A stretch of 64,000 nucleotides of DNA. It comes from Bacteroidota bacterium. GTDB lineage: Bacteria; Bacteroidota; Bacteroidia; UKL13-3. The notes below the pieces were generated by a model. It was given only the letters and a program-made list of their open reading frames with translations, was not told where the DNA came from and searched no databases. Positions within the stretch are counted from its first letter, which is position 1; every line of letters starts with the position of its first letter. Below, one piece after another: positions 1 through 64,000 of the stretch. Where the stretch lies: the NCBI GenBank assembly GCA_040387195.1, contig JAZKEF010000011.1, positions 172,077 through 236,076 of the forward strand, read 5' to 3'. The position numbers were made by a program, and so were the translations under genes.

Positions 1-110
1 CCAAAATAGCTTTGTGCAAATCCAAAAAGGTTTGCGTGGATTTAATTTCAATCACACGAAAAATATCTTCGTAATCTTCAAACGTAATTTTGAATTTGTA
101 TACCGCCATG
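1..110 (-). CDS. Partial CDS, N-terminus only, running off the window start. Resembles the N-terminus of the pRiA4b ORF-3-like family.
   Basis: Reverse strand ATG at 108-110 gives MAVYKFKITFEDYEDIFRVIEIKSTQTFLDLHKAIL. The pattern Y-x-hKhThxD...IaRRIeV...TL.DLH.hIq is typical of the pRiA4b ORF-3-like N-terminal domain. Truncated by the window edge. Confidence 0.35.
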
Positions 111-220
111 TACTAATGCTTTTATTATGTGAGCAAAATTACATTTTTAACTGAAACAAGTAAGCCAAATTTTTGGGTCAGCATAAATCGCGAATGGCTT
201 TGTAAATGAGTATGATAACG

Positions 221-3200
221 CTATTTTAGCAATGTTACATTATCTTTAACGGTATGTATTGATCCATCCCAGCCGGTGTAGGTAATGAGGTATACAAACA
301 CATCGCAGGTAACAGGATCATTCATAAATTCATTGGTAAAGAGGTGGTGTTTATCCTGTGTCTCAAATACCAGTTGACCCCATCTGTTGTATAGTTTAAG
401 ATGGTAATCCTTCACAAATACAGGCTTTGGATTCCAGTTGTCGTTCACATTATCATGATTGGGTGTAAACGCATTGGGTACATGCAGCAAAGGGGCCTGA
501 ATCAATTCAACCGTATTGGATACACTCCTGAATGGGGAATTGTTTTCGGAAGCCTCAATGGTGTAATAATATAAACCATTTTCGATGTTCAATTCTTTGT
601 CTGCCCAGTCGGTGGATTTGTAATAGGTGGTATTGGCTACAACAGGATCAATGGTTGGTTCCTTTCTGATGATGGCGTACTCGTTAAGTCCTTTTTTCCA
701 ATAGTCGTAATCGTTCCATTGCAATGTATGCACAAACGGACGGCTGTTTCCTTTGAGTAAAATACTGCAGGAGTGAAAAGACTGAGGGTTGCTGATTCCG
801 CAATCATTGGTTTGCTGCAACTCATAACAGTAAACACTTTTGTGAACGTCTACATGCTCATCCGCAAGGAACGTGTCGTTTACATCAGTACGTGTTGCAT
901 ATAAGGCGTAGGAGGTATTATTGATTTCATCTTTCCGGAATATATTGTACCTAAAAAAGTCGCCTTCCGCACTTTTTTGCCATTGCAGCAGAATGTTCTT
1001 GTTTTCCTTTACTGTTGTTGTATAAATATAAATGGGAGCAGGAGGGGATATATTTTTGATAACGGTACACGATAAGGTAGCCGAATCGCCTGTAACCTCG
1101 CAGGTATTAATGGCATAGGCTGTGTAACAGATATTGTTTTGCTCGTTGTTAATGGCGTCCTTGTCTTCAATCATAAAGGCATCAAGGTTGGTTACCACGG
1201 CCAATTGATCCCATGTGCCGTTTGTGTTTTTGCGAAGCAATACATAACGCGAAAAATACTTACCAGGGTTAGCTGGTTTACTCCACCTTACCATTGCACT
1301 GTTGGGACCTGTAGAACGAATGCATTGCAACACAGGCGGAGGTGGGGGCGGAGGGAGCAATACAATAATTTTAACAGTAGCTTTCTGGGTTCGCGATTGC
1401 GGACACTGATTATCACGAACCAATAATTGCAACAAAATAGTATCGGTGCCTCGTTTCGTGTCATCACATAACGAACGCCATGCAATAGAGTATGTTGCTT
1501 TTTGCAATCCGGCAATATGTTGAAAGGATAATACCCTGTTGGTTGCAAAAATATTTCCTCCGGCAGAGATAAAAACAGAATCGAATGGATTAATGGATTC
1601 CGTATTGAATACATATGAAAGAGTATCGGTAGCTGTTACATACAGGATTGTATCCGCGTGGTTAAAGAGTGCAAGATTGGTATCATTCTGGAACAGGGAA
1701 CAAATATTGCGGGAAGGCACCGAACCGCTATCACAGGTATTCACTGTTCGGATAAAGTAACAATAGTTTTCAGTGAGATGATTGTAAGCGTTGGTATCAA
1801 CATACTGCGTATCGGAAACCAGACTGGTGGTTCTGAACAAACTAAAAGGAGCGCTTCCGTTTTTTCGGTAAATATCGTATTGTTTAAAATACTTGAGGCT
1901 TGAAGGTGCAGTCCATTTTATCACCACCGTTGAGTCATTGCGCGTTTGCAAACATTGCGGATAAGGAGGATCCAAAACAGGTGGAGGGGTTACCAGGATT
2001 TTGATTTTACCGGTTGAGATATTGGGAATAGGGCAAGCATTATCGCTTGCCGTAATTGTGATAAAAACGGTATCAGGACTGATATGCGAACATAACGTCT
2101 TCCAGTTAAGCGTTGCACTTGCAAAGTTTTTACCTTTACCCATAAGCACTGTAGCGGGATTGTTGCTGATGCCGAATACATCTCCGCTCACTGTGGCCGT
2201 TACCGAATCTCCATCGGAGTCAATAATGTAGGTTGTGAATGTCAATTCATCAGTGGCACGGATTGAAATAAAGGTATCTCTTATAATAGGAGCATTGTCA
2301 GATGTATTCAAACTGAATTTGAACAATGCATTGTTGCATCCGCCAAGGTTTGGATTATTCGGGCGTTTTCCATTATTTGTTCTGCAGTAGGCATCAGGTG
2401 TTGTGGGGAAATCGGAATACCCACCGCAACCTGCACAAACAGATTGGTAAACTACCCCTCTTTTATCAAATCTGCTGGTACCCCCATCCACATGCTCATG
2501 GCTGAAAGCACCGCCATAATAGGTTGCATAGGAAAGCTGCTTCAAATCAGGTTCAAATACGGCAAGGTAAAAATCGCTGCCGTCTGTACTTTTTTGAAAT
2601 CCATTTAACGTTAATGGCATGCTAAAAGTACTGCTTGTTGCACCATTATATCCATTATTGGTTGACCCTCCCCAACCTGCAACATAAACACGGTCGCATT
2701 TATCAACCAAAAAAGCTGAGGGGGAGAGTCCGGGCGAAGCGGCATTAGGAGCCCCGAAAACAGAAGATAACCGGATGGAATCAAGGTTATTGTTTAGGCT
2801 TGTAATAAATTGTTTCGCCCGAACATTGTTATATACTGCGCCTTTTACAGGGAAGTTACCTTCCGTTTGGCCCGTAACAAAAATGTTATTCTTGCTGTCA
2901 ATATCAATAAAGTAAGCCTGATCATATAAAGGAGTGCCAAGGTAAACCAGCTTTTGCAGGCTGTTGCCTATAGCCCCGATCTTGGCCACAAAAGCATCAA
3001 CATAACCTTTATAACTCAATGCTCCTTGAAACTTGCCAATATTGGGGCTTGACGTTCCTCCACACACAAAGATGGAATTGAGAGGATCTATAATCAGACT
3101 GTATGCGGCATCATCACCCACTCCTCCAAGGTAACTCGAAAACAGAACAAAGGAAAGGTCGGCCGTTAGCCTGAATACACATCCATCCTGATTGCCTCCA

Positions 3201-4552
3201 CCAAAAGTCGGTTGAAAGGCATTTGCAATAGGATACCCGTCTGCCATCTCCGATTCGGTAACAGAAGCCACGCACACATTTTCATTTTTATCCAGTAAAA
3301 TGGAACCCCTGTAGCAATCACCATAGTTGTAGGATAGCGGACTAATGGAGTCAAAAAGGCCAACGGTTTTTCCATTGATACCATCATTCTTACCTCCCCC
3401 CCAAAAGGTTGAATACCTAAGTGTCTTTCCATCAGAAGATAAGCAGGACACGAACATATCATAGGCTCCATTATAGCTTCTATCATGGGCAGATGTTGTT
3501 GTTGGAAACGTGGAAGAGCTTGTTGTTCCCAGAATATATAGATCACCGGCTTTGTTGCAAATAATACTATGTGGCTGTTCATCACCATTCCCTCCAAGAT
3601 AGGTGGCATATAAGAGTTCAGTACCCGTCTCGTTAAACTTCAGTATTCCTGCATCCCTAGATCCTCCAAGTGAAAAATTAAGCTGATATGCCCCGAATGT
3701 AACCGGAAACCCTGCGCTGAAAACGGTACCTCCGGCAAATCCATTTCCGAGTTCATCATATGTTCCGGTGTACCCAAAGTTATCGGCAACCGAGCCGGAG
3801 AATGTACCGAAGATGATATCAGGATCAATAACAAGCGCCTGCTCTTTGGAATAGGAACCAAGCCTGAAGCTCACTTCAGAACCCGACATGTGATATGAAC
3901 ATTCAACCTTGTTTTGCTGTTGAAATGCAACTGGAGTCTCTTCCTTAATATTGGCAACACTTGTTTGAATGAGCAAGCTGTTTCCTTGCAGTTGGATCTT
4001 GTCCTGTCCTTCGTATTTCAGCTTAATGAGGGATGGGTCTGCCCCCGGCTGCACTAAAAAGTTTAGTTTGAGATAACCCTCCAGTCCAATGATTTCGGCA
4101 GCAATACCGGGATAGATATTTTGGAGGATTACACTTTCATAAGCCTTGCAATGCGAAGCCCATTGTGTTTGGTTGCCTATATAGTAGTTGTAATATTCGC
4201 TGTATACAGCTCCTTTATGGACACTTACTCCCGCGGATTTGCTACCTTTAAATACCATGCGGTAATTATGGGCATTTACCAGTTTGTTTTTTGCTGTCGA
4301 GTGGTTGAGTTCATGTATTTGCTGCTCATCAACCAAAGCATACACCAATCCTTTCGCAGTAATAAAAACGTCACCTCCGGGAATATTGGCTTTAAACAAA
4401 ACCTCGGCATTCCACTGTCCTTTGTTCTCTATAAGTTTGATGTTTCCTGACGACTTAACCGGTGCCGGCCCATCATGGGCCATACCTTTTGCTCCACTTA
4501 TTGCAATAAGCAATAGCGTCACCAACAGACGATATGTATTTCTGATAATCAA
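221..4552 (-). CDS. Giant secreted T9SS cargo protein, 1443 aa. It has an SBBP/beta-propeller-like region, repeated Fn3-like modules joined by poly-Pro linkers, and a type B (gliding-motility-associated) C-terminal sorting domain.
   Basis: N-terminal signal peptide MIIRNTYRLLVTLLLIAISGAKG. Recurring module PPPP(PPP)VL..C.....(N/D)S..V.W..P......F..Y.(L/I)(Y/F)RK.. appears at least 4 times. The C-terminal about 90 aa (NAFTPNHDNVNDNW...YNRWGQLVFETQD...) is the classic CHU_C/type-B T9SS CTD. Confidence 0.8.
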   Translation of the reverse strand: MIIRNTYRLLVTLLLIAISGAKGMAHDGPAPVKSSGNIKLIENKGQWNAEVLFKANIPGGDVFITAKGLVYALVDEQQIHELNHSTAKNKLVNAHNYRMVFKGSKSAGVSVHKGAVYSEYYNYYIGNQTQWASHCKAYESVILQNIYPGIAAEIIGLEGYLKLNFLVQPGADPSLIKLKYEGQDKIQLQGNSLLIQTSVANIKEETPVAFQQQNKVECSYHMSGSEVSFRLGSYSKEQALVIDPDIIFGTFSGSVADNFGYTGTYDELGNGFAGGTVFSAGFPVTFGAYQLNFSLGGSRDAGILKFNETGTELLYATYLGGNGDEQPHSIICNKAGDLYILGTTSSSTFPTTTSAHDRSYNGAYDMFVSCLSSDGKTLRYSTFWGGGKNDGINGKTVGLFDSISPLSYNYGDCYRGSILLDKNENVCVASVTESEMADGYPIANAFQPTFGGGNQDGCVFRLTADLSFVLFSSYLGGVGDDAAYSLIIDPLNSIFVCGGTSSPNIGKFQGALSYKGYVDAFVAKIGAIGNSLQKLVYLGTPLYDQAYFIDIDSKNNIFVTGQTEGNFPVKGAVYNNVRAKQFITSLNNNLDSIRLSSVFGAPNAASPGLSPSAFLVDKCDRVYVAGWGGSTNNGYNGATSSTFSMPLTLNGFQKSTDGSDFYLAVFEPDLKQLSYATYYGGAFSHEHVDGGTSRFDKRGVVYQSVCAGCGGYSDFPTTPDAYCRTNNGKRPNNPNLGGCNNALFKFSLNTSDNAPIIRDTFISIRATDELTFTTYIIDSDGDSVTATVSGDVFGISNNPATVLMGKGKNFASATLNWKTLCSHISPDTVFITITASDNACPIPNISTGKIKILVTPPPVLDPPYPQCLQTRNDSTVVIKWTAPSSLKYFKQYDIYRKNGSAPFSLFRTTSLVSDTQYVDTNAYNHLTENYCYFIRTVNTCDSGSVPSRNICSLFQNDTNLALFNHADTILYVTATDTLSYVFNTESINPFDSVFISAGGNIFATNRVLSFQHIAGLQKATYSIAWRSLCDDTKRGTDTILLQLLVRDNQCPQSRTQKATVKIIVLLPPPPPPPVLQCIRSTGPNSAMVRWSKPANPGKYFSRYVLLRKNTNGTWDQLAVVTNLDAFMIEDKDAINNEQNNICYTAYAINTCEVTGDSATLSCTVIKNISPPAPIYIYTTTVKENKNILLQWQKSAEGDFFRYNIFRKDEINNTSYALYATRTDVNDTFLADEHVDVHKSVYCYELQQTNDCGISNPQSFHSCSILLKGNSRPFVHTLQWNDYDYWKKGLNEYAIIRKEPTIDPVVANTTYYKSTDWADKELNIENGLYYYTIEASENNSPFRSVSNTVELIQAPLLHVPNAFTPNHDNVNDNWNPKPVFVKDYHLKLYNRWGQLVFETQDKHHLFTNEFMNDPVTCDVFVYLITYTGWDGSIHTVKDNVTLLK

Positions 4553-4622
4553 GGCTTACTGACAAATTTAACCTAAATCGGGTAATTGAGGCTATTCTCT
4601 TCTAAATTTACAGGGTTAAAAA

Positions 4623-5342
4623 TTGTTTAAAAAACACTTAAAAAAGGTAGACGTGAATAAACAGAAATTGGTTGTATTGACCGGAGCCGGAATAAGTGCC
4701 GAAAGCGGCCTGCAAACATTCAGGGATAGTGATGGATTATGGGAAGGCCACAATATACAGGATGTGGCAACTCCCGAGGCATGGCATCGCAACCCGGTAA
4801 TGGTTCAGGATTTTTACAACATGCGCAGAAAAGGAGTGCTTGAGGCACAACCCAACACGGCACATATGATGCTTGCCGATCTGGAAAAACAGTATGACGT
4901 GCACATTATTACCCAAAACATAGACAACTTACACGAGCGTGCCGGTTCAACCAACGTGTTGCATCTGCATGGTATCATCACCAAAGCACAAAGTACCCGT
5001 AATCCGTATCTTGTGTATGATATTGAAGGATGGGAATTAAAGATGGGAGATACGTGCGAATTAGGTTCACAGCTGCGTCCGTTCATTGTATGGTTTGGTG
5101 AAGCGGTTCCCGAAATAGAGCGCGCAGCCGATATTGTATCACAGGCCGACATGTTCATGATCATCGGAACCTCGCTGGTTGTGTATCCTGCTGCCGGATT
5201 GGTGCATTATGCTTCACCTCGCATTCCAATTTACATTATCGATAAAGGTGCTCCGGAGTTTCGTCCGTCACCGCGTATTACCTTTATTCAGCAACCGGCA
5301 ACCATTGGCCTCGAGCAATGGATAATGGCCAACCATTCTTGA
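4623..5342 (+). CDS. cobB: NAD-dependent protein deacylase, Sir2/CobB family.
   Basis: GAGISAESGLQTFRDSDGLW Rossmann/NAD motif, QNIDNLHERAGS, catalytic His in the HLHG context, and GTSLVVYPAAG. Length is 239 aa. No CxxC...CxxC zinc-ribbon cysteines are visible. Confidence 0.85.
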   Translation: MFKKHLKKVDVNKQKLVVLTGAGISAESGLQTFRDSDGLWEGHNIQDVATPEAWHRNPVMVQDFYNMRRKGVLEAQPNTAHMMLADLEKQYDVHIITQNIDNLHERAGSTNVLHLHGIITKAQSTRNPYLVYDIEGWELKMGDTCELGSQLRPFIVWFGEAVPEIERAADIVSQADMFMIIGTSLVVYPAAGLVHYASPRIPIYIIDKGAPEFRPSPRITFIQQPATIGLEQWIMANHS

Positions 5343-5647
5343 GTGTTTGTATCCTGTAATTGGTGAATAGTTTCTTCTTTCAATATTCAGTATTTAATAT
5401 TTCCTCAGTATTTCGAATTTCGAAATTGAATATTCTACTTTGTTTAACCCTTCTTTTAACCGCTCATGTATCCGTTGTGATAAGCGGTATCCCCATATAA
5501 AATGATATTCCCTTTGGTGTAATACTACGTGCGCACGCTTTTTGCTCGTATTAGCTTTGATCATGAAACGAAGCGGTTATTGTTTTTGTGGAATTGTTTG
5601 TAACAAATAAAGCAGCCGGTTCGTATCACCCCTAAACCCATAACAAT

Positions 5648-6493
5648 ATGAAAAGGCAAATTTTATTCACCATTACCGCATGTATTTCTCTTTTAGGATT
5701 TGGGAAAGTAACTCCGGAGTTTTCTCCCAATCAGGATGTAGCATTATGCGGACCCACAGATGTATTCTTTGTATGTACCGCTCCATTAGATCCCGACAAT
5801 ATTTGGTGGGATTTTGGAGATGGAAACCTGGGTACAGGTCTTAATCCCACTCATCGCTATACTACCACCGGAGTATATTCCGTAAAAATGATTGTAGAAA
5901 AAGGGGGGATTAAAGACAGCGTAACCAAAATTGATTTTATTACCCTCAAACCAAAACCGGTATCGGCATTTAAGTCCGATATTATGGAAGTACCGGTAGC
6001 ATTCCAGCGTAAGTTTAAGTTTAACGGAGAAGCCAATGCCGATAGTGTGACTCAATACAATTGGATGGTTAACGGAACAGCTGTTGCCGGTAATGGCACC
6101 ATGACGCATACCTTTCCTGCCAATGGAGTTTATTTGGTTTCGCTAACAATTACCAACAGTGAAGGCTGTTCGGATGAACACGCTGATTCAGTAACCATTG
6201 ATGATGACGACCAGCCGACAGGAGTCCCCACCACCTCAGCTTCTGATAAGTTTTCAGTATCTGTTGTATTGAACCAGCCGTTGATTGTAATTAACCGTAA
6301 CGCTGCATTGCAAGAAGAGGCAACAATAAATGTCCTTGATATTACCGGGCGCGTAGTGGTTCGTACAAAAATGCATAAAGGGGAATCATCCATCCGGATG
6401 AAAACGGATGAACTATGGCCTGGAGCTTATATAGTGGAGCTTAGCAGTCAAACGTTCAAGGCTGCCAAGCGTTTTGATAAGATTATGTTGTAA
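5648..6493 (+). CDS. Secreted PKD-domain protein with a type A T9SS C-terminal sorting domain.
   Basis: Signal peptide. PKD signature WDFGDGNLGTGLNPTHRYTTTGVYSVKMIV and a second PKD-like repeat (NWMVNGT...VYLVSLTITNSEGCSDEH). C-terminus ...INVLDITGRVV...GAYIVELSSQTFKAAKRFDKIML is a Por_Secre_tail-like CTD. Confidence 0.8.
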   Translation: MKRQILFTITACISLLGFGKVTPEFSPNQDVALCGPTDVFFVCTAPLDPDNIWWDFGDGNLGTGLNPTHRYTTTGVYSVKMIVEKGGIKDSVTKIDFITLKPKPVSAFKSDIMEVPVAFQRKFKFNGEANADSVTQYNWMVNGTAVAGNGTMTHTFPANGVYLVSLTITNSEGCSDEHADSVTIDDDDQPTGVPTTSASDKFSVSVVLNQPLIVINRNAALQEEATINVLDITGRVVVRTKMHKGESSIRMKTDELWPGAYIVELSSQTFKAAKRFDKIML

Positions 6494-6610
6494 CAATATT
6501 GAAATTGGTCCCCGGGCAGCTCAGGTTGTTTCATTGGTGTATATTAGGCAATTCGGATAGGTTTCGCAATCATCTGTTTATGGGCTTCCGGGGATACAAT
6601 TTCGACAATA

Positions 6611-6636
6611 AATGGGTCAATTCAGACCCATTTTAG
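6611..6636 (+). terminator. Hairpin with an 8-bp stem followed by a T-rich tract, lying 13 nt before the pepO start. Possibly a terminator for the upstream PKD gene or a pepO leader structure.
   Basis: aatgggtc-aattca-gacccatt followed by ttagtatt. In addition, TCCCCGG (about 6520) pairs with CCGGGGA (about 6582), so the leader could form a longer structure. Confidence 0.35.
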
Positions 6637-6648
6637 TATTATTGAGGT

Positions 6649-8685
6649 ATGAAAACGAAAACAATACTTTTGGCATCAGCAGCCACCTTGCTTATCGGTG
6701 GGGCTTTTGTCTACAAATCAGGCGAAAAGGGAGTGGATGTACAATCAATGGATAAAAAGGCAAATCCACGTACCGACTTCAATCAGTTTGCCAACGGGAA
6801 ATGGATTAAAAACAACCAGGTTCCTTCAACGGAAAGTCGCTGGACGAGCTTCAACGTAATTGCCGAACGCAATTATGATTTGTTGCGAACCATTCTGGAA
6901 ACTGCGGCAGCCGATAAAGCAGCCCCATACGGATCAGCACGTCAGAAGATTGGCGATTTTTATCGTGTGGCAATGGATACCAACAAACTTGAACTCGATA
7001 ATTATACTCCCTTAATGACTGACTTTGGTACCATCATGGTATTGGTGGATGCCAATGATGCAATGAGCTATGTTGGTAAAATGCACCGCAAAGGATTGCC
7101 TGCATTGTTTGGTTTCGGAATCAATCAGGATGTTAAAAAGAGTGATGAGTACGCTTGTTATTTATCACAAGCAGGTTTAGGATTACCTGACAGAGACTAT
7201 TATTTAAAGGAAGACGATAAAACGAAAAATATCCGCAAGGAATACCTCGCCCATATTTCGCGTACGTTCCAAATGATAGGTAGCAACAGTTCGGAAGGAG
7301 ATAAGATTGCTAAGGATATTTTGGAGTTTGAAACGGCATTGGCAAAAGCATCCATGACCCGCGTTGAACGCAGGGATCCGGATAAAACCTACAACAAAAA
7401 AACAATGGACGAACTGGTTGCCTTATATCCCAATATTAACTGGAAAGGATATTTTGAGCAAACAGGTTTGGCAAAGAAAAATCCGTCTACGTTTATTGTG
7501 GGCCAACCACTGTTTTTTGAAGAACTCAACAAACGCATGTCAGCAAGCAGCATTTTTACATTACGCAGTTATTTAAAATGGAAAACCATCAGTGCCTCGA
7601 GTGCATACCTGAGTAATCGTTTTGCACAAGAGTCATTCTATTTTTACAGCACAGTACTTACCGGAACCAAAGAGCAAAAACCACGCTGGAAACGTACTGT
7701 GAATCAGGCAAACAACCTTATCGGAGAGCTGGTAGCACAGGAGTATGTGAAAGTAGCATTTAGTGAAGAGTCGAAAAGACGCTTGAATGAGATGGTAGAT
7801 AACTTGCGTGAAGCTTTTAAGACGCGTATTCAAAACCTTGACTGGATGAGTGCCGAAACAAAAACCAAAGCACTGGAAAAACTCGCTTCTTTCAACCGCA
7901 AAATTGGCTATCCTGATAAGTGGACGGATTATACCAAACTGGAAATCAAAAACGATTCATATCTGGAAAATTATTTCAGGTCAAACATTTTCGATCACGA
8001 AGAAAATATAAACAGATTAGGTAAGCCCATTGATAAATCGGAATGGAACATGTTGCCGCAAACGGTAAATGCTTATTACAGTCCACTGATGAATGAGATT
8101 GTATTCCCTGCAGCTATTATGCAGCCTCCGTTTTTTGATCCAAGTGCTGATGATGCTGTAAATTATGGTGCCATAGGAGCTGTTATCGGCCATGAGTTTT
8201 CACATGGTTTTGATGATAAAGGTTGCAAGTTTGATGCGAAAGGAAACCTGAACAACTGGTGGACAGCAGAAGATAAATCCAAATTTGATGCACGCACCAA
8301 AATGATGGTTAACCAATACAGCCAATTCAAAGTGGAGGACAGTGTTTTTGTAAATGGTGAATTAACATTGGGAGAGAATATTGCCGACTTTGCCGGTTTA
8401 ACTGTATCATATGACGCTTACATGCTTTCACTTAAAGGAAAAGAAAGAAAAAAGATAAACGGATTTACTCCTGAGCAGCGTTTCTTTATCGGCTTTGCAC
8501 AAGTATGGAGAGGCAATGCCCGTCCTGAGTTCTTACGCCAGCAGGTTGTAACGGATCCGCATTCCCCTGCTCGTTTCAGGGTATTGGGACCATTATCCAA
8601 TATGCCTCAGTTTTACGAAGCGTTCGGAGTAAAACAGGGAGATGGCATGTATAGGGAAGATTCTGTGAGGGTTAAGATCTGGTAA
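6649..8685 (+). CDS. pepO: M13 family zinc metallopeptidase, neprilysin/PepO-like endopeptidase.
   Basis: Signal peptide. HExxH in VIGHEFSHGFDD, the GENIADxGG-like motif GENIADFAGL, and NAYY. A 678 aa length is typical of the M13 family. Confidence 0.9.
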   Translation: MKTKTILLASAATLLIGGAFVYKSGEKGVDVQSMDKKANPRTDFNQFANGKWIKNNQVPSTESRWTSFNVIAERNYDLLRTILETAAADKAAPYGSARQKIGDFYRVAMDTNKLELDNYTPLMTDFGTIMVLVDANDAMSYVGKMHRKGLPALFGFGINQDVKKSDEYACYLSQAGLGLPDRDYYLKEDDKTKNIRKEYLAHISRTFQMIGSNSSEGDKIAKDILEFETALAKASMTRVERRDPDKTYNKKTMDELVALYPNINWKGYFEQTGLAKKNPSTFIVGQPLFFEELNKRMSASSIFTLRSYLKWKTISASSAYLSNRFAQESFYFYSTVLTGTKEQKPRWKRTVNQANNLIGELVAQEYVKVAFSEESKRRLNEMVDNLREAFKTRIQNLDWMSAETKTKALEKLASFNRKIGYPDKWTDYTKLEIKNDSYLENYFRSNIFDHEENINRLGKPIDKSEWNMLPQTVNAYYSPLMNEIVFPAAIMQPPFFDPSADDAVNYGAIGAVIGHEFSHGFDDKGCKFDAKGNLNNWWTAEDKSKFDARTKMMVNQYSQFKVEDSVFVNGELTLGENIADFAGLTVSYDAYMLSLKGKERKKINGFTPEQRFFIGFAQVWRGNARPEFLRQQVVTDPHSPARFRVLGPLSNMPQFYEAFGVKQGDGMYREDSVRVKIW

Positions 8686-8708
8686 GAGGGTTTTAAAAAA
8701 GAAAAGAA

Positions 8709-8742
8709 GGCCGGTGTATTGACATACATCGGCCTTTGTGTT
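8709..8742 (+). terminator. Rho-independent terminator of pepO.
   Basis: ggccggtgtat-tgac-atacatcggcc forms an 11-bp stem with one G.U pair and a 4-nt loop, followed by tttgtgtt. It lies 24 nt after the pepO stop. Confidence 0.7.
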
Positions 8743-8826
8743 ATGATTCTGAGCATAAGCCTCAAACAATGCAGGCGTTGTTTCCTAATCATACAAGCCT
8801 TATTTTGCGGCCACTAATCTTAAAAC

Positions 8827-10026
8827 ATGCAATACGATATCGTTGTTATTGGCGGAGGGATCGTTGGTTTGGCCAGCGCTTATCATCTATTAAAGGAGCA
8901 CCCCGAATTAAAGGTGGCGGTTATTGAAAAAGAAAACGTACTCGCAGCCCATCAAACAGGACACAACAGTGGCGTGATTCACTCTGGCTTGTATTATAAA
9001 CCGGGAAGCTTAAAGGCAACCAATTGCATCAATGGATACAATATGCTACTGGATTTTTGCCGCGAAAACAATATACCGTTCGATTTATGCGGGAAGCTTG
9101 TTGTAGCTACCGAAGAATGGGAATTGCCGTTACTGGATAATTTATACAAACGGGGTTTGGAAAATGGCTTAACAGATATCAAATACATCGAAGCGAAAGA
9201 TATTCAAACGTACGAACCACATTTGGAAGGCGGACTCAAAGCCTTGCATGTGCCTTACACAGGTATTATTGATTATACCGAAGTTTGTATTAAAATGGCA
9301 GAGTGGGTTGAGAAATGGGGAGGAAAAGTATTCACCAATACCAAAGCAGAAGATATTGAAGAGTTCGCTAATTTTACGGTGATTAAAACCAACGCACAAT
9401 CTTTCGAAACCAGAATGATTGTGAATTGTGCCGGGTTGTATTGCGATAAGGTAGCACAAATGGCAGGTGAAAAAGTGGATACACGCATTATCCCTTTCCG
9501 AGGTGAATATTATATGCTTAAACCCGAAAAACGTTATTTGGTTAAAAACCTGATATACCCGGTTCCTGATCCCAATTTTCCATTTTTGGGAGTACACTTT
9601 ACCCGCATGATTGATGGTGGTGTGGAAGCAGGACCTAATGCAGTATTTGCATTCAAGCGTGAAGGTTACCATAAAACGGATGTTGATTTTAAAGAAATGT
9701 TTGAAAGTTTAATATGGCCAGGTTTTCAGAAGGTTGCCATGAAGTATTGGAAAACAGGTATTGGAGAATTTTACCGTTCGTTCAGCAAAACGGCATTCAC
9801 CAACGCGTTACGTAAATTTATTCCGCAAATTCAGGAAGACGATTTGATTCCGGCCGAAGCGGGCGTTAGGGCACAGGCATGTGATAGAGAAGGAGGTTTA
9901 CTCGATGATTTTAAAATTATAGAAAAGCCCCGTGCAGTTCACATTTTAAATGCGCCATCACCTGCAGCTACCTCAAGTTTATCGATAGGTAAAACAATCT
10001 CGGAGATGGTAGCTAAACACTTGTAA
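8827..10026 (+). CDS. lhgO: L-2-hydroxyglutarate oxidase/dehydrogenase (FAD-dependent).
   Basis: N-terminal FAD dinucleotide fold YDIVVIGGGIVGLASAY. ...HQTGHNSGVIHSGLYYKPGSLKA... is characteristic of the LhgO/YgaF family. Length 399 aa. Confidence 0.8.
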   Translation: MQYDIVVIGGGIVGLASAYHLLKEHPELKVAVIEKENVLAAHQTGHNSGVIHSGLYYKPGSLKATNCINGYNMLLDFCRENNIPFDLCGKLVVATEEWELPLLDNLYKRGLENGLTDIKYIEAKDIQTYEPHLEGGLKALHVPYTGIIDYTEVCIKMAEWVEKWGGKVFTNTKAEDIEEFANFTVIKTNAQSFETRMIVNCAGLYCDKVAQMAGEKVDTRIIPFRGEYYMLKPEKRYLVKNLIYPVPDPNFPFLGVHFTRMIDGGVEAGPNAVFAFKREGYHKTDVDFKEMFESLIWPGFQKVAMKYWKTGIGEFYRSFSKTAFTNALRKFIPQIQEDDLIPAEAGVRAQACDREGGLLDDFKIIEKPRAVHILNAPSPAATSSLSIGKTISEMVAKHL

Positions 10027-10028
10027 CT

Positions 10029-10436
10029 ATGATGGTAACCGAAACAAAAATACGTGTGCGTTATGGTGAAACCGACAAGATGGGAGTGGTATACCATGGC
10101 AATTACGCTTTGTATTTTGAAGAGTCGCGTACCGATGCCTTGCGTAAAATTGATATCACGTATAAAAGTCTGGAAGATGAAGGCGTGATGATGCCTGTGG
10201 TAAGCCTGAGTACAGACTTTAAACGCCCCGCAAAATATGATGACCTGTTAACCATTCGCACCATCATGCGCACATTGCCAACGGCAAAAATCATGTTGGA
10301 ATATGAAGTGCTTAACGAAACAAATGAACTACTGGCAACCGGCAGCTCCACACTTGTATTTGTGGATATGAAAACCAACCGCCCAACCCGGTGCCCTGAA
10401 CATTTATACCAAAAATTTAGCACCTATTTTAAGTGA
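10029..10436 (+). CDS. Acyl-CoA thioesterase, YbgC/4HBT hotdog fold.
   Basis: RVRYGETDKMGVVYHGNYALYFEESRTDALR is the hotdog thioesterase signature. Length 135 aa. Starts 3 nt after lhgO. Confidence 0.8.
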   Translation: MMVTETKIRVRYGETDKMGVVYHGNYALYFEESRTDALRKIDITYKSLEDEGVMMPVVSLSTDFKRPAKYDDLLTIRTIMRTLPTAKIMLEYEVLNETNELLATGSSTLVFVDMKTNRPTRCPEHLYQKFSTYFK

Positions 10437-11458
10437 ACAGAGGGAGGGAGATAGCAACGAAAGTATGGGAATTCAACCTCACAGGTTGGTTTTTACGCAG
10501 TCGTTTTGCCAAAGGATTTCTGGGATTTTTACAACGAAAACAATTTCCCGGGTATAGAGAAATTTCATGGTATTCGGTGTTTGAATTTTTTATTCGCTGG
10601 GTGGATAAGAAAGATCTGCACCTCAGAAGTTCTGCCTTATCATTTACCTTTTTCCTATCCTTGTTTCCTACGGCAATATTCTTTTTTACCTTAATTGCAT
10701 ATCTGCCACTCAAAAAATCGCCAGAAGAAATTTTATTTTTCCTACAGGGTATCATTCCCAATAATGCCTTTAAAATCATCAAGTCAACATTGATTGATAT
10801 TCTGAAACATCAGCGAGGAGGCTTGTTATCAGTGGGTTTTGTGCTGGCTATTTATTTTAGTACCAATGGTTTTCATTCGCTCATGAATACCCTTAACCGC
10901 TATGGTAAGGAAAAGGAAACACGAAGTTTTTGGAAGCAACGGATGGTGGCTATTATTCTTTCTGTATTGGTTTCTATTGGAATTTTGCTTTCTGTGTTTT
11001 TGGTTACCGGAGGCAACTGGCTTATTCACTGGTTGGATAAGATGAAGTATTTTCCGAGCAAAATTACACCATCCTTATTATTCACCCTAAATAACGGTAT
11101 TGTAGTATTAATCATACTCACTTTTATTTCATGCATTTATTATTTCGCGCCAAGCAAACATGGAAAATGGAGGTTTTTTACTCCTGGGTCACTTTTCGCC
11201 TGTGCGGTTACATTGCTCACAACGTATCTTTTCTCAATGTATGTAAACTCGTTTAATGCCTACAATAAAGTATATGGTTCCATTGGGGCCCTTATTGTAA
11301 TCATGCTGCTCATTTATATCAATACGTATATTCTGTTGCTGGGCTATGAGTTGAATGTTGTGATTGAAAAAGCCGTTTCTGAAATTAGGAAAGGAAAGGT
11401 GATTAAGCGAAACAACGTTATTTACCTTAAGAATAAAGCGGAACAACCTGATTCCTGA
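10433..11458 (+). CDS. YihY/BrkB (virulence factor BrkB / RNase BN-like) family inner-membrane protein.
   Basis: LRSSALSFTFFLSLFP motif and 6 predicted TM helices. The start is GTG, overlapping the thioesterase stop by 4 nt. Confidence 0.75.
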   Translation: MNRGREIATKVWEFNLTGWFLRSRFAKGFLGFLQRKQFPGYREISWYSVFEFFIRWVDKKDLHLRSSALSFTFFLSLFPTAIFFFTLIAYLPLKKSPEEILFFLQGIIPNNAFKIIKSTLIDILKHQRGGLLSVGFVLAIYFSTNGFHSLMNTLNRYGKEKETRSFWKQRMVAIILSVLVSIGILLSVFLVTGGNWLIHWLDKMKYFPSKITPSLLFTLNNGIVVLIILTFISCIYYFAPSKHGKWRFFTPGSLFACAVTLLTTYLFSMYVNSFNAYNKVYGSIGALIVIMLLIYINTYILLLGYELNVVIEKAVSEIRKGKVIKRNNVIYLKNKAEQPDS

Positions 11459-11461
11459 CCA

Positions 11462-11908
11462 TTATTCTACTTTGGTCCACACCTCTGTACGGCCGATCAT
11501 TGAAATACCCACGTAGCCGCGCACTTCCATTGTATGCATATTGGTCATTGATAGTTTGCAACTGTACGTTTTTCCATTGTTGGGGTCATATACTGTTCCT
11601 TTTTCCCAAAGGTTCTCAAGATTATTGTATTCGAAACTTTTGAGCAGCAATAATCCCATTACATGTTTGCTACGTTGTTGCTCATCACGGTTGTTAATGT
11701 CGGTTTTAGGTCTTCCATCTGCATCATTCGGGTTTTTGAGCCAAGATATTTTTCCATAATAGTAATTGCCGGTTTTAAAAATGCTGATACGGGCCTCCTT
11801 GTTACTTGTTTCCCATATTCCCACAATATCGTCTCCGCCAATATGTGGAGCGGCAATTGCAAGCATACTCATCATGAGTATGATGACCATCATTTTTGTT
11901 GCGTGCAT
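11462..11908 (-). CDS. DUF2147 secreted protein.
   Basis: Signal peptide. GIWETSNKEARISIFKTGNYYYGKISWLKNP...GTVYDPNNGKTYSCKLSM...MEVRGYVGISMIGRTEVWTKV matches the DUF2147 consensus. Confidence 0.8.
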   Translation of the reverse strand: MHATKMMVIILMMSMLAIAAPHIGGDDIVGIWETSNKEARISIFKTGNYYYGKISWLKNPNDADGRPKTDINNRDEQQRSKHVMGLLLLKSFEYNNLENLWEKGTVYDPNNGKTYSCKLSMTNMHTMEVRGYVGISMIGRTEVWTKVE

Positions 11909-11943
11909 AGGTTTTGTAGTTTTGTATGTGAAAATAAAACAAA

Positions 11944-12849
11944 TTGCGGTTAAAATCTTTATTCATTATAAAACAATACAACATGAAAGTTAGAGTAGGG
12001 GGTGTTCCTGAACATTTTAATTTAGCTTGGCACCTTGCCATTGAGCAGCAGCATTTTGCAAACCAGGGAATCACAATTGACTGGAAAGATGTTCCTGGAG
12101 GTACCGGAGCCATGTGTAAGGCGTTGCGCAACAATGAGCTTGATATTGCCATTGCCCTTACAGAGGGTGTAGTGAGTGATATCATGAATGGGAACCCTAG
12201 CAACATCGTGCAGTTTTATGTGAACTCCCCGTTGTGTTGGGGAATCTATGTAAAGGGTGATTCTCTCATCAACTCAATTGATGAAATGCCCGGTAAAAAA
12301 TATGCCATCAGCCGCTTTAACTCAGGGTCTCACCTCATGGCTTATGTAAATGCAAGTAACCATCAGTTTAATGTGAAGGAAGAAGATTTTGTGGTGGTAG
12401 GAAATCTGGAGGGTGCCCGTGAAGCACTTAAAACCGGAGCGGCTGAATTGTTTATGTGGGAAAAATTTACCACAAAACCATATGCAGATAGTGGAGAATT
12501 TAGGCTAATCGGGGAGTGTCGAACACCATGGCCTTGTTTTGTGATTGTTGCCCGCAACGAATTTATTGAACATCATGAGGCAGAATTGACCAAAATATTA
12601 AGCATCATCAACCTGTCATGTTTGGTGCTTAAAAACAATAGTGCAGCACCGGAGTTGATTGCCAGGCGATATGGAATAAAACTTGAAGATGCGATGCTTT
12701 GGTTTAAAGAACTCGAATATGCCTGTCAGCCTGAAATGGATGCAACAGGGTTGCATAACATACTGCTGGCCCTTCAAAAGTTCAAGATTATCAGTCGTAT
12801 TCCGGAACTCACCGAAATCTGCTATGAAAAAAATGTAGAATTAATTTAA
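11944..12849 (+). CDS. Cytoplasmic protein with a periplasmic-binding-protein type 2 fold, NMT1/THI5/SsuA-like (Ca3427-like) substrate-binding domain.
   Basis: N-terminus KVRVGGVPEHFNLAWHLA, consistent with an NMT1/Ca3427-like SBP-like domain. No signal peptide. Function unknown. Confidence 0.5.
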   Translation: MRLKSLFIIKQYNMKVRVGGVPEHFNLAWHLAIEQQHFANQGITIDWKDVPGGTGAMCKALRNNELDIAIALTEGVVSDIMNGNPSNIVQFYVNSPLCWGIYVKGDSLINSIDEMPGKKYAISRFNSGSHLMAYVNASNHQFNVKEEDFVVVGNLEGAREALKTGAAELFMWEKFTTKPYADSGEFRLIGECRTPWPCFVIVARNEFIEHHEAELTKILSIINLSCLVLKNNSAAPELIARRYGIKLEDAMLWFKELEYACQPEMDATGLHNILLALQKFKIISRIPELTEICYEKNVELI

Positions 12850-12877
12850 CTTTAAAGTACGTTTCAAATCCCCGCAT

Positions 12878-13465
12878 ATGAAAGTGCAAAAAGAAGGTCA
12901 GGGAAAATTGTTTAACCAAGGGTGGTTGGAGTTTTTAACCAAAACCAATCCGGTGGTTCACATCATCACGTATGGGTCTGTTATTGTATTTTGCCTTTTC
13001 TATAATCAACTCCCGTTAACCGAATCTGTTTTGTATAGCATTGCAGGGGCATTTATGTGGACTCTTATTGAGTACCTTATTCACCGTTTTTTGTTTCATA
13101 TTAAGGAAAGTAAGTTTCAATACCTTATTCATGGTGTGCATCATGAATTTCCGCGAGATAAGGAACGATTGATGATGCCACCGTTACCCGGATTAATGCT
13201 GGTGTTGTTTTTTTTCGGATGCTGGTATCTCTTGTTTGCCGATAAGGTATATGCCTTCATGTCGGGATTCGTGTTTTGTTATGTGGTATATACCTTCATA
13301 CATTATATCATACACGCATGGAAACCTATTAAAGGATTTAAATTTCTGTGGACCCATCACCATAAGCACCATAATCCTGCATTTGAAGATACCTGTTACG
13401 GAGTATCAACACCATTATGGGATTATGTGTTTGGCACAATGCCTAAGGAGAAAAAAGCAGGCTGA
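12878..13465 (+). CDS. Fatty acid hydroxylase / sterol desaturase superfamily membrane di-iron enzyme.
   Basis: Three His boxes (HRFLFH, HGVHHEFP, HHHKHHNP) set among 4 TM helices. Confidence 0.7.
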   Translation: MKVQKEGQGKLFNQGWLEFLTKTNPVVHIITYGSVIVFCLFYNQLPLTESVLYSIAGAFMWTLIEYLIHRFLFHIKESKFQYLIHGVHHEFPRDKERLMMPPLPGLMLVLFFFGCWYLLFADKVYAFMSGFVFCYVVYTFIHYIIHAWKPIKGFKFLWTHHHKHHNPAFEDTCYGVSTPLWDYVFGTMPKEKKAG

Positions 13466-14020
13466 TTATGGGTGAATCATTACCGGAACACTCACTTCCG
13501 TTTCATCCCAATGTATCACCATATTCACATTAATGCTGTCAACTTTATCGAACCTGATGGTGAGTTGTTCCATAAAAGGTGCTTGGTTTAATGCAGGAAC
13601 ATTGGTTTTGATTACATCATCTTTGGGATCGGGTTCAGGAACACCCCAGCGATCGAAGTCACTGTTAAATACTATCTGCCAGCTATCTTTTCCGGGATAG
13701 GCATAAACACTATACTTACCTGCTTTCAGGTGCTGATCATTAATCATCAGGTTTTTATTTGTTGAAAACAGGGTGGCTTCATTTGCACCTACACGCCAGT
13801 ATTTACCATACGGTTGTAATGCCCCCGATGCTTCATCACCAAAAATGAGGCGGCCTTTTTTGTAAGGTTGGCAATAGTTAACAGTAATATCAGCTCCGGC
13901 AATATGGTATGCTGCAACTGCTGCCGGACTATGTTTTTTGGTGGCCGAACGCAAGTAGGTAAGTCCTGCAATAATGATGAGTAAACCAATGCCGATTCCG
14001 ATTAATACACGCTGTTTCAT
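13466..14020 (-). CDS. DUF2911 domain secreted protein.
   Basis: N-terminal signal/anchor. ...YWRVGANEATLFSTNKNL...LKAGKYSVYAYPGKDSWQIVFN... resembles DUF2911. Confidence 0.55.
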   Translation of the reverse strand: MKQRVLIGIGIGLLIIIAGLTYLRSATKKHSPAAVAAYHIAGADITVNYCQPYKKGRLIFGDEASGALQPYGKYWRVGANEATLFSTNKNLMINDQHLKAGKYSVYAYPGKDSWQIVFNSDFDRWGVPEPDPKDDVIKTNVPALNQAPFMEQLTIRFDKVDSINVNMVIHWDETEVSVPVMIHP

Positions 14021-14098
14021 AATGCTGTTATTTATACCTACAAATTAGTCTTTCTAAAGCAATTTCAAAATGCGGACTGTTAAAACTTTTAAACATGG

Positions 14099-14635
14099 TT
14101 AGCGTGGTAGTTTCTTTGCTGCTTTGTCGAGCATCTTCAGCACTTTTTTTCCTCGTGCAACAAATGCAGGTCGGTCAAGCAACATCAGTTCATCAATCAG
14201 GCTCTTAAGCTCAAAGGCGAGTTCGGGATATTTAATTGCAATATTACCCATTACATGCATGGCAAATACCCGAATAGCTATAGCTTCGTCTTTACTGCGG
14301 GTTAATACGTAACATCTGTCATATAATACTCCCCAGTATTTTTCGGGAGGCATGATTTCAACCCACAATCGAAGAATATTCCTTTTAACAGCATCATGTA
14401 TTCCCGATTGCTCAAGTGTATCCAGTAATTTGCCATGGTAGGGTTTCACTAAATCGGGGTGAGCAATGCCAATATATGATAAAGGCCATGCTGCACGCTG
14501 GGTAATCCGGTTGTTGTTGCCTAAAAATAAATCCATCAGCTCTTGCATGTGTTGCGGATCATCACCCACATACTGCACAATACGTATTACCTGAGACTTG
14601 CCGTGCTCCCTGAGTATTTCACTGCGTAAATCCAT
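14099..14635 (-). CDS. DNA alkylation repair protein-like HEAT-repeat protein, AlkC/AlkD family, short form.
   Basis: All alpha-helical. ...RITQRAAWPLSYIG...KRNILRLWVEI... resembles PF08713. Confidence 0.45.
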   Translation of the reverse strand: MDLRSEILREHGKSQVIRIVQYVGDDPQHMQELMDLFLGNNNRITQRAAWPLSYIGIAHPDLVKPYHGKLLDTLEQSGIHDAVKRNILRLWVEIMPPEKYWGVLYDRCYVLTRSKDEAIAIRVFAMHVMGNIAIKYPELAFELKSLIDELMLLDRPAFVARGKKVLKMLDKAAKKLPR

Positions 14636-14728
14636 TCAGGGAACGAATATAGGAAGTTTGTTGAAAAGAAACGTCAGCCGGGAAGTGGTTAGTATTCTGC
14701 TAAATCAATACATTCGCATCAAATTTTT

Positions 14729-15991
14729 TTGAATATGAGTCATCAGCATACCATCGATACCCAATCTCTTACCGACCGCTTTTGCCGGTATGTACAAATT
14801 GATACCCAATCCGATCCCGAATCGCCCACACAACCCAGTACAGAAAAACAAAAGGACCTGGCCCGTGTATTGGTTAAGGAATTGCTGGAGCTGGGAATTA
14901 GCGATGCACACCTTGATGAGCATGGATATGTATATGCAACCGTGCCTTCAACTACGGATAAAAAAGTACCAGTAATCTGTTTCTGTTCACATATGGATAC
15001 ATCACCGGATTGCACGGGTGCCAATGTAAAGCCGGTGATTCATAAAAATTATGATGGCGGAAATATTGTATTGCCGGCCGATAACAAGATTGTGTTAAAA
15101 CCGGAAGAACATCCTGATCTTAAAACGCAGCTTGGGAATGATATTATAACGGCTGACGGAACAACACTGTTGGGAGCCGATAACAAATCGGGTGTTGCAG
15201 AAATTATGGAAGCAGTAAGATTTTTAACAACGAATCCCCAGGTAAAACATGGAACCATTCGTATATTATTTACACCCGATGAAGAGATAGGCAGGGGAGT
15301 GGATGCAGTGGATATGAAAAAACTGGCGGCCGATTTCGGGTACACCATGGACGGTGAAACAGCCGGACACCTCGAGGATGAAACCTTTAGTGCCGATGGT
15401 GTGGTTATCAATATTGAAGGTGTTCCGGTACATCCAGGGTTTGCTAAAGATAAAATGGAAAGTGCCCTGAAGATTGCTGCCGAAATTGTGGCAGCTTTAC
15501 CTAAGGATACCTTATCACCGGAAACAACAGAAGGGAAAGAGCCTTTTATGCATCCAACCGGAATGACGGGTAGTTTGGACAAGGCCGAACTAAAGTTTAT
15601 CATCAGGGCATTCGATACCGATACACTGGTTACCATCGAAGATCAATTAAATGGTATAGCCGAAAAGGTGATGAAAGGGTATCCTAACAGCACCTTCACA
15701 TTTAAGGTAATTGAGCAATACCGCAATATGAAACTGATGTTGGATAAACATCCAGAAGTAAGTGCATATGCGCTTGAAGCTATTACTCGTGCCGGGTTGC
15801 AAGCACAGCGTACGAGTATTCGCGGAGGAACAGATGGAAGCCGCTTGTCGTTTATGGGATTGCCGTGCCCTAATATTTTTGCAGGCGAACATGCTTTTCA
15901 CGGTAAGTATGAATGGGCATCGGTGCAGGATATGGCAAAGGCCACAGAAACCATTATTCACCTGTGCGAAATTTGGGAAGAAAAGGCATAA
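14729..15991 (+). CDS. pepT: Peptidase T (tripeptide aminopeptidase, M20B).
   Basis: FCSHMDTSPD, TLLGADNKSGVAEIMEA, RGGTDGSRLSFMGLPCPNIFAGEHAFHGKYE. Colinear with E. coli PepT over the full length. Confidence 0.9.
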   Translation: MNMSHQHTIDTQSLTDRFCRYVQIDTQSDPESPTQPSTEKQKDLARVLVKELLELGISDAHLDEHGYVYATVPSTTDKKVPVICFCSHMDTSPDCTGANVKPVIHKNYDGGNIVLPADNKIVLKPEEHPDLKTQLGNDIITADGTTLLGADNKSGVAEIMEAVRFLTTNPQVKHGTIRILFTPDEEIGRGVDAVDMKKLAADFGYTMDGETAGHLEDETFSADGVVINIEGVPVHPGFAKDKMESALKIAAEIVAALPKDTLSPETTEGKEPFMHPTGMTGSLDKAELKFIIRAFDTDTLVTIEDQLNGIAEKVMKGYPNSTFTFKVIEQYRNMKLMLDKHPEVSAYALEAITRAGLQAQRTSIRGGTDGSRLSFMGLPCPNIFAGEHAFHGKYEWASVQDMAKATETIIHLCEIWEEKA

Positions 15992-16012
15992 TACGCTTGG
16001 TAAATACGCTAC

Positions 16013-16036
16013 CGAAGTGACTACATGACCACTTCG
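16013..16036. terminator. Hairpin between the convergent pepT and fic genes. It overlaps the fic stop codon.
   Basis: cgaagtg-N10-cacttcg forms a 7-bp perfect stem. No strong U-tract on either side. Confidence 0.3.
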
Positions 16037-17130
16037 TAAGAAGTGTTTCGTCCACCACCTTCTGTTTTACGCAGTACTTTTTTATGTACCAGATCCTGGA
16101 TATCACGAAGGGCTGTATCGGGTGATGATTTGGTGAGCTTAGCCCACTTGCTGCTGGTAAGGTTTCCCTCAAATGCATCCAGCAATTTATTGAGCATCTG
16201 TTGCTGACGGTTATTGAATACCGTGGTGGCATGTGTTTCCCAAAATTTGCCCTTTCGCAATACTCCGTCAAGGGTTTGATCAGTGGCCAGGAGTGCATCC
16301 ATCAGGCATTGCATGAACCATTGTAGCCATAATGTAACATTCATTTTTCCTTGCTGGGTGCGTTCCAGCATATCGTAGTATTGATTGCGTTGCAGGCGTA
16401 TTTGTGCGCTCATGCTGTAAAAACGCTGGGTACTTTCATCGGCACGTGCCAAAAGCATATCAGTAAGCGCTCTGGCTATACGGCCATTTCCATCTTCGAA
16501 AGGATGGAGCGTAACAAACCATAAATGCGCCAGCGCAGCTTTAAGTACCAGGTCAACATCGTGGTTGGTATTAAACCACTTTAAGAATGTTGCCATTTCT
16601 TCGTTGAGCATTACTGCCGGAGGTGCTTCAAAATGTACCCGCTCTTTGCCCAACGCACCCGATATTACCTGCATCGGACCGGTTTCATCTTTGCGGTATT
16701 GACCGGTGCGCACGGTAAAGTTACCACTTTTACCCAGTGGAAATAAGTGCTTTTGCCATTCGCACAGGCGTTTTTTGGTGAGCGGTTTGTGGTATTGTTG
16801 TGTTGCATCCAGCATCATTTCAACCACACCATCTACGTTTCTATCCGAACGTACCATACCACCAATGTGAAGGCCAAGTTTACGGGCAAGTGATGATCGT
16901 ACCTGATCTGAATTTAAAAGTTCACCCTCTATCTCGCTGGTTTTCTGAATATCCAGTGTGAGTGTTTTGAGCAATGCTTCTTCACGCAACTTAAATCCCA
17001 TGGCTTGCATTTTACCCAGTATACGGCCTTGTTTATTACGGAGCTTTCCCAGCTCTACCTGTATTTCTTCGTTGCGCCAGGTAAAGTTGGGCCATTTGGG
17101 TTGTTGGTGTATGTATATTATTCTCCGCAT
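16021..17130 (-). CDS. Fic family protein with an N-terminal Fic_N domain carrying an inhibitory helix (class II), and a C-terminal winged-helix-like domain.
   Basis: Fic motif HPFEDGNGRIARAL. Inhibitory motif (S/T)xxxE(G/N) is present as TSEIEGE. Length 369 aa. Confidence 0.85.
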   Translation of the reverse strand: MRRIIYIHQQPKWPNFTWRNEEIQVELGKLRNKQGRILGKMQAMGFKLREEALLKTLTLDIQKTSEIEGELLNSDQVRSSLARKLGLHIGGMVRSDRNVDGVVEMMLDATQQYHKPLTKKRLCEWQKHLFPLGKSGNFTVRTGQYRKDETGPMQVISGALGKERVHFEAPPAVMLNEEMATFLKWFNTNHDVDLVLKAALAHLWFVTLHPFEDGNGRIARALTDMLLARADESTQRFYSMSAQIRLQRNQYYDMLERTQQGKMNVTLWLQWFMQCLMDALLATDQTLDGVLRKGKFWETHATTVFNNRQQQMLNKLLDAFEGNLTSSKWAKLTKSSPDTALRDIQDLVHKKVLRKTEGGGRNTSYEVVM

Positions 17131-17227
17131 ATCCTGCGGTAAATATACTCATATTCTCCGCATAAAAAAATTATTCTCCGCATTTTATGCGGTTAATATT
17201 GTTCGTATTCTCCGCATAAAATTGCGG
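17116..17227 (-). promoter_or_regulatory. Four direct repeats of (T)ATTCTCCGCAT on the + strand, i.e. ATGCGGAGAATA on the fic strand. Three of them lie inside CCGCAT-N3-5-(A)TGCGG palindromes. The proximal copy is the fic start codon plus its first three codons.
   Basis: Copies at about 17116-17130, 17151-17163, 17171-17183 and 17205-17217. Palindromes are ccgcatatcctgcgg, ccgcattttatgcgg and ccgcataaaattgcgg. Upstream copies create mini-ORFs MRRI*, MRRIIFLCGEYEYIYRRICGE* and MRRIRTILTA*. Confidence 0.6.
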
Positions 17228-17284
17228 GAAGCGGGTTGACCAACATGTTGAAATGTCTTATTTTGCACCCAATCAATTCATGTT

Positions 17285-17797
17285 ATGCGTAAAATTATTT
17301 TCTTAAGTATGGTATCTGTGTGGTGTGTTTGTTCGGTAAACGGGCAGGCTCTCAAAGCGTGGGTAGGTGAGTGGAAAGGTACACTCGAGCTGTATAAGCC
17401 CGATGGTTCGATAGACAGAACCGTACCTATGGATTTGCTGATAAAACCTACCGGTGATAGCTTGGCCTTGCAATGGCGTCTTACGTATAATAAGCAGGAT
17501 GTACGTGATTATATCCTTCGCACGGATGATGCAGGGGCCGGTAAATTTACGCTGGACGAAAAAAATGGAATAACCATTGATGTACGCAGGTTTGGCAATA
17601 TGCTTTTTAGCAGCTTTGATGTACAGGATTACCAGATCTCTGATAGTTATGAGATGCGGGGTGTAACCATGATCTTCACACTTACCAGTTCCAGTACCAA
17701 CCTGCATACCAAGAGCGGCAAAGGAACGGAAGAAAGCCCGAATGTAAAATCAATGCCGGTTAATGTGTTTCAACGAGCTATCCTGTTCAGGCAATAA
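17285..17797 (+). CDS. Hypothetical secreted protein, 170 aa.
   Basis: Signal peptide MRKIIFLSMVSVWCVCSVNG. No recognisable motif. Transcribed divergently from fic. Confidence 0.45.
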   Translation: MRKIIFLSMVSVWCVCSVNGQALKAWVGEWKGTLELYKPDGSIDRTVPMDLLIKPTGDSLALQWRLTYNKQDVRDYILRTDDAGAGKFTLDEKNGITIDVRRFGNMLFSSFDVQDYQISDSYEMRGVTMIFTLTSSSTNLHTKSGKGTEESPNVKSMPVNVFQRAILFRQ

Positions 17798-17798
17798 T

Positions 17799-18080
17799 TT
17801 ACCGTAATACATCCCCATACTCCGGAGTTTTATCAAATACACTTTTGGCAAACGGACATAAGGGCAAAATTTTAAGGTGCATTTTCCTTGCAAACAAAAC
17901 CACAGCCTCCAATAGTTTTTTACCCGCACCTTGCCCTTTAAGCTTATCCGATACTTCGGTGTGATCTATGATAAACATGGATTCACCCGCCCAGGTATAG
18001 GTCATTTCGGCTAGGCGTTCACCTTCCAGTTCCATATAAAAAGCTCCCTTTTTGCCGTTATCTTCGTGTTGTATTTCCAT
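17799..18080 (-). CDS. Small GNAT-fold N-acetyltransferase (YjdJ-like, 93 aa).
   Basis: ...SDKLKGQGAGKKLLEAVVLFARKMHLKILPLCPFA... is the acetyl-CoA binding Q/RxxGxG/A motif. Confidence 0.65.
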   Translation of the reverse strand: MEIQHEDNGKKGAFYMELEGERLAEMTYTWAGESMFIIDHTEVSDKLKGQGAGKKLLEAVVLFARKMHLKILPLCPFAKSVFDKTPEYGDVLR

Positions 18081-18131
18081 GAGTTTACTGTGTATTATTC
18101 GTCACAATAATACATTTCAGTTGCACCAATT

Positions 18132-19535
18132 TCAATTGCTTTTGTACAATTTTTGGGTGAATTGCTGTGGTGTTGTTATTCCGCTGATGTTTAAAATATA
18201 CAAACCATTTGTTAAATCGGATAGAAGCTGCGTTTGATTGTTTGATACGGTAGATTGTTTCATCAGCTTGCCTTTCATATTATAAATACTGAGCAGGAAA
18301 TCGCCTTCAGGTAATTGTAACGTGATGCACTCTGTTGCCGGATTTGGATATACCGATATGCCTGCAGAAGCATAAGTTTGTCCTAAACCTGTTGTTAAGG
18401 GAATGAGTGTTAAATTTCCATTGGCATCAAATGGATTCGACCAGCGAGCATTGGTGTAAATATCTGTTCCACTTAGGGTTCTTAAAAAGGCAATCAAAGC
18501 ATTTTTTTGATCAGTTGTCAGGTTTAGACTTTGTCCTTGTCCGCCCGGTCTTAGCAGTTTAGGGTCAAGATTGGTGTTTAAGGGAATGGCCGGGATGTTA
18601 TTGTAATGGTTAATTACCTGTAACAAACTTTTAACTTTTCCATTGTGCATAAACGGACCATTGGGAATTCCGTTTGTATTCACCACATCACGCAAGGATG
18701 GTGAACGTGTATTGGTTAAATCAAAAACAGTTGTATCCGTTGCATCTTCAATAATTCCATTGTTAAGTGTGTTCGGAACAATATCAAATTCGGGAGCACT
18801 GTGGCATCCATTGCAACCGGCTCCTCCGTTTCTTGCGGCAGGAGCAGACATAAATAAAATTTTACCTTCATTCTCCTCGGTTGTAAAGTTTGGGAAATCA
18901 ATATTATCACTGGATACCTGTGCACGGCCCGCATCGTATTTCGAGTCGTACGACTGTATGCTGCGGATGAATTGAGCGAGGGCATTCTGTATTTTGGTTT
19001 CGGTAATTTCGGTGCTGCCATATACAAACTGAAACAGCTGTGGGTAATACGAAATGGTTTGCATTTTGCGAATAAGTGAATCCAGACCAGGGTCACCGTT
19101 GGTATTGCTAAAGCCCATTTCTACGTGGTTTTGGATGGGTTGTGTGGTTTGATTTTCCAAACTTGTTGCTCTTTCATCCCAAAAGAATTTTGTTTCATTG
19201 CCAAACCGGGCATTCACCAATCGCATCGAATGCCGGCCGGTTAAGCCTCCGTTGAAACCAACACTGAGGGTGGCTGTATCGCCAAACGCAAACTGCTGTT
19301 GGTGACAGCTTCCGCAGGCAATGGTATTGTTTACCGAAAGTTGTTTGTCATAAAACAATACCCGCCCCAGTGTTGCACCTTTATCGCTAATTCGGTTATT
19401 GCCGGGTGTATTGTTTTTGGTAATATATGCCGGGTGGGTTTGAGATCCATATGCTATAAGGTTGTTTAAATCAATAGTTGCTGCTGTGAGAACCAACAGT
19501 ACTAATGTAGCTAAAATGAGTGGTACTTTTTTCAT
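18132..19535 (-). CDS. Di-haem cytochrome c peroxidase (CCP/MauG family) fused to a type A T9SS C-terminal sorting domain.
   Basis: Two CxxCH motifs (CGSCHQQQFAFGD and CNGCHSAPEFD). CTD ...VYPNPATECITLQLPEGDFLLSIYNMKGKLMKQ...LYILNISGITTPQQFTQKLYKSN. Start trimmed to the internal Met (MKKVPLILATLVLLVL signal peptide), because the track ORF carries a 51-aa N-extension. Confidence 0.8.
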   Translation of the reverse strand: MKKVPLILATLVLLVLTAATIDLNNLIAYGSQTHPAYITKNNTPGNNRISDKGATLGRVLFYDKQLSVNNTIACGSCHQQQFAFGDTATLSVGFNGGLTGRHSMRLVNARFGNETKFFWDERATSLENQTTQPIQNHVEMGFSNTNGDPGLDSLIRKMQTISYYPQLFQFVYGSTEITETKIQNALAQFIRSIQSYDSKYDAGRAQVSSDNIDFPNFTTEENEGKILFMSAPAARNGGAGCNGCHSAPEFDIVPNTLNNGIIEDATDTTVFDLTNTRSPSLRDVVNTNGIPNGPFMHNGKVKSLLQVINHYNNIPAIPLNTNLDPKLLRPGGQGQSLNLTTDQKNALIAFLRTLSGTDIYTNARWSNPFDANGNLTLIPLTTGLGQTYASAGISVYPNPATECITLQLPEGDFLLSIYNMKGKLMKQSTVSNNQTQLLSDLTNGLYILNISGITTPQQFTQKLYKSN

Positions 19536-19686
19536 GGCTAGAGTCGTTTGCTTTTGTGTATTAGAAGTGCTTTTGGGTGAAAACCTTCGTAATGGAGTTA
19601 AATATTTTTTTAGATAACAGATGCTCAGTGCTTTAAAAGAGCGTGTGGCAACAAATCCCTCCGGGCTAAATGCTATCTTCGCGCCC

Positions 19687-21585
19687 ATGAATTATTTGTC
19701 GGTTGAAGGCCTTACTAAGAACTACGGAGAGAAAAACTTATTTAAAAATATAAACTTTGGATTAAGCAAAGGAGAGAAGGTAGCACTAATTGCCAATAAT
19801 GGTGTAGGTAAATCCACCTTACTCAAAATAATAGGAGGAAAAGATACGCCCGATTCAGGCAAAGTATCGTTGCGCAATGGCATCCGGGTTGGTTTTCTGG
19901 ATCAGGAACCTGATTTCGGCATGCACCTTACCATTAACGATTTGATTAATGGAGCCAATTCTAAATTATTATCTGCTATACGTGAATACGAAGATTCTCT
20001 GGAAGCTCAGGGTATTGACTATAACGATGAAACCCACCGCAGGTTTGAGTTGGCCAGCAATAAAATGGAAGAGTTGCAGGCATGGGATTATGAGCGCAGA
20101 CTCACAACCATTCTATCAAAGTTTAATATTACCGATTTAACCCAGCATATTGATTCGTTGAGCGGAGGACAAAAAAAGCGCCTTGCGCTTGCCTTGGTTT
20201 TACTGGATAATCCGGAGTTGATTATCCTGGATGAGCCAACCAATCATTTGGATCTGGATATGATTGAGTGGTTGGAAGAATACCTTACCCAAAGCACACT
20301 AACACTGCTGATGGTTACCCACGACAGGTATTTTCTGGATCGTGTTTGCAATAAAATATTGGAGTTAACGGATGGTAAACTGTTTCGCCATGAAGGGAAT
20401 TATTCCTATTTTCTGGAGAAACGTGATGAGCGTGAAGAGGTATATGATGTGGAGGTTGGCAAGGCCAAACAACTGATGAAAAAAGAGTTGGAGTGGATGC
20501 GCAGAATGCCCAAAGCACGTGGAACAAAATCGAAGGCCCGTATTGATTCGTTTTACGAGATACAGGATAAAGCCAATAGCCGCAGAAAAAAACAGGAACT
20601 CAAACTGGAGGTACGCATGAGCAGGATTGGTGGAAACATTCTCGACCTGAAAAAGGTGCGCAAGAGTTATGGCGACAAATTGATTTTGGATGGATTTGAG
20701 TATTCGTTTAAAAAGGGTGAACGTATTGGTATTATTGGTAAAAATGGAGTGGGTAAAACAAGCTTCCTCAATATTATTACCCAAATTGAACAACCCGATA
20801 GTGGGAAAATAAATGTGGGAGATACAATTGTGTATGGTTATTACTCGCAAAAAGGAATTGTATTAAAAGAAGATCAAAGGGTAATTGATGTGGTAAAAGA
20901 TATTGCCGATGTGATCATCCTTGGTGATGGAACGGCACTACCGGCATCACAATTTTTAACGCACTTTTTGTTTCCACCCGAAATGCAGTATACCTATGTT
21001 TCGAAGTTAAGTGGGGGTGAACGCAGGCGCTTGTATTTATTAACAGTGCTGATTAAAAATCCTAATTTTTTAATTTTGGATGAGCCTACCAATGACCTCG
21101 ATTTATTAACCCTGAATAAACTTGAAGATTTTCTGCAGGCCTTTGGTGGATGTTTACTGGTAGTGAGCCACGACAGGTATTTTATGGATAAGCTGGTTGA
21201 TCACTTGTTTGTGTTTGAGGGAGATGGAAAAGTACGTGATTACAATGGAACTTACAGCGAATACCGTGAGGAAGAAGATGAAAAGGAGATGCTTGCCGAA
21301 GCTGAACGCAAAGCGTTGTTACAAAAGAAAGTTGAACCGGTAAAACCGAAACCTGCTGTAGAGGCCAGACGTAAAATGACGTTTAAGGAAAAACAGGAAT
21401 TTGAAAACCTGGAAAAAGAAATAGCCGACCTGGAGGCTGAAAAGGCTGAATTGGAAAAAAGTTTATCAGATGTTTCATTAGGACATGAAGAGATTGTGAA
21501 ACTTGCAGGTCGCTTTGAAAAAGTGAAAGAGGGCATTGATGAAAAATCACTGAGATGGATTGAGTTGAGTGAGCTTGAAGGGTAG
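19687..21585 (+). CDS. ABC-F family ATPase (Uup/YbiT/EttA-like), with no membrane domain.
   Basis: Two ABC cassettes with Walker A GNNGVGKST/GKNGVGKTS and signatures LSGGQKKRLAL/LSGGERRRLYL. C-terminal K/E-rich coiled coil. Start placed at MNYLSVEGL; the track ORF begins 22 codons earlier. Confidence 0.85.
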   Translation: MNYLSVEGLTKNYGEKNLFKNINFGLSKGEKVALIANNGVGKSTLLKIIGGKDTPDSGKVSLRNGIRVGFLDQEPDFGMHLTINDLINGANSKLLSAIREYEDSLEAQGIDYNDETHRRFELASNKMEELQAWDYERRLTTILSKFNITDLTQHIDSLSGGQKKRLALALVLLDNPELIILDEPTNHLDLDMIEWLEEYLTQSTLTLLMVTHDRYFLDRVCNKILELTDGKLFRHEGNYSYFLEKRDEREEVYDVEVGKAKQLMKKELEWMRRMPKARGTKSKARIDSFYEIQDKANSRRKKQELKLEVRMSRIGGNILDLKKVRKSYGDKLILDGFEYSFKKGERIGIIGKNGVGKTSFLNIITQIEQPDSGKINVGDTIVYGYYSQKGIVLKEDQRVIDVVKDIADVIILGDGTALPASQFLTHFLFPPEMQYTYVSKLSGGERRRLYLLTVLIKNPNFLILDEPTNDLDLLTLNKLEDFLQAFGGCLLVVSHDRYFMDKLVDHLFVFEGDGKVRDYNGTYSEYREEEDEKEMLAEAERKALLQKKVEPVKPKPAVEARRKMTFKEKQEFENLEKEIADLEAEKAELEKSLSDVSLGHEEIVKLAGRFEKVKEGIDEKSLRWIELSELEG

Positions 21586-21867
21586 CGAAGCAACCATCAA
21601 TTGTGATTTTTTTGTTAGGTGGATATTGATCGTATTTTCATTGCCTTAGGTATTTATATCGTTTTGAGCTAGTTAACTTTTTGTTTCTGTTACGGGGTCT
21701 TAAATTGATTGTAAAGTAATTGTCTGAATCCATTTCTACTGTAGTTTCCATACCTGAATTGTTACTTTCGCGCCTGCTATGGAGAGATTGGAGAACCAGA
21801 TTAATCAATCATATCTCTTGATAAATACAAATAAATCCAACACAAACCCTAAACTAATTACTTATTT

Positions 21868-22318
21868 ATGATGAAAATGAAAACATTAATCGCAGCAGTA
21901 TTATGTGTGGTAACTTTTGCAGCAGTTGCCCAAGGCCCAATAGGTAAAGGACAAAATCAACTCAATCTTGGAGTCGGACTATCTTCATGGGGTATTCCTG
22001 TATATATTGGTTTTGATCATGGTGTACATAAAGATGTAACAATTGGAGGAGAGTTTTCATTTCTCATTTAACGGAAATTATCATTTTAATACCCTCCTTA
22101 AAATACCCAGAAGCTGGGATTTGTATGCCGGGTTAAATTTAGGTTTTTATGTTTGGAACTCATCTCGGGATTATCCGGGCAACCGCGCATCGGGTTTAGG
22201 TTTAGGGGCGCAGGTTGGTGCACGTTATTTTCTGAGCAACAAAGTTGGTTTGAATCTTGAACTGGGAGGTGGTAATGCCTTCTCAGGGGGGAAATTTGGG
22301 GTAACTATCAAATTGTAA
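21868..22318 (+). pseudogene. Small outer-membrane beta-barrel (OmpW/porin-like) gene of about 150 aa, split by a +1 frameshift in a T4 run.
   Basis: ORF 21868-22071 (signal peptide plus Gly/aromatic beta strands) stops at 22069-71. ORF 22043-22318 continues the same beta-barrel pattern but 'starts' at a TTG. Removing one T from tttt at 22054-22057 fuses them to give ...GGEFHFSFNGNYHF.... Confidence 0.6.
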
Positions 22319-22322
22319 CCAA

Positions 22323-22648
22323 ATGCACCTCTTGTTTATATGCAGCCGTAACCAATGGCGAAGCCCAACAGCTGAAACGATTTATAAACAAGTGCAACAC
22401 CTTGAGGTGAAATCGGCCAGAACAGAACCATCAGCCCGCACAAGGGTTTCGGCAAAACTTATTGACTGGCCGACATGATTTTTGTGATGGAGAAAAAACA
22501 CAAACAACGGTTATTGGAGAAGTTTCCGGATAATCTCTTTAATAAGCGGGTTCATGTTTTGGATATTCCCGATGAGTATGGTTACATGGATGAAGAACTG
22601 ATTGAGCATATCAGAGTTACAGTTGATGCCATTCTTTACAGAGATTAG
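22323..22648 (+). pseudogene. Low-molecular-weight phosphotyrosine protein phosphatase family gene split by a -1 frameshift (a G missing in a GG run). Not in the ORF track because each piece is under 60 aa.
   Basis: Frame 1 gives MHLLFICSRNQWRSPTAETIYK..., carrying the CX5R(S) P-loop, and ends ...SAKLIDWPT* at 22476-78. Frame 3 from ATG 22475 gives MIFVMEKKHKQRLLEKFPDNLFNKRVHVLDIPDEYG..., matching the LMW-PTP C-terminal half (DhlhhMd...DIPDP). Inserting G after tgg at 22469 gives ...LIDWADMIFVME.... No extra Cys, so it is not an ArsC. Confidence 0.6.
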
Positions 22649-22758
22649 CGGCAGAAATATTTCTTCGATCTGTTTTTTTTATTATAATTGATAGACGATT
22701 AACCCTTTGTGAACAGCAAAAGAGGGTTAGTGTTAAGTCATAATAAAAGAATTAACAT

Positions 22759-23526
22759 ATGAGAGAAGCAATTGTGTTGATGATAGCAGGTGTAGCTATC
22801 GCTATTCTTACGCTTGTTAAACCAAATTTTTTCTGGAACCGCAGAAAAGCACTCTTTGTAAGAGGAATATTAGGTGATGCAGGTACAACCATTTTATATT
22901 TACTGATTGCCATGGGCATGTTAGGATTTGGTGTGTATACCTACATGAAATTGAATGACGGAAAAGAATTGGATGAAATATCCACAATATACCTGGACGG
23001 CAAAGTAGAGGAGGCCCAAAAAAGATTGTTGGTATATACGAACGACCACTCCTCCGATTGTTTGGCCTGGACGATTTTGGGGCATACCTATCTGGATCAG
23101 GAGAAGTTTGATGAAGCCATTAAATCATATCAAAAGGGAATTGAAGCAGACAAAAATGCTTTTGAACCATACTCGGGACTCGGATTGGTGTATGCCAAAA
23201 TGGGGGAGTATGAAAAAGCGAAGGATGCATATGAAAAAGCCAATACCATAAGTCCGAATCAGGGCAGTGTGATTGGTAATCTGGCATCTTTGTATGATGA
23301 CTTGCAGGATATAAAGAAATCAATTGAGTATGGCAAAAAATCCATTCAACTCGATTCAACGGATGCCACACTGTTTGCAAACCTATCCATATATTATAAC
23401 AAAGCAGGGTTAATGAATGAGCGTGATGTTATGTTTAACAAGGCAAAAGAGCTTGGGTATGAAGATATGCAATCTGTTACAGATGCATATGCCCTGTATA
23501 ATGACACATTAAATGTAGCCGAGTAG
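22759..23526 (+). CDS. Membrane-anchored tetratricopeptide (TPR) repeat protein.
   Basis: Two N-terminal TM helices, then TPR units (HTYLDQEKFDEAIKSYQKGIEAD..., AYEKANTISPNQ...). Confidence 0.7.
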   Translation: MREAIVLMIAGVAIAILTLVKPNFFWNRRKALFVRGILGDAGTTILYLLIAMGMLGFGVYTYMKLNDGKELDEISTIYLDGKVEEAQKRLLVYTNDHSSDCLAWTILGHTYLDQEKFDEAIKSYQKGIEADKNAFEPYSGLGLVYAKMGEYEKAKDAYEKANTISPNQGSVIGNLASLYDDLQDIKKSIEYGKKSIQLDSTDATLFANLSIYYNKAGLMNERDVMFNKAKELGYEDMQSVTDAYALYNDTLNVAE

Positions 23527-23536
23527 GAGTGTTACA

Positions 23537-23626
23537 ATGAAACCGGTCACGAAAGTATTAGTTGCTATTCTTGGACTAACAGCGCTTGTTCCCATCAAGT
23601 TGGGACTTATGTGTTTAGTTAGCTGA
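23537..23626 (+). CDS. Possible 29-aa hydrophobic micro-protein.
   Basis: MKPVTKVLVAILGLTALVPIKLGLMCLVS. The ATG has a purine-rich leader. No homology evidence. Confidence 0.2.
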   Translation: MKPVTKVLVAILGLTALVPIKLGLMCLVS

Positions 23627-23630
23627 ACAG

Positions 23631-23867
23631 ATGCACTTACATTTTTTAATTTACCGGTATTGGATGCAGGAGCAGAAAAACTGGGAAAAAGAAGGTTTTG
23701 TTCTTTCCACACTTGTGGGTGCCATTTTTATTGTACGCGGTATATGCACACTCATACTGTTGGAACATACGTTCAATGATCTGAGAATAAGCATAGCTCC
23801 AATTGTTATGGGTATGCTTATTGTGATAGTATCAATAGTTGCAGGTAAAAAACAAAAGCTGCTGTAA
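23631..23867 (+). CDS. Small membrane protein, 78 aa, hypothetical.
   Basis: Two predicted TM helices. No motif. Confidence 0.3.
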   Translation: MHLHFLIYRYWMQEQKNWEKEGFVLSTLVGAIFIVRGICTLILLEHTFNDLRISIAPIVMGMLIVIVSIVAGKKQKLL

Positions 23868-23880
23868 CAGTGTGTTAATT

Positions 23881-26800
23881 CTATTGTTCAAATTCAATCA
23901 CGAACTCTGTCCATTGATTGACTTCACTTGTAACCGATATCCGGCCACCCAATGTTTCCAGTTGGGTTTTAACCATAAATAAACCTAAACCTTTACCCTC
24001 TGCATGAAGGTGGAAGCGCTTATACAGGCCGAACAGATTTTCTCCATGTTTTTCAAGGTCAATACCTAAACCATTATCCCTGAATCTAAGCTTCAATCCT
24101 GTAGGAGTTGTTTCTGAACGTATTGATACTTTTAAACCGATTTCGGGTCTGCGGTATTTAATACTGTTGTATATAAGGTTGTAAAAAATGCTGTGGATAT
24201 AAGGTTTTATAGAGTGCATTTCGGCTGCAGCCGAAAAGTCAGATTCAATCAGTATATCCTGATGGGCGATCACATTTTCGATGCTGAGTGTGATATCACG
24301 TAGGATGGTTTTAAATGAAACCAGCTCTTTGTTTTCAAAAACCATGTTACGTACCTGCAGTATTTCATTCATATCCATAATTACCTCATCGAGTTTTTGG
24401 GCGGCCGTTAACAATGCATCCATCACTTCAGGTAAATCCTTGGCATCAATGTATTCGAGCTTTACCAGCTCGCACAAGCCAAGTATATTGGCAACAGGGG
24501 CTCTTAGGTTATGGGAAACGATATATGAAAATTGGTCAATGTTTTTATTGCGCTCAGTGAGATCTTGGGTTACTTTTTCGCGCTCCTGTTCCACCAGTTT
24601 TCGTTCGGTTATATTCTCGTACGATACCACAATCATTTCTTCCCCGCTTTTAAATTTCACCACGTTCATGGCATACCAATAAGATTCTTTCATTCCCTCA
24701 AGAGGGTATTCAAGGTAAAACAAGGGGATCACTCCACTTAAAACATCCTTCATTCCCTGCAACACGGTTGTGGCTATTTTATCACCGCTGTCGATTGCTT
24801 TTTTACAAACATCAAAGTAATTGGTGCCGGTTGCGGTGCGAGCCAGTGTTGTTTCGCCATGTTCCAATGCAAAATTATTCCACGCATGATTGGATTCAAT
24901 TATTTCACCGTTGTGGTTTAATACAGCAATGTGTGAACTTAATGAACGCAGAATTCCTTTGTTGAAAGCTTCACTGGCTGCAAGTTTAATTTCAGCTTTT
25001 TTGCGTTGGTCAATATCCTGAAAACTTCCAAGTAGTTTGATACACTTACCATCTTTAAATTCGGCCTCACCAATGGTTCGAACCCACCGTTCATTATTTT
25101 TGAGTGTAATAATAGGATACTCCTCATCCCATGATTGGCCTGTTTCGAGAGCTGCCGTAATTTTCTCCATCATTTTTACCCTGGAGTCCCCGGCTTTATA
25201 AAATTGCAGTCGCGATTCAAGAGTAGGTGTGTAGTTTGGCTCTGCTTCAAATATTTCCTTTGTGATATCGCTCCAATACATTGTTTCTTTAATAATATCC
25301 ACTTCCCATCCACCAATCCTGGCAAGCGAGTTGGCCTTAATAATAAGCTCTTCCAACCTTCTTCTTTGGGTAAGGTCAATGCCCACACCAATCAAATAAT
25401 CAATGTTGTTAAAACGAATACGATGACCGTTAAAATAGTAAGGAATCCTTTTTTTATCTTTGGTGAAAAAATGTGCTTCCACATCGGAATGTCCCTCTTC
25501 AAAAACCCGGTCAATTTTTTCTTGCAGGAGTTTCTGTTCATCGATATCAAAAAAATCAAGCGGTTTCATGTGCTGTACCTCTTCTGACGCGTAACCTGAA
25601 ACCGATTCAAAGTTCTTGTTCCACCTCAGGAATTCGCCATTACGGTTATACAAATAAAATACTCCGGGCAAGCTGTTGATAATGGATTCTGATAATGTTT
25701 TTTCGATAAGTATCCGCTGTTCTGCTTTTTTATGCAGGCTTATGTCCCGGTAAAATATGGTGATACCATCCAGTGAAGGATAAACCTTTACAGAGAACCA
25801 GGTATCGAGAGGAGCATAATAGTCTTCAAATTCAACCGGCTTATTCGTGTTCATCGCCTCGTGGTACTTATCCCAAAAGATGGTTTGTTTAAGCCCCGGG
25901 TGAACCTCCCAGATTATTTTCCCTACAGTAGCATCCCGTCCTTGCGGATGCTGCAATAATGCTACATCGTTTAAATAAGTGTAACGCCAATTACGGTCGA
26001 GCGAAACAACAGCATCGCTCACTCTTGCAAGGGTTGTGGTAATCTGGTGTTCGGCTGAAATAATTTGTTCGGCCTTTTCCTTTACCAGTTTGTCGAGAAT
26101 GGTAGGTTGTGTAGCCATAAACCAGCAAAACAATCCTGCAATGCAGGCAAAGACGAATCCTAAAAGGGAGAGGGGGGTTACACTCAGTAAGGTACTTTGC
26201 TTTTTAAGTTTTACATAAATGGTCCAATCTCCGTCAGGTATATGAACCGAAACTGTTTCATCCGGTGATAAATGGATTTCGTTAGGCAGGAAGAATTCCG
26301 GTTGGTTCGTGTTCGGATTTATCTTTGATACCTGATAAATAAAACGGCTCTTATTGGTTGAGTCTATTTCAATGGCTTTAAAAAGGGTTGAAATCCTTAC
26401 CACCACACAGGAAAATCCCCAGAACTTATGGTCGATAAATATAGGAAGTCGGCCTACTATACCAACCCCACCTTGCTTTAGGTTGATGGGGCCTGCAAAA
26501 AATAATTCTTCCTTTTCGATGGCTGTCAGAGCCTCTTTATTTCGGGTGGGATCAGCAAGGACATCATAACCAATCACCGCCTCATTTCCTTTCAATGGAT
26601 ATACATGGGTAATAACCCCTTTTTGATTAAGCTGAATAACGTCAATGTTTTTGTTACTGCTTAAAATTGTTTGGGCAATATTGTCGAAATCGGTTGGGAT
26701 GCCATATTTTCTAACAATAAAGGCCAGGGTTTGGGTTGCAGCCAGGTTATTGCTCAATACAACCTGGAGCCGGTCTTTAATGGAATGAAGTTCTTTAATG

Positions 26801-26940
26801 GTTTCCTTTTGTTCGGATTTACGGGTAATTAAGTAATCCTGAAACACCAGGTATTGAGTTAAACTAGCCACAATGATAAACACAGCAAAGCCAAACAGAA
26901 AAGGCCGTTTAATATGCAAGATGCTGGTAAAACGTTTCAT
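23881..26940 (-). CDS. Multi-sensor histidine kinase with a periplasmic CHASE-like domain, TM segment, about 4 PAS/PAC domains, HisKA and HATPase_c. No receiver domain.
   Basis: H-box FSYIVSHNLRAPVANILG, G-boxes DNGLGID...GKGLGL, and several PAS signatures. About 270 aa of periplasmic sequence lie between TM1 and TM2. Confidence 0.8.
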   Translation of the reverse strand: MKRFTSILHIKRPFLFGFAVFIIVASLTQYLVFQDYLITRKSEQKETIKELHSIKDRLQVVLSNNLAATQTLAFIVRKYGIPTDFDNIAQTILSSNKNIDVIQLNQKGVITHVYPLKGNEAVIGYDVLADPTRNKEALTAIEKEELFFAGPINLKQGGVGIVGRLPIFIDHKFWGFSCVVVRISTLFKAIEIDSTNKSRFIYQVSKINPNTNQPEFFLPNEIHLSPDETVSVHIPDGDWTIYVKLKKQSTLLSVTPLSLLGFVFACIAGLFCWFMATQPTILDKLVKEKAEQIISAEHQITTTLARVSDAVVSLDRNWRYTYLNDVALLQHPQGRDATVGKIIWEVHPGLKQTIFWDKYHEAMNTNKPVEFEDYYAPLDTWFSVKVYPSLDGITIFYRDISLHKKAEQRILIEKTLSESIINSLPGVFYLYNRNGEFLRWNKNFESVSGYASEEVQHMKPLDFFDIDEQKLLQEKIDRVFEEGHSDVEAHFFTKDKKRIPYYFNGHRIRFNNIDYLIGVGIDLTQRRRLEELIIKANSLARIGGWEVDIIKETMYWSDITKEIFEAEPNYTPTLESRLQFYKAGDSRVKMMEKITAALETGQSWDEEYPIITLKNNERWVRTIGEAEFKDGKCIKLLGSFQDIDQRKKAEIKLAASEAFNKGILRSLSSHIAVLNHNGEIIESNHAWNNFALEHGETTLARTATGTNYFDVCKKAIDSGDKIATTVLQGMKDVLSGVIPLFYLEYPLEGMKESYWYAMNVVKFKSGEEMIVVSYENITERKLVEQEREKVTQDLTERNKNIDQFSYIVSHNLRAPVANILGLCELVKLEYIDAKDLPEVMDALLTAAQKLDEVIMDMNEILQVRNMVFENKELVSFKTILRDITLSIENVIAHQDILIESDFSAAAEMHSIKPYIHSIFYNLIYNSIKYRRPEIGLKVSIRSETTPTGLKLRFRDNGLGIDLEKHGENLFGLYKRFHLHAEGKGLGLFMVKTQLETLGGRISVTSEVNQWTEFVIEFEQ

Positions 26941-27174
26941 GGCTGTATCAATGTTAGTGTTCGGTAAAAATGCAACGAATCGCTTTTCTACTGTGTTGAA
27001 CCATTGTCTATTCGAAAGTAGTGTTTTTTTCGAGATTGCTAGACCTAATATTTATGCCCCTGGGTTGTTATTCTTTTCGGAAATTTGTTATGCAGAATAA
27101 GAGGTGACCAAAGATTATTTGGTGCACGTTTATTCAGTATATTCTATACTTTGCAACAAAGCAATAATACATTG

Positions 27175-28398
27175 ATGCAATCCGAACAGTACACCAAACC
27201 GGTTTACATTTTTTTTCTTATGCTACCTACTGGCATCAGCAGCGGATTTGTTACCGTTGTGTTGCCCTATTTACTTACCCAAAACAATTTTCCTGTTTCG
27301 GTAACCGCAGGGATTGTCGCCTTTGGTGTTTCGGCCAACCTGTGGCGATTTTTATGGGGCCCTATCGTTGATATATCACTCAACTTGAAAAAATGGTATT
27401 GGATTGGGTTGCTCACCAGCATCGTTTCATTGCTTGTACTTTGTTTTACTCCGTTCACAACGGAGGGTGCTTCATTGTTGTCGGTTATCGTTTTTATTTC
27501 ACAGGTGGCCGCCACATTTATTGTTTTGCCGGTGAATGGTTTTATGGCCAAGAGTATTGAGGAAACAAAAAAAGGGAAAGCATCAGGCTGGTATCAAGCC
27601 GGGAGCTTAGCCGGTACAGGTTTAGGAGGTGGTGTAGGTTTATGGTTGGCAACACAATTCAATGTGGGTATTGCCGGTGCAGTAATGTGTGCTATGTCTT
27701 TATTGTTTGCATGGGTCATTGTATTTGTTCAAAACATTCCACGCCATGTACAGGAAATTACAATCCTGGAGGAAGTAAAAGGAATAGGCAGGGATATTTT
27801 GGAGTTGATTAAAGTACCGGTTGCATTGTTTGTCATTATCCTGATCATGATGCCTATTGGAACCGGAGCAGCAGGGAATTTATGGTCGGCCATTGCCCTC
27901 GATTGGCACACAGGCGCTGATACTGTCATTCTTGTTACCGGTTTATTAAGTGGTGGTGTAAGTGCCATGGGTTGCCTTGCAGGCGGATTGATGGCCGACA
28001 GGTGGGGTGTATGGGTAGCTTATTTCGGAAGTGGTATAGCCTGTGCGTGTGTTGCGTTTACGATGGCTGTAATGCCAATGGTACCCGAAGTGTACGTTGG
28101 GGGAGTATTATGCTATGCATTTGTGATGGGAATGGCTTATGCGGCATTTACAGCTACAGTTCTTTTTGCTATCGGTAAACACAATGTTGCTACAAAGTTT
28201 TCACTGCTGGCTTCATTAGGTAATTTACCTGTAGTATACATGACAACGATTAACGGATGGGTACACGATCAATACAGCAGCAAGCTGATGCTGATTGGCG
28301 AGGCAGCAATAGGAGCGTTATGTGTATGCCTGCTCTGGCTTGTTCTGAAATGGTTGAAACACCAGAGGTTTATTCAGAGCGATAAAGTAAATACATGA
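27175..28398 (+). CDS. MFS transporter, AmpG (muropeptide permease)-like family.
   Basis: About 12 TM helices. ...ANLWRFLWGPIVD... matches the AmpG K/RFLWxPxxD motif. Start trimmed to M31 of the track ORF. Confidence 0.55.
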   Translation: MQSEQYTKPVYIFFLMLPTGISSGFVTVVLPYLLTQNNFPVSVTAGIVAFGVSANLWRFLWGPIVDISLNLKKWYWIGLLTSIVSLLVLCFTPFTTEGASLLSVIVFISQVAATFIVLPVNGFMAKSIEETKKGKASGWYQAGSLAGTGLGGGVGLWLATQFNVGIAGAVMCAMSLLFAWVIVFVQNIPRHVQEITILEEVKGIGRDILELIKVPVALFVIILIMMPIGTGAAGNLWSAIALDWHTGADTVILVTGLLSGGVSAMGCLAGGLMADRWGVWVAYFGSGIACACVAFTMAVMPMVPEVYVGGVLCYAFVMGMAYAAFTATVLFAIGKHNVATKFSLLASLGNLPVVYMTTINGWVHDQYSSKLMLIGEAAIGALCVCLLWLVLKWLKHQRFIQSDKVNT

Positions 28399-28670
28399 TG
28401 AACCTTTTTTCGTTACATATGTATTTTTAACATTCACTTGCAACTTAATTTATTAGTATAAAACCACTCAATATCCATGATGTTTAAAGCAGTTAAAATT
28501 AGCGCCATCATCCTCATTATTCTTGTTATCGCCTGATTGTGTTATCTAACAAAGCCATATAACAAGCCTAGGTGGCTGTCGCGGTTGATGAGAACCCAAT
28601 CCTGAAAAGAATAAATGCGTAAACGAATGAAGATATTGCACTATTGAATTGAAAACGATACCTTTACCAT

Positions 28671-29498
28671 ATGTTGAAAAGAACTATATATATCATTGTT
28701 GCCATTACCTTTGGTGTGGTATTGCTCGAATCCTTTATGCTTAAACGTCCGGATGGAACAGTTCCGGGCCATACCGGTTCTCCGGGAGATTCATTGAAAA
28801 ACTGTACGGTTTGCCATGGAGGATTGGCTACCCCAATTGATGGATGGATTACGTCCGATATTCCCGCTTCAGGATATGTACCGGGTGTTACATATACGAT
28901 TACGGCAACGAACACAGAAGCGGAAGGTACCCGGTTTGGTTTTCAGGTTTCACCGCAAAATATACAGGGTGATTTACTGGGAACCATTATAGTTTCGGAT
29001 ACGGTGAAAACTCAATTGGTAGGCAATGGAAAGTATATTACGTACACAAGCAACGGTGTTGATGGTGCCGGTTTTAATACCTGGGTGTTCAAGTGGAAAG
29101 CACCTGTTGGCGGAACCGGAAAAGTAGTGTTCTACGGAGCATTTAATTCCAACTTTAACGGACATAAAGATGGCGATAAAACATTCCTCTCCACATTAAC
29201 GGTGAATGAAGCGGGTACAACCGGTTTACAATCGTTCTCTTCCGATGATACACCTTTTGTATTGTACCCACAACCTGCATCCGAAAGGGTGTTTGTTAAT
29301 ATCGGCACAACCTATTCAGGTAAACCATCCATCCGTTTAATGGACATCAATGGCAAAACGGTATCTGAACTTGTAGCGGATGAAACAGCCAACGGAATAC
29401 TGAGCTTATCGCTTACAGATATTCCGCGGGGAATCTATTTTATGGAGTTGCAGATAGACGGAAAACAGGAAGCTGTGAGAAAGTTGATGGTGAATTAA
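28671..29498 (+). CDS. T9SS type A cargo protein with a single N-terminal CxxCH haem-binding motif and a beta-sandwich body.
   Basis: N-terminal anchor/signal. GHTGSPGDSLKNCTVCHGG. CTD ...LYPQPASERVFVNIGTTYSGKPSIRLMDINGKTV...GIYFMELQIDGKQEAVRKLMVN. Confidence 0.65.
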   Translation: MLKRTIYIIVAITFGVVLLESFMLKRPDGTVPGHTGSPGDSLKNCTVCHGGLATPIDGWITSDIPASGYVPGVTYTITATNTEAEGTRFGFQVSPQNIQGDLLGTIIVSDTVKTQLVGNGKYITYTSNGVDGAGFNTWVFKWKAPVGGTGKVVFYGAFNSNFNGHKDGDKTFLSTLTVNEAGTTGLQSFSSDDTPFVLYPQPASERVFVNIGTTYSGKPSIRLMDINGKTVSELVADETANGILSLSLTDIPRGIYFMELQIDGKQEAVRKLMVN

Positions 29499-29536
29499 CA
29501 CAACCGTATAACATTCAAATCCTAAATCTCACATTC

Positions 29537-29553
29537 TTTATAACTTCTTTATA
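29537..29553 (+). promoter_or_regulatory. Candidate KdpE operator upstream of the kdpD-like kinase. Hexamer direct repeats have 11-bp periodicity: TTTATA-ACTTC-TTTATA.
   Basis: E. coli KdpE binds TTTATA-N5-TTTACA direct repeats. An almost identical box recurs at 31351-31367, in front of kup. Confidence 0.45.
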
Positions 29554-29591
29554 CCCGAATCTTTACCTTCGTTTAGCAGATACATACACCA

Positions 29592-30671
29592 TTGAAACTG
29601 TTGAACACACGCAAATATCCCTTGGCACTGCAGTATGGCATTGGCATAGGTTTGGTGTTGTTTGTAGCAACGGCCTGCTTTTACACAGCTGATTATATCG
29701 GGTACCGGATTGTTGCACTCATATTGCTTATGACCGTTTCGTTAGTGGCAATGTTGTTTGAGATCTTACCGGTATTACTTACTGCAGTGCTGAGTGCGGT
29801 TACCTGGAATTTCTTTTTTATTCCACCCATTTTTACATTCCATATTTCCAATGCCGAGGATGTATTGATGTTTTTACTTTACTTTTCGATTGCTTTGGTG
29901 AATGCGGTATTAACATTTAAGATCCGCAAAGAGGAAAGCAGGGCAAGGGATCAGGAAGAAAAGGAAAACACCATCCGGCTTTACAATACCCTGTTGAATT
30001 CATTGTCGCATGAATTGCGTACACCCATATCAACCATACTGGGAGCTGTAGATACCCTGAAAGAAAACAATGTCCGCTTAACTGCCGTTCAGCAATCGGA
30101 ATTGCTCACCGAAATAGATACGGCAAGTATCCGGCTCAACAGGCAGGTTGAAAACCTCTTGAACATGAGCAGGCTGGAAAGTGGTATGTTAAAACCTAAG
30201 TTTGATTGGTGTGATCTGAATGAATTGATTCACTCGGTGGTGCAAAAAATGGATACCGGAAAATATCATTCAATTGTGTTTGATCCAGCAGAAACATTGC
30301 CGTTAATTAAAACGGATGAAGGCTTGGCAGAACAGATTTTACATAATTTATTGCACAACGCCATTCAATATACCCCCCATCATTCTATTATTACCATCGC
30401 GGCCGTACACCACAATGAAACATTTGTGTTAACGGTTTCGGACAATGGAATGGGTTTTCCCCAAACAGAAATGGCTGCGGCTTTTGATAAGTTTTACCGG
30501 TTACCCAATAGCAAAACGGGTGGTAGCGGATTGGGTTTATCCATTGTGAAGGGTTTTGTTGAAGCCTTAAATGGAACAGTTCGCTTGCAAAACAATCAGA
30601 GTGGTGGAGCCTGTTTTACGGTTGAAATTCCGGTTGAAGCATCATACATTCATAACCTCAAAAATGAATAA
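29592..30671 (+). CDS. kdpD: Sensor histidine kinase KdpD, C-terminal module only (DUF4118 4-TM domain, HisKA, HATPase). It lacks the KdpD N-terminal sensor and Usp domains.
   Basis: WNFFFIPP (E. coli FNFFFTEP) in TM3. H-box LSHELRTPIS. C-terminus ...SGGACFTVEIP (E. coli GGACFRVTLP). TTG start at 29592. Confidence 0.8.
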   Translation: MKLLNTRKYPLALQYGIGIGLVLFVATACFYTADYIGYRIVALILLMTVSLVAMLFEILPVLLTAVLSAVTWNFFFIPPIFTFHISNAEDVLMFLLYFSIALVNAVLTFKIRKEESRARDQEEKENTIRLYNTLLNSLSHELRTPISTILGAVDTLKENNVRLTAVQQSELLTEIDTASIRLNRQVENLLNMSRLESGMLKPKFDWCDLNELIHSVVQKMDTGKYHSIVFDPAETLPLIKTDEGLAEQILHNLLHNAIQYTPHHSIITIAAVHHNETFVLTVSDNGMGFPQTEMAAAFDKFYRLPNSKTGGSGLGLSIVKGFVEALNGTVRLQNNQSGGACFTVEIPVEASYIHNLKNE

Positions 30672-31341
30672 GGCCGAAATATTAATTATTGATGACGAGC
30701 CGCAAATCAGAAAGTTGCTCGAAATAACGCTGGAAAGCCATGATTATAAAGTGTGGCAATCCGAAAGCGGAAAGGAAGGCATCGTTATGGCTGCCAATCA
30801 TCCTCCGGAATTGATTTTGCTCGACATTGGCTTACCCGATAAAAGTGGACATGAGGTACTGAAAGAACTGCGTACCTGGTACAACAAATCCATTATCATC
30901 TTATCTGTGCTCAATAATGAGTCTGATATTGTAACGGCACTGGATAGTGGTGCCACCGATTATCTTACCAAACCTTTCAGATCGGCTGAATTGCTGGCAC
31001 GCATCCGTGCAGCCATCCGCAGGAACCAAACACCCAACAATGGCACAAGCATTGTATGCGGTGAATTGCTGATTGAGTTAACAGCACGTATAGTTAAAAA
31101 GAATAATGAAGTGATTAAACTCACCAATACAGAATTTAACCTGATTTCCCTCTTTGCGCAAAACGAAGGCAGGGTATTGACGCATCAGTTTATCCTTCGC
31201 GAAATATGGGGTGTAGGAGCACAAACTGAAACGCAATATTTACGTGTTTTCGTGGGAACCCTTCGGAAAAAAATTGAAGATGATTCCAATCATCCCAAAC
31301 ATATCATTACCGAAAGTGGGGTAGGGTACCGCTTTACCTGA
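30664..31341 (+). CDS. kdpE: OmpR-family response regulator KdpE.
   Basis: Colinear with E. coli KdpE (LRTWYNKSIIILSVLNNESDIVTALDSGATDYLTKPF versus [37 protein letters not shown]). Winged-helix C-terminus. ATGAATAA overlap with the kdpD stop. Confidence 0.85.
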   Translation: MNKAEILIIDDEPQIRKLLEITLESHDYKVWQSESGKEGIVMAANHPPELILLDIGLPDKSGHEVLKELRTWYNKSIIILSVLNNESDIVTALDSGATDYLTKPFRSAELLARIRAAIRRNQTPNNGTSIVCGELLIELTARIVKKNNEVIKLTNTEFNLISLFAQNEGRVLTHQFILREIWGVGAQTETQYLRVFVGTLRKKIEDDSNHPKHIITESGVGYRFT

Positions 31342-31350
31342 TATCCCATT

Positions 31351-31367
31351 TTTATAATTTCTTTATA
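31351..31367 (+). promoter_or_regulatory. Second candidate KdpE operator, TTTATA-ATTTC-TTTATA. It lies 10 nt after the kdpE stop and about 70 nt upstream of the kup ATG.
   Basis: Same hexamer, spacer and hexamer architecture as 29537-29553. Followed by CAAACCCCG, reminiscent of the CACCCCG that follows the E. coli site. Confidence 0.45.
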
Positions 31368-31436
31368 CAAACCCCGTATAGTTTTATAACCTGCCAATAA
31401 CATCTGTTGCAACTTTGTATCATCAAAAAAGGATGC

Positions 31437-33413
31437 ATGGAAACCAATCACACAGGTGTTAAAAACAAAGTAACAGCGGCATCACTCTTAATTGCACTTG
31501 GAATAATATATGGTGATATCGGAACCAGTCCTCTTTATGTACTGAAGGCAATCATTGGTGACAGGCCCATAAGCGCAATGCTTGTGTATGGTGGCATTTC
31601 CTGTATTTTTTGGACTATTACCTTTCAAACCACTTTCAAATACATTTACCTTACACTTAAAGCTGATAACAATGGCGAAGGAGGTATCTTTTCATTGTAT
31701 GCTCTGGTAAGAAGGTACGGTAAATACCTTGTGATTCCTACTATTCTCGGTGCATCAGCATTATTGGCCGATGGTATCATCACACCTCCGATCTCGGTTT
31801 CTTCGGCAGTTGAAGGCTTAACCAATATCAAAGGGTTGGAACATATTCCTACCATACCTATTGTGATTGCTATTTTATCGGGACTGTTTTTTTTTCAACG
31901 GTTTGGAACCCATAAAGTGGGAACAGTTTTTGGCCCAGCCATGTTGTTGTGGTTTGCCATGCTGGCTATATTGGGCAGCATTCAAATTGTGCAACATCCC
32001 GATATCTTAAAAGCACTCAATCCAACTTATGCCTATCATTTTTTATCAGAATATCCTGGAGGGTTTGTATTACTGGGAGCAGTTTTTTTAGCAACAACCG
32101 GTGCTGAAGCATTATACTCCGATCTGGGTCACTGTGGCCGGAAAAATATCCGCATTACCTGGGGATTGGTGAAAACCTGTTTGTTGCTGAACTACATGGG
32201 GCAGGCAGCCTGGCTTATGAATATGGGGGCAGATCATTTACCTGCCGGACATAATCCGTTTTTTGACATCATGCCGCAATGGTTTTTAATTCCGGGAATT
32301 GCCATTGCCACCTTTGCTGCCATCATTGCTTCGCAGGCATTGATCAGCGGGAGTTACACGCTCATCAACGAAGCCATGAACATGAATTTTTGGCCGCGTG
32401 TTGCAGTTAGACAACCTTCGGAAACCAAAGGACAGATTTATATTCCAAGTGTAAATATCATTCTTTGGATAGGATGTGTACTGATGGTATTGCATTTTGA
32501 AAATTCGTCAAACATGGAAGCGGCTTATGGATTAGCCATTACGCTTACCATGATGGTAACAACATACCTGCTGTTTTATTTTCTGCTGTTTAAACTCAAG
32601 TGGAACAAAGCACTGGTGTACATATTGCTGTTGCTATTTGCCAGCATAGAGGTGTCGTTTTTTATCGCCAACATTCAAAAATTTCCCGAAGGCGGTTACA
32701 TCACCATTGTTATTGCCGGCATCTTCATCTTTATCATGTATTCGGTATACTCCGGACGTAAAATCAGCAACCGTTTTACCAAATTTGTTGATCTCGGACA
32801 ATATGTAAACAGTATTAAGGAATTGAGTGGGGACGATGCAATCGGGAAATTCTCCACACACCTGGTTTACCTTACCAAAGCCAATAACCGCCATGAGATA
32901 GAGGAGAAAATAATCAAATCCATTTTGGCGAAAACCCCCAAACGTGCAGATGTTTATTGGTTTGTTCATATCCACCGTACCAATGAACCTTACACACTTT
33001 CTTATGATGTGTCGGAACTGGTGGAAGATAAAATCATCAAGGTAAATGTGAACGTGGGATTCAGGGTACAGCCGAGAACAGAATTATACTTCAAAAAAAT
33101 TGTGCATGAGTTGATGGTTAACCAGGAGTTGAACCTGCATGTTCGTCCAGATGGTTCTACCAAATACAATAATGAACCCGACTTTAAATTTGTGGTCATC
33201 GAAAAATTCCTATCTGTAGAAAACGAATTTACCTTAAGGGAAGGGATTTTATTGAACACATTCTTTTGGTTGAAACAAGTGAGTTTAAGTGATGAAAAAG
33301 CGTTTGGGCTTGATAAATGTGATGTAGTGATTGAACATGTTCCACTTGTTTACCAGCCTGTAACATATATTGAACTTAAACGCGAAAATCCTGTTTCTAT
33401 CCGTAATGAATAA
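31437..33413 (+). CDS. kup: Kup/HAK/KT family potassium uptake transporter.
   Basis: IYGDIGTSPLYV signature, about 12 TM helices and a C-terminal cytoplasmic domain. The ATG at 31437 is preferred over the track TTG at 31407. Confidence 0.9.
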   Translation: METNHTGVKNKVTAASLLIALGIIYGDIGTSPLYVLKAIIGDRPISAMLVYGGISCIFWTITFQTTFKYIYLTLKADNNGEGGIFSLYALVRRYGKYLVIPTILGASALLADGIITPPISVSSAVEGLTNIKGLEHIPTIPIVIAILSGLFFFQRFGTHKVGTVFGPAMLLWFAMLAILGSIQIVQHPDILKALNPTYAYHFLSEYPGGFVLLGAVFLATTGAEALYSDLGHCGRKNIRITWGLVKTCLLLNYMGQAAWLMNMGADHLPAGHNPFFDIMPQWFLIPGIAIATFAAIIASQALISGSYTLINEAMNMNFWPRVAVRQPSETKGQIYIPSVNIILWIGCVLMVLHFENSSNMEAAYGLAITLTMMVTTYLLFYFLLFKLKWNKALVYILLLLFASIEVSFFIANIQKFPEGGYITIVIAGIFIFIMYSVYSGRKISNRFTKFVDLGQYVNSIKELSGDDAIGKFSTHLVYLTKANNRHEIEEKIIKSILAKTPKRADVYWFVHIHRTNEPYTLSYDVSELVEDKIIKVNVNVGFRVQPRTELYFKKIVHELMVNQELNLHVRPDGSTKYNNEPDFKFVVIEKFLSVENEFTLREGILLNTFFWLKQVSLSDEKAFGLDKCDVVIEHVPLVYQPVTYIELKRENPVSIRNE

Positions 33414-33524
33414 TGGGATTACCCTATATTTAGATAAAGGCTTTTTTAGGAAGGTAGTCCATTCCTGTATACAAAAAATAACAATTGAGGAGGGAAATAA
33501 TTACCTTCTATTAACAAAAAATAT

Positions 33525-34916
33525 ATGAAACAACTTGTAACAATTGCTTTGGCATTGATAGTGTATGGTGCATCGGCCCAAACTGAATGGCCCTCGGAAA
33601 ACAAACCGAAAGACAGCGTGACCAGTTCGCATGAACCGTTTGGGGGTATTGATATGACCTGGCATAACGGGGGTGACCGTAGGGAGAAAAATATCTGGAC
33701 CATATCTCCCTATTTTACACCCAGTATTTTAGTTGATGTAAATTACACCTACTCATTTCACAATCCAAATGACAATACGGTTGTTGGATCAACAGCACTT
33801 TCCCGCAACAACGAAGTCCAACTTTCGGCATTACATGTTGGAGGCGACTTTCAGTATGAGGGAGCGAGGGCAAGATTTATGACACAGTTTGGAACACGCT
33901 CCATAGTTGTACCACGCAATGATTACAGTGTTTACCGCGGGCAATATCAATTGGCAGATGCTTACCGTTACTTAAGTGAAGCGTATGCGGGATATCATAT
34001 CAATAAGTGGTATGGCATCAATATCGATGCAGGCTTGTTTATGTCTTATATCGGATTGAACTCCTTTTACCAGGCCGAAAACTGGGAATACCAGGCATCC
34101 TTTACTTCCGATAATACTCCCTGGTTTTTCAACGGATTACGCGTTCAACTTTATCCATCCAAATACCTGAAAATAGAACCCTGGATTATCAATGGTTGGC
34201 AGAGTTATGGCAAATTTAACAGCATGCCGGGTTTTGGTGGTAACATCACCTGGGTGCCCAACAGCAACCTGAAACTGCTCACCAATAACTATTATGGATC
34301 AGATGCTGCCGGTATTCCAAATCGCAAAAGATTTCATTCCGACAATAGTTTACTTGTAAGGTATTATAACAATCCCGAAGCATCAGGAATAACCAAAATG
34401 GCTTGCTCCCTAACCGGAGATATAGGTTTCGAAAAGGGGGGAGGAGTGAATGGATTTAGTGATGGAGGAAGCTCAAAAGGCCCTGCACAATATTTTGCAA
34501 GTGCTATGTTTTATAACAGAATCTGGTTTGCCAAAAATAAATTTGCATGGACTGTTGGTGGAGGTATGATGACCAATCCCGGTCGTTACCTGGTATTGTA
34601 TCCAACAGGACAGGCAAGTCCCTTACCCAATCCGCTGAATCCAACACAAACAGCTGGAACATTTCCTTTCAGTGCAAATCCGGGCGACCCGTTTGATGCA
34701 TGGGATTGTTCCACCAATATTGATTTTATGCCTAACCAAAGCATTACTTTCAGGCTTGAATGTGTTTACCGCAATGCATCCGTTCCTTATTTTGCAGGGC
34801 CCAATGGGGTAACATCTCAAACAGGTTATACAACCTCTACACTGGATCCCGCCTGGCGCCCCGATTTGGTCAAATCAGAAACAAGGGTGTTACTGGCAAT
34901 GTTGTTCCGCATGTAA
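33525..34916 (+). CDS. Outer-membrane beta-barrel, putative porin.
   Basis: Signal peptide MKQLVTIALALIVYGASAQ. Alternating aromatic/Gly-rich amphipathic strands throughout. 463 aa. Confidence 0.55.
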   Translation: MKQLVTIALALIVYGASAQTEWPSENKPKDSVTSSHEPFGGIDMTWHNGGDRREKNIWTISPYFTPSILVDVNYTYSFHNPNDNTVVGSTALSRNNEVQLSALHVGGDFQYEGARARFMTQFGTRSIVVPRNDYSVYRGQYQLADAYRYLSEAYAGYHINKWYGINIDAGLFMSYIGLNSFYQAENWEYQASFTSDNTPWFFNGLRVQLYPSKYLKIEPWIINGWQSYGKFNSMPGFGGNITWVPNSNLKLLTNNYYGSDAAGIPNRKRFHSDNSLLVRYYNNPEASGITKMACSLTGDIGFEKGGGVNGFSDGGSSKGPAQYFASAMFYNRIWFAKNKFAWTVGGGMMTNPGRYLVLYPTGQASPLPNPLNPTQTAGTFPFSANPGDPFDAWDCSTNIDFMPNQSITFRLECVYRNASVPYFAGPNGVTSQTGYTTSTLDPAWRPDLVKSETRVLLAMLFRM

Positions 34917-35012
34917 ATTGAAAAAACGAAAATGAAAGTATGCAATAAATGAATCAGTTAGATTTCTCTCCTCCCAATTTGCAATTCTTAAATCACACAT
35001 CTCAAATGGTAT

Positions 35013-36074
35013 TTACTGTTCTTCCTTATAGTAAATCTTATAAAACTTACGTCCGTCTGAATCTTCGCCACGCTCTATGAGTTCAGTGTTTCCGTGGATG
35101 TAGATGTGGAAATTTTTATCGAGTTTTAGTACGCTTTTAAATACGCGGGCCTGTTTTTTTACTGCATTGGTGGAGATATCAAAATTGCCACTCAGCGACA
35201 TATCGGCATCGTGGATCATCTCATCCTTAAACTTGTTGAAGGAGTCAATTACTTTATCATCACCAAAAATAGATTGGGTAAAATCTTTTTCGTTGAAGCG
35301 TTCGTTTTCTTTAAAATAGTCTACCGATTTGTTGAGTAGATCAATTTGATCGGCTTTGTTTACTTCAAACTCCTTATCGAGCTGGGAGGTTACAAATGCT
35401 TTGGTTACGGTAAGGAAATTATTGGTAAAATGGTAACTGTCGGCACAGGCTGTTACTTTGAGGAAATCATCTTTCCAAAACTGTGCATCGGCACCGCGAC
35501 TGGTTTTATCAACGGTACACACCTTAAAGCCACTTTCCTTATTCAGGTTAAATACCAGGCAACCTTTATCGAGCGTATCTATGTTTATTCCTCTTTCAAA
35601 ACCAACCTTATAGTGTTTGCCTTTACGTTCACTTACAATAAACGGGTCTTTTTGCTCCGACTTAAAAATACCTATGGCATCGGCAATTACACCATCTACC
35701 AAACAATGTTCGATATAGGCTACATACAAATCGCCCGATTTAATATTGGGGTGTTGGGTAGCCTCAAATAAATGTTTTGCAATGTTGATGCTGTTAATGT
35801 GAAAGGCTGTAGGGTGTTCGAAAATCTCATTCACGAACTGAAATACCGGATTTAGTTCAGCATTATCGGTACTCGAGGTAAACTCATAAAATACAGGTGC
35901 ACTGAAAGGTTTCAGAAAATAATGATTAAGGGCCTCAATCAAATCCTCATCCTCAATGGCCAAAGGTTCAGTTGTGGCATATAATTGTTCGCCATTATTT
36001 TTATTGCCTACTTCGTGAACGGATACGTGGCTGATGCTGCTGGTTGAAAAATCAATACTCATGTTGGCCGGCAA
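35013..36074 (-). CDS. Nucleoid-associated protein, NdpA/YejK-like (PF04245). Tentative.
   Basis: 353 aa cytoplasmic protein. N-terminal SISHVSVHEVGNK echoes the YejK IALHQL start. Size and charge distribution fit. Assignment is from memory of the family, not a computed alignment. Confidence 0.4.
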   Translation of the reverse strand: MPANMSIDFSTSSISHVSVHEVGNKNNGEQLYATTEPLAIEDEDLIEALNHYFLKPFSAPVFYEFTSSTDNAELNPVFQFVNEIFEHPTAFHINSINIAKHLFEATQHPNIKSGDLYVAYIEHCLVDGVIADAIGIFKSEQKDPFIVSERKGKHYKVGFERGINIDTLDKGCLVFNLNKESGFKVCTVDKTSRGADAQFWKDDFLKVTACADSYHFTNNFLTVTKAFVTSQLDKEFEVNKADQIDLLNKSVDYFKENERFNEKDFTQSIFGDDKVIDSFNKFKDEMIHDADMSLSGNFDISTNAVKKQARVFKSVLKLDKNFHIYIHGNTELIERGEDSDGRKFYKIYYKEEQ

Positions 36075-36157
36075 GATAGTTAAGGATTTGAGAATTGAGA
36101 ATTACGAATTCGGAATTTGATATTTAAGAATTTTGAATACTCAATTCCATATGTTTT

Positions 36158-36193
36158 ATTAACAAAACAGGCCGCAATCCTGAGATTGCAGCC
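36158..36193 (-). terminator. Rho-independent terminator of the CHRD gene.
   Basis: On the minus strand: GGCTGCAATC-tcag-GATTGCGGCC (10-bp stem, one G.U) followed by tgttttgtt. Confidence 0.65.
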
Positions 36194-36229
36194 TGTGAAT
36201 CATTAACTTAATAAACCTCTATGAAAAAA

Positions 36230-38080
36230 CTATTGTTTAATGATTTTTTGAGTGGATACAACGGTTCCGTTTAACTGAATCGTTGCGAAATAAATACCGG
36301 CTTTGAGTGTCGCCATATCAAGAGAAAGTGTGTTCATTCCCGTTGAGATGTTTGCAGGCAAGTTAACCAATTGTTTTCCTGTAATATCATACAAACCCAC
36401 CAATGCTGTTCCCGATACCTTGCTGTTGAGCATAACCGATGCTTCTGATTGAACAGGATTCGGGAATAATTGAGGTATGGAATTCAATAAACTGTTTTCG
36501 GCAACTCCGGTTGAAGTAGTAGTATCTTCAGTCGCGCTCGAAATACGGTAGTAACGCATCAATTGTCCACGGATTTCACCATTTGCAAAAGAGGTGGTAT
36601 GGATGTTTACATACGTACTGTCATTTCTGCGCATGGCAATTGAAATGCCATTATTGAAAGGAGAGTACTTGTAACTGCCATTGTTGGTAAACGGATCTAA
36701 ATCCAACGCAACACCGCCCGATTCACCTTTTTTACCGTAGTGAATATGTCCGGCAGTTACTGTTCCCTGCAAACCATCAAAGGCAAGCATGGTGTGTAAA
36801 TTGGTGCGGTCTCTGTCAAATGTTGCAATTGCTGTTCCTTGTGCACCACTGTTGGTTGTGGCTTGTGCGCCATTCAGTTCGGCAATAAAACCTTCACGTG
36901 CCAAACGGAATACTTGTCCGCGGATTTCTCCTCCCGGATTGCTATCGGTATGCACTACAAAGTATAAACTGCCTTTTAATAATTCACTGATCAATACAGG
37001 TGTCAACGGACTCACGGCATCGTTTTTTGTCCACATGCCCGTAAGCATATTATTGTTGGGAGTCAATTCCTTTACCACACCACCGCTTTGGTTTGGCTCT
37101 CCATTGTGGAAGTGAGCAGCCGCAGCATTACTTGTTAATCCGGTATACAACACATTGTAACGTAATGTATCCATTGTATTGTTTAACCACAACGTAGATA
37201 CACCATATCCTGTTGAAGGTTTAGCCAATGTTCCACCACCCGCAACAATAGCGGCTGGATTTAACCATGCATCAAAACGTAAGGTTTTGGTTGAGCGCAA
37301 TTGTCCACGAATTTCACCACCGGCAACTGTTGTAGTGTGTAAGTTTAAATAAATACTATCCGACATTAACGCTACCATCAAATCAGGCCAGTTGCTAACG
37401 CTCACACCACCCACCATTGACATACTGTCGGCTTGAATAGTTGGTTCCAGCCCAAGCGCTACACCACCGTTTGCACCCGGTTTACCAAAGTGTAAATGCG
37501 CGGCAGTAAGTTTTCCGGTCATTCCTCTGGCAACTACACGAACGGTTGCTGTATCACCTTTCATTCCAAAATTAATGGCTGCATGTCCGACACCCGGTGA
37601 GCCCGAAGCTGCCTGTGTTCCATCCAGACTGGCTGCATAACCCCAGTCGGTTTCCAGTTTTACAAATCCTAAAATCTCTACCGCAGGATTCATGGTAGTA
37701 TGAACGGCTACATATAAGTTGCCTTCCATAAAATCAGTCATCAATCCTGTTAATTGCGTTCCGGTGATGAACGAACGAACGGTGTTTCCCAATACTTTAC
37801 CGTCAAAATCAATAATCACGTTACCACCGGTACGTTGGTTGTGAATATGGTAACCGGTAAGCGGGCTGCTCATTTTGGCAACGCTGATGGTGAAATACAT
37901 GGTATCGCGTGGTGAGTTCAGCATAAAGGCTGCCACACCATTTCCGGTGGTTGTTAATCCTGCCGGTGGTTGTAATCGGGCAGAGAAAGTAAGTCTGTCG
38001 GCCAAATGGTCGGCTTTGGTGAGTGTAGCTCCTGCAAGTAAGGCAGCTCCCAATACTAAAGATCGTAATGTTGTTTTCAT
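36230..38080 (-). CDS. Secreted protein with four CHRD domains and a type A T9SS C-terminal sorting domain.
   Basis: Four repeats of the CHRD signature (GYHIHNQRTGGNVIIDF, AAHLHFGKPGANGGVALGLEP, AAAHFHNGEPNQSGGVVKEL, AGHIHYGKKGESGGVALDLDP), each followed by ...GxLYxNxHTxxxxxGEIRGQ. CTD ...LFPNPVQSEASVML...GIYFATIQLNGTVVSTQKIIKQ. Start trimmed to MKTTLRSLVLGAALLAGA. Confidence 0.8.
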   Translation of the reverse strand: MKTTLRSLVLGAALLAGATLTKADHLADRLTFSARLQPPAGLTTTGNGVAAFMLNSPRDTMYFTISVAKMSSPLTGYHIHNQRTGGNVIIDFDGKVLGNTVRSFITGTQLTGLMTDFMEGNLYVAVHTTMNPAVEILGFVKLETDWGYAASLDGTQAASGSPGVGHAAINFGMKGDTATVRVVARGMTGKLTAAHLHFGKPGANGGVALGLEPTIQADSMSMVGGVSVSNWPDLMVALMSDSIYLNLHTTTVAGGEIRGQLRSTKTLRFDAWLNPAAIVAGGGTLAKPSTGYGVSTLWLNNTMDTLRYNVLYTGLTSNAAAAHFHNGEPNQSGGVVKELTPNNNMLTGMWTKNDAVSPLTPVLISELLKGSLYFVVHTDSNPGGEIRGQVFRLAREGFIAELNGAQATTNSGAQGTAIATFDRDRTNLHTMLAFDGLQGTVTAGHIHYGKKGESGGVALDLDPFTNNGSYKYSPFNNGISIAMRRNDSTYVNIHTTSFANGEIRGQLMRYYRISSATEDTTTSTGVAENSLLNSIPQLFPNPVQSEASVMLNSKVSGTALVGLYDITGKQLVNLPANISTGMNTLSLDMATLKAGIYFATIQLNGTVVSTQKIIKQ

Positions 38081-38297
38081 GAGTGTTGATATTAATTCGA
38101 AGTCATATACGGAAGAAGGGAGGGTGATGGATTTAGTGGATGCAAAAAAAATCAATACAGGATTCCTGAAACCGGAATGCAGATTCATATTTTTTTATCT
38201 GCACTTGAAAAAATCCTAATACCTTTGAATCCTAATCAAGCATCCACGATTGTGCTTTGAACAGTTGGTATTAAGTATTGTGGATCGAGCATCGAGT

Positions 38298-38837
38298 ATG
38301 AAGTTAGTAGAAGACATTAAAAATTATATAGGCAGGTGGGAGTTGGAACGTGAGCTCAAAACCAAAAAGCTCAAGCGTAAACGTGTACCTTTTCACGAGG
38401 TGAATCATATAGGCATTGTGTACGATGCGGATAACAAGGATGATGAATTGATTGTGACCCAATATGCCAATGAGCTCAGGGTAGAAGGCAAGAAAGTTTT
38501 TTTGATGGGTTATGTGGACCAAAAACAATTGCCTCCCTCCAAGAAGTTTATGCTCAATTCGGAATTTTTCTGGAAAGAGAAATTGAATGGCATCAATCTT
38601 CCCATCAAAGGAAAAATAGGACAGTTCCTGCAACTTGAATTCGATTTGCTGCTCAACCTGTATTTCGAACCCGTATTACCCATGCAAGCATTGTCGGCCT
38701 ATTCGCATGCCAAGTACCGGGTGGCATCCAATATTGGCGGAGGACTTGATTATTATGATGCCATGATTGATATCGGACCACAGAAAGATATATCTTTGCT
38801 CATCAAACAAATGGATTTTTACCTGAGGGCGATTTAA
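38298..38837 (+). CDS. Conserved hypothetical cytoplasmic protein, about 180 aa.
   Basis: No recognisable motif. Start trimmed to M17 (MKLVEDIKNY). Confidence 0.4.
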   Translation: MKLVEDIKNYIGRWELERELKTKKLKRKRVPFHEVNHIGIVYDADNKDDELIVTQYANELRVEGKKVFLMGYVDQKQLPPSKKFMLNSEFFWKEKLNGINLPIKGKIGQFLQLEFDLLLNLYFEPVLPMQALSAYSHAKYRVASNIGGGLDYYDAMIDIGPQKDISLLIKQMDFYLRAI

Positions 38838-38952
38838 AATGCGGATCCTCGATGCTTGATATAAGTTGTTCGAGTATCCGGAATCTAGAATCTAGAGGTT
38901 GAAGAGGATTCAAACAATAACAATTAGTATAAAAGTAAAACAGAACAAAAAA

Positions 38953-39816
38953 ATGAAAGGCACAGGCGTAGCATTGGTAACTCCATTTCATGCAGATTAC
39001 AGCATTGATTTTGAGTCGCTGGAAAAAATTATTGAACACTGCATCAGCGGAGGATTAGAGTATTTGGTGGTATTGGGAACTACGGGTGAGGGACCAACAT
39101 TAAACAAGGAAGAAAAAAAGCAGGTGTTTAAATTTGTTGCCGAAAAAGTGAATGGCCGTGTTCCGTTGGTTGCCGGAATCGGAGGAAATGATACACGCGA
39201 AGTAGCAGAAGCCATGCAATCACTCGAAACAAAAGGGTACAGTGCAATCCTTTCAGTGAGTCCGTATTACAACAAGCCGAATCAGGAAGGTATTTATTTA
39301 CACTATATGGAATTGGCTAAGGTAACTCCCTTGCCAATTATAATTTATAATGTTCCGGGCCGCACAGGTGCCGGTATCAGTGCTGCCACAACATTACGTT
39401 TGGCTCAGGTTTCCGATAAATTTATTGCCGTAAAAGAAGCTTCAGGCAGTCCGGAAGTATTTATGGATATTCTGAAAGATAAACCCGCTCACTTTGCGGT
39501 GATTTCGGGTGATGATAATTTGACGCTTCCGTTTTTAGCAATGGGCATGACAGGTGTAATTTCTGTTATCGCACAAGCTTACCCGCGTATGTTCAGTGAT
39601 ATGGTCCGCCTTGGACTGGACGGTAAATTTGAAGAAGCTAGGGTATTGCATTTTAAATTATACGAAGTCATGAAAATGATTTTTGCAGATGGCAGTCCCG
39701 GAGGGGTAAAAGTGCTATTGAACCAAATGGGTTTATGCCAAAATGTGGTACGCTTGCCATTGGCACCTGTTAACAAGGATGTAGAGGCCAAGTTGCGTGG
39801 TGTTTTGTTGTCATAA
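38953..39816 (+). CDS. dapA: 4-hydroxy-tetrahydrodipicolinate synthase.
   Basis: KGTGVALVTPF, GTTGEGPTL, YNVPGRTG and the catalytic Lys region. 287 aa from the internal Met. Confidence 0.9.
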   Translation: MKGTGVALVTPFHADYSIDFESLEKIIEHCISGGLEYLVVLGTTGEGPTLNKEEKKQVFKFVAEKVNGRVPLVAGIGGNDTREVAEAMQSLETKGYSAILSVSPYYNKPNQEGIYLHYMELAKVTPLPIIIYNVPGRTGAGISAATTLRLAQVSDKFIAVKEASGSPEVFMDILKDKPAHFAVISGDDNLTLPFLAMGMTGVISVIAQAYPRMFSDMVRLGLDGKFEEARVLHFKLYEVMKMIFADGSPGGVKVLLNQMGLCQNVVRLPLAPVNKDVEAKLRGVLLS

Positions 39817-39859
39817 TAGGATACTTGTTTTAAACTAGTATTTACAAGGTCTCATAATC

Positions 39860-39904
39860 AAAAAAATCGGGTGCATTTATACCGCAATCCGATTTTTTTG
39901 TTTT
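39860..39904 (+). terminator. Bidirectional Rho-independent terminator after dapA.
   Basis: caaaaaaatcgg-N17-ccgatttttttg: an A-run/stem/loop/stem/T-run palindrome. Confidence 0.6.
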
Positions 39905-39996
39905 GATAATCAACCAAACGCATAATTTTTAGATAAAGGGTTTCGTAAAGCTTGTTGTAAGGTATTAACTTATCCATCGAAACAAAAACTACAGTC

Positions 39997-41151
39997 TTGG
40001 AATTTCCCGCAAGCATCAAATCAAAACTACCCAAAACAGGCACTACCATTTTTAGTGTGATGACAGCCTTAGCCAATGAGCACAATGCCATCAACATGGC
40101 GCAGGGCTTTCCCGATTTTTCCTGTTCCGAAAAATTGGTGACACTCGTGAACACTTACATGAAAAAGGGATTGAACCAATATGCACCCATGCCGGGCATC
40201 TTGCCTTTGCGGGAGCGTATTGCCGAAAAAACGGAATCCCTGTATTCGGCAGTATACAATCCGGAAACGGAAATCACCATTACACCCGGAGGCACACACG
40301 CCTTATACGCAGCCATTAGCGCTGTAGTGCGCGATGGAGATGAGGTGATTGTGCTCGAACCATGTTACGATTCATATGTTCCGGCCATTGAGCTGAACGG
40401 GGGACGTCCAGTTTTTTTTGAATTGAAATTTCCCGATTACAAAGTGGATTGGAATGAGCTCAAACGGTTGGTGAGTTATAAAACCAAAATGATCATCATC
40501 AATACTCCGCACAATCCTTCGGGTACTATTCTTTCGGCTCAGGATATGCTCAAGCTGCAAAAGATTGTCGATAAAACTGAGATTGTGATTTTGAGTGATG
40601 AAGTATATGAACACATTATTTTTGATGAAATAGAGCACCAGAGTGTAGCCCGTTATCCGAAACTTGCCGAACGCAGTATTATCGTTTCATCATTCGGTAA
40701 AACCTATCATACCACAGGTTGGAAGATGGGTTATGTATTGGCTCCTACTAACTTAATGGCCGAGTTTCGCAAGGTTCACCAGTTCATGGCCTTCAGCACC
40801 AATACACCCATTCAGTATGCCCTTGCCGATTTTATCCAGGATAAGGATGCATATCTGGAGCTGGGGAAATTCTATCAGGAAAAACGTGATTACTTCCAGC
40901 AACTTATCAAAGGCTCCAAGTTTAAGGTCCTGCCTTGTGTAGGGTCCTATTTTCAATCGCTCGGGTATTCCAAAATTACCCAGGAGAATGATGCCGAATA
41001 TGCCAAGCGGTTAACCAAAGAACATAAGATTGCCAGCATTCCCATATCCTCTTTCTACCATAAAAAAATAGATAACCACGTATTGCGTTTCTGTTTCGCC
41101 AAATCGAATGAAACGCTGGAAAAAGCTGCCGAGAAAATTTGCAAAATATGA
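39997..41151 (+). CDS. PLP-dependent aminotransferase class I/II, YbdL/methionine or glutamine transaminase-like.
   Basis: NMAQGFPDF N-terminal motif. The PLP-lysine context SFGKTYHTTGWKMGY has the SxxK motif. TTG start per the track; the next ATG would remove the conserved N-terminus. Confidence 0.75.
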   Translation: MEFPASIKSKLPKTGTTIFSVMTALANEHNAINMAQGFPDFSCSEKLVTLVNTYMKKGLNQYAPMPGILPLRERIAEKTESLYSAVYNPETEITITPGGTHALYAAISAVVRDGDEVIVLEPCYDSYVPAIELNGGRPVFFELKFPDYKVDWNELKRLVSYKTKMIIINTPHNPSGTILSAQDMLKLQKIVDKTEIVILSDEVYEHIIFDEIEHQSVARYPKLAERSIIVSSFGKTYHTTGWKMGYVLAPTNLMAEFRKVHQFMAFSTNTPIQYALADFIQDKDAYLELGKFYQEKRDYFQQLIKGSKFKVLPCVGSYFQSLGYSKITQENDAEYAKRLTKEHKIASIPISSFYHKKIDNHVLRFCFAKSNETLEKAAEKICKI

Positions 41152-41930
41152 GTGACCTTACACTGACCATTATTCAAACACCCCTGCACTGGCAGGATGC
41201 TGCGCGAAACAGGGTAATGTTTTCAGAGTTGTTTTCAAAAGTTCAGCAACCCACCGCTGCAATCCTGTTGCCCGAAATGTTTTCAACCGGATTCAGCATG
41301 AATACCTCGCTGGCCGAAACCATGACAGGTGAAACGGTTACCTGGATGAAAACGGAAGCTGCACGCTTAAACGTTCCCATTGCCGGAAGTATTATGATCA
41401 GTGAAGGTGATGTGGTTGTGAATCGTTTTGTGTGGATGAATCCCGATGGAACGACCCAACAATATGACAAACGCCACCTGTTCAGGATGGCTGATGAACA
41501 CAATCATTTTACAGCCGGGACAGGTAAAATCATCATCAACTACAAAGGCTGGAATATCTGTCCGATGGTGTGTTACGATTTACGTTTTCCGGTGTGGATG
41601 CGCAGAACAACTGAATGTGACTATGATGCTATTGTGATTGTTGCCAACTGGCCGCAACGCAGAGAATCGCATTGGAGAGCATTATTGCAGGCACGGGCCA
41701 TTGAAAACCAAAGTTATGTAATTGCTGTTAACAGATCGGGGGCCGATGGAAATGATATTGAGTACAGTGGATTCAGCGGGTTGATTTCACCAAAGGGGGA
41801 GTGGATTACCGAGCTTGCACACGATTCTTTTGTGCAAAACGTTACCTTACAGAAACAAGAGGTAACCGATTGGCGAACAGCCTTCCCCGCATGGCAGGAT
41901 GCCGATGTATTTACCTTAAGGGAATTTTAA
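41148..41930 (+). CDS. Carbon-nitrogen hydrolase family omega-amidase (YafV-like).
   Basis: Nitrilase-superfamily catalytic E/K/C arrangement (...ICPMVCYDLRFP...). ATGA overlap with the aminotransferase stop. Confidence 0.7.
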   Translation: MSDLTLTIIQTPLHWQDAARNRVMFSELFSKVQQPTAAILLPEMFSTGFSMNTSLAETMTGETVTWMKTEAARLNVPIAGSIMISEGDVVVNRFVWMNPDGTTQQYDKRHLFRMADEHNHFTAGTGKIIINYKGWNICPMVCYDLRFPVWMRRTTECDYDAIVIVANWPQRRESHWRALLQARAIENQSYVIAVNRSGADGNDIEYSGFSGLISPKGEWITELAHDSFVQNVTLQKQEVTDWRTAFPAWQDADVFTLREF

Positions 41931-41970
41931 CAAAAAATTTGCAACTTTACAGACTAGGTTCGCATCCTCT

Positions 41971-42019
41971 TTAATAGTTAATAGTTAATAGTTAATAGTT
42001 AATAGTTAATAGTTAATAG
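41971..42019. repeat. Perfect heptanucleotide tandem repeat (TTAATAG)x7, equivalently (AGTTAAT)n, in the 128-nt intergenic spacer. It ends about 40 nt upstream of the DUF1573 gene ATG.
   Basis: Read directly: 7 identical copies with no interruptions. Confidence 0.95.
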
Positions 42020-42058
42020 CTGGTAAACAATAAGAAGAGATTTAATAAAAATAAGAGA

Positions 42059-43174
42059 ATGAAATACTTTGGTACATTGATATTGGTTGGAATATTGTGG
42101 TTGAATGGAATGGCTCAATCGGGAAAGAAGAATATGGGAGGCTCTATTAAGTTTGTGGAAGAGAAGTTTAATTTTGGAGAAGTAAAAGAGGAAAGGGGAG
42201 ATGTTACCCATGAATTTACATTTACCAATGTGGGTAAAGGACCGCTGCGTATTCTAAATGTACTTACAACTTGCGGTTGCACTACATCCGACTGGACACA
42301 AACAGCAATCAATCCCGGTGAAAAGGGGTATGTGAAAGCTACGTTTGATCCACGAAACAGACCCGGACGTTTTTCAAGAACCCTAACCATCATTACCAAT
42401 GGAAGTCCCGAAAGTGCGGTCTTAACCGTTGAAGGGTATGTAGGTTCGGCAAACAGGGAGATGTTGAATATGTTTCCGCACGAAAGCGGAAATTTACGCT
42501 TCTCGGCCAAAGAATTTAACCTTCAGGCACTCAAGGAAGATAAGATAGATTCACTCTGGTTGGGAGTGTATAATCCTACCAAACAAAACATGATTATCCG
42601 CGCAGCAATTTCTCCTTACCCAATGCGGGTGGAAGTGCGTAATTTATTGCTGGCACCCGAATCGGGCGATAATATCCTGATGACTTACAATGGCGCTATG
42701 ACCAAACAATTAGGCCCAAGAAAAGACACGGTTTGGTTTGTTACCAGTGATGATACTATTCCCAATAAATTTATGCTGGTTAAAGTGAATGTGGTGCAGA
42801 ACTTTGACAAACTCACTGCCGACCAAAAACTGAAAGCACCCGTTATTTCGGTGCTGAAGAATACAGCCAATATCGGTGAATTGTACCTTGGCGAAACAGG
42901 CTCTTATACCTTTGAAATAACTAATAAAGGAAAATCGGATCTGGTTATCCGCAGGCTGATGGGAGCTGATGCTTCCATTTCCGGAAAAGCATCGTCAGCA
43001 GTTGTTAAAAAGGGAGGTAAGGCCAAAATTACAGTTTCGCTCAATAGCAAAAATTTACATGGCCCGGTTGAAAAATCGTTATCTGTTATCACCAACGATC
43101 CGGCCAATAGCATCATGGTATTAAAAGTTGCAGCAAAAGTGGTGATCCCCGGTATTGAACAGATAGGCAACTAA
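42059..43174 (+). CDS. DUF1573 domain-containing secreted protein, tandem DUF1573/Ig-like.
   Basis: Signal peptide. FNFGEVKEERGDVTHEFTFTNVGKGPLRILNVLTTCGCTTSDWTQTAINPGEKGYVKATFDP matches the DUF1573 consensus, including the CGCT motif. A second degenerate copy follows. Confidence 0.8.
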   Translation: MKYFGTLILVGILWLNGMAQSGKKNMGGSIKFVEEKFNFGEVKEERGDVTHEFTFTNVGKGPLRILNVLTTCGCTTSDWTQTAINPGEKGYVKATFDPRNRPGRFSRTLTIITNGSPESAVLTVEGYVGSANREMLNMFPHESGNLRFSAKEFNLQALKEDKIDSLWLGVYNPTKQNMIIRAAISPYPMRVEVRNLLLAPESGDNILMTYNGAMTKQLGPRKDTVWFVTSDDTIPNKFMLVKVNVVQNFDKLTADQKLKAPVISVLKNTANIGELYLGETGSYTFEITNKGKSDLVIRRLMGADASISGKASSAVVKKGGKAKITVSLNSKNLHGPVEKSLSVITNDPANSIMVLKVAAKVVIPGIEQIGN

Positions 43175-43249
43175 CACTTGACTTGTACCCTGACTCTTTT
43201 TATTTTCGCAAAACGAATTCAATTAATTTTTTAAGACAGTAATCTTGTT

Positions 43250-44701
43250 ATGAAAAAACTATGGATAGTTGGCGCCCTTGCTTTTGCAAGCGGCATTTTA
43301 GGAGCATTCACCTTTCATGTATTGATGCCTAAACGTGTGGTCTTGCAACAAGCCGTGTCACAGCAATCTACGGAAACCGGAGAAGTGAATCAGGTAAACT
43401 ACAAGAATGCATTGGCATCCAGCGAGGATTTTATCAAGGCATCGCAGGTGGCAACCCCATGTGTAGTGTTTATCAAAACCGTTAGTCAACAACAGCAAAT
43501 GAGCACTGATCCGTTTTTTGATTTTTGGTCGAACATGGATTTTTTTGGCAGACGCGGACCCGTAACCAGTTCGGGGTCGGGTGTGATCATCAGCAAGGAC
43601 GGTTATATTGTAACCAATCTGCATGTGGTAAAAGATGCCGAGCAAATAGAAGTAATTACCAACAACAACAAACATTCGTACAAAGCCAAACTCATCGGCA
43701 TTGATGCTTCAACCGACTTAGCCCTTATCAAAATTGAAGGAGCCAATATGCAACACATTGTTTTCGGGAATTCGGATGATGTGAAAATTGGAGAGTGGGT
43801 ATTGGCCGTAGGTAATCCATTTAATTTAACATCAACCGTTACCGCAGGAATTGTAAGTGCGAAAGGGCGTAATATCAATATCGTAAACAGCAAGTTTCCA
43901 ATTGAATCTTTCATCCAGACCGATGCTGCCATCAATCCAGGAAACAGTGGTGGTGCATTGGTGAACACCAATGGTGAACTGGTGGGAATCAATACTGCTA
44001 TTGCCTCCAATACAGGTTCATACAATGGTTATGGATTCGCTATTCCGGTGAACATCGTTCAAAAAATTGTAAAGGATTTGGTTGAGTTTAGTGAAGTACA
44101 GCGTGGCTTTACCGGACTGGAAGTAAAAGATATTGATGCACCACTTGCCAATAAACTCAATATCAATGATAACCTGGGAGTATACGTGGTATCAGTATTG
44201 GCTGAAGGACCAAGCGATGCTGCCGGTGTGAAACCCGGTGATCTGGTAATTAAGGTGAACGAGAAACTGATTGACAGCAAAGCCATCTTCGATGAACAGA
44301 TAAGTTATACCCGCCCCGGTGATAAGGTAAAATTGACGCTGTTGCGCTCGGGTAAAGAAACAGAGCTCTACATTAAACTCATCAACCGCGAAGGTAACAC
44401 TGCCATTATGCGCAAAAATACAGTCAGCAGTCCTTCACTGGGAGCCGACTTCCAGCCGGTATCCAAAGTGGAAGCCGAAAGGTATGGAATAAAAGCCGGT
44501 ATCAAGGTAAGCAATATCAGAGGCGGAAAATTCCGCCAGATGAATATCCCTGAGGATTTTATTATTACCTCTTTCAATAAAAAGGAATACAACAATGCCG
44601 AAGAGTTTATTAAAGACTTTGACAAAACCAGAGGACAATTGTTAATCGAAGGGTTATATGCAAATGGCAGTCGTGGGTTCTATTCATTTTATACGTATTA
44701 G
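43250..44701 (+). CDS. Periplasmic serine endoprotease, DegP/HtrA/DegQ family, with PDZ domains.
   Basis: Catalytic triad context TNLHVV (His), TDLALIK (Asp), GNSGGALVN (Ser). PDZ segments follow. Confidence 0.9.
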   Translation: MKKLWIVGALAFASGILGAFTFHVLMPKRVVLQQAVSQQSTETGEVNQVNYKNALASSEDFIKASQVATPCVVFIKTVSQQQQMSTDPFFDFWSNMDFFGRRGPVTSSGSGVIISKDGYIVTNLHVVKDAEQIEVITNNNKHSYKAKLIGIDASTDLALIKIEGANMQHIVFGNSDDVKIGEWVLAVGNPFNLTSTVTAGIVSAKGRNINIVNSKFPIESFIQTDAAINPGNSGGALVNTNGELVGINTAIASNTGSYNGYGFAIPVNIVQKIVKDLVEFSEVQRGFTGLEVKDIDAPLANKLNINDNLGVYVVSVLAEGPSDAAGVKPGDLVIKVNEKLIDSKAIFDEQISYTRPGDKVKLTLLRSGKETELYIKLINREGNTAIMRKNTVSSPSLGADFQPVSKVEAERYGIKAGIKVSNIRGGKFRQMNIPEDFIITSFNKKEYNNAEEFIKDFDKTRGQLLIEGLYANGSRGFYSFYTY

Positions 44702-44859
44702 TGGAGAGCCGCAAAAGGGCAACAAAAATATTCAAGCTTTGATATTTTTTTCTTTCCTGGGGACTTTGGTTATCTGTTTACCCCTTAATGGAATATGACC
44801 AAAATTTGTTTGTATTCCTTTCAATTATCAATTAACCTTGCAACGCAATTAAGCAAAGA

Positions 44860-45039
44860 ATGAATCATTTAGAACAAGCAAAAGATAAACCGTTGGAATG
44901 TCCTGTGCCACATCAGCAGCGCAAAGGGCTTATGGTTTGGTTCAAACGCCTCGGCTGGGCAGGATTTCTGTTCTTCTTAATCAAGGGGCTGTTATGGCTT
45001 ATTGTGCCGTATCTTATTGCTAAGGGTTTTTTTCAATAA
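44860..45039 (+). CDS. Possible 59-aa single-TM protein. Unannotated in the track because it is just under 60 aa.
   Basis: MNHLEQAKDKPLECPVPHQQRKGLMVWFKRLGWAGFLFFLIKGLLWLIVPYLIAKGFFQ. Positive-inside N-terminus, then one TM helix. Confidence 0.3.
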   Translation: MNHLEQAKDKPLECPVPHQQRKGLMVWFKRLGWAGFLFFLIKGLLWLIVPYLIAKGFFQ

Positions 45040-45060
45040 GATTGCATTTCTTTGTGATAC

Positions 45061-45711
45061 ATGACACGCAAAGAACGTTACGAACAATTCATCCAATATT
45101 TTTCTGAACATCAACCCGAAGCGGAAACGGAGTTATTTTATGAAAATCCCTATCAGTTGCTGGTGGCGGTAATTCTCTCAGCCCAGTGCACGGATAAGCG
45201 TGTAAACATGACCACTCCGGCCATTTTTAAAGAATTTCCAACTCCCGAAAAACTGGCCGATGCGGAATTTGAAGACGTATTTGCGTTGATTCGGAGTATC
45301 AGTTACCCAAACAATAAAGCAAAACATTTGATAGGCATGGCCCAAATGCTGGTCAAAGATTTTGGCAGTGAGGTGCCGTCAACCATAGAAGAGTTGGTGA
45401 AAATGCCGGGAGTAGGCAGGAAAACAGCCAATGTAATAGCCTCGGTTATTTTTAACCAGCCGGCAATGGCTGTTGATACACATGTATTCAGGGTTTCGGC
45501 CCGGTTAGGACTTACCTTAAATGCCAAAAACCCCAAGCAGACAGAAGATCAGTTGATGCAGTTTATTCCTGAACAATATGTGGCAAGAGCTCATCACTGG
45601 CTCATTTTGCATGGACGATATGTTTGTTTGGCCCGCAACCCTAAATGCCCCGAATGTAAAATCAGCAGCTTTTGTAAATCGTATAAAAAATTGGTAAAGC
45701 CCTATTTGTGA
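45061..45711 (+). CDS. nth: Endonuclease III.
   Basis: HhH-GPD motif (VKMPGVGRKTANVI), catalytic Lys/Asp, and C-terminal 4Fe-4S cluster ligands C-x6-C-x2-C-x5-C. Confidence 0.9.
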   Translation: MTRKERYEQFIQYFSEHQPEAETELFYENPYQLLVAVILSAQCTDKRVNMTTPAIFKEFPTPEKLADAEFEDVFALIRSISYPNNKAKHLIGMAQMLVKDFGSEVPSTIEELVKMPGVGRKTANVIASVIFNQPAMAVDTHVFRVSARLGLTLNAKNPKQTEDQLMQFIPEQYVARAHHWLILHGRYVCLARNPKCPECKISSFCKSYKKLVKPYL

Positions 45712-46073
45712 AACTCTGCCATTGGATTAGGGTAATTGTCGCTTTGGTCTTCAGTAGTATTATCCAGGCACACAAAGTCTTTTTCAAGTAATAAATACAA
45801 AGATTCCCCATCAGGCAAAGGCATATTGCTTTCGTATCCCACACGTTCTGTGGCCAGCCATTCTTCCGCCCATTTTACCGGCATCTTCATGGTAACTTTG
45901 TTGTTCTCAAATGAAGCCGACAAGGCATCCTGTTCACTTTGCTGCAATGCATACGTGAGGTTGGCGGTACCGAATGAAGTATGTTCTTCCAAATATCCTT
46001 CTACGCCAAAACGGTCAACCTCCGAGCGGGTTAAACGTACACGAATGGAATTTCCTTTGATACGAATTTTCAT
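45702..46073 (-). CDS. Hypothetical protein, 123 aa.
   Basis: No motif recognised. Its 3' end overlaps the nth 3' end by 10 nt (convergent). Confidence 0.4.
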   Translation of the reverse strand: MKIRIKGNSIRVRLTRSEVDRFGVEGYLEEHTSFGTANLTYALQQSEQDALSASFENNKVTMKMPVKWAEEWLATERVGYESNMPLPDGESLYLLLEKDFVCLDNTTEDQSDNYPNPMAEFHK

Positions 46074-46243
46074 GGCACTAATGTAGGGAATTTGTTGAGT
46101 ATGTTAATTATTTCGCCAGGTTAATAGTGACAAATCTCAAGACTTGATAAACATTGACAATGCCTAATCCCCTAATCTCAAATTAACATGCCCAACATTA
46201 TTAACACATTCAACATACTCAACAAATTCCGTATTTTCGCTGC

Positions 46244-47689
46244 ATGCAAAAAATTCAGAACTATATCGATGGGGCATTAGTTGAGCCGGCATCCAAACAG
46301 TATATTGATAATTTTGATCCGTCAACAGGTACTGTATATTCATTATGTCCCGATAGTGATGAACGTGATGTTGATAATGCCTACAAAGCTGCCGAAGCCG
46401 CTTTTTTGGGCTGGAGCAATACTCCTGCTGATAAACGCAGTAAAGTGATGTTGCGGATTGCTGAGTTACTCGAAAGGAACCTGGATAAATTTGCCGAAGC
46501 AGAAACCATTGACCAGGGAAAACCGTTGTGGTTATCTAAAAATGGGGAGATTCCCCGTGCCATCAGCAATATTCATTTTTTTGGAACCGCAATCGAACAT
46601 TATGCCAGTGAAGCACATCCTATGGGGGAACACGCCATTAACTATACAACCCGCACACCCATTGGTGTTGTAGGCTGTATCTCACCATGGAACTTGCCGT
46701 TGTATTTGTTTACCTGGAAAATAGCTCCGGCCATTGCATCCGGAAATTGTGTAGTAGCCAAACCTTCGGAAGTAACCCCCATGACTGCTTTTTTGCTAAG
46801 TGAAATTTGTATTGAAGCCGGATTGCCGAAAGGAGTATTGAACATTGTACACGGCCTCGGACCAAAGGTAGGAAGTGCCATGACGGTGCATCCGGGAATT
46901 AAAGCCATTTCATTTACGGGTGGTACCAAAACCGGTGCCGAGATTGCCCGTATTGCCGCTCCAATGTTCAAAAAACTATCCCTGGAACTGGGAGGCAAAA
47001 ACCCGAACATGATATTTGCAGATTGTGATTTTGATAAAATGCTTACCGAAACGGTTCGCTCATCATTCCTCAACCAGGGTGAAATTTGTTTGTGTGGTTC
47101 CCGCATTTTTGTAGAACGTCCGATTTATGAAAAATTTAAAAAGGCATTCGTTGAAAAGGTCAAAGCCGAACTTGTTGTAGGAGATCCATTGGCCGCTCAA
47201 ACCAAAACAGGAGCTATTGTTAGTCATATGCATTTCGAAAAAGTATTGAGTTATATTGAACTTGCTAAACAGGAGGGAGGAACCATTTTGTGTGGAGGCA
47301 AGGCTATTCAACCCGAAGGTAGATGCGCTACAGGATGGTTTATTGAACCTACCGTAATAGAAGGTTTAGCTTATGATTGCCGCACCAACCAGGAAGAAAT
47401 ATTTGGCCCCGTTGTAACCATTACACCTTTTGATACTGAAGAAGAGGTGTTGATGATGGCGAACTCAACCGAGTATGGTTTGGCAAGCGTATTATGGACC
47501 GAAAACCTAACACGGGCACATAGAATGGCCGGAAAAATTAAAGCCGGAATTGTTTGGATCAACTGTTGGCTGTTGCGCGACTTACGCACTCCGTTTGGTG
47601 GAGTAAAAAGCAGTGGGGTAGGCCGTGAAGGTGGTTGGGAAGCTTTGCGATTTTTTACGGAAGCTAAAAATGTATGTATAAAGCTCTAG
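46244..47689 (+). CDS. NAD(P)+-dependent aldehyde dehydrogenase family protein.
   Basis: ELGGKNP (catalytic Glu), catalytic Cys in GEICLCGSR, and EEIFGPV. Confidence 0.85.
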   Translation: MQKIQNYIDGALVEPASKQYIDNFDPSTGTVYSLCPDSDERDVDNAYKAAEAAFLGWSNTPADKRSKVMLRIAELLERNLDKFAEAETIDQGKPLWLSKNGEIPRAISNIHFFGTAIEHYASEAHPMGEHAINYTTRTPIGVVGCISPWNLPLYLFTWKIAPAIASGNCVVAKPSEVTPMTAFLLSEICIEAGLPKGVLNIVHGLGPKVGSAMTVHPGIKAISFTGGTKTGAEIARIAAPMFKKLSLELGGKNPNMIFADCDFDKMLTETVRSSFLNQGEICLCGSRIFVERPIYEKFKKAFVEKVKAELVVGDPLAAQTKTGAIVSHMHFEKVLSYIELAKQEGGTILCGGKAIQPEGRCATGWFIEPTVIEGLAYDCRTNQEEIFGPVVTITPFDTEEEVLMMANSTEYGLASVLWTENLTRAHRMAGKIKAGIVWINCWLLRDLRTPFGGVKSSGVGREGGWEALRFFTEAKNVCIKL

Positions 47690-47691
47690 GA

Positions 47692-48450
47692 TTACACTCC
47701 TATAGCTAATCTTATTTTACTTACAAGGCTGTGTTGTGGCTTTTCATAGCTGTTTACACCATCTGTTTTTTGCCAGATCGAAAAATACTCAAGCTTGTTG
47801 TGCTCACCTATATTTTCCATTACGAGCTGCGCATGTATCCCAAGTTTCTCAAAGCAGGTGAGCAGAAACTGTTGAAACGAACCAGAGTCCCAAACGTGTG
47901 CATGTTCTCTCCTGTTTTTGACACTGATAATTGCCTGCTGTAATTCTGCTTCGGATTTCTCCAATACTTCGGGATGCACCCCTTTAATAAAGTCTAAATA
48001 ATGGTCATCGGTAACTTCCGTAACTTTCTGTTCGTATTCCGACCATAAATGTGCAAAAGGAGTGAGGTCGCGTTTTCGGTCGAACGTATAATTTTTATCG
48101 GGTGCAGCAATCAATATCAATCCCCCCTTTTTGCATACCCTGAAAAGTTCGTCCACTACATTGATCGGGTTGGCTACGTGTTCAATCACATGACTTAAAA
48201 TTACAAAATCATATACCTCATTCCCTATACTTTTTAAGCCGCTTTTATCAAGGTCGATAATATATTTTACATCAACAAGTTTGCTTCCGTCTATTTCAGG
48301 GAAAAGTTTTTTTGCTTCCTCCTTTGAAATAGCATCTGCATAGTCAACGTCACAACCGGTTGGTAGAATTGTATGTTCGTGCAGTGCACCAATTTCCAAG
48401 CCCTTACCACGCATTAATTTCCAACCTAATTTTCGGTGACTTAAATTCAT
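47692..48450 (-). CDS. Class I SAM-dependent methyltransferase.
   Basis: Motif I LEIGALHEHT-like Rossmann start, motif II/III (LILIAAPD). About 252 aa. Confidence 0.6.
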   Translation of the reverse strand: MNLSHRKLGWKLMRGKGLEIGALHEHTILPTGCDVDYADAISKEEAKKLFPEIDGSKLVDVKYIIDLDKSGLKSIGNEVYDFVILSHVIEHVANPINVVDELFRVCKKGGLILIAAPDKNYTFDRKRDLTPFAHLWSEYEQKVTEVTDDHYLDFIKGVHPEVLEKSEAELQQAIISVKNRREHAHVWDSGSFQQFLLTCFEKLGIHAQLVMENIGEHNKLEYFSIWQKTDGVNSYEKPQHSLVSKIRLAIGV

Positions 48451-48535
48451 AATTTATCGTATTTACCTGCAATATTATTCGATTTAAGTAATTATCAATT
48501 ATCAATACTATCTTTACGCTAGTAAATTATAGACT

Positions 48536-48973
48536 ATGAATACGTTATATTATAAAGAAATATACTTAAGGGACATTCAGAAATTGCATGATGAAATTGT
48601 CCAATATCCAACAGATGAGTCGTTATGGGTAATACAACAGGGCGTCAGCAATTCGGGTGGAAATTTGTGTTTGCACCTTATAGGGAATTTACATCACTTT
48701 ATTGGTGCCATATTGGGCAAAACAGGTTATGTGCGCAACCGCGAGGCTGAGTTTGCAACCAAGGGACTGACTAAACATGAATTGCTGGTGATGATCAGTG
48801 AAACACAGGCTATGTTACAATTAACGTTTCCGATGCTTACGGAGGCTGATCTGGAAAAGGAATACCCGGTAGACTTTTTTGGTAAACGAACAACAGCATG
48901 GTATCTCAATCAGTTTCTCCTGCATTTTCAATACCATTTAGGGCAAATCAATTACCACCGCAGAATAGGGTAA
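48536..48973 (+). CDS. DinB/YfiT-like (DinB_2, DUF1572) metal-dependent enzyme. In Firmicutes this fold includes bacillithiol S-transferases.
   Basis: Four-helix bundle His triad candidates (HLIGNLHHF...H) at typical positions. 145 aa. Confidence 0.55.
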   Translation: MNTLYYKEIYLRDIQKLHDEIVQYPTDESLWVIQQGVSNSGGNLCLHLIGNLHHFIGAILGKTGYVRNREAEFATKGLTKHELLVMISETQAMLQLTFPMLTEADLEKEYPVDFFGKRTTAWYLNQFLLHFQYHLGQINYHRRIG

Positions 48974-49086
48974 TGTGGACAAAGAGGAAAGTAGGCAAAT
49001 GAAATACAAAATTTAACTGACTAACATTAACGTCAGCCGCTGTTATTATCGAATGTTCAAACAACAATGAGTTTTATATTTAAGAA

Positions 49087-49125
49087 TCAATAACTCAATA
49101 ACAGAGTAATCAATAACTACTCAAC
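49087..49125. repeat. Tandem octamer repeat TCAATAAC (x2 tandem, 1 spaced, 1 degenerate), equivalently GTTATTGA on the minus strand. It abuts the stop codon of the GT4 gene.
   Basis: tcaataac tcaataac agagtaa tcaataac tactcaac. Same family as the heptamer arrays at 41971 and 58362. Confidence 0.8.
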
Positions 49126-50268
49126 CTTCCCCAACTCCTTGTACAAAGTAATGAGTTTGGCTTCCTCATGTGCCCAGTTATATACCGTCTCTGCTGCCTT
49201 TACTCCGTTCGAAGCATATTCATTGAGACGGGTAGAGTGGAAGAAGAGTTCATTCAATGCCCGGGCAATTTCCTGCTCATTATCAATTGCCACATATTTT
49301 CCAAGGGTATAACGGTCAATAATATCTTTATAAATATGGTAGTTGCAGGAAAGTATCGGAAGTCCGGTAGCCATGTATTCAAAAAACTTGCGTTCGTGTG
49401 ATAATAGAATTTCTTCGGGTTGATTTTTTAAACATAAGCCAACTTTACATTTTTTCGAAATCTCGTAGCCCTCATCAGTACTCAGGTAACCATAAAAGTG
49501 TAATTGATCTTTCACTTCGTGGTATTCAGCAAGTTTGCTCAGGATAGTATCAATATATTTTCCCTTGTATCCTACACAATGAAATTGGATTGTTTTTCCT
49601 TGTTGCTTCAGTAGATGCAAGGCTTTAATAACAGGAATCAGATCATAATAATAATCATACACTGTGCCAATGTAAAAGAGGTTGTTCTCAGCAATAGGTT
49701 GACGGTCGGTTACCCTGTATGCATTAAACTGATCAAACTCGGCAAAATTTTGAATGATTACATGTTTTCGGGTAATGAAACGGTTTACAAACTCTGGTTT
49801 TGCAATCACCAATATAGTCGACATGGTTTGTGCCGAAATCCATTCCAGAATCTTAAACATAAATCCAAGTATCCACCTGAACGCGTTTAAAATCCAAGGT
49901 TTACGCATAATATCCTCATACGTATTTTCATGGATGTCATAGATTACCTTTTTACCGCTCACTGCAAAAAGAAAAGCAAAGGGAATCAGTTCGGCATCAT
50001 GAATATGGTATATGTCGGCACGTTGTTTTAAGGCCAGAAAAAACACCTTCCAGGTAGTGAACAGCAGGCGGTAAATACGGTTGGCCGGTTTGGGAACGGC
50101 AATTACATTCACACCATTCAATACGCCACTTTTAGTGCCAATACCAATATACGTTACATCAAAAAATTTGGCCAGTGAGGTGCATTCGCGGTGAAACACC
50201 CTGGTATCAGTAGTGGTGTGGACACTAGCAAAATGGCACACCTTAAGTTTGTGTGCCGGCTTAGTCAT
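49117..50268 (-). CDS. Glycosyltransferase family 4 (GT-B fold).
   Basis: EX7E motif region ...HERKFFEYMATGLPIL.... Overlaps the upstream GT4 by 8 nt. Confidence 0.75.
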   Translation of the reverse strand: MTKPAHKLKVCHFASVHTTTDTRVFHRECTSLAKFFDVTYIGIGTKSGVLNGVNVIAVPKPANRIYRLLFTTWKVFFLALKQRADIYHIHDAELIPFAFLFAVSGKKVIYDIHENTYEDIMRKPWILNAFRWILGFMFKILEWISAQTMSTILVIAKPEFVNRFITRKHVIIQNFAEFDQFNAYRVTDRQPIAENNLFYIGTVYDYYYDLIPVIKALHLLKQQGKTIQFHCVGYKGKYIDTILSKLAEYHEVKDQLHFYGYLSTDEGYEISKKCKVGLCLKNQPEEILLSHERKFFEYMATGLPILSCNYHIYKDIIDRYTLGKYVAIDNEQEIARALNELFFHSTRLNEYASNGVKAAETVYNWAHEEAKLITLYKELGKVE

Positions 50269-51391
50269 TTGTTAAGTGTAAGAGTTCGTTGCAGAGGTAG
50301 GTCCAGGTAAACTTCTGCTTTTCTATTTTCAGGTTTTCAATAAAAAAGGATTCCTGCTGGTCGTTGTAAAAACGAATGATCGCATTAGCCACATCTGTTT
50401 TATCAACATTCACAATATACCCAACCTTGTTATCGGGAACCAATTCGGCCAATCCGCCTACGTTGGTTACAATCATCGGTTTGTTATAGTAATAGGCAAT
50501 TTGGGTAACACCACTTTGTGTGGCATTCAAATAGGTTTGGATCACAACATCTGCTGCACAGAAATAATTGGAGACTTCACTGTTCGGAATAAAATCGTTG
50601 CTTAATATGACCGTATCGGTTAATCCCAGCGCCTTTATCTGGTCAATATAGGGTTGAGCATCTTCATAAAACTCACCGGCAACAATCAGTTTGCAACCAA
50701 GTTGTTTGACACGCTCATCTGCAAATGCCTCCAGTAACAAATGCAGTCCTTTATATTTCCGGATGAATCCGAAGAACAACAAATACTTTTGGTCGGCATC
50801 CAATCCGAGGATTTTCCGTGCTTCCGGTTTGCTTTTTTCGACACCGAACATGTCGTACATGGGGTGTGCAACATACCGTGCCGGTTTGTACTGATTAAGC
50901 TGTTTTAGTTGACCCAGAACGGAGTGCGACATAGTTAAAAATCCATCGCAAGCAGATGAAAAATACCGGGTAAACGGGGTGTCGAAAAACTTACGTTCGT
51001 GCGGAATGATATTATCCGTGATGGCTAAAATACGGGTGTGTTTGTTTGCCCTTACAAAACGTGCAATGGTTCCTAAAGCAGGTGCCATAAAACTCATCCA
51101 ATACCTGAAAATAACAATATCGTATTTGGCCATCCGGATCTTGCGCCCTACCGAAATCCAGTTAAATGGATTGATGGAATTTATTTCTGTGAGGATATTC
51201 AGATCATCGGGAGGAGCATCGGTAGAGAATTGTGTTTTTCCCGGAAAGAGCAACGAAGGGTATTGCAGCGAAAAACTCAGGATATCGCATTGATGTCCCA
51301 TCGCTTTAAATTCGCGAGCCAGTCGTTCGTTATAAGTAGCAAGCCCGCCACGTAAAGGATAAGCAGGACCTACAATTAAAATTTTACTCAA
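50261..51391 (-). CDS. Glycosyltransferase family 4 (GT-B fold).
   Basis: GGLATYNERLAREF N-terminal glycine loop, C-terminal ...GGLAELV.... Overlaps the GT2 by 8 nt. Confidence 0.75.
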   Translation of the reverse strand: MSKILIVGPAYPLRGGLATYNERLAREFKAMGHQCDILSFSLQYPSLLFPGKTQFSTDAPPDDLNILTEINSINPFNWISVGRKIRMAKYDIVIFRYWMSFMAPALGTIARFVRANKHTRILAITDNIIPHERKFFDTPFTRYFSSACDGFLTMSHSVLGQLKQLNQYKPARYVAHPMYDMFGVEKSKPEARKILGLDADQKYLLFFGFIRKYKGLHLLLEAFADERVKQLGCKLIVAGEFYEDAQPYIDQIKALGLTDTVILSNDFIPNSEVSNYFCAADVVIQTYLNATQSGVTQIAYYYNKPMIVTNVGGLAELVPDNKVGYIVNVDKTDVANAIIRFYNDQQESFFIENLKIEKQKFTWTYLCNELLHLTND

Positions 51392-52352
51392 ATCCTATCT
51401 TTTGTTTGATGCCATAACTGTTTCTTTCTGAAGCATTGCGCGAAATCATTTCGCCCAAAAAGCCTGCTAAAAAGAGCTGAACGCCAATGATGGTGGTTAC
51501 CAATGCCAAATAAAATAAAGGCTGGTCCGTTACACTGCGTTCATAAACCTGGTGGTATGAATTGTATATTTTTTCACCAATGAGGTAAAGGGTAAGGAAA
51601 AATCCGGAGAAAAAAGCCAGTGTACCCAATACCCCAAAAAAGTGCATCGGACGTTTTCCGAACTTGGATACAAAAAAGATGGTCAGCAAATCCAGAAATC
51701 CATTGATAAAACGTTCGAGTCCGAATTTGGTGGTGCCATACTTCCGTTCCCGGTGCGCCACTTCTTTTTCGGTGATCTTTCTAAAACCGGCCCATTTGGC
51801 TATCACCGGAATATACCGGTGCATTTCATTATAAACCTCAATATTCTTCACCACTTCACTGTCGTATGATTTGAGACCGCAGTTAAAATCATGCAGGTTA
51901 TCAATACCGCTCATTTTGCGTGTGGCCCAGTTAAACAATTTGGTCGGAAGGGTTTTACTGATCGGATCGTACCGTTTCTTTTTCCATCCGCTCACAATAT
52001 CATAACCATCATCCACAATCATTTTATAGAGTGCAGGAATTTCATCGGGAGAGTCCTGTAAATCGGCATCCATCGTAATCACTACCTTGCCAATACATTC
52101 CTGAAAACCGATATTTAATGCAGCCGATTTTCCATAATTTCTTCTGAAACGGATGCCTTTTACCAACGGGTTTTTGGCCCGCAGTCCCATTATCACCTCC
52201 CACGACTTATCGGTACTGCCGTCATCCATCATGATGATTTCGTAGGTAAAGGCATTTTCACTCATCACCCTTTCAATCCATTGCACCAGTTCGGGCAATG
52301 ATTCTTCCTCGTTTATAAGTGGGATGATGACAGATATATCTGGTTTCGTCAT
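51384..52352 (-). CDS. GT2 polyprenol-phosphate glycosyltransferase (GtrB/ArnC/Dpm1-like) with a C-terminal two-helix membrane anchor.
   Basis: VIIPLINEEESL, MDDGSTD (DxD region), MDADLQDSP, then two TM helices (LGTLAFFSGFFLTLYLI, LFYLALVTTIIGVQLFLAGFL). Confidence 0.8.
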   Translation of the reverse strand: MTKPDISVIIPLINEEESLPELVQWIERVMSENAFTYEIIMMDDGSTDKSWEVIMGLRAKNPLVKGIRFRRNYGKSAALNIGFQECIGKVVITMDADLQDSPDEIPALYKMIVDDGYDIVSGWKKKRYDPISKTLPTKLFNWATRKMSGIDNLHDFNCGLKSYDSEVVKNIEVYNEMHRYIPVIAKWAGFRKITEKEVAHRERKYGTTKFGLERFINGFLDLLTIFFVSKFGKRPMHFFGVLGTLAFFSGFFLTLYLIGEKIYNSYHQVYERSVTDQPLFYLALVTTIIGVQLFLAGFLGEMISRNASERNSYGIKQKIGFE

Positions 52353-52353
52353 G

Positions 52354-52911
52354 TTATTGGATCTCGTCTAACGGTTTGTTTTTGGTACGGACAATCAGCG
52401 CAATAATTAACGAAGGAATGGCGCCAAAAAGTACACTTGAAATATACTGTGATCCTAGTCGTGCAGGCGATTGGGAGAAGTCTTGTTCCTGCAAAGGAGC
52501 AATAGCCTTTTCAATATCTTCCTGACTTGAACTGAATTTCTCCATCAGCGTTACTGTTTTTTCAATCGCTTTTTCCTTGATAAATTCTGAGAGGCTCGGA
52601 TCAATAAGATTGTATAATACATAGTTGAAAACAGTTGTTACCAAAGCACCACCGGCAAAAGTGATGAGGCATATCAGGAAAGCTTCCTTAAAATCAATAG
52701 AACCGCCATTCAGTGATTTGTAATTGCGTGCGGGTAAAACCATCAATACAATACTAATAACTATCATCACGCCACCAACTGCAAAAGATACCAGCAGGTT
52801 TTTGTCGATTGCATATAACAGCAGGTAAATAACGACCTGGGTAAAACCTAAAATAAGGCCGAATTTCATGCCTTGGTGTAATAGTGTTGGTTTTTGAGCG
52901 TCCATGTTCAT
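52354..52911 (-). CDS. DUF4199 four-TM membrane protein, first gene of the GT operon.
   Basis: Four predicted TM helices with a roughly 50-aa loop. A 1-nt gap separates it from the GT2 gene. Annotated as DUF4199 from family memory. Confidence 0.55.
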   Translation of the reverse strand: MNMDAQKPTLLHQGMKFGLILGFTQVVIYLLLYAIDKNLLVSFAVGGVMIVISIVLMVLPARNYKSLNGGSIDFKEAFLICLITFAGGALVTTVFNYVLYNLIDPSLSEFIKEKAIEKTVTLMEKFSSSQEDIEKAIAPLQEQDFSQSPARLGSQYISSVLFGAIPSLIIALIVRTKNKPLDEIQ

Positions 52912-52963
52912 AGTTGGGAGTGTTTAGTGGTTCAAATAAAACATTTTTATAGATTAAAACGGA

Positions 52964-53815
52964 ATGAAAAGGAATCATATTTTTGTTTTTGAAATGAAAC
53001 GAGTTTTTACCGACCAAATGAACAGGAGCGTGGAGGTGGAGTGGCCTCCCCAACGCATCGTATCGCTTGTGCCTTCCCAAACAGAGTTGTTGTATGATTT
53101 GGGTCTTCACAATGAGGTAGTTGGGCAAACGCTCTTCTGTATCCATCCTGCCGAAATGTTTGAGGTGAAACCCCGTGTAGGTGGTACAAAAAACTTTAAA
53201 CAGGATAAAATTGCCGCCTTGGCACCAGATTTAATTATAGGGAATAAAGAAGAAAATGATCAGACCGGCATTGAAGAATTGGCCAAATCGTATCCCGTTT
53301 GGATGAGTGATATCCAAACCCTAGATGAGGCATTGGACATGATCCGGCAAATTGGTATGGTTGTGGACCGTGTCGAAAAGGCACAATTTATTGTGTCTCA
53401 AATCCAACAATCATATACAGCTCTGCCTGTCAACAGCCAACAACCAACATTTATCCAGCCAACGGCAGGAGCCAACTGCCTGTATTTAATCTGGCGCAAC
53501 CCCTGGATGGCAGCCGGCCACGATACTTTTATCAATGATATGCTCAACCGTTTGGGTTTTAACAATGTTGTACAATCGTTCGCATCACGTTACCCGGAAG
53601 TAACACCGGAGCAATTGCAGCAACTTCAACCCGATATTATTTTCCTGTCTTCGGAGCCCTATCCGTTTAAAGAAAAACATATACAGGAATTGCAACAACT
53701 TTGTCCGCAAGCCACCATTACACTGGTGGATGGAGAGTTATTCAGCTGGTATGGAAGCAGACTGGTACATTCTGCAACATATTTTAAAGAGCTTCTTTCC
53801 AGGCTTCCCAAATAA
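52964..53815 (+). CDS. Helical-backbone (TroA/BtuF/FecB-like, class III) substrate-binding protein.
   Basis: ...RIVSLVPSQTELLYDLGL...VVGQT...PDLIIGNKEEN... is typical of the BtuF/FhuD fold. No obvious signal peptide in the track ORF, so the start is uncertain. Confidence 0.5.
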   Translation: MKRNHIFVFEMKRVFTDQMNRSVEVEWPPQRIVSLVPSQTELLYDLGLHNEVVGQTLFCIHPAEMFEVKPRVGGTKNFKQDKIAALAPDLIIGNKEENDQTGIEELAKSYPVWMSDIQTLDEALDMIRQIGMVVDRVEKAQFIVSQIQQSYTALPVNSQQPTFIQPTAGANCLYLIWRNPWMAAGHDTFINDMLNRLGFNNVVQSFASRYPEVTPEQLQQLQPDIIFLSSEPYPFKEKHIQELQQLCPQATITLVDGELFSWYGSRLVHSATYFKELLSRLPK

Positions 53816-53834
53816 ACGGTTACTTTTGCCGGGC

Positions 53835-54731
53835 ATGAACAAACAAACTTCGCTTAATGCATGGCTGGCTTATGCGGCCGTTGCCTTTTTCTGGGGAACC
53901 ACCTTTTTTGCCATTCGTGTTGGGGTTGAAACTTTTCCACCTTTTTTAATGGCTGGTTTCCGACACAGCATCGGAGGAATTTTAATTTGTGGCTATTTCC
54001 TCATGCGGGGCTATAAGATACCACCTCTTAAGGATCTGAAAGTATTTGCCATTAATGGAATGCTAATGTTGGTACTCGGAAACGGACTCGTTACCTGGGC
54101 CGAACAGTATGTAAGCAGTGGACTGGCAGCGTTGATCTGTTCACTCACACCCATCTGGATCATCTGGATCAACTCCATCAGCGGCAAAAAGGAAAAATTC
54201 AACCTCATGGTCATTTCCGGAATTGTATTGTGCCTGGCCGGACAGCTCCTTATTTTTAAAGATAACCTGAAAGAGTTTGCCGACCCCAATTATACGCTTG
54301 GAATCATTTTTATTTTGATTGCAAACCTTACCTGGGCCATTGGAACAGTGTATTCCAAAAACAACCAGACAGGTGTACATCCTTTATTTGGTGCGGGTTT
54401 ACAAATGATATGCGGAGGCTTTGTATTGGATGTGGTAGGAACAGGCATGGGCGAATGGAGCCGGATGCACCCCTCAACTGAAGGCATTTGGGCCCTGGCT
54501 TACTTAGTGGTGTTTGGTTCCATCATTGCATATGGAGCTTATATGTATGTGCTCAAACAATTACCGGCCACCATTGTAAGTACCTACGCATATGTAAACA
54601 CCATTGTGGCCGTGTTGCTGGGCTGGTGGGTGCTTGATGAACCGTTGAATGCCATAATCTGGACGGCAGTGGTGCTAACCCTAGCAGGAGTGTACCTCGT
54701 AAACAGGAGCTTTCAGCAAAAAAGTCAGTAA
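53835..54731 (+). CDS. EamA/DMT-superfamily transporter.
   Basis: 10 TM helices with duplicated EamA halves (FFWGTTFFAIR..., ...LGWWVLDEPL). Start trimmed to M36 (MNKQTSL). Confidence 0.75.
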   Translation: MNKQTSLNAWLAYAAVAFFWGTTFFAIRVGVETFPPFLMAGFRHSIGGILICGYFLMRGYKIPPLKDLKVFAINGMLMLVLGNGLVTWAEQYVSSGLAALICSLTPIWIIWINSISGKKEKFNLMVISGIVLCLAGQLLIFKDNLKEFADPNYTLGIIFILIANLTWAIGTVYSKNNQTGVHPLFGAGLQMICGGFVLDVVGTGMGEWSRMHPSTEGIWALAYLVVFGSIIAYGAYMYVLKQLPATIVSTYAYVNTIVAVLLGWWVLDEPLNAIIWTAVVLTLAGVYLVNRSFQQKSQ

Positions 54732-54828
54732 CCAGGGTCGTCTTAAATCAAAACAGGAATAGTTTTGTTTATAACTATTGAACAACTGTACCTGTACAGA
54801 AAATAATTTTACAGCTTTAAAAATTTAA

Positions 54829-55794
54829 GTGAACATGTCGAATACTCCAGAAAAAATTGAATGCCTTATTATCGGAAGCGGACCAGCGGGTTATACAGCC
54901 GCTATTTATGCAGCGCGTGCGGATATGAAGCCGGTGGTTTATGCAGGAATGCAACCGGGCGGACAGCTTACCATTACAACAGATGTTGAAAATTACCCGG
55001 GATATCCCGATGGAATTATGGGACCCGAAATGATGGAAAACTTCCGCAAACAGGCAGAGCGTTTGGGAACAGAGGTGCGTTATGGTATGGTTACCAAAGT
55101 AGATTTTACCGGAAAGCCGCCTTATAAAATCCAGGTGGATGAGAAGCATGAAATTTTAGCAGAAACTATCATTATTTCAACAGGCGCATCAGCCAAATGG
55201 TTGGGCATTCCTTCCGAGGAAAAACTAAACGGAAGAGGTGTTTCGGCTTGTGCGGTGTGTGATGGATTTTTCTTCCGCGGAAAGGATGTAGCAATTGTAG
55301 GAGCAGGTGATACCGCTTGTGAGGAAGCAAGTTACCTTGCTAAAATATGTAATAAAGTATACATGATTGTGCGCAGGGATGAGTTCCGCGCTTCGAAGGC
55401 CATGCAACACCGTGTGGAGAACACTCCGAATATTGAAATTTTGTTCAACTCGGAAACGGATGAGATCCTGGGTGAAAACAAGGTAGAAGGTGTGCGTGTA
55501 AAAAATACCAAAACAGGCGAAACCAAAGAGTTTACTGCACAAGGATTTTTTGTGGCTATTGGTCACCAGCCCAACACCGAAATCTTTAAAGAATTTATTA
55601 CCATGGATGAAACAGGTTATATCATTACCCAACCGGATTCATCCAGAACAAATATAGAAGGTGTATTTGCCTGTGGCGATGCCCAGGATAAAGTATACCG
55701 TCAGGCTGTAACAGCGGCCGGAACAGGATGTATGGCTGCATTGGATGCAGAACGTTACCTCTCGGCCAAACATGCTGCTGCTGGAGCACACTAA
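54829..55794 (+). CDS. trxB: Thioredoxin-disulfide reductase.
   Basis: GSGPAGYTAAIYAARA FAD motif, redox-active CAVCDG, and NADPH motif GAGDTACEEA. Confidence 0.9.
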   Translation: MNMSNTPEKIECLIIGSGPAGYTAAIYAARADMKPVVYAGMQPGGQLTITTDVENYPGYPDGIMGPEMMENFRKQAERLGTEVRYGMVTKVDFTGKPPYKIQVDEKHEILAETIIISTGASAKWLGIPSEEKLNGRGVSACAVCDGFFFRGKDVAIVGAGDTACEEASYLAKICNKVYMIVRRDEFRASKAMQHRVENTPNIEILFNSETDEILGENKVEGVRVKNTKTGETKEFTAQGFFVAIGHQPNTEIFKEFITMDETGYIITQPDSSRTNIEGVFACGDAQDKVYRQAVTAAGTGCMAALDAERYLSAKHAAAGAH

Positions 55795-55808
55795 CCCAAA
55801 TCAAACCC

Positions 55809-56657
55809 ATGAAAAAACTTGTTTTAATATCCTTGCTGCTTGTTGCTGTTGTGAGCCGGGCACAGCACACATCGTGCTGCTCGGTAAATAGCATTACCAA
55901 AGCAAATGCAACACTCGCCATGAACGAATCGTTTGCAAAAGCGCATGTAGAACCAATTCCATTCCTGCTCGAAAGCCCAAAGGGAGAGATGGTGGAGTTT
56001 ACCACTGCTGATGGTAAAAAGGGCAGGGGGTATTTGATTAAAGCTGCTCAGAAAAGTAAAAAATACCTGTTCATCTTTCACGAATGGTGGGGACTGAATG
56101 ATTATATCAAAAAGGAAGCGGAACATTTTTACGGAGACCTGAAAGATGTGAACGTACTGGCCATCGACCTGTATGATGGCAATATTGCAACTACCCGCGA
56201 AGAGGCTCAGAAATTTGTAGGTGAGATGACCGATGCACGTAACAGAACCATTATTAACGGAGCATTGGTGTATGCGGGTAAAGGCGCAAAAGTAATAACA
56301 CTGGGCTGGTGCATGGGTGGTTCGTGGAGTTTGCAAACCGCTATTGAAGGTGGCAAAAAGGTAAAAGGATGCGTGATGTATTACGGATTTCCGGAGATGG
56401 ACGTAGAGAAACTGAAAAAACTAAAAACCGATGTGCTGGGTATTTTTGCAGAAAAGGATGAACATATCAATGTTGAATTGGTAAAATCCTTTGAAGGAAA
56501 AGTAAAGGAAGCGGGAAAAAAGATTGTGGTATATAATTATGTTGCCGGGCACGCATTTGCCAATCCCAGCAACCCTGATTATAATAAACAGGCGACCGAA
56601 GACGCTTATGATACCAAGGTTTTGCCGTATCTCAAAAAAGCATTGAAGGTTAAGTAA
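55809..56657 (+). CDS. Dienelactone hydrolase family protein, secreted.
   Basis: Signal peptide MKKLVLISLLLVAVVSRAQ (internal Met used). HEWWGLNDY and nucleophile elbow GWCMGG (Cys-type DLH). Confidence 0.75.
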   Translation: MKKLVLISLLLVAVVSRAQHTSCCSVNSITKANATLAMNESFAKAHVEPIPFLLESPKGEMVEFTTADGKKGRGYLIKAAQKSKKYLFIFHEWWGLNDYIKKEAEHFYGDLKDVNVLAIDLYDGNIATTREEAQKFVGEMTDARNRTIINGALVYAGKGAKVITLGWCMGGSWSLQTAIEGGKKVKGCVMYYGFPEMDVEKLKKLKTDVLGIFAEKDEHINVELVKSFEGKVKEAGKKIVVYNYVAGHAFANPSNPDYNKQATEDAYDTKVLPYLKKALKVK

Positions 56658-56747
56658 CAATTGGGAAATTCGAATGTTGAAACACGAAATTCGAAAGGAA
56701 GAATACCCCGTAACTCAGTAACAAGATTTATATCAATTCCATAAATA

Positions 56748-56783
56748 AATGACCTGCAAACTTTAACATTGCAGGTCATTTTA
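56748..56783 (+). terminator. Rho-independent terminator after the dienelactone hydrolase gene.
   Basis: aatgacctgcaa-actttaaca-ttgcaggtcatt forms a 12-bp perfect stem, followed by ttttag. Confidence 0.7.
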
Positions 56784-56799
56784 GTTAGCACAAAATCAG

Positions 56800-57129
56800 A
56801 TGAATTGGAATAAAATAGAAAGCACAGACCAATTGGCACATATTACACAGGAATCAAACGGCCAACCCATATTGTTATTTAAACATAGCACCCGTTGTTC
56901 CATTAGTTCAGCAGCTTTAGCCAGGCTTGAGCGGAGTTGGGTTGAGGATAATGGTATTAAGCCCTACTACCTCGATTTATTGGCCTACCGCCCGCTGTCT
57001 ATGGAAATAGCTGCTTTATTCGGAGTTGAGCACGAGTCGCCACAAGCATTGCTCATCAGCAACGGAAAATGTGTGTACCACGAATCGCATATGGGAATTA
57101 ACGTTTCCGACATGCTGAGTGTGTTGTAA
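56800..57129 (+). CDS. ytxJ: YtxJ family thioredoxin-like protein (bacillithiol system, monothiol TxxC-type).
   Basis: ...ILLFKHSTRCSISS... is the single-Cys TRCSIS motif typical of YtxJ/DUF2847. 109 aa. Confidence 0.75.
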   Translation: MNWNKIESTDQLAHITQESNGQPILLFKHSTRCSISSAALARLERSWVEDNGIKPYYLDLLAYRPLSMEIAALFGVEHESPQALLISNGKCVYHESHMGINVSDMLSVL

Positions 57130-57224
57130 TTAACCACTGGTTGTACAATATGGTGGAGTTTCTGCACATGCTGTTGAAATTCATTTGAAGACCACTCACC
57201 ACCTAATGCTATTTTCGCAGGGTT

Positions 57225-58355
57225 ATGTTGGAAGCAATAAGTATTAACGGATTTATGTTGGCGGGCGCATTGGTAGTTGTACTTCTGGTGCAGTTGTATT
57301 ACCATGTTGTTGTATTGGGAAAATTTGCTTTTCACAAGCAGCAGCCTTCCGCTAACCATAGGCAGGAGCCGGTATCCATCATCATTGCAGCACGCAATGA
57401 ATATGAAAACCTGCAAAAATATTTACCGGCCATTCTCAATCAGGACTATCCCGAATTTGAAGTAGTGGTTGTCAACCATTGCTCATGGGACAATAGCCAG
57501 CAATACCTCGAAGAACTCCAACTGCAATACAAACACCTGAAAGTATCGCAGCTTATTGAGCAGGAAAAATATCCTACCGGCAAAAAGTTTGCATTAACCA
57601 TTGGTATCAAAGCAGCCAAATACGATCAGCTGTTGTTTACAGATGCCGATTGTGAGCCTGCAAGCAATCAGTGGCTGGCATTGATGGCAGGTCGTTTTGA
57701 TAACAATGCCCAAATTGTATTGGGGTATTCTCCGTATTATAAAAAAGGAGGAATGCTTAATTTATACGACCGCTTTCAAACGGTTGTAACTGCTGTATTT
57801 TATTTTTCGTTTGCCCTTGCCGGAAATACCTTTATGGGAGTGGGCCGAAACCTTGCTTACCGCAAAGAGTTATTCTTCCGCCATAAAGGCTTTGCAAGCC
57901 ACCAGCACATCATGAGCGGTGATGATGATTTGTTTATCAACGAAGCTGCAACTCCACATAATGTGGCCATTGAATACAGTGCCGAAAGTTTTACCTGGTC
58001 GGATGCCAAGCCGAACTTTGAAGCATGGTCACGGCAAAAGTCCCGCCACATGACTACCGGCAAACATTATAAAACCAAACACAAACGTTCACTGGGTGTG
58101 TATTATGCAACCTTGTTTTTGTTTTACGGATTACTGGCGGCCACCTTGCTCGTAAGCATCGAAACCTGGCCTATTGTACTTGGTGCGTACGCATTGAGAT
58201 TGATCACACAGGTTATCGTGTATTACAACGCAACGGTAAAACTCAAGAATACATCACTCGTTTGGTCTATTCCGGTAAACGATTTTCTGTTTTGCCTGTT
58301 TATGCTATTCTACGGAACCAAAGGTTTTTTTACCCGCAATACGAAGAGCTGGTGA
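57225..58355 (+). CDS. Integral-membrane GT2 glycosyltransferase.
   Basis: N-terminal TM, GT-A core (IIIAARNEYENL, DAD in FTDADCEP), and C-terminal multi-TM region. Confidence 0.7.
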   Translation: MLEAISINGFMLAGALVVVLLVQLYYHVVVLGKFAFHKQQPSANHRQEPVSIIIAARNEYENLQKYLPAILNQDYPEFEVVVVNHCSWDNSQQYLEELQLQYKHLKVSQLIEQEKYPTGKKFALTIGIKAAKYDQLLFTDADCEPASNQWLALMAGRFDNNAQIVLGYSPYYKKGGMLNLYDRFQTVVTAVFYFSFALAGNTFMGVGRNLAYRKELFFRHKGFASHQHIMSGDDDLFINEAATPHNVAIEYSAESFTWSDAKPNFEAWSRQKSRHMTTGKHYKTKHKRSLGVYYATLFLFYGLLAATLLVSIETWPIVLGAYALRLITQVIVYYNATVKLKNTSLVWSIPVNDFLFCLFMLFYGTKGFFTRNTKSW

Positions 58356-58361
58356 GAGGAT

Positions 58362-58396
58362 AGTTAATGGTTATTAGTTATTGAGTTATGAATGTT
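58362..58396. repeat. Degenerate heptamer array AGTTAAT GGTTATT AGTTATT GAGTTAT GAATGTT, immediately 3' of the GT2 gene and about 200 nt upstream of rsmG.
   Basis: Clear 7-nt periodicity. The unit is the same as in the perfect (AGTTAAT)n array at 41971. It also contains AGTTATTGAGTTAT, which is the reverse complement of the 49087 octamer repeat. Confidence 0.7.
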
Positions 58397-58597
58397 GAAG
58401 ATGGTAACTGTTAATTATATTAATATTGTGCATGAATGAGAAGTTACTGTTGTTTCCAATAACTGCAATTAATTTTTTCTGCGTAATCTGCGAGATCAGC
58501 GGGCAACAATTCACGTATGTCAACTCTTCAGCTATCATTCCTGATACAACAAATTAACAAACAACACAATTAACATAATAACCTATAAACTACCAGC

Positions 58598-59230
58598 ATG
58601 GATATCCTTCTCAAATACTTCCCCGACCTTACCGAACAGCAACAAAAACAATACGCTGCATGTTTTGACCTGTATAAAGAATGGAACGAAAAGATTAATG
58701 TCATTTCACGCAAGGATATTGATTCGCTGTTTGAGAAACACATCCTGCACTCGTTGGCTATTGCTAAATTTATTTCCTTTCGCCCCAATACTCAAGTGCT
58801 CGACATTGGCACCGGGGGAGGTTTTCCGGGTGTTCCTTTAAGTATCTTTTTTCCGGAAGTAAACTTTACCATGTGTGATTCCATCGCCAAAAAAATTACG
58901 GTTGCCGAAACCGTTTCCCAATCACTCGGATTGCAGAATACCGATTTTGTGGTTGGAAGGGTAGAGCAGTTAAAGGAAAAATTCGACTTCATTGTAAGCC
59001 GCGCAGTTGCTCCTTGCGAACAATTGTACCGGTGGACAAACAGTTACATCGAAGAGGAAAACAACAATCCCAAGTTTAACGGATACCTGTTGCTGAAAGG
59101 TGGCGATTTGAGGGAAGAAATAAAAGCACTCAAACTGGTAAACAAAAAACTGATCATAGAAGAGTATGCGCTCAATAAATGGTTTGACGAAGAATTTTTC
59201 GAAACCAAAAAATTAGTTTACATCTATTAA
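58598..59230 (+). CDS. rsmG: 16S rRNA (guanine527-N7)-methyltransferase.
   Basis: SAM motif VLDIGTGGGFPGVPL, plus GidB family length and layout. Confidence 0.85.
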   Translation: MDILLKYFPDLTEQQQKQYAACFDLYKEWNEKINVISRKDIDSLFEKHILHSLAIAKFISFRPNTQVLDIGTGGGFPGVPLSIFFPEVNFTMCDSIAKKITVAETVSQSLGLQNTDFVVGRVEQLKEKFDFIVSRAVAPCEQLYRWTNSYIEEENNNPKFNGYLLLKGGDLREEIKALKLVNKKLIIEEYALNKWFDEEFFETKKLVYIY

Positions 59231-59333
59231 GATAGACAATATGTAGATCGTTCATTGGCATTTGTCTATAAAAAATAGTCCTCCTTGTCTTTTTCAGCAA
59301 CCAAATACTATATTGTAGAGGTATTGCTATGAA

Positions 59334-61952
59334 ATGAAATCAAAAATATTTTTACACCTTATTTGTATCTTACTATCAGCCCACACGTTTGCACAGCAAG
59401 GCGTTAAGGGTGTTGTGCTCGATAGCAAAAACAAACCCGTAGGATTTGTTACCATTTATTGCAAGGAGGTGAAAAAAGCCACCAACAGCAACGAAGATGG
59501 TGCCTATGAATTAACATTACCTCCCGGTGAGCATCAGGTTTATTTTCAATCTGTGGGTTATAAAACTACTGTTGCTTCGGTATCCGTAAGTGATGGGTAT
59601 GTGGTAAACAATATTGTGCTCCCCGAGCAGGCTTATGGCTTAAAAGATGTCAATATCACATCGGTGGGAACCAATCCCGCAGTGTGGATTATGCGCAAGG
59701 CAATTGCGGCCGCACCTTATTACCGCAGACAGGTATTGATGTACACATCCAAAGTGTATATCAAAGGTTCGGGCAAACTCGATAATATTCCTTTTCTGTT
59801 TAAAGGTGCCTTAAAAAAGGACGGCATTGTTGAGGGTAAAACATTGTTGCTGGAAAGTGTGAATGAAGTTGCGTTTACCCAACCCAATACCTATAAGGAA
59901 AAAGCATTGTCGGTTAAAAGTTCCTTACCGATGGATGGTATGCCACAGCCAATGGCAATGGCCCGCGGGAGTATGTACACTGCGGGTACCGAAGGTGTCG
60001 TTTCCCCGTTATCGCCTCAGGCATTTTCGGTATATGACTTTAAACTTGAAGGCAGTTTTTATGAAGATGGCCGGGAGGTAAACAAGATCAAGGTGATCCC
60101 TAAACGCAAAGGGAAGGATGTATACACAGGATACATGTTCATCATGGAAGGGTTGTGGTGTTTGCACAGTACTGATTTAACCAGCATGTCGTCTGCTTTT
60201 AAAGTTCGCATCATCACATCATTCCGCCCCGTTTCCGGTTACGATTATGTGTGGATGCCGGTTACCTATGATATTAATGTTTCAGGAGGTTTTATGGGGT
60301 TTGAGGGTAGTTTCCGTTACCTCGCTTCGGTAGGCAATTATAAAATAAAGCTCAATCCCAACCTAGATCATAAATGGGTGCAACTCCATACCAAAGACCC
60401 GGGAGCCATGCCGGTTGCAAAAGAAGAAACCACCGCAGCCAAACCTGAAAAGCCGAAAACCAAACGGCAGCGGGATATTGAAGAACTGCTGGCCAAGGAA
60501 CAACTGAGCAAGATGGAAATGATACGGCTTTCCAATAAAATGAAACTTGAATCGGAAGCAGACCAACGCAACAATTTACGGGTGGATGAAGATTCTTCCT
60601 CCATGGAAATAGACAGCATGGCCAACAAACGTGATAGTTTGTTCTGGAAAGAAAACCGAACAGTACCACTCATGGAAAGTGAAGTGGTGAGCTATAAACA
60701 CTCCGACTCACTGGCATTAAAAAAGGATACACTTGCCAAAGATACTACCCGTAAAAAAGGCTTTGATGTGATGGGAATCATCTTTGGCAAACGCTACCTG
60801 TTCAACCAAAAGAAAAATTACCTCGACTGGAGCGGAATAGGACCTGACGGAGAAATTTTTGTAAATACAGTGGATGGCTGGGGTGCCTCGGTGCAATGGC
60901 AATTGGGCAATATCCGCAAGGATGCAAAGGAGTGGCAGTTTACCAACAATATACGTGTACCATTTGAACGAAGTTGTGTGAATACCTTCGCCAAGATGGA
61001 GTACAATTATGCTCCGTTAACCAAAGGAAAAGTATCGGTTGAAGGGGGAACATATATCCGGGATTTTAATGCAACAGGCGGACCCACACCATTTGTAAAT
61101 AACCTGATGCTGATTGTGGACGGTCGTAATTTATTGAAGCTCTACCAGCAGGAATATGTGAAAGCCAATCACGACAAAGAGTTAACCAACGGGCTGCTAT
61201 GGCACACGGAACTGGGCTGGTATCACCGGTATGAACTCACCAATATTTCACGGTACGCAACACGCGAGGGCAATGGAAAAATTACCACCAACGAACCTGT
61301 TGCAGGATACCACATGCCAACACATGATGCAACTATAATAACCAATACGATTACCTATACACCCCGTCAGCGCTACAGAATAGACAACAACCGTAAGTAT
61401 TATGTACAAGGGAAACTGCCTACCTTTCTGGTATCCGTAACCAATGGTGTTCCATCGGTATTGAACAGCACAGTTGATTATGGCAGGATGAGTCTCACGG
61501 TGATTGAACGGATCAACATATTCCATTGGCTGGGTGTGAATACCAAAATCAGCCATGGTTTTTTCCTGTACAACAACCGCACGTATTTCCCCGACTACAA
61601 TCAGTTCATCGGCAACCGATCACCTTTATTAACGGGTGATCCGCTGTATACTTTCAGACAACTGGATTATTACAGCTCAGCCACCACCAATGGGTATACA
61701 ACGTTGCATGCAGAGTTTGATTTTAAGCGACTGGTATTAAAACGACTTCCCCTCATCAACATGACCGGTATCCGTGAGGTTATTTTTTACAATGGGTTGC
61801 ACACACAATCCCAGACACCTTACCAGGAAATAGGGTATGGACTGGAAGCATTAGGTGGACTGTTAAGGGCAGATGTATTTGCCGGATACAAGGGTACCAG
61901 CTACAACAATTGGGGTGTGCGGGTTATTTTAAATTTTAAGGGGATAAGGTAG
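59334..61952 (+). CDS. DUF5686 protein, 872 aa, with an N-terminal carboxypeptidase-regulatory-like (CarbopepD_reg_2) domain. Outer-membrane associated.
   Basis: Signal peptide. VKGVVLDSKNKPVGFVTIY...SNEDGAYEL...GEHQVYFQSVGYKT is the CarbopepD_reg_2 signature. Long beta-rich body with a K/E-rich low-complexity insert (about 60420-60700). Confidence 0.7.
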   Translation: MKSKIFLHLICILLSAHTFAQQGVKGVVLDSKNKPVGFVTIYCKEVKKATNSNEDGAYELTLPPGEHQVYFQSVGYKTTVASVSVSDGYVVNNIVLPEQAYGLKDVNITSVGTNPAVWIMRKAIAAAPYYRRQVLMYTSKVYIKGSGKLDNIPFLFKGALKKDGIVEGKTLLLESVNEVAFTQPNTYKEKALSVKSSLPMDGMPQPMAMARGSMYTAGTEGVVSPLSPQAFSVYDFKLEGSFYEDGREVNKIKVIPKRKGKDVYTGYMFIMEGLWCLHSTDLTSMSSAFKVRIITSFRPVSGYDYVWMPVTYDINVSGGFMGFEGSFRYLASVGNYKIKLNPNLDHKWVQLHTKDPGAMPVAKEETTAAKPEKPKTKRQRDIEELLAKEQLSKMEMIRLSNKMKLESEADQRNNLRVDEDSSSMEIDSMANKRDSLFWKENRTVPLMESEVVSYKHSDSLALKKDTLAKDTTRKKGFDVMGIIFGKRYLFNQKKNYLDWSGIGPDGEIFVNTVDGWGASVQWQLGNIRKDAKEWQFTNNIRVPFERSCVNTFAKMEYNYAPLTKGKVSVEGGTYIRDFNATGGPTPFVNNLMLIVDGRNLLKLYQQEYVKANHDKELTNGLLWHTELGWYHRYELTNISRYATREGNGKITTNEPVAGYHMPTHDATIITNTITYTPRQRYRIDNNRKYYVQGKLPTFLVSVTNGVPSVLNSTVDYGRMSLTVIERINIFHWLGVNTKISHGFFLYNNRTYFPDYNQFIGNRSPLLTGDPLYTFRQLDYYSSATTNGYTTLHAEFDFKRLVLKRLPLINMTGIREVIFYNGLHTQSQTPYQEIGYGLEALGGLLRADVFAGYKGTSYNNWGVRVILNFKGIR

Positions 61953-62115
61953 TTGGTTAATGTTTTTCGGCTGTAATGTTTAAACGGTGGCTAAACGAAA
62001 GACCATACAGTACTGTAACAAGTCACGGACGGCCGCGACAACGGGGGGCTTAACCCGCTTTTTTGCCCAGTGTCTGCTAGTGGTTCGAGTTTCTGTTTGC
62101 GCTATTGCTGTCATT

Positions 62116-62646
62116 TCATTTTTCAATTTGTTTGCCCCAAATATTATTGTTAGCGTCTGCAACGTTTACCATAACTCTTTCAAATTTTTCTCCGTCTTGT
62201 CCTTCAATGTTTACTGTCAAATTTATGTTGTCCCCAATTTTCTTAAAGTCAAAATTGTATGTGTGTGGTTCGGGTATTGCGTCATAAAAGTCATTTGGAA
62301 TAAAATGTCGGACTATTGCATAACATTCATTGTCATAGACAACAAGAAAATCATTTTCACCGCATATAGTCTCAAAACTTGTTGCTTTATTGTCACTATA
62401 CACAACGTTGTCAAACCCCATTTTTATTAGATTTTCATCCGAGCCTTCGTTAATAGAGTAAAACCCCTTGTCAATCCGGATTTTGCCAGAGGAAAGAGAA
62501 TTGTCAACGGTTACAAATAGCTGGTTTTGGTCATTTTTAAAAAGTAAAAAATAAGTCAATAGTCCGCCAACAATTACTGCTGCAAATCCATATTTTAATA
62601 TTCTCGTCCACAACCTCATTCCGCATTTCCCCTCAACCTTTCGCAA
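62116..62646 (-). CDS. Hypothetical membrane-anchored protein, about 170 aa, in a locally AT-rich stretch.
   Basis: N-terminal TM (YGFAAVIVGGLLTYFLLF), then a soluble domain with two Cys. GC is visibly lower than the flanks. An alternative start at M10 would remove the 14-nt overlap with the permease. Confidence 0.4.
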   Translation of the reverse strand: MRKVEGKCGMRLWTRILKYGFAAVIVGGLLTYFLLFKNDQNQLFVTVDNSLSSGKIRIDKGFYSINEGSDENLIKMGFDNVVYSDNKATSFETICGENDFLVVYDNECYAIVRHFIPNDFYDAIPEPHTYNFDFKKIGDNINLTVNIEGQDGEKFERVMVNVADANNNIWGKQIEK

Positions 62647-63934
62647 ACAGCCATTTCCCTATTTCTTTATAGCTTGGTTTTTTGCCGTACATTAAAATAC
62701 CAATGCGGTAAATCCTGCCGGCAAGCCATACCGTAAAAATAAAACCAAGGATCATACAACCCATGGACAGGAACAGTTCCCAGGTAGGTACACCGAAAGG
62801 CATCCGTACCATCATCACCACCGGGGAGGTGAATGGAATGATGGATAACCAGAAAGCCATAGGGCCGTTGGGATTGCTGATCACCACGCTTTGTGCCAGC
62901 ACCAACGCCAATACCAGCGGCATGGTAACCGGTAACATAAATTGTTGGGTATCGGTTTCGTTGTCCACTGCCGAACCGATGGCTGCGAATAAGGCTCCGT
63001 AGAATAAATAACCTGTAGTGAAGTAGAATAAAAAAACCGATGCGAGATAGGTATAGTTAAACCCAAGAAGCGCCTGAATAAATGAACCCGATTCGCTCAC
63101 TGCTTTACCGCTGTGTGCCAAAGCACCTTGCGCTTCGGGCGAAAGATCCATTTGCGAAGCCAGGATTCCGGTAGAGCCACCACCGAGTATGGTGATTAAA
63201 ACCACCCAAATTAAAAATTGGGTGAGGCCAACCAAAGCAATGCCTATTATTTTACCCATCATCAACTCAAAGGGTTTGATGGACGAAATAATGACTTCCA
63301 CAATCCGGTTTGTTTTTTCTTCTATCACACCGCGCATTACCTGTACACCATATAAAAAGATGAACATGTAAATTAAAATGGCTGCCGCAAACCCAATGGC
63401 ACTGCTGGCTGCCGCACTGCTGCTTTCAGCTCCCGTATCCGTTGCCTTGGCGGTGTTGATATGGATATCTACATCATTCACTTCCTCGATCTGAGCTGAA
63501 GTAACTCCCATCCGTTCAAGCTTGCGTTGTTTTAACACATCGGCCAGCTGGTTTTCAATATAACCCACCATCGATAAACTGGGTTGGTCAATAGCTACCA
63601 GGTCAATCTTTTTTAAAGCAGAGTCGGAGAGGGTGAGCAGGGCATAATAGTTCTCCTTTTCCAAAAAGGTTTTGGTATTTTTTTCTTCCGGTTGCGGACC
63701 GTACACAAACTGTATGGTTTCCTTGGATGCAAGTTTTGCCGTAAAGGAACCACTTGGGTCGGTAACATAAATCCGTTTTTCCGATTCCCCGATATCCCTG
63801 TTCACGGCAAAGTAGATGATGATTCCGTAAAACGCAGAAATGAGCAACGGAGCAGCAAGCGTCATTACGATAAACGATTTTTTGCGCACCCTGGTAAGGT
63901 ATTCCCGTTTAATAACGAGCAGTATTTTATTCAT
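62633..63934 (-). CDS. ABC-2 family transporter permease with a large N-terminal extracytoplasmic loop.
   Basis: TM1, about 140-aa loop, then 5 TM helices. This ABC-2/NosY-like topology is typical of partners for a separate ATPase, which would lie beyond the window end. Confidence 0.7.
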   Translation of the reverse strand: MNKILLVIKREYLTRVRKKSFIVMTLAAPLLISAFYGIIIYFAVNRDIGESEKRIYVTDPSGSFTAKLASKETIQFVYGPQPEEKNTKTFLEKENYYALLTLSDSALKKIDLVAIDQPSLSMVGYIENQLADVLKQRKLERMGVTSAQIEEVNDVDIHINTAKATDTGAESSSAAASSAIGFAAAILIYMFIFLYGVQVMRGVIEEKTNRIVEVIISSIKPFELMMGKIIGIALVGLTQFLIWVVLITILGGGSTGILASQMDLSPEAQGALAHSGKAVSESGSFIQALLGFNYTYLASVFLFYFTTGYLFYGALFAAIGSAVDNETDTQQFMLPVTMPLVLALVLAQSVVISNPNGPMAFWLSIIPFTSPVVMMVRMPFGVPTWELFLSMGCMILGFIFTVWLAGRIYRIGILMYGKKPSYKEIGKWLFAKG

Positions 63935-64000
63935 AGCAGATATTTAACAAGCCCAAATATAATGGGATTGGCGGTTAAAAAAACAACGGAATAGGATAAA

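Follow-up and report, generated by a model that had tools for sequence, protein, structure and literature searches.

The window (the whole 64-kb stretch of DNA analyzed here) carries on its minus strand a fic gene whose leader contains an array of short repeats. The fic product matches Pfam DUF4172 (PF13776; 2.6e-31) and Fic (PF02661; 1.5e-17), and it aligns over its full length (residues 6 to 367) with CbFic2 of Coxiella burnetii (PDB 8CIL) at 41% identity (E = 1.1e-92). The AF2 model of the protein has a pLDDT of 91.5 and a TM score of 0.90 to 8CIL (Foldseek). Based on these alignments and on the model, we assign the protein to the DUF4172-Fic-winged helix family, with Coxiella CbFic2 as the closest structure; Fic enzymes that have a DNA-binding tail are widespread, and there are >7,800 CbFic2-related protein clusters at E <= 1e-60. 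The Fic motif H209PFEDGNGRIAR220 is present, and H209, P210, D213, G214, N215, G216, R217, and R220 are invariant in 36 homologs. An inhibitory motif of the (S/T)xxxE(G/N) type, T64-S-E-I-E68-G69, precedes the Fic motif on the N-terminal side of the same chain, and its residues I67, E68, and G69 are also invariant in the 36 homologs. These motifs predict a class II Fic (Fido) AMP-transferase. At the C terminus, residues 307 to 367 are modeled with a pLDDT of 80 to 94 as three helices (residues 307 to 318, 326 to 333, and 337 to 349) and a two-strand wing (residues 353 to 357 and 364 to 367); the Pfam HTH_DeoR match is weak, at 19.3 bits against a cutoff of 21. The coordinates of these regions and of the repeats upstream are listed in Table 1.

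Table 1. Features of fic and its leader (coordinates in the window; orientation of half-sites is given relative to fic; counts are loci with the site)
Feature	Coordinates	Strand	Remarks
fic ORF	16021..17130	(-)	Pfam DUF4172 and Fic; full-length similarity to CbFic2
Winged helix-turn-helix region, residues 307-367	16030..16212	(-)	Predicted from AF2 secondary structure and translation
Recognition helix PDTALRDIQDLVH, residues 337-349	16084..16122	(-)	Predicted from AF2 model
Half-site R6, TGCGGAGAATA	17119..17129	(-)	Forward; 68/81 loci
Half-site R5, TGCGGTAAATA	17135..17145	(+)	Reverse; center of proximal triplet; 76/81 loci
Putative -7 box, TATATTTA	17140..17147	(-)	7/8 bases of TAnnTTTG; inside R5
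Half-site R4, TGCGGAGAATA	17152..17162	(-)	Forward; best conserved site, 79/81 loci
T-run, place of -33 (TTTG) or -35 (TTGnnn)	17164..17170	(-)	TTTTTTT in window, weak match
Half-site R3, TGCGGAGAATA	17172..17182	(-)	Forward; end of distal triplet; 63/81 loci
Half-site R2, TGCGGTTAATA	17188..17198	(+)	Reverse; center of distal triplet; 68/81 loci
Half-site R1, TGCGGAGAATA	17206..17216	(-)	Forward; start of distal triplet; 58/81 loci
Half-site R0, TGCGGGAAGCG	17223..17233	(+)	Weak extra reverse site; match is the TGCGG core only

The preliminary description of this DNA reported that the first 12 nt of fic occur four times in its own leader, and the four copies are indeed exact, within 17119 to 17217. 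As the plus-strand sequence TATTCTCCGCAT they start at positions 17119, 17152, 17172, and 17206 and at no other position in the 64-kb window. When up to 2 mismatches are allowed, the window has 15 matches compared with 5.3 expected, a number that none of 100 shuffled sequences reached. The proximal copy (R6 plus A17130) is ATGCGGAGAATA, which is the fic start codon plus codons 2 to 4 (MRRI), as had been stated. Inverted TGCGG partners had been noted at three of the four copies, and these correspond to the only three CCGCA-N3-8-TGCGG palindromes in the window (17125 to 17139, 17178 to 17192, and 17212 to 17227; 0.24 expected), all of which are in the fic leader. The repeats and palindromes are thus far in excess of chance. 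The partners are real, but their extent had been understated, since they are the cores of the full reverse half-sites R5 and R2 and of the weak site R0. The array therefore has four forward and two reverse half-sites plus one weak one. The six half-sites, each 11 nt long and of the TGCGGAGAATA type, form two forward-reverse-forward triplets, R1 to R3 (distal) and R4 to R6 (proximal), with rigid spacing of 18 and then 16 nt from start to start. Outside the fic leader, the 64-kb window has no further pair of sites in this canonical geometry. In two close relatives (L001 and L002), an additional reverse site likewise lies upstream, at a distance different from that of R0.

Conservation was computed across 81 loci, consisting of the window and 80 genome loci whose Fic proteins are 56 to 89% identical, from Bacteroidota, Pseudomonadota, Acidobacteriota, Planctomycetota, Omnitrophota, and others. 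Complete genomes with the gene include Chryseolinea serpens DSM 24574 (L035) and Emticicia sp. SJ17W-69 (L032). All six half-sites are present in 48 of the 81 loci, and five or more are present in 64. Individual sites are occupied in 58 to 79 loci, compared with 1 to 7 when the same grid is shifted 300 nt upstream, and the start-to-start spacings across loci are 18/16/18-22/18/16. The array pattern is replicated in 80 independent metagenome loci, and most of the total of 161 loci, drawn from many phyla, have the two-triplet layout upstream of fic. The comparison with orthologous fic loci that had been suggested therefore came out in favor of the array, and the absence of repeats from those loci, which had been named as the observation that would speak for a functionless local duplication, is clearly not what is seen. 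When the distal triplet is compared with the proximal one over 91 loci, identity is 79% at the half-sites and 34% in the spacers. Because of this difference, we conclude that selection acts on the half-sites and not on a duplicated block. An all-against-all comparison of flanking ORFs found no conserved neighbor gene, the biggest family being present in 9 of 81 loci, and so Fic is the only constant candidate for the protein that binds the array.

The proximal triplet appears to lie over the fic core promoter and start codon, as judged from the consensus of the loci. R5 is alone among the sites in being extended to TATATT, which is 86 to 100% conserved per base in the 81 loci. In the window, this extension is part of TATATTTA, a match to TAnnTTTG, the established -7 motif of Bacteroidota promoters. 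Loci outside the Bacteroidota have a -10 hexamer, TATATT or TATAAT, at the same position, and the family consensus is TATATT. At the -33/-35 position, Bacteroidota-like loci have the consensus 'aatTTt' and those of other phyla 'cTTG', and nearly all of the non-Bacteroidota loci (n = 20) have a TTGnnn hexamer exactly 17 nt upstream of the TATATT box; the arrangement in Bacteroidota loci is TTTG...TAnnTTTG. R4 fills the spacer between the two elements. A sigma-70 scan found no promoter on the fic strand in the window, as would be expected if the promoter is of the Bacteroidota type, and the case for a promoter therefore rests on the cross-locus consensus. Since the putative -10/-7 box is inside R5, R1 to R4 are probably upstream of the fic transcript and not transcribed with it. 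Transcription is predicted to start ~7 nt downstream of TATATT, near 17131 to 17135, so that the mRNA leader would be no longer than 6 nt.

The sequence of the half-site shifts between loci together with residue 1 of the recognition helix, as read from the alignment across loci. Across the family, two residues of the recognition helix, P337 at helix position 1 and L341 at position 5, covary with the sequence of the half-site. All 9 loci with His at position 1 have T at half-site base 5, and all 13 loci with Lys have A (Fisher values of 7.5e-13 and 9e-18, respectively, in which loci were counted without correction for phylogeny). The Lys loci are a single clade. Clustering at 75% identity divides the His/T loci among 3 clusters (5 at 80%), and Q/P loci occur in one of these as well; the His/T pairing spans at least three lineages. 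With P, Q, A, S, T, N, G, or R at position 1, base 5 is G in 123 of 126 loci; one exception is a Gln locus (L088) with mostly T sites. The likely explanation for this pattern is that helix position 1, P337 in the window, faces half-site base 5. If position 1 reads base 5, a P337H substitution would change the preference from G to T, and if direct readout holds, P337K together with L341I or L341V would produce a protein that prefers a half-site of the GCAACGAATA type.

Repeated sites are also found upstream of other fic genes. CbFic2 (CBU_0822; PDB 8CIL) binds DNA partly via its helix-turn-helix (HTH), and DNA induces its dimerization (PMC10628234). It has been studied as a host-directed effector with random oligonucleotides, which it binds with nanomolar affinity; a protein with the HTH deleted still binds DNA, and no operator or autoregulation was described (PMC10628234). 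The CbFic2 gene itself has R4-R5-R6 upstream, with a -10 TATAAT inside R5 and the half-site GAAGCGATTA. Its layout is thus like that of the proximal triplet in the window, and the candidate CbFic2 site in Coxiella would be GAAGCGATTA-N6-TAATCGCTTC-N6-GAAGCAATTG. Unlike the window, the Coxiella locus has one triplet and a different half-site, and its helix residues are R/Y instead of P/L. SoFic of Shewanella oneidensis (SO_4266, mloA) is a dimeric wHTH-Fic protein with specific binding to the 100 bp that precede its own start codon; autoregulation was suggested only, and the sites were left undefined by the authors (bioRxiv 10.64898/2026.07.09.737422). When we reread its upstream sequence (Table S2 of that work), we counted five ATGTCGAT copies, some forward and some reverse, and the bound fragment contains three of these. 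Repeated half-sites in both orientations are therefore common to the two fic genes, but SoFic belongs to another subfamily (it matches the window Fic in the Fic domain only, with E = 2e-7 and a TM score of about 0.6), its half-site is different, and its last site is clear of the start codon, unlike R6.

An experimental precedent comes from Yersinia pseudotuberculosis, whose class II Fic toxin CccR (PDB 7XUX) has an HTH at its C terminus. Acting as a dimer, CccR binds inverted repeats that adjoin the -35 and -10 boxes and thereby represses its own promoter, as determined by footprint, EMSA, ITC, and reporter assays (PMC9755527). Self-operator autorepression is thus known in a distant relative (PMC9755527), to which the window array, with its different six-site layout, may be compared. 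The two are alike in having repeated or inverted sites that overlap the -35/-10 region of the gene's own promoter, those in the window being known from sequence. However, the CccR operator is one pair of 10-bp inverted repeats 26 bp apart, compared with six 11-nt half-sites in 18/16-nt triplets in the window, and CccR is a type VI secretion (T6SS) effector encoded in an effector locus. The window Fic matches 7XUX in the Fic domain only (E = 8.4e-6; TM score, 0.44 to 0.49). By analogy, the array would work like the CccR operator, although the window Fic is not a CccR ortholog.

Type II toxin-antitoxin promoters are autorepressed through operator palindromes, which keeps the level of a toxic enzyme low. 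The fic locus is similar to these in having a potentially toxic enzyme and operator-like palindromes over its own promoter. In contrast, it lacks a separate antitoxin or DNA-binding partner and any conserved partner gene; the inhibitory helix, the enzyme, and the DNA-binding domain are in one polypeptide.

Based on the anatomy of the array, its conservation, its overlap with the promoter consensus, and the protein-DNA covariation, all of which were computed directly, we consider it very probable that the array is a set of self-operators that are bound by the winged helix of Fic and give autorepression. The C-terminal winged helix would read each half-site. R5 would hold the -10/-7 box, and R6 would span the first transcribed bases and the start codon, so that Fic bound to R4 to R6 would shut out RNA polymerase and fic would therefore keep its own product low. 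The distal triplet, R1 to R3, most likely adds cooperativity. From the sequence evidence we infer the binding, repression as its sign, the transcription start, and the stoichiometry. The preliminary description had proposed iterated operator sites and transcriptional autoregulation through the C-terminal winged helix, and this part of it is supported by the conservation, the promoter overlap, and the covariation. Its suggestion that the winged helix could bind the repeats also fits the binding of CccR (PMC9755527) and SoFic (bioRxiv 10.64898/2026.07.09.737422), relatives that share its domain plan, to their own promoters. Several observations, besides the single Lys clade and the Gln exception noted above, count against the self-operator model. 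A forward-reverse-forward triplet with a shared center does not correspond to a simple symmetric dimer on one palindrome, the TTTTTTT at the -33 position of the window is a poor match, and CbFic2 binds random DNA and retains DNA binding when its HTH is deleted, which makes sequence specificity uncertain in this family.

Several other explanations of the array were considered. Since ORFs of 4, 21, and 10 codons begin at the upstream ATGs (the lengths originally given are correct), the repeats could belong to a cis-acting RNA leader, in which alternative hairpins in the fic mRNA, one of them hiding the start codon, and upstream ATGs serving as decoys or upstream ORFs would control translation. 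The 136-nt leader folds at -41.5 kcal/mol (z = -7.7 versus shuffled sequences). The fold proposed as a check is thus very stable, but it is uninformative, as stability of this kind is a trivial result of inverted repeats. A comparison of site pairs gave no sign of compensation specific to hairpins: adjacent inverted pairs differ by 2.18 to 2.46 mismatches and nonadjacent direct pairs by 1.98 to 2.18, and while R5 drifts toward the promoter box, R4 and R6 have no compensating change. No Rfam family matched the leader (best E value, 0.43, far below the gathering score), and the promoter boxes would place R1 to R4 upstream of the transcript. The decoy start codons and mini-ORFs of the preliminary description are not supported, since the upstream ATGs are not conserved and are probably upstream of the transcription start. 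An ATG is present at only ~40 to 45% of upstream copies; the base before TGC is A in only 26 of 58 loci at R1, 28 of 63 at R3, and 31 of 79 at R4, and R2 and R5, the reverse sites, have the same A/T preference before the core although neither can be a start codon for fic. We therefore reject decoy start codons, and we regard an RNA leader as very improbable. It is just as improbable that the half-sites are operators for another, host-encoded transcription factor. Binding by Fic is something that we infer, and the array lies in a divergent intergenic region beside a 170-amino-acid ORF (17285 to 17797), but that ORF has no homolog even in the closest loci. Furthermore, the array travels with fic across phyla while no neighboring gene is conserved, half-site sequence covaries with the Fic recognition helix, and site pairs in canonical geometry occur in the window only at fic. 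A recent tandem duplication without function, in which a ~54-nt block was copied together with the gene start, would account for the two ~54-nt units in the window, with a 30-nt repeat of 87% identity and a 19-nt repeat of 95%. The chance of this is close to nil, given that the two-triplet layout recurs in most of the 161 loci in many phyla and that unit-to-unit identity is confined to the half-sites (0.79 versus 0.34 in spacers).

An explanation that is compatible with the self-operator model is that the array is mainly a docking or allosteric site, at which specific DNA drives dimerization and sets the AMPylase/deAMPylase state of the enzyme, with repression being incidental. DNA induces dimerization of CbFic2, a 20-bp DNA boosts its activity >22-fold, and a switch to a deAMPylating dimer has been proposed (PMC10628234). 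Occlusion of polymerase alone does not account for the role of the distal triplet, which is without a promoter box. On the other hand, one array per chromosome holds few Fic molecules, CbFic2 is activated by random DNA, and a repressor site would be expected to overlap the -35, the -10, and the start codon exactly as the array does. We consider this explanation unlikely. A related proposal, which is speculative and on balance doubtful, is that the array is the physiological DNA ligand that sets the state of the enzyme, making fic a one-gene, self-titrating toxin/antidote switch. If this is true, autorepression would keep Fic molecules about as numerous as the half-sites, and nearly all Fic would be on its own operator as the DNA-induced, deAMPylating (harmless) dimer, while Fic that exceeds the sites or is released would be the monomeric, AMPylating form. 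The shared central half-site would give two exclusive dimer registers, head to head at 18 nt and tail to tail at 16 nt, and the switch would cross phyla as a single cassette, retuning its protein-DNA code (P/Q-G, His-T, and Lys-A) as it does so.

For the Fic enzyme family, the self-operator model means that the array is a candidate specific DNA target where none was defined. The DNA that is read by Fic-HTH enzymes, and the effect of that DNA on the enzyme, can now be approached directly with oligonucleotides, and the residue-to-base rule can be checked by exchanging a single amino acid and a single base pair. The fic locus would also be a clear case in nature of a regulator coevolving with its operator while the two are transferred as a single-gene unit.

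The first 12 nt of fic recur in its own leader. On the + strand, TATTCTCCGCAT is present in four exact copies (at 17119, 17152, 17172, and 17206) and is otherwise absent from the window; when up to 2 mismatches are allowed, the count rises to 15 (5.3 expected), a number reached by none of the shuffles. All three CCGCA-N3-8-TGCGG palindromes in the window (0.24 expected) lie in this region. Read in the fic sense, the proximal copy is ATGCGGAGAATA (Met-Arg-Arg-Ile), and each of the three upstream ATGs begins an ORF (4, 21, and 10 codons). In all of this the preliminary description was accurate. The inverted TGCGG partners belong to full reverse copies of an 11-nt half-site, whose cores they form. 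Based on their orientations and start-to-start spacings (18, 16, 20, 17, and 16 nt), half-sites R1 to R6 form two forward-reverse-forward triplets, distal (R1 to R3) and proximal (R4 to R6). In such a triplet, the central site could pair head-to-head with one neighbor (18 nt) or tail-to-tail with the other (16 nt). Compared with each other, the window triplets are identical at 32 of 33 half-site positions, while their spacers are unlike. The 64-kb window holds no second array.

Half-sites and associated features in the window (orientation of half-sites relative to fic)
Feature	Sequence	Orientation or strand	Position	Remark
fic		- strand	16021-17130	369 aa
R6		forward	17129-17119	carries fic start codon
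R5	TATTTACCGCA	reverse	17145-17135	
R4		forward	17162-17152	
R3		forward	17182-17172	
R2	TATTAACCGCA	reverse	17198-17188	
R1	TGCGGAGAATA	forward	17216-17206	
R0		reverse		weak; outermost, upstream of R1
Terminator-like hairpin	CCGCATTTTATGCGG	+ strand	17178-17192	R3/R2 palindrome, then T-rich DNA
Divergent ORF		+ strand	17285-17797	170 aa
Divergent ORF start	ATGCGTAAAATT	+ strand	17285-17296	Met-Arg-Lys-Ile
Lone half-site	TACGGAGAATA	- strand	57726-57736	one mismatch

The lone half-site has no partner in the canonical geometry and is most simply read as a chance match. The hairpin came from a pattern scan; no + strand gene ends at it from the upstream side. R6 overlaps the first fic codons, and the N-terminal residues, which are coil in the AlphaFold2 model (residues 1 to 6), are set by the operator variant: MRRI with half-site GCGGAGAATA or GCGTAGAATA, MQRM with GCAACGAATG. 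R6 ends in AATG at many loci, where the downstream ATG may be the true start; in the window, the ATG at 17130 is the only start available.

Absence of the repeats from orthologous loci, which the preliminary description took as the outcome that would count against it, is clearly not what we found. When one genome per species was scanned, the array was directly upstream of fic in nearly all of 80 loci whose Fic proteins are 56 to 89% identical to that of the window, under labels that include Bacteroidota, Alpha-, Gamma-, and Deltaproteobacteria, Acidobacteriota, Planctomycetota, Omnitrophota, Binatia, and others. An independent collection of 80 metagenome loci shows it too. Occupancy was scored on a grid fixed relative to R4, with ≤2 mismatches allowed in 8 fixed bases; by this measure R1 to R6 are occupied in 58, 68, 63, 79, 76, and 68 of 81 loci, respectively, compared with 1 to 7 of 81 for a control grid shifted 300 nt upstream. 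All six sites are present in 48 of the 81 and at least five in 64; by a looser criterion, 104 of all 161 loci have six. Spacing inside the triplets is rigid, both at 18 nt (52/57 and 72/76 loci) and at 16 nt (58/62 and 65/67 loci), while the distance between triplets varies (18 to 22 nt). The best-conserved half-sites are R4 and R5, which suggests that this pair is the core operator. Across 91 loci, distal and proximal triplets have an identity of 0.79 at half-site positions but only 0.34 in the spacers. The likeness is therefore kept on the sites, and recent duplication as its source is ruled out.

The number of triplets varies, from one in Coxiella to two in most loci; the seven or eight sites at two loci (L048 and L080) would fit a third unit farther upstream, and L045 has one extra forward site upstream of fic. 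A Fic protein 89% identical to that of the window is encoded on a contig labelled as a Comamonas MAG (L001; CALRRW020000053.1); this contig, which shares synteny with both the window and a Chitinophaga-labelled MAG (L002), is probably mis-binned. The window most likely comes from a Chitinophagaceae-like Bacteroidota genome.

The window Fic protein matches DUF4172 (2.6e-31) and Fic (1.5e-17) in Pfam, with a DeoR-type HTH below threshold, and has a class II inhibitory motif, T64SEIEG69, and the Fic motif H209PFEDGNGRIAR220. The nearest solved structure by far is Coxiella burnetii CbFic2 (8CIL; E = 1.1e-92, residues 6 to 367), on which the AlphaFold2 model (pLDDT 91.5) superimposes with a TM score of 0.90. 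The model predicts a winged helix at residues 307 to 367 with its recognition helix at 337 to 349. In HTH proteins, recognition helix positions 1 and 5 are typical base contacts. Half-sites vary among loci (GCGGAGAATA, GCGG(C/T)GAATA, GC(A/G)ACGAATA, and GCGT(A/C)GAATA), all copies within one locus change together, and the variant tracks helix residue 1, which is P337 in the window and X in the motif K-C-S-X-D-T-A-L-R-D. Three or more sites could be read in 148 loci; in these, the majority base at half-site position 5 is T in 9/9 loci with His, A in 13/13 with Lys, and G in 123/126 with P, Q, A, S, T, N, G, or R (Fisher tests without correction: His/T, 7.5e-13; Lys/A, 9e-18). Because the Lys loci form a single clade, they amount to one event. 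The His loci, six of the nine from the metagenome replication set, are not mutually nearest relatives: clustering separates them into 3 groups at 75% identity and 5 at 80%, and one of these groups also contains Gln and Pro loci. Helix position 5 covaries as well: most loci have L, the Lys clade has I or V, and the Coxiella residue is Y, reported as Y341 in PMC10628234. This covariation is the strongest evidence here that the Fic winged helix reads the repeats. Seven metagenome loci near the His clade (L086, L088, L089, L094, L095, L097, and L105) encode Gln-type proteins and have arrays of mixed type, in which base 5 is T mostly at R3 and R5 (in L088, at 4/6 sites); these could be specificity-switch intermediates, or Gln could tolerate both G and T.

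No flanking gene is conserved: the largest flanking-ORF family, on either side and either strand, occurs in 9 of 81 loci, and the divergent window ORF has no homologue in the two syntenic loci or in the 80 related loci. Fic is the only constant partner of the array. The N-terminus encoded by the divergent ORF is signal-peptide-like, and Pfam gave no match. A half-site likeness with 3 mismatches covers its start codon, much as R6 covers that of fic, and is probably due to chance, since the ORF lacks homologues in the 80 related loci.

The array also overlaps the promoter. R5 alone has a conserved flank, which extends it to TATATT (86 to 100% per base), and in nearly all of 20 loci from sigma-70-type phyla, TTGnnn lies exactly 17 nt upstream of this hexamer, so that R4 fills the spacer; the R5-R6 spacer there is often the Shine-Dalgarno-like GAGG or GGAG. 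Bacteroidota-like loci, including the window, have TTTG and TAnnTTTG at the corresponding places, which are the established -33 and -7 motifs of Bacteroidota, and R5 is often bent toward TAnnTTTG and away from the half-site consensus. These boxes would place the transcription start a few bases before R6, so that R4, R5, and R6 would cover the spacer, the -10/-7 box, and the initially transcribed region, with R1 to R4 outside the mRNA.

The preliminary description had also proposed that the upstream ATGs are decoy start codons. This is not supported, since A precedes TGC in only 26/58 (R1), 28/63 (R3), and 31/79 (R4) loci, and T is about as frequent. A and T are likewise preferred at the reverse sites R2 and R5, though these cannot start ORFs on the fic strand, which indicates a property of the binding site. 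The leader RNA does fold strongly (z = -7.7), but any set of inverted repeats would fold; likeness between hairpin partners does not exceed that between non-partners, R5 departs toward the promoter box without compensation, and an Rfam search of the leader gave no match, so we rejected an RNA switch. Of the proposed autoregulation, the comparative evidence supports the transcriptional part and does not support the translational decoys. Autoregulation through an operator is well supported at the sequence level; from this we infer binding, repression, and the fic transcription start.

Experiments on related proteins establish self-operator binding for this kind of protein. CbFic2 binds DNA, in part via its HTH, and DNA induces its dimerization and stimulates its activity; random oligonucleotides were used, and the authors expressly left open the existence of a specific target sequence (PMC10628234). 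CccR, a distant Fic-HTH protein of Yersinia, represses its own promoter through inverted repeats of 10 bp, separated by 26 bp, close to the -35/-10 boxes (PMC9755527), and the SoFic dimer binds the first 100 bp upstream of its gene (bioRxiv 10.64898/2026.07.09.737422). In the SoFic upstream sequence (Table S2 of that study), we read five copies of ATGTCGAT, of which those at -107, -68, and -28 are forward and those at -137 and -57 reverse, with three of the five inside the best-binding fragment; these putative sites are ours and not author-defined. A second, unrelated repeat family, TGTATAGATA, lies at -252 to -205 within distal fragment F3, with forward copies at -252 and -212 and a reverse copy at -237; it is possibly the operator of the divergent gene upstream of SoFic. 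Upstream of Coxiella fic is aGAAGCGATTA-N6-TAATCGCTTCA-N5-cGAAGCAATTG, with TATAAT formed at R5, and a 77%-identical relative has TAATCGCTTCA-N5-TGAAGCGATTA-N6-TAATCGCTTCA. The CbFic2 locus thus resembles the window in its R4-R5-R6 triplet but has a different half-site. By analogy, the window array would be the matching element of the CbFic2 branch. The principle is already known from CccR, and own-promoter binding from SoFic as well. The literature searched gives no account of the six-site architecture, its family-wide conservation, the residue-base covariation, or a candidate cognate site for CbFic2, and these are what is new here.

Follow-up and report, generated by a model that had tools for sequence, protein, structure and literature searches.

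The window analysed here, a 64-kb stretch of DNA from a Bacteroidota genome, encodes a complete gene at positions 18132..19535 of the minus strand, on which all features described below also lie. According to the open reading frame list and its translation the product is a 467-aa precursor; the ATG start codon is located at 19533-19535, the stop codon at 18132-18134, and the reading frame is intact. The protein is 100% identical to an NCBI entry from a Bacteroidota MAG (P0001) that carries the name 'cytochrome c peroxidase [Bacteroidota bacterium]'. A longer frame beginning at an ATG at 19688 was rejected, because all homologues begin at the MKK... signal peptide and because the extension would run into the divergent ABC-F gene, whose orthologue starts with MNYLSVEGL. 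An N-terminal Sec signal peptide (MKKVPLILATLVLLVLTAAT; 19476..19535) was recognized by inspection, with an approximate cleavage site: a KK n-region is followed by a 14-residue hydrophobic core and then by the conserved mature start TIDLNNL. The mature protein consists of a di-haem catalytic core of the CCP/MauG superfamily (residues 21-372; 18420..19475), a poorly conserved linker (residues 373-394; 18354..18419) with low pLDDT at residues 382-390, and a type A T9SS C-terminal sorting domain (CTD; residues 395-467; 18135..18353). No clear Bacteroidota -7 promoter motif was seen by eye in the 151-bp region 5′ of the gene, whose only immediate neighbours are a small GNAT gene and the ABC-F gene.

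The sorting domain displays the motifs YPNPA, GLY and KLYK. It is matched at residues 395-453 of 467 by Por_Secre_tail (PF18962; 42.9 bits, cut-off 27), and the NCBIfam model for type A T9SS domains (TIGR04183) gave 43.4 bits against a cut-off of 23. Furthermore, the family profile matched CTDs that have been solved on the F. johnsoniae translocon (8glk_D, E 2.6e-7; 8glj_D, E 8.2e-6), and AlphaFold models residues 395-467 as a seven-strand beta-sandwich with pLDDT of 87-90. These scores are far beyond what chance would give, and the T9SS export tag appears genuine. The protein thus has two features of T9SS cargo, namely a CTD scoring above the cut-offs at the extreme C-terminus and, by inspection, a Sec signal peptide. 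The original prediction, made from the sequence, of a two-CxxCH CCP/MauG-like enzyme with an attached type A T9SS domain was therefore borne out, as the domain search recovered both the CCP and the Por_Secre_tail components and the last 80 residues do match CTD models. Its second claim, display on or release from the cell surface, is still the natural reading of this architecture, so that the protein would be expected at the cell surface or in the medium. The window encodes three further type A CTD proteins, which suggest that the organism uses the T9SS, and one large protein with a type-B-like C-terminus; no T9SS machinery gene was found within its 64 kb.

The core is matched by Pfam CCP_MauG (PF03150) with an E-value of 9e-44 and 150.1 bits (cut-off 25.6), which places it in the superfamily. 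It contains two CxxCH haem-c motifs in two cytochrome-like domains, and its fold matches di-haem peroxidase structures. The motif of haem 1, presumed to be the peroxide-binding haem, is C74-G-S-C77-H78 (CGSCH, residues 74-78; 19302..19316); it is invariant in family alignments of 37 and 79 members, and in an 88-member alignment C77 and H78 never vary and C74 is conserved in at least 90%. Trp119, within FFWDERA (19179..19181), aligns with the inter-haem Trp of canonical bacterial peroxidases (bCCPs) and of MauG, in a segment matching FWDGRA of bCCPs, and is likewise invariant in the two smaller alignments and conserved in at least 90% of the largest. The predicted distal-pocket segment of haem 1, Q129-x3-P133-x5-E139 (19119..19151), aligns with the Q..P.....EM block of bCCPs; P133 and E139 show no variation in the 37- and 79-member alignments, and Q129 hardly any. 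The spacing of these three residues is that of Gln103, Pro107 and Glu113 in MauG. The haem 2 motif read from the translation, C241-N-G-C244-H245 (CNGCH, residues 241-245; 18801..18815), is invariant in the two smaller alignments, and in the largest C244 and H245 are invariant and C241 reaches at least 90%.

A residue that sets this core apart from canonical peroxidases is Tyr311 (18603..18605), the predicted sixth ligand of haem 2. None of the three family alignments shows any variation at this position, which corresponds to the Met of VETMG in the N. europaea CCP (1iqc) and of VNTMA in S. oneidensis CcpA (3o5c), and to the Tyr of IDIYSE in MbnH (6e1c). The occurrence of an invariant Tyr at the position of the Met ligand of canonical peroxidases suggests that haem 2 may have MauG-type His-Tyr ligation. 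Phe94 takes the position of the distal His of bCCPs, where His is also absent from the family consensus, and His102 stands at that of the Ca-site Asn. Around both haem sites the AlphaFold model has low confidence (pLDDT <50 at residues 77-130 and 241-252).

Database comparisons placed the core closer to MbnH and MauG. The top NCBIfam matches were MbnH (TIGR04039; 164 bits) and MauG (TIGR03791; 110.1 bits), both well below the respective cut-offs of 362.85 and 443.85, so that the protein belongs to neither family as defined there. MbnH (6e1c) was the best PDB match by sequence (E 1.3e-25, or 1.7e-45 with the family profile) as well as the best fold match (Foldseek E 1e-12, TMt 0.67), whereas bCCP structures scored well below it (E 1e-15 versus 1e-25 by sequence). 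Sequence comparison thus indicates that the protein is nearer to MbnH and MauG than to canonical peroxidases, that the term CCP applies at the superfamily level only, and that the database name 'cytochrome c peroxidase' is probably misleading. An assignment as a canonical bCCP was rejected, from the alignment only, in view of the replacement of Met by Tyr311 and the missing distal His (the Gly-His position, His93 of MacA). Two traits of MauG, a Tyr-His six-coordinate haem and an inter-haem Trp, have counterparts in the sequence, as Tyr311 and Trp119 are invariant or nearly so. An assignment as MbnH or MauG proper was rejected on the NCBIfam cut-offs and on missing partner genes: no mau cluster or methylamine dehydrogenase genes were found around the gene, whose wider flanks encode GNAT, ABC-F, Fic, peptidase and DUF2911 proteins, and a BLAST search of the window with the MbnP-like protein of another locus (L042) yielded no homologue of mbnP, the gene of the WxW copper-binding partner of MbnH (best E 1.5).

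With MbnH, a MauG-like di-haem enzyme encoded in methanobactin/copper operons, the protein shares an N-terminal P-x-Y-I motif, both CxxCH motifs, a P-x-M-H-D/N-G block and the Tyr at position 311; judging from the alignment, this Tyr is a probable ligand in MbnH itself. MbnH is a periplasmic protein, and its 388-aa chain has no export domain, whereas the window protein ends in a T9SS CTD. MauG (3l4m), involved in tryptophan tryptophylquinone biogenesis, has in common the di-haem fold, the inter-haem Trp, the distal Gln/Pro/Glu residues and the predicted Tyr-His haem, but the residue two positions before the second CxxCH is Ala239 in the window protein and presumably the surface-exposed Trp199 in MauG. 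The canonical bCCPs of P. aeruginosa, N. europaea, S. oneidensis (CcpA) and G. sulfurreducens (MacA) belong to the same superfamily and have the same fold, two c-type haems, and the FWD-x-RA and EM motifs, but they are soluble periplasmic proteins without a CTD. Among extracellular members of the CCP superfamily, the rubber oxygenases RoxA and RoxB are di-haem enzymes acting on an external polymer; they are dioxygenases of much greater size whose haem environments differ, and they have no significant similarity to the window protein, and weak matches to the Pfam RoxA-like_Cyt-c model were obtained for two representatives of the clade. [quoted passage not shown] SACCP, likened here by description only, differs in being proteobacterial, in having no T9SS and in always lying beside the gene of its presumed substrate.

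Relatives of the protein were found in at least 584 species genomes and in at least 912 clusters at 50% identity. They appear to make up a large, uncharacterised clade centred on Bacteroidota and closest to MbnH and MauG. Among 79 orthologues from species genomes, 36-37 (about 45%) carry the CTD, which has thus been kept in nearly half of them despite 50-60% divergence of the core. One carrier of the CTD form is the cultivable Saprospira grandis DSM 2844 (L015). Another 31 (about 40%) are short and lack it, and every one of these 31 has a lipoprotein signal followed by a polar tether of 21-27 aa. In 20 of the 31 tethers at least two Asp/Glu residues occur at positions +2 to +8, a pattern that resembles the surface-lipoprotein export signal of Bacteroidota. 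Switches between CTD and lipoprotein forms have occurred several times among the orthologues; moreover, verrucomicrobial copies bear a different C-terminal domain, and fusions to dockerin, fn3, Big_2, Calx-beta or He_PIG domains occur in other members of the clade. Since orthologues interchange T9SS, lipoprotein and other C-terminal devices, this pattern points to a probable action outside the periplasm. The lipoprotein orthologues could face the periplasm, the acidic tether being only similar to the defined export signal. Literature searches combining T9SS with cytochrome c peroxidase, peroxidase/secretome, c-type cytochrome or choice-of-anchor returned no description of such a cargo, and matches in papers on F. 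columnare and Aquirufa proved unrelated. The architecture is unusual in the literature but common in genomes, and a surface di-haem CCP homologue, SACCP, was already known.

All-against-all clustering of the open reading frames from 80 loci and the window revealed no family-wide partner gene beyond local synteny. The best recurrent neighbour was a FabG-like reductase, present at 16 of the 80 loci and on the opposite strand, and two further metagenome contexts had nothing in common with the other loci. MauG-type enzymes normally adjoin the gene of their substrate, and no such family-wide neighbour is seen here. Two less frequent arrangements were observed. In five loci, assigned to Flavobacterium or Chryseobacterium, the lipoprotein form lies directly 3′ of a YHYH+CTD gene, which itself follows a pair of MbnP-like and MbnH-like genes; the members of these pairs are separate from the family member and score below the NCBIfam cut-offs. 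In two further loci a gene with only distant similarity to YHYH is found 27-29 bp after the lipoprotein-form gene. No YHYH homologue was found in the 64-kb window. The other arrangement occurs in two Saprospiraceae genomes, where a choice-of-anchor V+CTD gene encoding a CxxCH motif starts 12 bp after the orthologue and is followed by a GSDH (PQQ dehydrogenase)+CTD gene. This cluster is limited to 2 of the 80 loci, from closely related species. A choice-of-anchor V+CTD protein whose CxxCH is invariant is also encoded in the window and is a candidate exported electron donor; its gene lies 9 kb from the di-haem gene, on the opposite strand and with unrelated genes in between. Among convergent neighbours, Endonuclease I+CTD genes beside the orthologue in three loci (L006, L007 and L014), the neighbour in L010 and a PKD-like neighbour in L025 were judged to represent incidental synteny.

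We lean slightly towards the view that the gene encodes a secreted, MauG/MbnH-like di-haem enzyme that is exported by the T9SS and acts as a bis-Fe(IV) oxidant of an external substrate. The precursor would cross the inner membrane by the Sec pathway, the two haems would be attached covalently and the protein folded in the periplasm, and the T9SS would then carry the folded protein over the outer membrane by means of its type A CTD, leaving it either released or attached to the cell surface. There, H2O2 would react at five-coordinate haem 1, in the distal pocket formed by Gln129, Pro133 and Glu139, and one oxidising equivalent would pass via Trp119 to haem 2 (His245/Tyr311), giving a bis-Fe(IV) state of the MauG/MbnH type. 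This oxidant would draw electrons from an external substrate, most likely the side chains of another exported protein. MbnH forms such a bis-Fe(IV) species and turns a Trp of MbnP into kynurenine, and MauG-type members employ H2O2 as an oxidant and perform poorly as peroxidases. Regarding the ligands, Met-His ligation is characteristic of bCCPs and Tyr-His ligation of MauG and BthA, and the bis-Fe(IV) signature is lost in Y294H/Y463H variants (PMC6405878). Two functions had been put forward for the exported enzyme, namely peroxide detoxification and oxidative modification of an extracellular substrate; the latter is now the better supported, and the former the less so in view of Tyr311 and of the affinity to MbnH and MauG. 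The supply of electrons to a surface enzyme, noted at the outset as unexplained, becomes a much smaller problem, because the substrate of a MauG-type enzyme is its electron donor and no dedicated donor chain would be needed; moreover, the choice-of-anchor V protein is a candidate exported donor.

A role as an extracellular or surface peroxidase, reducing H2O2 with electrons from exported redox proteins or small reductants, is possible but in our judgement rather unlikely. The donors could, for example, be a PQQ sugar dehydrogenase, with a mono-haem choice-of-anchor V protein as the electron carrier in between, or small reductants such as Fe(II) and humic quinols. The three-gene cluster of the two Saprospiraceae genomes and the CxxCH-containing choice-of-anchor V+CTD protein of the window would fit such a chain, and the Tyr ligand does not by itself exclude it, because BthA, although Tyr-His ligated, is a good peroxidase that reduces H2O2 with external donors (PMC6405878). 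However, the cluster is confined to the two close relatives, and the window genes are neither adjacent nor co-oriented. Moreover, an invariant Tyr replaces the Met ligand to which the electron-entry haem of bCCPs owes its high potential, and the best matches, MbnH and MauG, are described as poor peroxidases.

A further alternative, which we regard as distinctly improbable, keeps the site of action in the periplasm: the enzyme would mature proteins that have yet to be exported (YHYH proteins or further T9SS cargo, for instance), the CTD would merely remove or co-export it, and the lipoprotein forms would face the periplasm. Both haem attachment and folding have to be finished in that compartment anyway, and the CTD-less lipoprotein orthologues, together with their position after YHYH+CTD genes in five loci and before YHYH-like genes in two, would agree with such a role; but a CTD scoring above curated cut-offs and maintained so widely, the domains typical of extracellular proteins in many clade members and the acidic, export-like tethers of the lipoproteins argue against it, as does the failure to find a YHYH or MbnP homologue in the window. 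That the protein is an ordinary periplasmic bCCP with a chance or degenerate resemblance to a CTD at its C-terminus can be considered highly implausible. The database name and the CCP_MauG match would agree with this reading, but the CTD passes two curated thresholds, is modelled as the expected beta-sandwich and resembles CTDs of solved structure; neither the Met ligand nor the distal His is present at the aligned positions, and bCCP structures score well below MbnH.

Returning to the secreted bis-Fe(IV) oxidant, the analysis allows a broader and frankly speculative proposal, which we think unlikely to hold as a whole: Bacteroidota would place haem-c redox enzymes outside the cell by the T9SS or the surface-lipoprotein route, as part of an undescribed extracellular oxidative system made up of the MauG/MbnH-like enzyme, Reeler-fold CxxCH choice-of-anchor V proteins and PQQ dehydrogenases, in which the bis-Fe(IV) enzyme modifies exported proteins, for example YHYH or MopE-motif proteins, perhaps so that metal (copper) binding sites are formed, or attacks polymers outside the cell. 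Neighbours that recur, without being universal, provide leads towards metal acquisition or extracellular redox processes, namely YHYH with MbnP/MbnH-like pairs, MopE-type copper motifs, and choice-of-anchor V with PQQ dehydrogenase. MauG-type di-haem enzymes are known as periplasmic maturases, each with one dedicated protein substrate. If the clade, which spans at least several hundred species, is indeed surface-exported, bis-Fe(IV) chemistry would also take place outside the cells of Bacteroidota abundant in freshwater, soil and the sea, covalently haem-loaded proteins would join the known T9SS cargo, and the haem-c proteins of the proposed system would be the first c-type cytochromes with demonstrated T9SS export.

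The di-haem gene at 18132-19535 of the window (minus strand) is intact according to the ORF list and its translation, with an ATG at 19533-19535, a stop codon at 18132-18134 and a product of 467 aa that is 100% identical to an NCBI protein from a metagenome-assembled genome (MAG), annotated as "cytochrome c peroxidase". An alternative start at ATG 19688, adding 51 residues, was ruled out because all homologues begin at the MKK... signal peptide and because the extension runs into the divergent ABC-F gene upstream, the orthologue of which begins with MNYLSVEGL. Downstream, a 93-aa GNAT gene (Acetyltransf_CG; 17799-18080) follows after a gap of 51 bp, and an AT-rich inverted repeat, GTATTATT-gtgacg-AATAATAC (18096-18117, minus strand), lies between this gene and the stop codon.

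The protein had been predicted to join a di-haem CCP/MauG enzyme (CCP, cytochrome c peroxidase) to a type A T9SS sorting domain, and the domain search proposed as a check found both parts. Pfam returned CCP_MauG (E 9e-44) and, at residues 395-453, Por_Secre_tail above its cut-off (42.9 vs 27 bits), and the NCBIfam T9SS type A sorting domain scored 43.4 bits vs a cut-off of 23. The family profile matched the translocon-bound C-terminal sorting domains (CTDs) of Flavobacterium johnsoniae (8glk_D, E 2.6e-7; 8glj_D, 8.2e-6), AlphaFold modelled residues 395-467 as a seven-strand sandwich (pLDDT 87-90), and the CTD landmarks YPNPA, G-L-Y and K-L-Y-K are legible in the sequence. That is, the C-terminus does match T9SS CTD models, and the original observation therefore stands. 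Three further type A CTD proteins are encoded in the window, namely a small PKD protein (5648-6490, plus strand) and a protein with four CHRD domains (36230-38086, minus strand), both predicted T9SS cargo, and a choice-of-anchor V protein; the source organism thus probably relies on the T9SS. The C-terminus of a 1444-aa protein (221-4555, minus strand) resembles a type B (CHU_C) signal by appearance.

The designation as a CCP holds at the level of the di-haem CCP/MauG superfamily, the haem motifs being CGSCH (74-78) and CNGCH (241-245), but not for the canonical bacterial CCPs (bCCPs), two defining features of which are absent. The most informative residue for the enzyme type is Tyr311, which is invariant in family alignments of 37, 79 and 88 sequences. 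Profile alignments pair it with a Met in the Nitrosomonas europaea CCP (VETMG) and in Shewanella CcpA (VNTMA), and with a Tyr in MbnH (IDIYSE). Canonical bCCPs are defined by a six-coordinate haem with Met-His ligation, MauG and BthA by one with Tyr-His ligation, and the bis-Fe(IV) signature is lost when that Tyr is substituted (PMC6405878). The second feature is the distal His of bCCPs, which is replaced by Phe94 in the window protein and is missing from the family consensus; an inter-haem Trp119 and a distal block (Gln129/Pro133/Glu139) are conserved in the family. The MauG-like MbnH structure 6e1c was the top solved match both by sequence (E 1.3e-25, or 1.7e-45 when a profile of 79 members was used) and in the comparison of predicted folds (Foldseek E 1e-12, TMt 0.67), with canonical peroxidases and MauG ranked behind it. 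The top curated NCBIfam models were MbnH (164 bits) and MauG (110 bits), each well short of its cut-off (363 and 444); the enzyme resembles both, yet membership fails on these cut-offs and on the absent partner gene of MbnH and partner genes of MauG. MauG/MbnH-type enzymes are described as poor peroxidases for which H2O2 serves as oxidant, and MbnH forms kynurenine from a Trp in MbnP. Judged by its sequence, the window protein is a MauG/MbnH-type enzyme of a separate clade and not a peroxide-scavenging bCCP. Tyr311 is a predicted haem ligand, and in the AlphaFold model pLDDT falls below 50 at residues 77-130 and 241-252, so that both haem surroundings are unreliable. As a separate observation, His102 (19230-19232), in the motif G-R-H-S-M-R-L, is nearly invariant; its counterpart in bCCPs and MbnH is the Asn of P-R-N-(S/A)-P-T-V, a ligand of the inter-haem Ca2+ site.

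Unusual as it is in the literature, the architecture is common in genomes. PF03150 and PF18962 were combined in all of the best 120 of 7271 database matches, a scan with one genome per species confirmed at least 584 relatives, and 912 clusters matched the catalytic core at E <= 1e-30 when it was searched on its own against 1.84 billion cluster representatives. Among the relatives listed in the species scan, the closest was from Bacteroidetes bacterium UKL13-3, an unclassified Bacteroidota (76% identity). The CCP_MauG core with a CTD is a widespread family trait and not peculiar to the source genome.

Three main forms were distinguished among the best 80 species loci. A plain signal peptide with a CTD is found in 37 members, on contigs assigned to Saprospiraceae, some Flavobacteriaceae, Chitinophagales and one Calditrichia MAG. 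Another 31 are lipoproteins that stop directly after the core (...KWSNPF) and whose N-terminal lipoprotein signal (its Cys being residue 16-24) leads into a polar tether of 21-27 residues; 20 of the 31 carry at least two Asp/Glu at +2 to +8 (e.g. CSKSEDNEY, CAKDDPTIP, CSDNSDDNY), similar to, though not strictly matching, the Bacteroidota signals for surface delivery of lipoproteins (C-X-K-(D/E)2, SDDDD, SDDFE; PMC5080379). The last ~85 residues of eight members (L033, L036, L043, L057, L063, L065, L076, L083), on contigs binned as Verrucomicrobiota (labelled Verrucomicrobiales, Verrucomicrobiaceae, Prosthecobacter or Akkermansia/Akkermansiaceae, one being unlabelled), form another conserved C-terminal domain (..AAPGLTYQLE.S.DL..W...FYRFTYTP) that is unannotated and has no Pfam match, and may serve sorting or anchoring in Verrucomicrobiota. 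In a rough neighbour-joining tree built from core sequences, without support values, the CTD forms are basal and paraphyletic, the lipoprotein forms have at least three origins, and the sister of the window protein is a large Flavobacterium/Chitinophagales lipoprotein clade. Among 88 representatives from the core-alone search, 33 have a CTD, and others carry He_PIG, fn3, Big_2, Calx-beta, dockerin or CARDB domains or are fused to a sulfatase (n=3) or to MopE-type metal motifs (n=2). In one locus (L045, 7566-9041), the family member begins with MopE-type 'Cu-binding' motif repeats (PF11617) as an N-terminal fusion; in another (L046, 8206-9273, minus strand), a CTD protein 0.9 kb from the family member has repeats that resemble them by eye. 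This repeated swapping of surface- or export-associated devices is the strongest indirect evidence for a place of action outside the periplasm.

No neighbour conserved throughout the family was found in the 80 loci and the window, or in two metagenome contexts, and three local associations recurred. Five Flavobacterium- or Chryseobacterium-assigned loci, four of them MAG contigs, share the order mbnP-like, mbnH-like, YHYH+CTD and, last, a lipoprotein-form family gene (L042, 4676-9068; also L050, L059, L078, L084). The YHYH protein of this cluster is a candidate substrate. Two further loci, one of Ferruginibacter and one of Chitinophagales (L055, L075), have a distant YHYH-like gene without CTD 27-29 bp after the family gene. 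A run of three same-strand genes, each with a CTD, occurs in two sister Saprospiraceae genomes: the family gene, 12 bp after it a choice-of-anchor V gene with CxxCH, and then a GSDH-type PQQ sugar dehydrogenase gene (L051, 202-4012; L082, 633-4463); this trio may be an exported electron-transfer module. The original prediction left electron supply unexplained and proposed to look for a surface donor, for which a candidate exists 9 kb from the window gene, namely the 275-aa choice-of-anchor V protein (28671-29495, plus strand; NF041895, 80.7 bits vs a cut-off of 42). Its CxxCH (KNCTVCHGG) is shared without exception by 21 homologues (45-78% identity), the model of its choice-of-anchor V domain is a beta-sandwich similar to Reeler domains (TMt ~0.7 against the reeler domain of F-spondin), and it is a putative second haem-c T9SS cargo of the window; no literature was found on it. 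CTD-bearing homologues located among RND, P-type ATPase and multicopper-oxidase genes of a copper-resistance island in one genome (L085), and directly after a Rieske/Peptidase_M75 imelysin/DHOR di-haem oxidoreductase cluster in another (L086, 8455-10834), hint that these proteins take part in metal redox reactions on the cell surface. The three associations are minority patterns and no proof for the window locus. They suggest YHYH and MopE-motif proteins as candidate substrates, point to a candidate chain of exported electron carriers, and loosely link the family to copper or other metal handling.

In our preferred reading, the precursor would be exported by Sec, acquire its haems and fold in the periplasm, and be translocated by the T9SS to the surface or medium, where H2O2 would drive an oxidation of the MauG/MbnH type; the substrate, external and probably a protein, would itself supply the electrons. 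Taken jointly, these steps appear moderately probable. The Saprospiraceae trio could instead indicate a true extracellular peroxidase supplied by exported carriers, and the Tyr-His ligated BthA keeps peroxidase activity (PMC6405878), but with Tyr311 invariant and the three-gene cluster rare we consider this rather unlikely. Conservation of the CTD and the extracellular-type domain fusions argue against an enzyme that would act on passing cargo inside the periplasm, a still less probable alternative with which the lipoprotein forms and the YHYH+CTD neighbours would be compatible. An ordinary periplasmic bCCP is effectively excluded.

A proteobacterial precedent for a surface-located di-haem CCP homologue is SACCP of Methylococcus capsulatus, which is co-localised with MopE (PMC3912023). 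A full-text search of a limited collection found no paper in which a protein of the CCP/MauG family, or a c-type cytochrome of any kind, is described as cargo of the T9SS, which is absence of evidence only. The family is predicted to be a clade of MauG/MbnH-like enzymes defined by surface targeting, common in genomes and named by automatic annotation only. Such a clade is not expected to astonish a specialist; it does make extracellular bis-Fe(IV) chemistry and T9SS export of haem proteins accessible to study.

What the first reader, a model, noticed from the sequence alone, without database searches (positions are those of the whole stretch)
29537..31367. Identical KdpE-type direct-repeat boxes precede both the kdpD/kdpE operon and kup
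Two boxes share the same hexamer, 5-nt spacer, hexamer architecture: TTTATA-ACTTC-TTTATA at 29537-53 and TTTATA-ATTTC-TTTATA at 31351-67. This 11-bp periodicity between direct-repeat hexamers matches the E. coli KdpE operator (TTTATA-CTTTT-TTTACA). One box sits about 40 nt upstream of the kdpD-like kinase start. The other sits 10 nt after the kdpE stop and about 70 nt upstream of kup. Together they suggest a KdpE regulon that autoregulates the two-component system and drives a Kup-type K+/H+ symporter in place of the Kdp ATPase.
Basis: partly seen in the sequence, partly recalled or inferred. Interest (0 to 1): 0.7.

Follow-up and report, generated by a model that had tools for sequence, protein, structure and literature searches.

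The report
KdpE-type operators controlling a kup module
The two repeated boxes are real, highly specific and conserved across about 80 Bacteroidota species; they are most likely binding sites for the adjacent KdpE-like regulator, which would switch on its own sensor genes and a potassium importer plus an outer-membrane porin, a rewired and stripped-down version of the classic Kdp potassium-starvation circuit.

Summary
TTTATA-N5-TTTATA occurs exactly twice in 64 kb (0.01 expected), at 29537-53 and 31351-67. A weight matrix scores them 27.8 and 27.0 bits; the next site scores 10.6.

The genes are:
- a minimal KdpD-like kinase (membrane domain plus kinase core only)
- a KdpE-family regulator
- Kup
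- a BBP2 porin

This four-gene module recurs in about 80 Bacteroidota species. The box (consensus TC-TTTATAwwwTC-TTTATA) is kept upstream of the kinase in 58/72 loci and after the regulator in 71/79. No exact copy lies elsewhere in 1.09 Mb.

At the kinase promoter the box sits 10 nt upstream of the Bacteroidota -7 element. The kup promoter adds a degenerate second box at that position, 32 nt downstream of the strong box.

The same architecture precedes TrkH/TrkA, KimA and canonical kdpFABC-kdpD-kdpE operons in other Bacteroidota. It matches the footprinted E. coli operator TTTATA-CTTTT-TTTACA, and the DNA-contact residues R193, R200 and T215 are conserved.

The regulatory reading is therefore supported. 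Two points are not: "in place of Kdp" is untested, and the kinase is not a full KdpD. Binding and K+ responsiveness are inferred, not shown. I rate it a new variant of a known kind, of moderate interest.

The parts
29535..29553 (+). Operator at the kinase promoter: TC-TTTATA-ACT-TC-TTTATA, two 8-mers TCTTTATA with 11-bp periodicity. The core box is 29537-29553. Predicted position is about -39 to -23.
   Evidence: 27.8 bits. An orthologous box with at most 2 mismatches is present in 58/72 loci, with a median of 56 nt from box start to kinase start.
29564..29571 (+). Predicted Bacteroidota sigma-A -7 element TACCTTCG (consensus TAnnTTTG), 10 nt after the box. The predicted transcription start is near 29576.
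   Evidence: The gap of exactly 10 nt between box and [TC]AnnTTT[GA] is found in 46 of 58 orthologous kinase promoters. The -7 consensus and its -12 to -5 position come from PMC9723704. The TSS is inferred, not measured.
29592..30671 (+). Minimal KdpD-like sensor histidine kinase (359 aa): DUF4118 membrane domain, then directly HisKA and HATPase_c. There is no KdpD-N, Usp or GAF domain.
   Evidence: Pfam. The best NCBIfam hit is KdpD, at 168.6 bits against a cutoff of 1123. It aligns to E. coli KdpD 430-511 and 630-884 and to Bacteroidales KdpD 402-496 (47%) and 663-884 (49%). The H-box SHELRTP is conserved.
30664..31341 (+). KdpE-family OmpR/PhoB-type response regulator (225 aa). Its start overlaps the kinase stop by 8 nt.
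   Evidence: Pfam Response_reg plus Trans_reg_C. The top NCBIfam hit is KdpE at 219.6 bits (cutoff 325). The best PDB hit is E. coli KdpE 4KNY at 2.8e-57, against 1.7e-36 for the next family. It is 41% identical to E. coli KdpE and 58-59% identical to Bacteroidales operon-linked KdpE.
31351..31367 (+). Distal strong operator (box 1) of the kup promoter: TTTATA-ATTTC-TTTATA. Predicted position is about -71 to -55.
   Evidence: 27.0 bits. An orthologous box with at most 2 mismatches lies after the regulator gene in 71/79 loci, and 51 of these are exact.
31383..31399 (+). Proximal degenerate operator (box 2): TTTATA-ACCTG-CCAATA. It starts 32 nt (three helical turns) after box 1 and lies 10 nt upstream of the -7 element, the same position as the single box at the kinase promoter.
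   Evidence: The anchored logo of 62 kup promoters shows the conserved TTTAta-TTTTA-Cc.ATA. It is a clearer direct repeat in the kdpF, TrkH and porin promoters, for example CTTACA-AAACC-CTTATA. Its function as a second binding site is inferred.
31410..31417 (+). Predicted -7 element of the kup promoter, CAACTTTG. The predicted transcription start is near 31422.
   Evidence: A conserved CAnTTTTG lies 42 nt after box 1 in 40 orthologous promoters and 41 nt after it in 6 more. The TSS is inferred.
31437..33413 (+). kup, a K+ uptake permease of the KUP/HAK/KT family (658 aa from ATG 31437; the mechanical ORF starts at TTG 31407, inside the promoter).
   Evidence: Pfam K_trans 1.8e-154 plus K_trans_C. 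NCBIfam kup. Median identity to the Kup genes in 62 related loci is 70%.
33525..34916 (+). BBP2 (OmpL-like) outer-membrane beta-barrel porin with a signal peptide. It is probably co-transcribed with kup.
   Evidence: Pfam BBP2 2.4e-42. The N-terminus is MKQLVTIALALIVYGASAQ. No box or terminator lies in the 111-nt kup-porin gap. The porin is present in the module in about 40 loci and lies directly behind the box where kup is absent (L030, L034, L070, L076).

Best explanation
The two boxes are operators for the adjacent KdpE-family response regulator.

Proposed mechanism:
1. The regulator is phosphorylated by the co-encoded minimal KdpD-like kinase, presumably when external K+ is scarce.
2. It binds as a head-to-tail dimer to two TCTTTATA repeats spaced 11 bp apart.
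3. At the kinase promoter a single consensus box lies 10 nt upstream of the -7 element. It takes the place of a -33 element, as in PhoB-type promoters, and gives positive autoregulation of the kinase-regulator operon.
4. At the kup promoter a strong distal box (about -71 to -55, the position of the E. coli KdpE site) cooperates with a weak proximal box at the -33 position. Together they switch on kup and, by read-through, the downstream BBP2 porin.

The module is a K+-uptake regulon derived from KdpDE, in which the output is Kup plus a porin rather than KdpFABC.

Shown here: the sites, their specificity, their conservation, the fixed promoter geometry, the family of the regulator, and the same operator in front of Kup, Trk, KimA and KdpFABC genes in Bacteroidota.

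Inferred: physical binding, activation rather than repression, transcription start sites, and K+ as the signal.
For: Specificity:
- Only 2 exact hits in 64 kb against 0.01 expected.
- The matrix scan isolates the two boxes.
- In 1.09 Mb from 80 related loci, all 79 exact TTTATAN4CTTTATA matches are at the two expected positions and none lies elsewhere.

Footprint:
- Information content is 1.5-2.0 bits inside the box and 0.1-0.3 bits in the flanks, across Chitinophagales, Saprospiraceae, Flavobacteriales, Cytophagales and Bacteroidales.

Geometry:
- The gap from box to -7 element is 10 nt in 46/58 kinase promoters.
- The gap from box 1 to the -7 element is 42 nt in 40 transporter promoters and 41 nt in 6 more.

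Regulator identity:
- Closest to E. coli KdpE.
- R193, R200 and T215, which are required for DNA binding in E. coli (PMC3264566), are conserved in the alignment.

Operator identity:
- The E. coli footprinted site is TTTATA-CTTTT-TTTACA at -72 to -50.
- Bacteroidales kdpF-ABC-kdpD-kdpE operons carry TTTATAAAATCTTTATA, a second box and a -7 element in the same layout.

Link to K+:
- Only the kinase, the regulator, Kup and the porin are conserved neighbours.
- Where Kup is missing, the box precedes TrkH+TrkA or the porin.
- In metagenome hits the box precedes kdpF/kdpA, TrkH, Kup and a KimA homologue (6S3K, 7e-69).
Against: - There is no experimental binding or expression data for any member of this module. 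No paper on it was found.
- 14 of 72 loci lack a recognisable box upstream of the kinase, so autoregulation is not universal.
- Box 2 in the window is weak (below 10 bits). It could be only a degenerate -33 region.
- At metagenome scale the exact 17-mer is mostly a chance match in AT-rich DNA: about 110 of the 120 sampled hits are not next to any K+ gene. Sequence alone therefore does not define a site outside this context.
- The kinase lacks the GAF domain, which holds the proposed intracellular K+ site of E. coli KdpD (PMC11018627). Its signal may therefore differ.
- Caulobacter KdpE ChIP-seq gave a different motif and did not report kup as a target, so KdpE regulons are not uniform.
Confidence: 0.77

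Rival explanations
1. The regulator does bind the boxes, but the logic differs. Either it represses (the box overlaps the -33 region), or the trigger is not K+ limitation but another signal such as osmolarity, Na+/NH4+, pH or cross-phosphorylation.
For: - The kinase-promoter box spans the predicted -39 to -23, a place where either activators or repressors can act.
- The sensor lacks the KdpD-N, Usp and GAF domains. These include one of the two proposed K+-sensing regions of E. coli KdpD (PMC11018627).
Against: - No recognisable -33 TTG element accompanies the -7 box, as expected for activator-dependent promoters.
- The distal box at about -71 to -55 is a typical activator position and equals the E. 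coli KdpE activation site.
- The membrane domain, the proposed extracellular K+ sensor, is retained at 47% identity to full-length Bacteroidales KdpD.
- All targets are K+ importers from four different families.
Confidence: 0.12
2. The boxes are recognised mainly by a different protein encoded elsewhere, for example a canonical KdpE linked to kdpFABC-kdpD. The adjacent regulator would have another target.
For: - Canonical Bacteroidales KdpE operons use the identical operator, so any KdpE paralogue in the same cell could bind it.
- The rest of this genome is unseen.
Against: - The box travels with this regulator-kinase pair in about 80 species whatever the flanking genes.
- It sits at the pair's own promoter.
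- The recognition helix (QYLRVF..LRKK) is nearly the same as in the operon-linked KdpE.
- In L068 the nearby kdpFABC is paired with a sigma-54 regulator and has no box.
Confidence: 0.06
3. The boxes are not regulator sites at all. They would be the generic AT-rich promoter or UP-like shape of this organism, or a chance repeat.
For: - The sequence is AT-rich.
- The exact 17-mer turns up by chance in AT-rich metagenomic DNA, often inside long ORFs.
Against: - 0.01 matches are expected in the window and 2 are seen.
- No other promoter in 64 kb or in 1.09 Mb of related loci carries it.
- It is distinct from, and sits at a fixed distance from, the real -7 promoter element.
- It is conserved while the flanks are not.
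Confidence: 0.03

Closest known systems
E. coli KdpE operator at the kdpFABC promoter (TTTATA-CTTTT-TTTACA, footprint -72 to -50; PMC3264566)
   Same: - Two direct 6-bp TTTA(T/C)A half-sites with a 5-bp AT-rich spacer and 11-bp periodicity.
- 13-14 of 17 positions are identical to the window boxes.
- The distal kup box is predicted at nearly the same promoter position.
- It is recognised in E. coli by an OmpR/PhoB-type regulator whose contact residues R193, R200 and T215 are conserved here.
   Different: - The Bacteroidota unit is extended to an 8-mer, TCTTTATA.
- It is paired with a Bacteroidota -7 (TAnnTTTG) promoter rather than -10/-35.
- Transporter promoters carry a second, weaker box at the -33 position.
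- A single box at -33 drives the regulator's own operon.
- The target here is kup plus a porin, not kdpFABC.
Canonical KdpD/KdpE two-component system (including the Bacteroidales kdpF-ABC-kdpD-kdpE operons L204 and L205)
   Same: - The same regulator family (58-59% identity) and the same operator and promoter layout.
- The kinase shares the DUF4118 membrane domain and the DHp/CA core (47-49% identity).
   Different: - The kinase has no KdpD-N serine-kinase domain, no Usp domain and no GAF domain.
- The pair has its own promoter and sits upstream of Kup (or Trk or KimA) and a BBP2 porin, not downstream of kdpC.
PhoB/pho-box promoters (OmpR/PhoB family, direct repeats replacing the -35 element)
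   Same: Tandem direct repeats with 11-bp periodicity sit about 10 bp upstream of the downstream promoter element in place of the upstream hexamer. Some promoters have two tandem boxes. This is a resemblance in geometry, stated from general knowledge and from PMC3264566.
   Different: The half-site sequence differs (TGTCA(T/C) against TTTA(T/C)A), as do the signal and the sigma factor/promoter type.
Split KdpD arrangements (KdpD/Usp serine kinase plus a separate TM/GAF/DHp-CA histidine kinase; PMC11018627)
   Same: A KdpD-derived histidine kinase that lacks the N-terminal KdpD/Usp part.
   Different: - The kinase here also lacks GAF.
- No partner KdpD/Usp gene lies in the module.
- The module is not linked to kdpFABC.

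Membership tests
KdpE-type operator | Two direct hexamers TTTA(T/C)A | tested here: met
   TTTATA occurs twice in each box. The E. coli reference was verified.
KdpE-type operator | 5-bp AT-rich spacer, giving 11-bp periodicity | tested here: met
   The spacers are ACTTC and ATTTC. The orthologue consensus is wwwTC.
KdpE-type operator | Lies upstream of a K+-uptake operon promoter (E. coli -72 to -50) | tested here: inconclusive
   Box 1 is predicted at about -71 to -55 of kup, but the TSS is inferred from the -7 motif only.
KdpE-type operator | Bound by phosphorylated KdpE | not testable with these tools
   This needs EMSA or footprinting.
KdpE (OmpR/PhoB-family response regulator) | Receiver domain plus winged-helix Trans_reg_C domain, with the phospho-acceptor Asp | tested here: met
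   Pfam. The LDxGLPD motif aligns with the equivalent E. coli KdpE segment; that this Asp is the D52 phospho-acceptor is from general knowledge.
KdpE (OmpR/PhoB-family response regulator) | KdpE-specific DNA-contact residues R193, R200 and T215 | tested here: met
   YLRVFVGTLR...IITES aligns with YLRIYMGHLR...FITET. The roles of these residues come from PMC3264566.
KdpE (OmpR/PhoB-family response regulator) | Passes the NCBIfam KdpE equivalog cut-off | tested here: not met
   It is the top hit, but at 219.6 bits against a cut-off of 325.
KdpE (OmpR/PhoB-family response regulator) | Encoded with kdpD next to kdpFABC | tested here: not met
   No kdpA, kdpB or kdpC lies in the window. The neighbours are the mini-kinase, kup and the porin.
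KdpD sensor kinase | N-terminal KdpD (PF02702) and Usp domains | tested here: not met
   Absent: the protein is 359 aa and starts with DUF4118.
KdpD sensor kinase | DUF4118 four-helix membrane domain | tested here: met
   PF13493 at 2e-20. It is 47% identical to Bacteroidales KdpD residues 402-496.
KdpD sensor kinase | GAF domain between the membrane domain and DHp | tested here: not met
   Only about 12 residues separate DUF4118 from HisKA. KdpD residues 497-662 have no counterpart.
KdpD sensor kinase | HisKA/HATPase_c core most similar to that of KdpD | tested here: met
   The best NCBIfam hit is KdpD residues 635-884. The core is 34% identical to E. coli KdpD and 49% identical to Bacteroidales KdpD. 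The whole-protein cut-off of 1123 is not reached.
KUP/HAK/KT K+ transporter | K_trans membrane domain plus K_trans_C | tested here: met
   1.8e-154 and 8e-16. NCBIfam kup scores 414.7 bits, below the equivalog cut-off of 539.6.
Bacteroidota sigma-A promoter | -7 element TAnnTTTG at -12 to -5 | tested here: inconclusive
   The window has TACCTTCG and CAACTTTG, one mismatch each. The positions are conserved in orthologues and the consensus comes from PMC9723704. No TSS data exist.

The most novel reading that the evidence does not exclude
A phylum-wide, self-contained K+-scavenging cassette may exist in Bacteroidota with three properties:
1. A KdpD reduced to its membrane domain plus kinase core is sufficient to sense K+.
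2. One KdpE operator serves as a universal plug-in promoter for interchangeable inner-membrane importers (Kup, TrkHA, KimA, KdpFABC).
3. A dedicated, co-induced BBP2 beta-barrel acts as an outer-membrane K+ entry channel, a component that has no counterpart in the E. coli or Bacillus K+ paradigms.
Probability: 0.35. Interest if true: 0.7.

Novelty: new variant of a known kind. Interest (0 to 1): 0.55.

Why it matters
K+ homeostasis is understood mainly from E. coli and Bacillus. In those models KdpDE controls only KdpFABC, and Kup is treated as constitutive.

This locus, with about 80 orthologous loci, points to a different arrangement in Bacteroidota:
- A KdpE-type regulator with an E. coli-like operator is wired to Kup (or to Trk or KimA) and to an outer-membrane porin.
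- It is paired with a sensor stripped to the membrane domain and kinase core.

That offers three things:
1. A natural minimal construct for asking which part of KdpD senses K+.
2. A ready-made operator and matrix for predicting K+ regulons in a phylum with unusual promoters.
3. A candidate outer-membrane K+ channel.

It also explains why the N-terminal serine-kinase domain, which acts on KdpB, is dispensable when the output is not KdpFABC.

Tried and rejected
1. My first Kup query was translated from 31439, which is the wrong frame. It gave a spurious \"30-40% Kup identity\" and the false idea that the transporter had been swapped. With the correct start, ATG 31437, the median identity is 70%. 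The idea is withdrawn.

2. The sigma-70 promoter and terminator scan was uninformative. Promoter-like hits were below the shuffle expectation, as expected for Bacteroidota, and no terminator was found between the genes.

3. The Rfam scan of 28500-35200 found nothing, so no K+/c-di-AMP riboswitch is involved.

4. The metagenome scan for the exact 17-mer returned mostly chance hits in AT-rich DNA. It is useful only for the roughly 10 K+-linked loci and cannot serve as a regulon census.

5. The literature searches found no description of this module. The Caulobacter KdpE ChIP-seq motif is unrelated.

6. A mobile element or longer repeat as the source of the two boxes is rejected. The similarity is confined to 18 nt.

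7. I did not model the porin structure. No solved homologue is detectable by sequence.
Full report
**Observation**

TTTATAN5TTTATA has only these two exact matches on both strands of the 64-kb window. Dinucleotide-preserving shuffles expect 0.01, and none of 100 shuffles reached two. Allowing one mismatch adds no further site. A repeat finder recovers the pair independently as an 18-nt direct repeat with 17/18 identity. The similarity ends at the box edges, so this is not a longer duplicated or mobile segment.

**Genes**

| Coordinates | Product | Evidence |
|---|---|---|
| 29592-30671 | 359-aa histidine kinase: DUF4118 membrane domain, then HisKA and HATPase_c | |
| 30664-31341 | 225-aa OmpR/PhoB-type response regulator; overlaps the kinase gene by 8 nt | |
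| 31437-33413 | Kup (K_trans 1.8e-154) | |
| 33525-34916 | BBP2/OmpL-like outer-membrane beta-barrel with a signal peptide | |

The regulator's best NCBIfam model is KdpE, at 219.6 bits, which is below the equivalog cut-off of 325. Its best solved relative is E. coli KdpE (4KNY, 2.8e-57), well ahead of the next family (MtrA, 1.7e-36). It is 41% identical to E. coli KdpE.

The kinase's best model is the C-terminal part of KdpD. It aligns to E. coli KdpD residues 430-511 and 630-884. It also aligns to a full-length Bacteroidales KdpD at 402-496 (47% identity) and 663-884 (49%). It is therefore a KdpD derivative that has lost the N-terminal KdpD/Usp part (residues 1-400) and the GAF domain (about 497-662).

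No kdpA, kdpB, kdpC or trk genes lie in the window. No Rfam family matches the region.

**Comparative evidence**

A genome scan with the regulator returned 80 loci from different species. They span Chitinophagales, Saprospiraceae, Flavobacteriales/Weeksellaceae, Cytophagales and Bacteroidales, with the regulator 62-84% identical.

ORF clustering shows that only four gene families are conserved around the regulator: the mini-kinase (75 loci), Kup (62), the BBP2 porin (38) and the regulator itself. Every other neighbour varies. Median identities to the window proteins are 77% for the regulator, 63% for the kinase, 70% for Kup and 75% for the porin.

An earlier statement in my notes that Kup was only 30-40% identical was an artefact of a wrong-frame query. 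It is withdrawn.

**The box is phylogenetically footprinted at both positions**

- Upstream of the kinase, a box with at most 2 mismatches to TTTATAN4CTTTATA is present in 58 of 72 loci with enough sequence. Of these, 27 are exact.
- Downstream of the regulator gene, such a box is present in 71 of 79 loci. Of these, 51 are exact.
- In anchored alignments the box columns carry 1.5-2.0 bits, while the flanking intergenic columns carry 0.1-0.3 bits.
- The consensus is tC-TTTATA-wwwTC-TTTATA, that is, two 8-mers TCTTTATA with 11-bp periodicity.
- Across the 1.09 Mb of these loci, on both strands, all 79 exact matches fall at the two expected positions and none falls elsewhere.
- A 19-nt matrix built from 124 sites scores the window boxes 27.8 and 27.0 bits. 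The next site scores 10.6, and the maximum in shuffled sequence is 18.3.

**Promoter anatomy**

The Bacteroidota sigma-A -7 element is TAnnTTTG at -12 to -5 (PMC9723704). In kinase promoters this element follows the box after exactly 10 nt in 46 of 58 cases.

- In the window, the kinase -7 element is TACCTTCG at 29564-71. This puts the box at about -39 to -23, the place of the missing -33 element.
- In kup promoters the strong box (box 1) is followed 32 nt later, start to start, by a degenerate second box with consensus TTTAta-TTTTA-Cc.ATA. In the window this is TTTATAACCTGCCAATA at 31383-99.
- After another 10 nt comes the -7 element, CAACTTTG at 31410-17 in the window. The gap from box 1 to the -7 element is 42 nt in 40 loci and 41 nt in 6 more.

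Box 2 thus occupies the same position as the single box of the kinase promoter. Box 1 lies three helical turns upstream, at about -71 to -55. That is essentially where E. coli KdpE footprints, at -72 to -50 (PMC3264566). Transcription starts are predicted, not measured.

**Link to KdpE**

[quoted passage not shown] It shows that R193 (KdpE-specific), R200 and T215 are required for binding. I confirmed the sequence CATTTTTATACTTTTTTTACACCCC upstream of kdpF in MG1655.

In the alignment to 4KNY the window regulator keeps Y191, R193, R200 and T215. It has conservative changes at I194 (V) and T217 (S) and carries T in place of H198.

A metagenome hit led to canonical Bacteroidales kdpF-kdpA-kdpB-kdpC-(297 aa)-kdpD(890 aa)-kdpE operons (L204, L205), and to a kdpFABC operon without a linked kdpDE (L202, L203). 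All of them carry TTTATAAAATCTTTATA, a second box CTTACAAAACCCwTATA and a CAwTTTTG -7 element upstream of kdpF, in the same layout as the window's kup promoter. Their operon-linked KdpE is 58-59% identical to the window regulator and has nearly the same recognition helix. The box is therefore the Bacteroidota KdpE operator.

**Link to potassium**

Where Kup is missing from the module, the regulator gene and its box are followed by one of two things:
- TrkH plus TrkA (L053, L071, L072, L073).
- The porin directly (L030, L034, L070, L076).

In three Chitinophaga-like loci, kup is divergent from the kinase gene and the two share one intergenic box.

I sampled 120 metagenome occurrences of TTTATAWWWTCTTTATA. 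About 110 are chance matches in AT-rich DNA, many of them inside long ORFs. The other 10 sit next to K+ genes:
- kdpF/kdpA (L097)
- TrkH (L123)
- Kup (L126, L142)
- kdpA and kup, divergent (L192)
- the mini-kinase (L130)
- the porin (L168)
- a KimA homologue followed by kinase and regulator (L129; 6S3K, 7e-69)
- L174 and L181, which lie beside kdpD/kdpA fragments

Four unrelated K+ importer families sit behind one operator. This is the main argument that the signal is K+ supply.

**Mechanism proposed**

At low K+ the membrane-domain-only KdpD-like kinase phosphorylates the regulator. Dimers then bind head-to-tail to the direct repeats.

- At the kinase promoter, a single consensus site at the -33 position gives positive autoregulation.
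- At the kup promoter, a high-affinity distal site helps fill a weak proximal site that contacts RNA polymerase. This induces kup and, with no box or terminator in the 111-nt gap, the porin.

The missing N-terminal domain makes sense. In E. coli that domain is a serine kinase that inactivates KdpB (PMC11018627), and here there is no KdpB to control. The loss of GAF, the proposed intracellular K+ site, suggests that only the membrane domain, the proposed extracellular site, senses K+. That point is inference.

**What is not supported**

"In place of the Kdp ATPase" cannot be judged from 64 kb.
- In L068 the module lies 2.4 kb upstream of kdpF-kdpA-kdpB. There, kdpFABC is preceded by a sigma-54 NtrC-type regulator and has no box.
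- In L192 kdpA and kup share a box.

The module and Kdp therefore coexist in at least some relatives.

Fourteen of 72 loci show no box upstream of the kinase.

**Novelty**

The operator type and the protein families are known. What appears undescribed in the searchable literature is this conserved module: a GAF-less, N-terminus-less KdpD, a KdpE-type regulator, a non-Kdp K+ importer and an outer-membrane porin, all driven by the KdpE operator in a Bacteroidota promoter context. I rate it a new variant of a known kind, with moderate interest.

Noticed in passing
L068:10836-16673: In one related genome, the module's kup is followed by a sigma-54-dependent NtrC-type response regulator (Pfam Sigma54_activat + HTH_8). 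After that come a possible -24/-12 promoter (TGGAACATAATTGGC), two small ORFs, and kdpF-kdpA-kdpB without any KdpE box. Kdp seems to be under a different regulator there.
   Followed up: partly
L068:12850-12965: A tandem array of about 9-nt units (CACTTATCA / CACATTTCA) lies just upstream of kdpF. Its function is unknown.
   Followed up: no
L129:4595-8812: The same box and two-box promoter precede a 672-aa KimA homologue (6S3K, 7e-69), followed by the mini-kinase and regulator. L181 shows the box in front of another APC-family permease beside kdpA/kdpD fragments in 53% GC DNA, so the operator may extend beyond Bacteroidota.
   Followed up: partly
L048:10849-11442; L055:2757-3350; L168 (box-oriented coordinates 990-1631): A conserved 197-213-aa secreted-looking protein with no Pfam match sits between kup (or the box) and the BBP2 porin in some loci. 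It is possibly another module component.
   Followed up: no
L204:14402-15295; L025/L027/L028 about 10775-11743: A roughly 297-aa protein without a Pfam match follows kdpC in Bacteroidales kdp operons. A 30%-identical relative follows kup in Paludibacter loci that lack BBP2. It may be an alternative outer-membrane partner.
   Followed up: no
window 30664-30671: The kinase stop and the regulator start overlap by 8 nt (ATGAATAA). This suggests translational coupling.
   Followed up: no
L001-L080 (regulator gene): The regulator is unusually conserved across orders (median pairwise identity 76%), more than its partner kinase (61%). The porin falls into a highly conserved group (about 75-82% to the window) and a divergent group (25-50%).
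   Followed up: partly
window 18132-19688 (-), 28671-29498 (+), 36230-38188 (-): Three proteins near the locus carry T9SS C-terminal sorting domains: a di-haem cytochrome c peroxidase, a 275-aa protein just upstream of the kinase promoter, and a CHRD-domain protein. This confirms a Bacteroidota origin. They are not linked to the K+ module in other species.
   Followed up: no
window 23881-26940 (-): A large CHASE-PAS-PAS histidine kinase (1019 aa) lies 2.6 kb upstream. It is unrelated to the module and is not conserved next to it.
   Followed up: no
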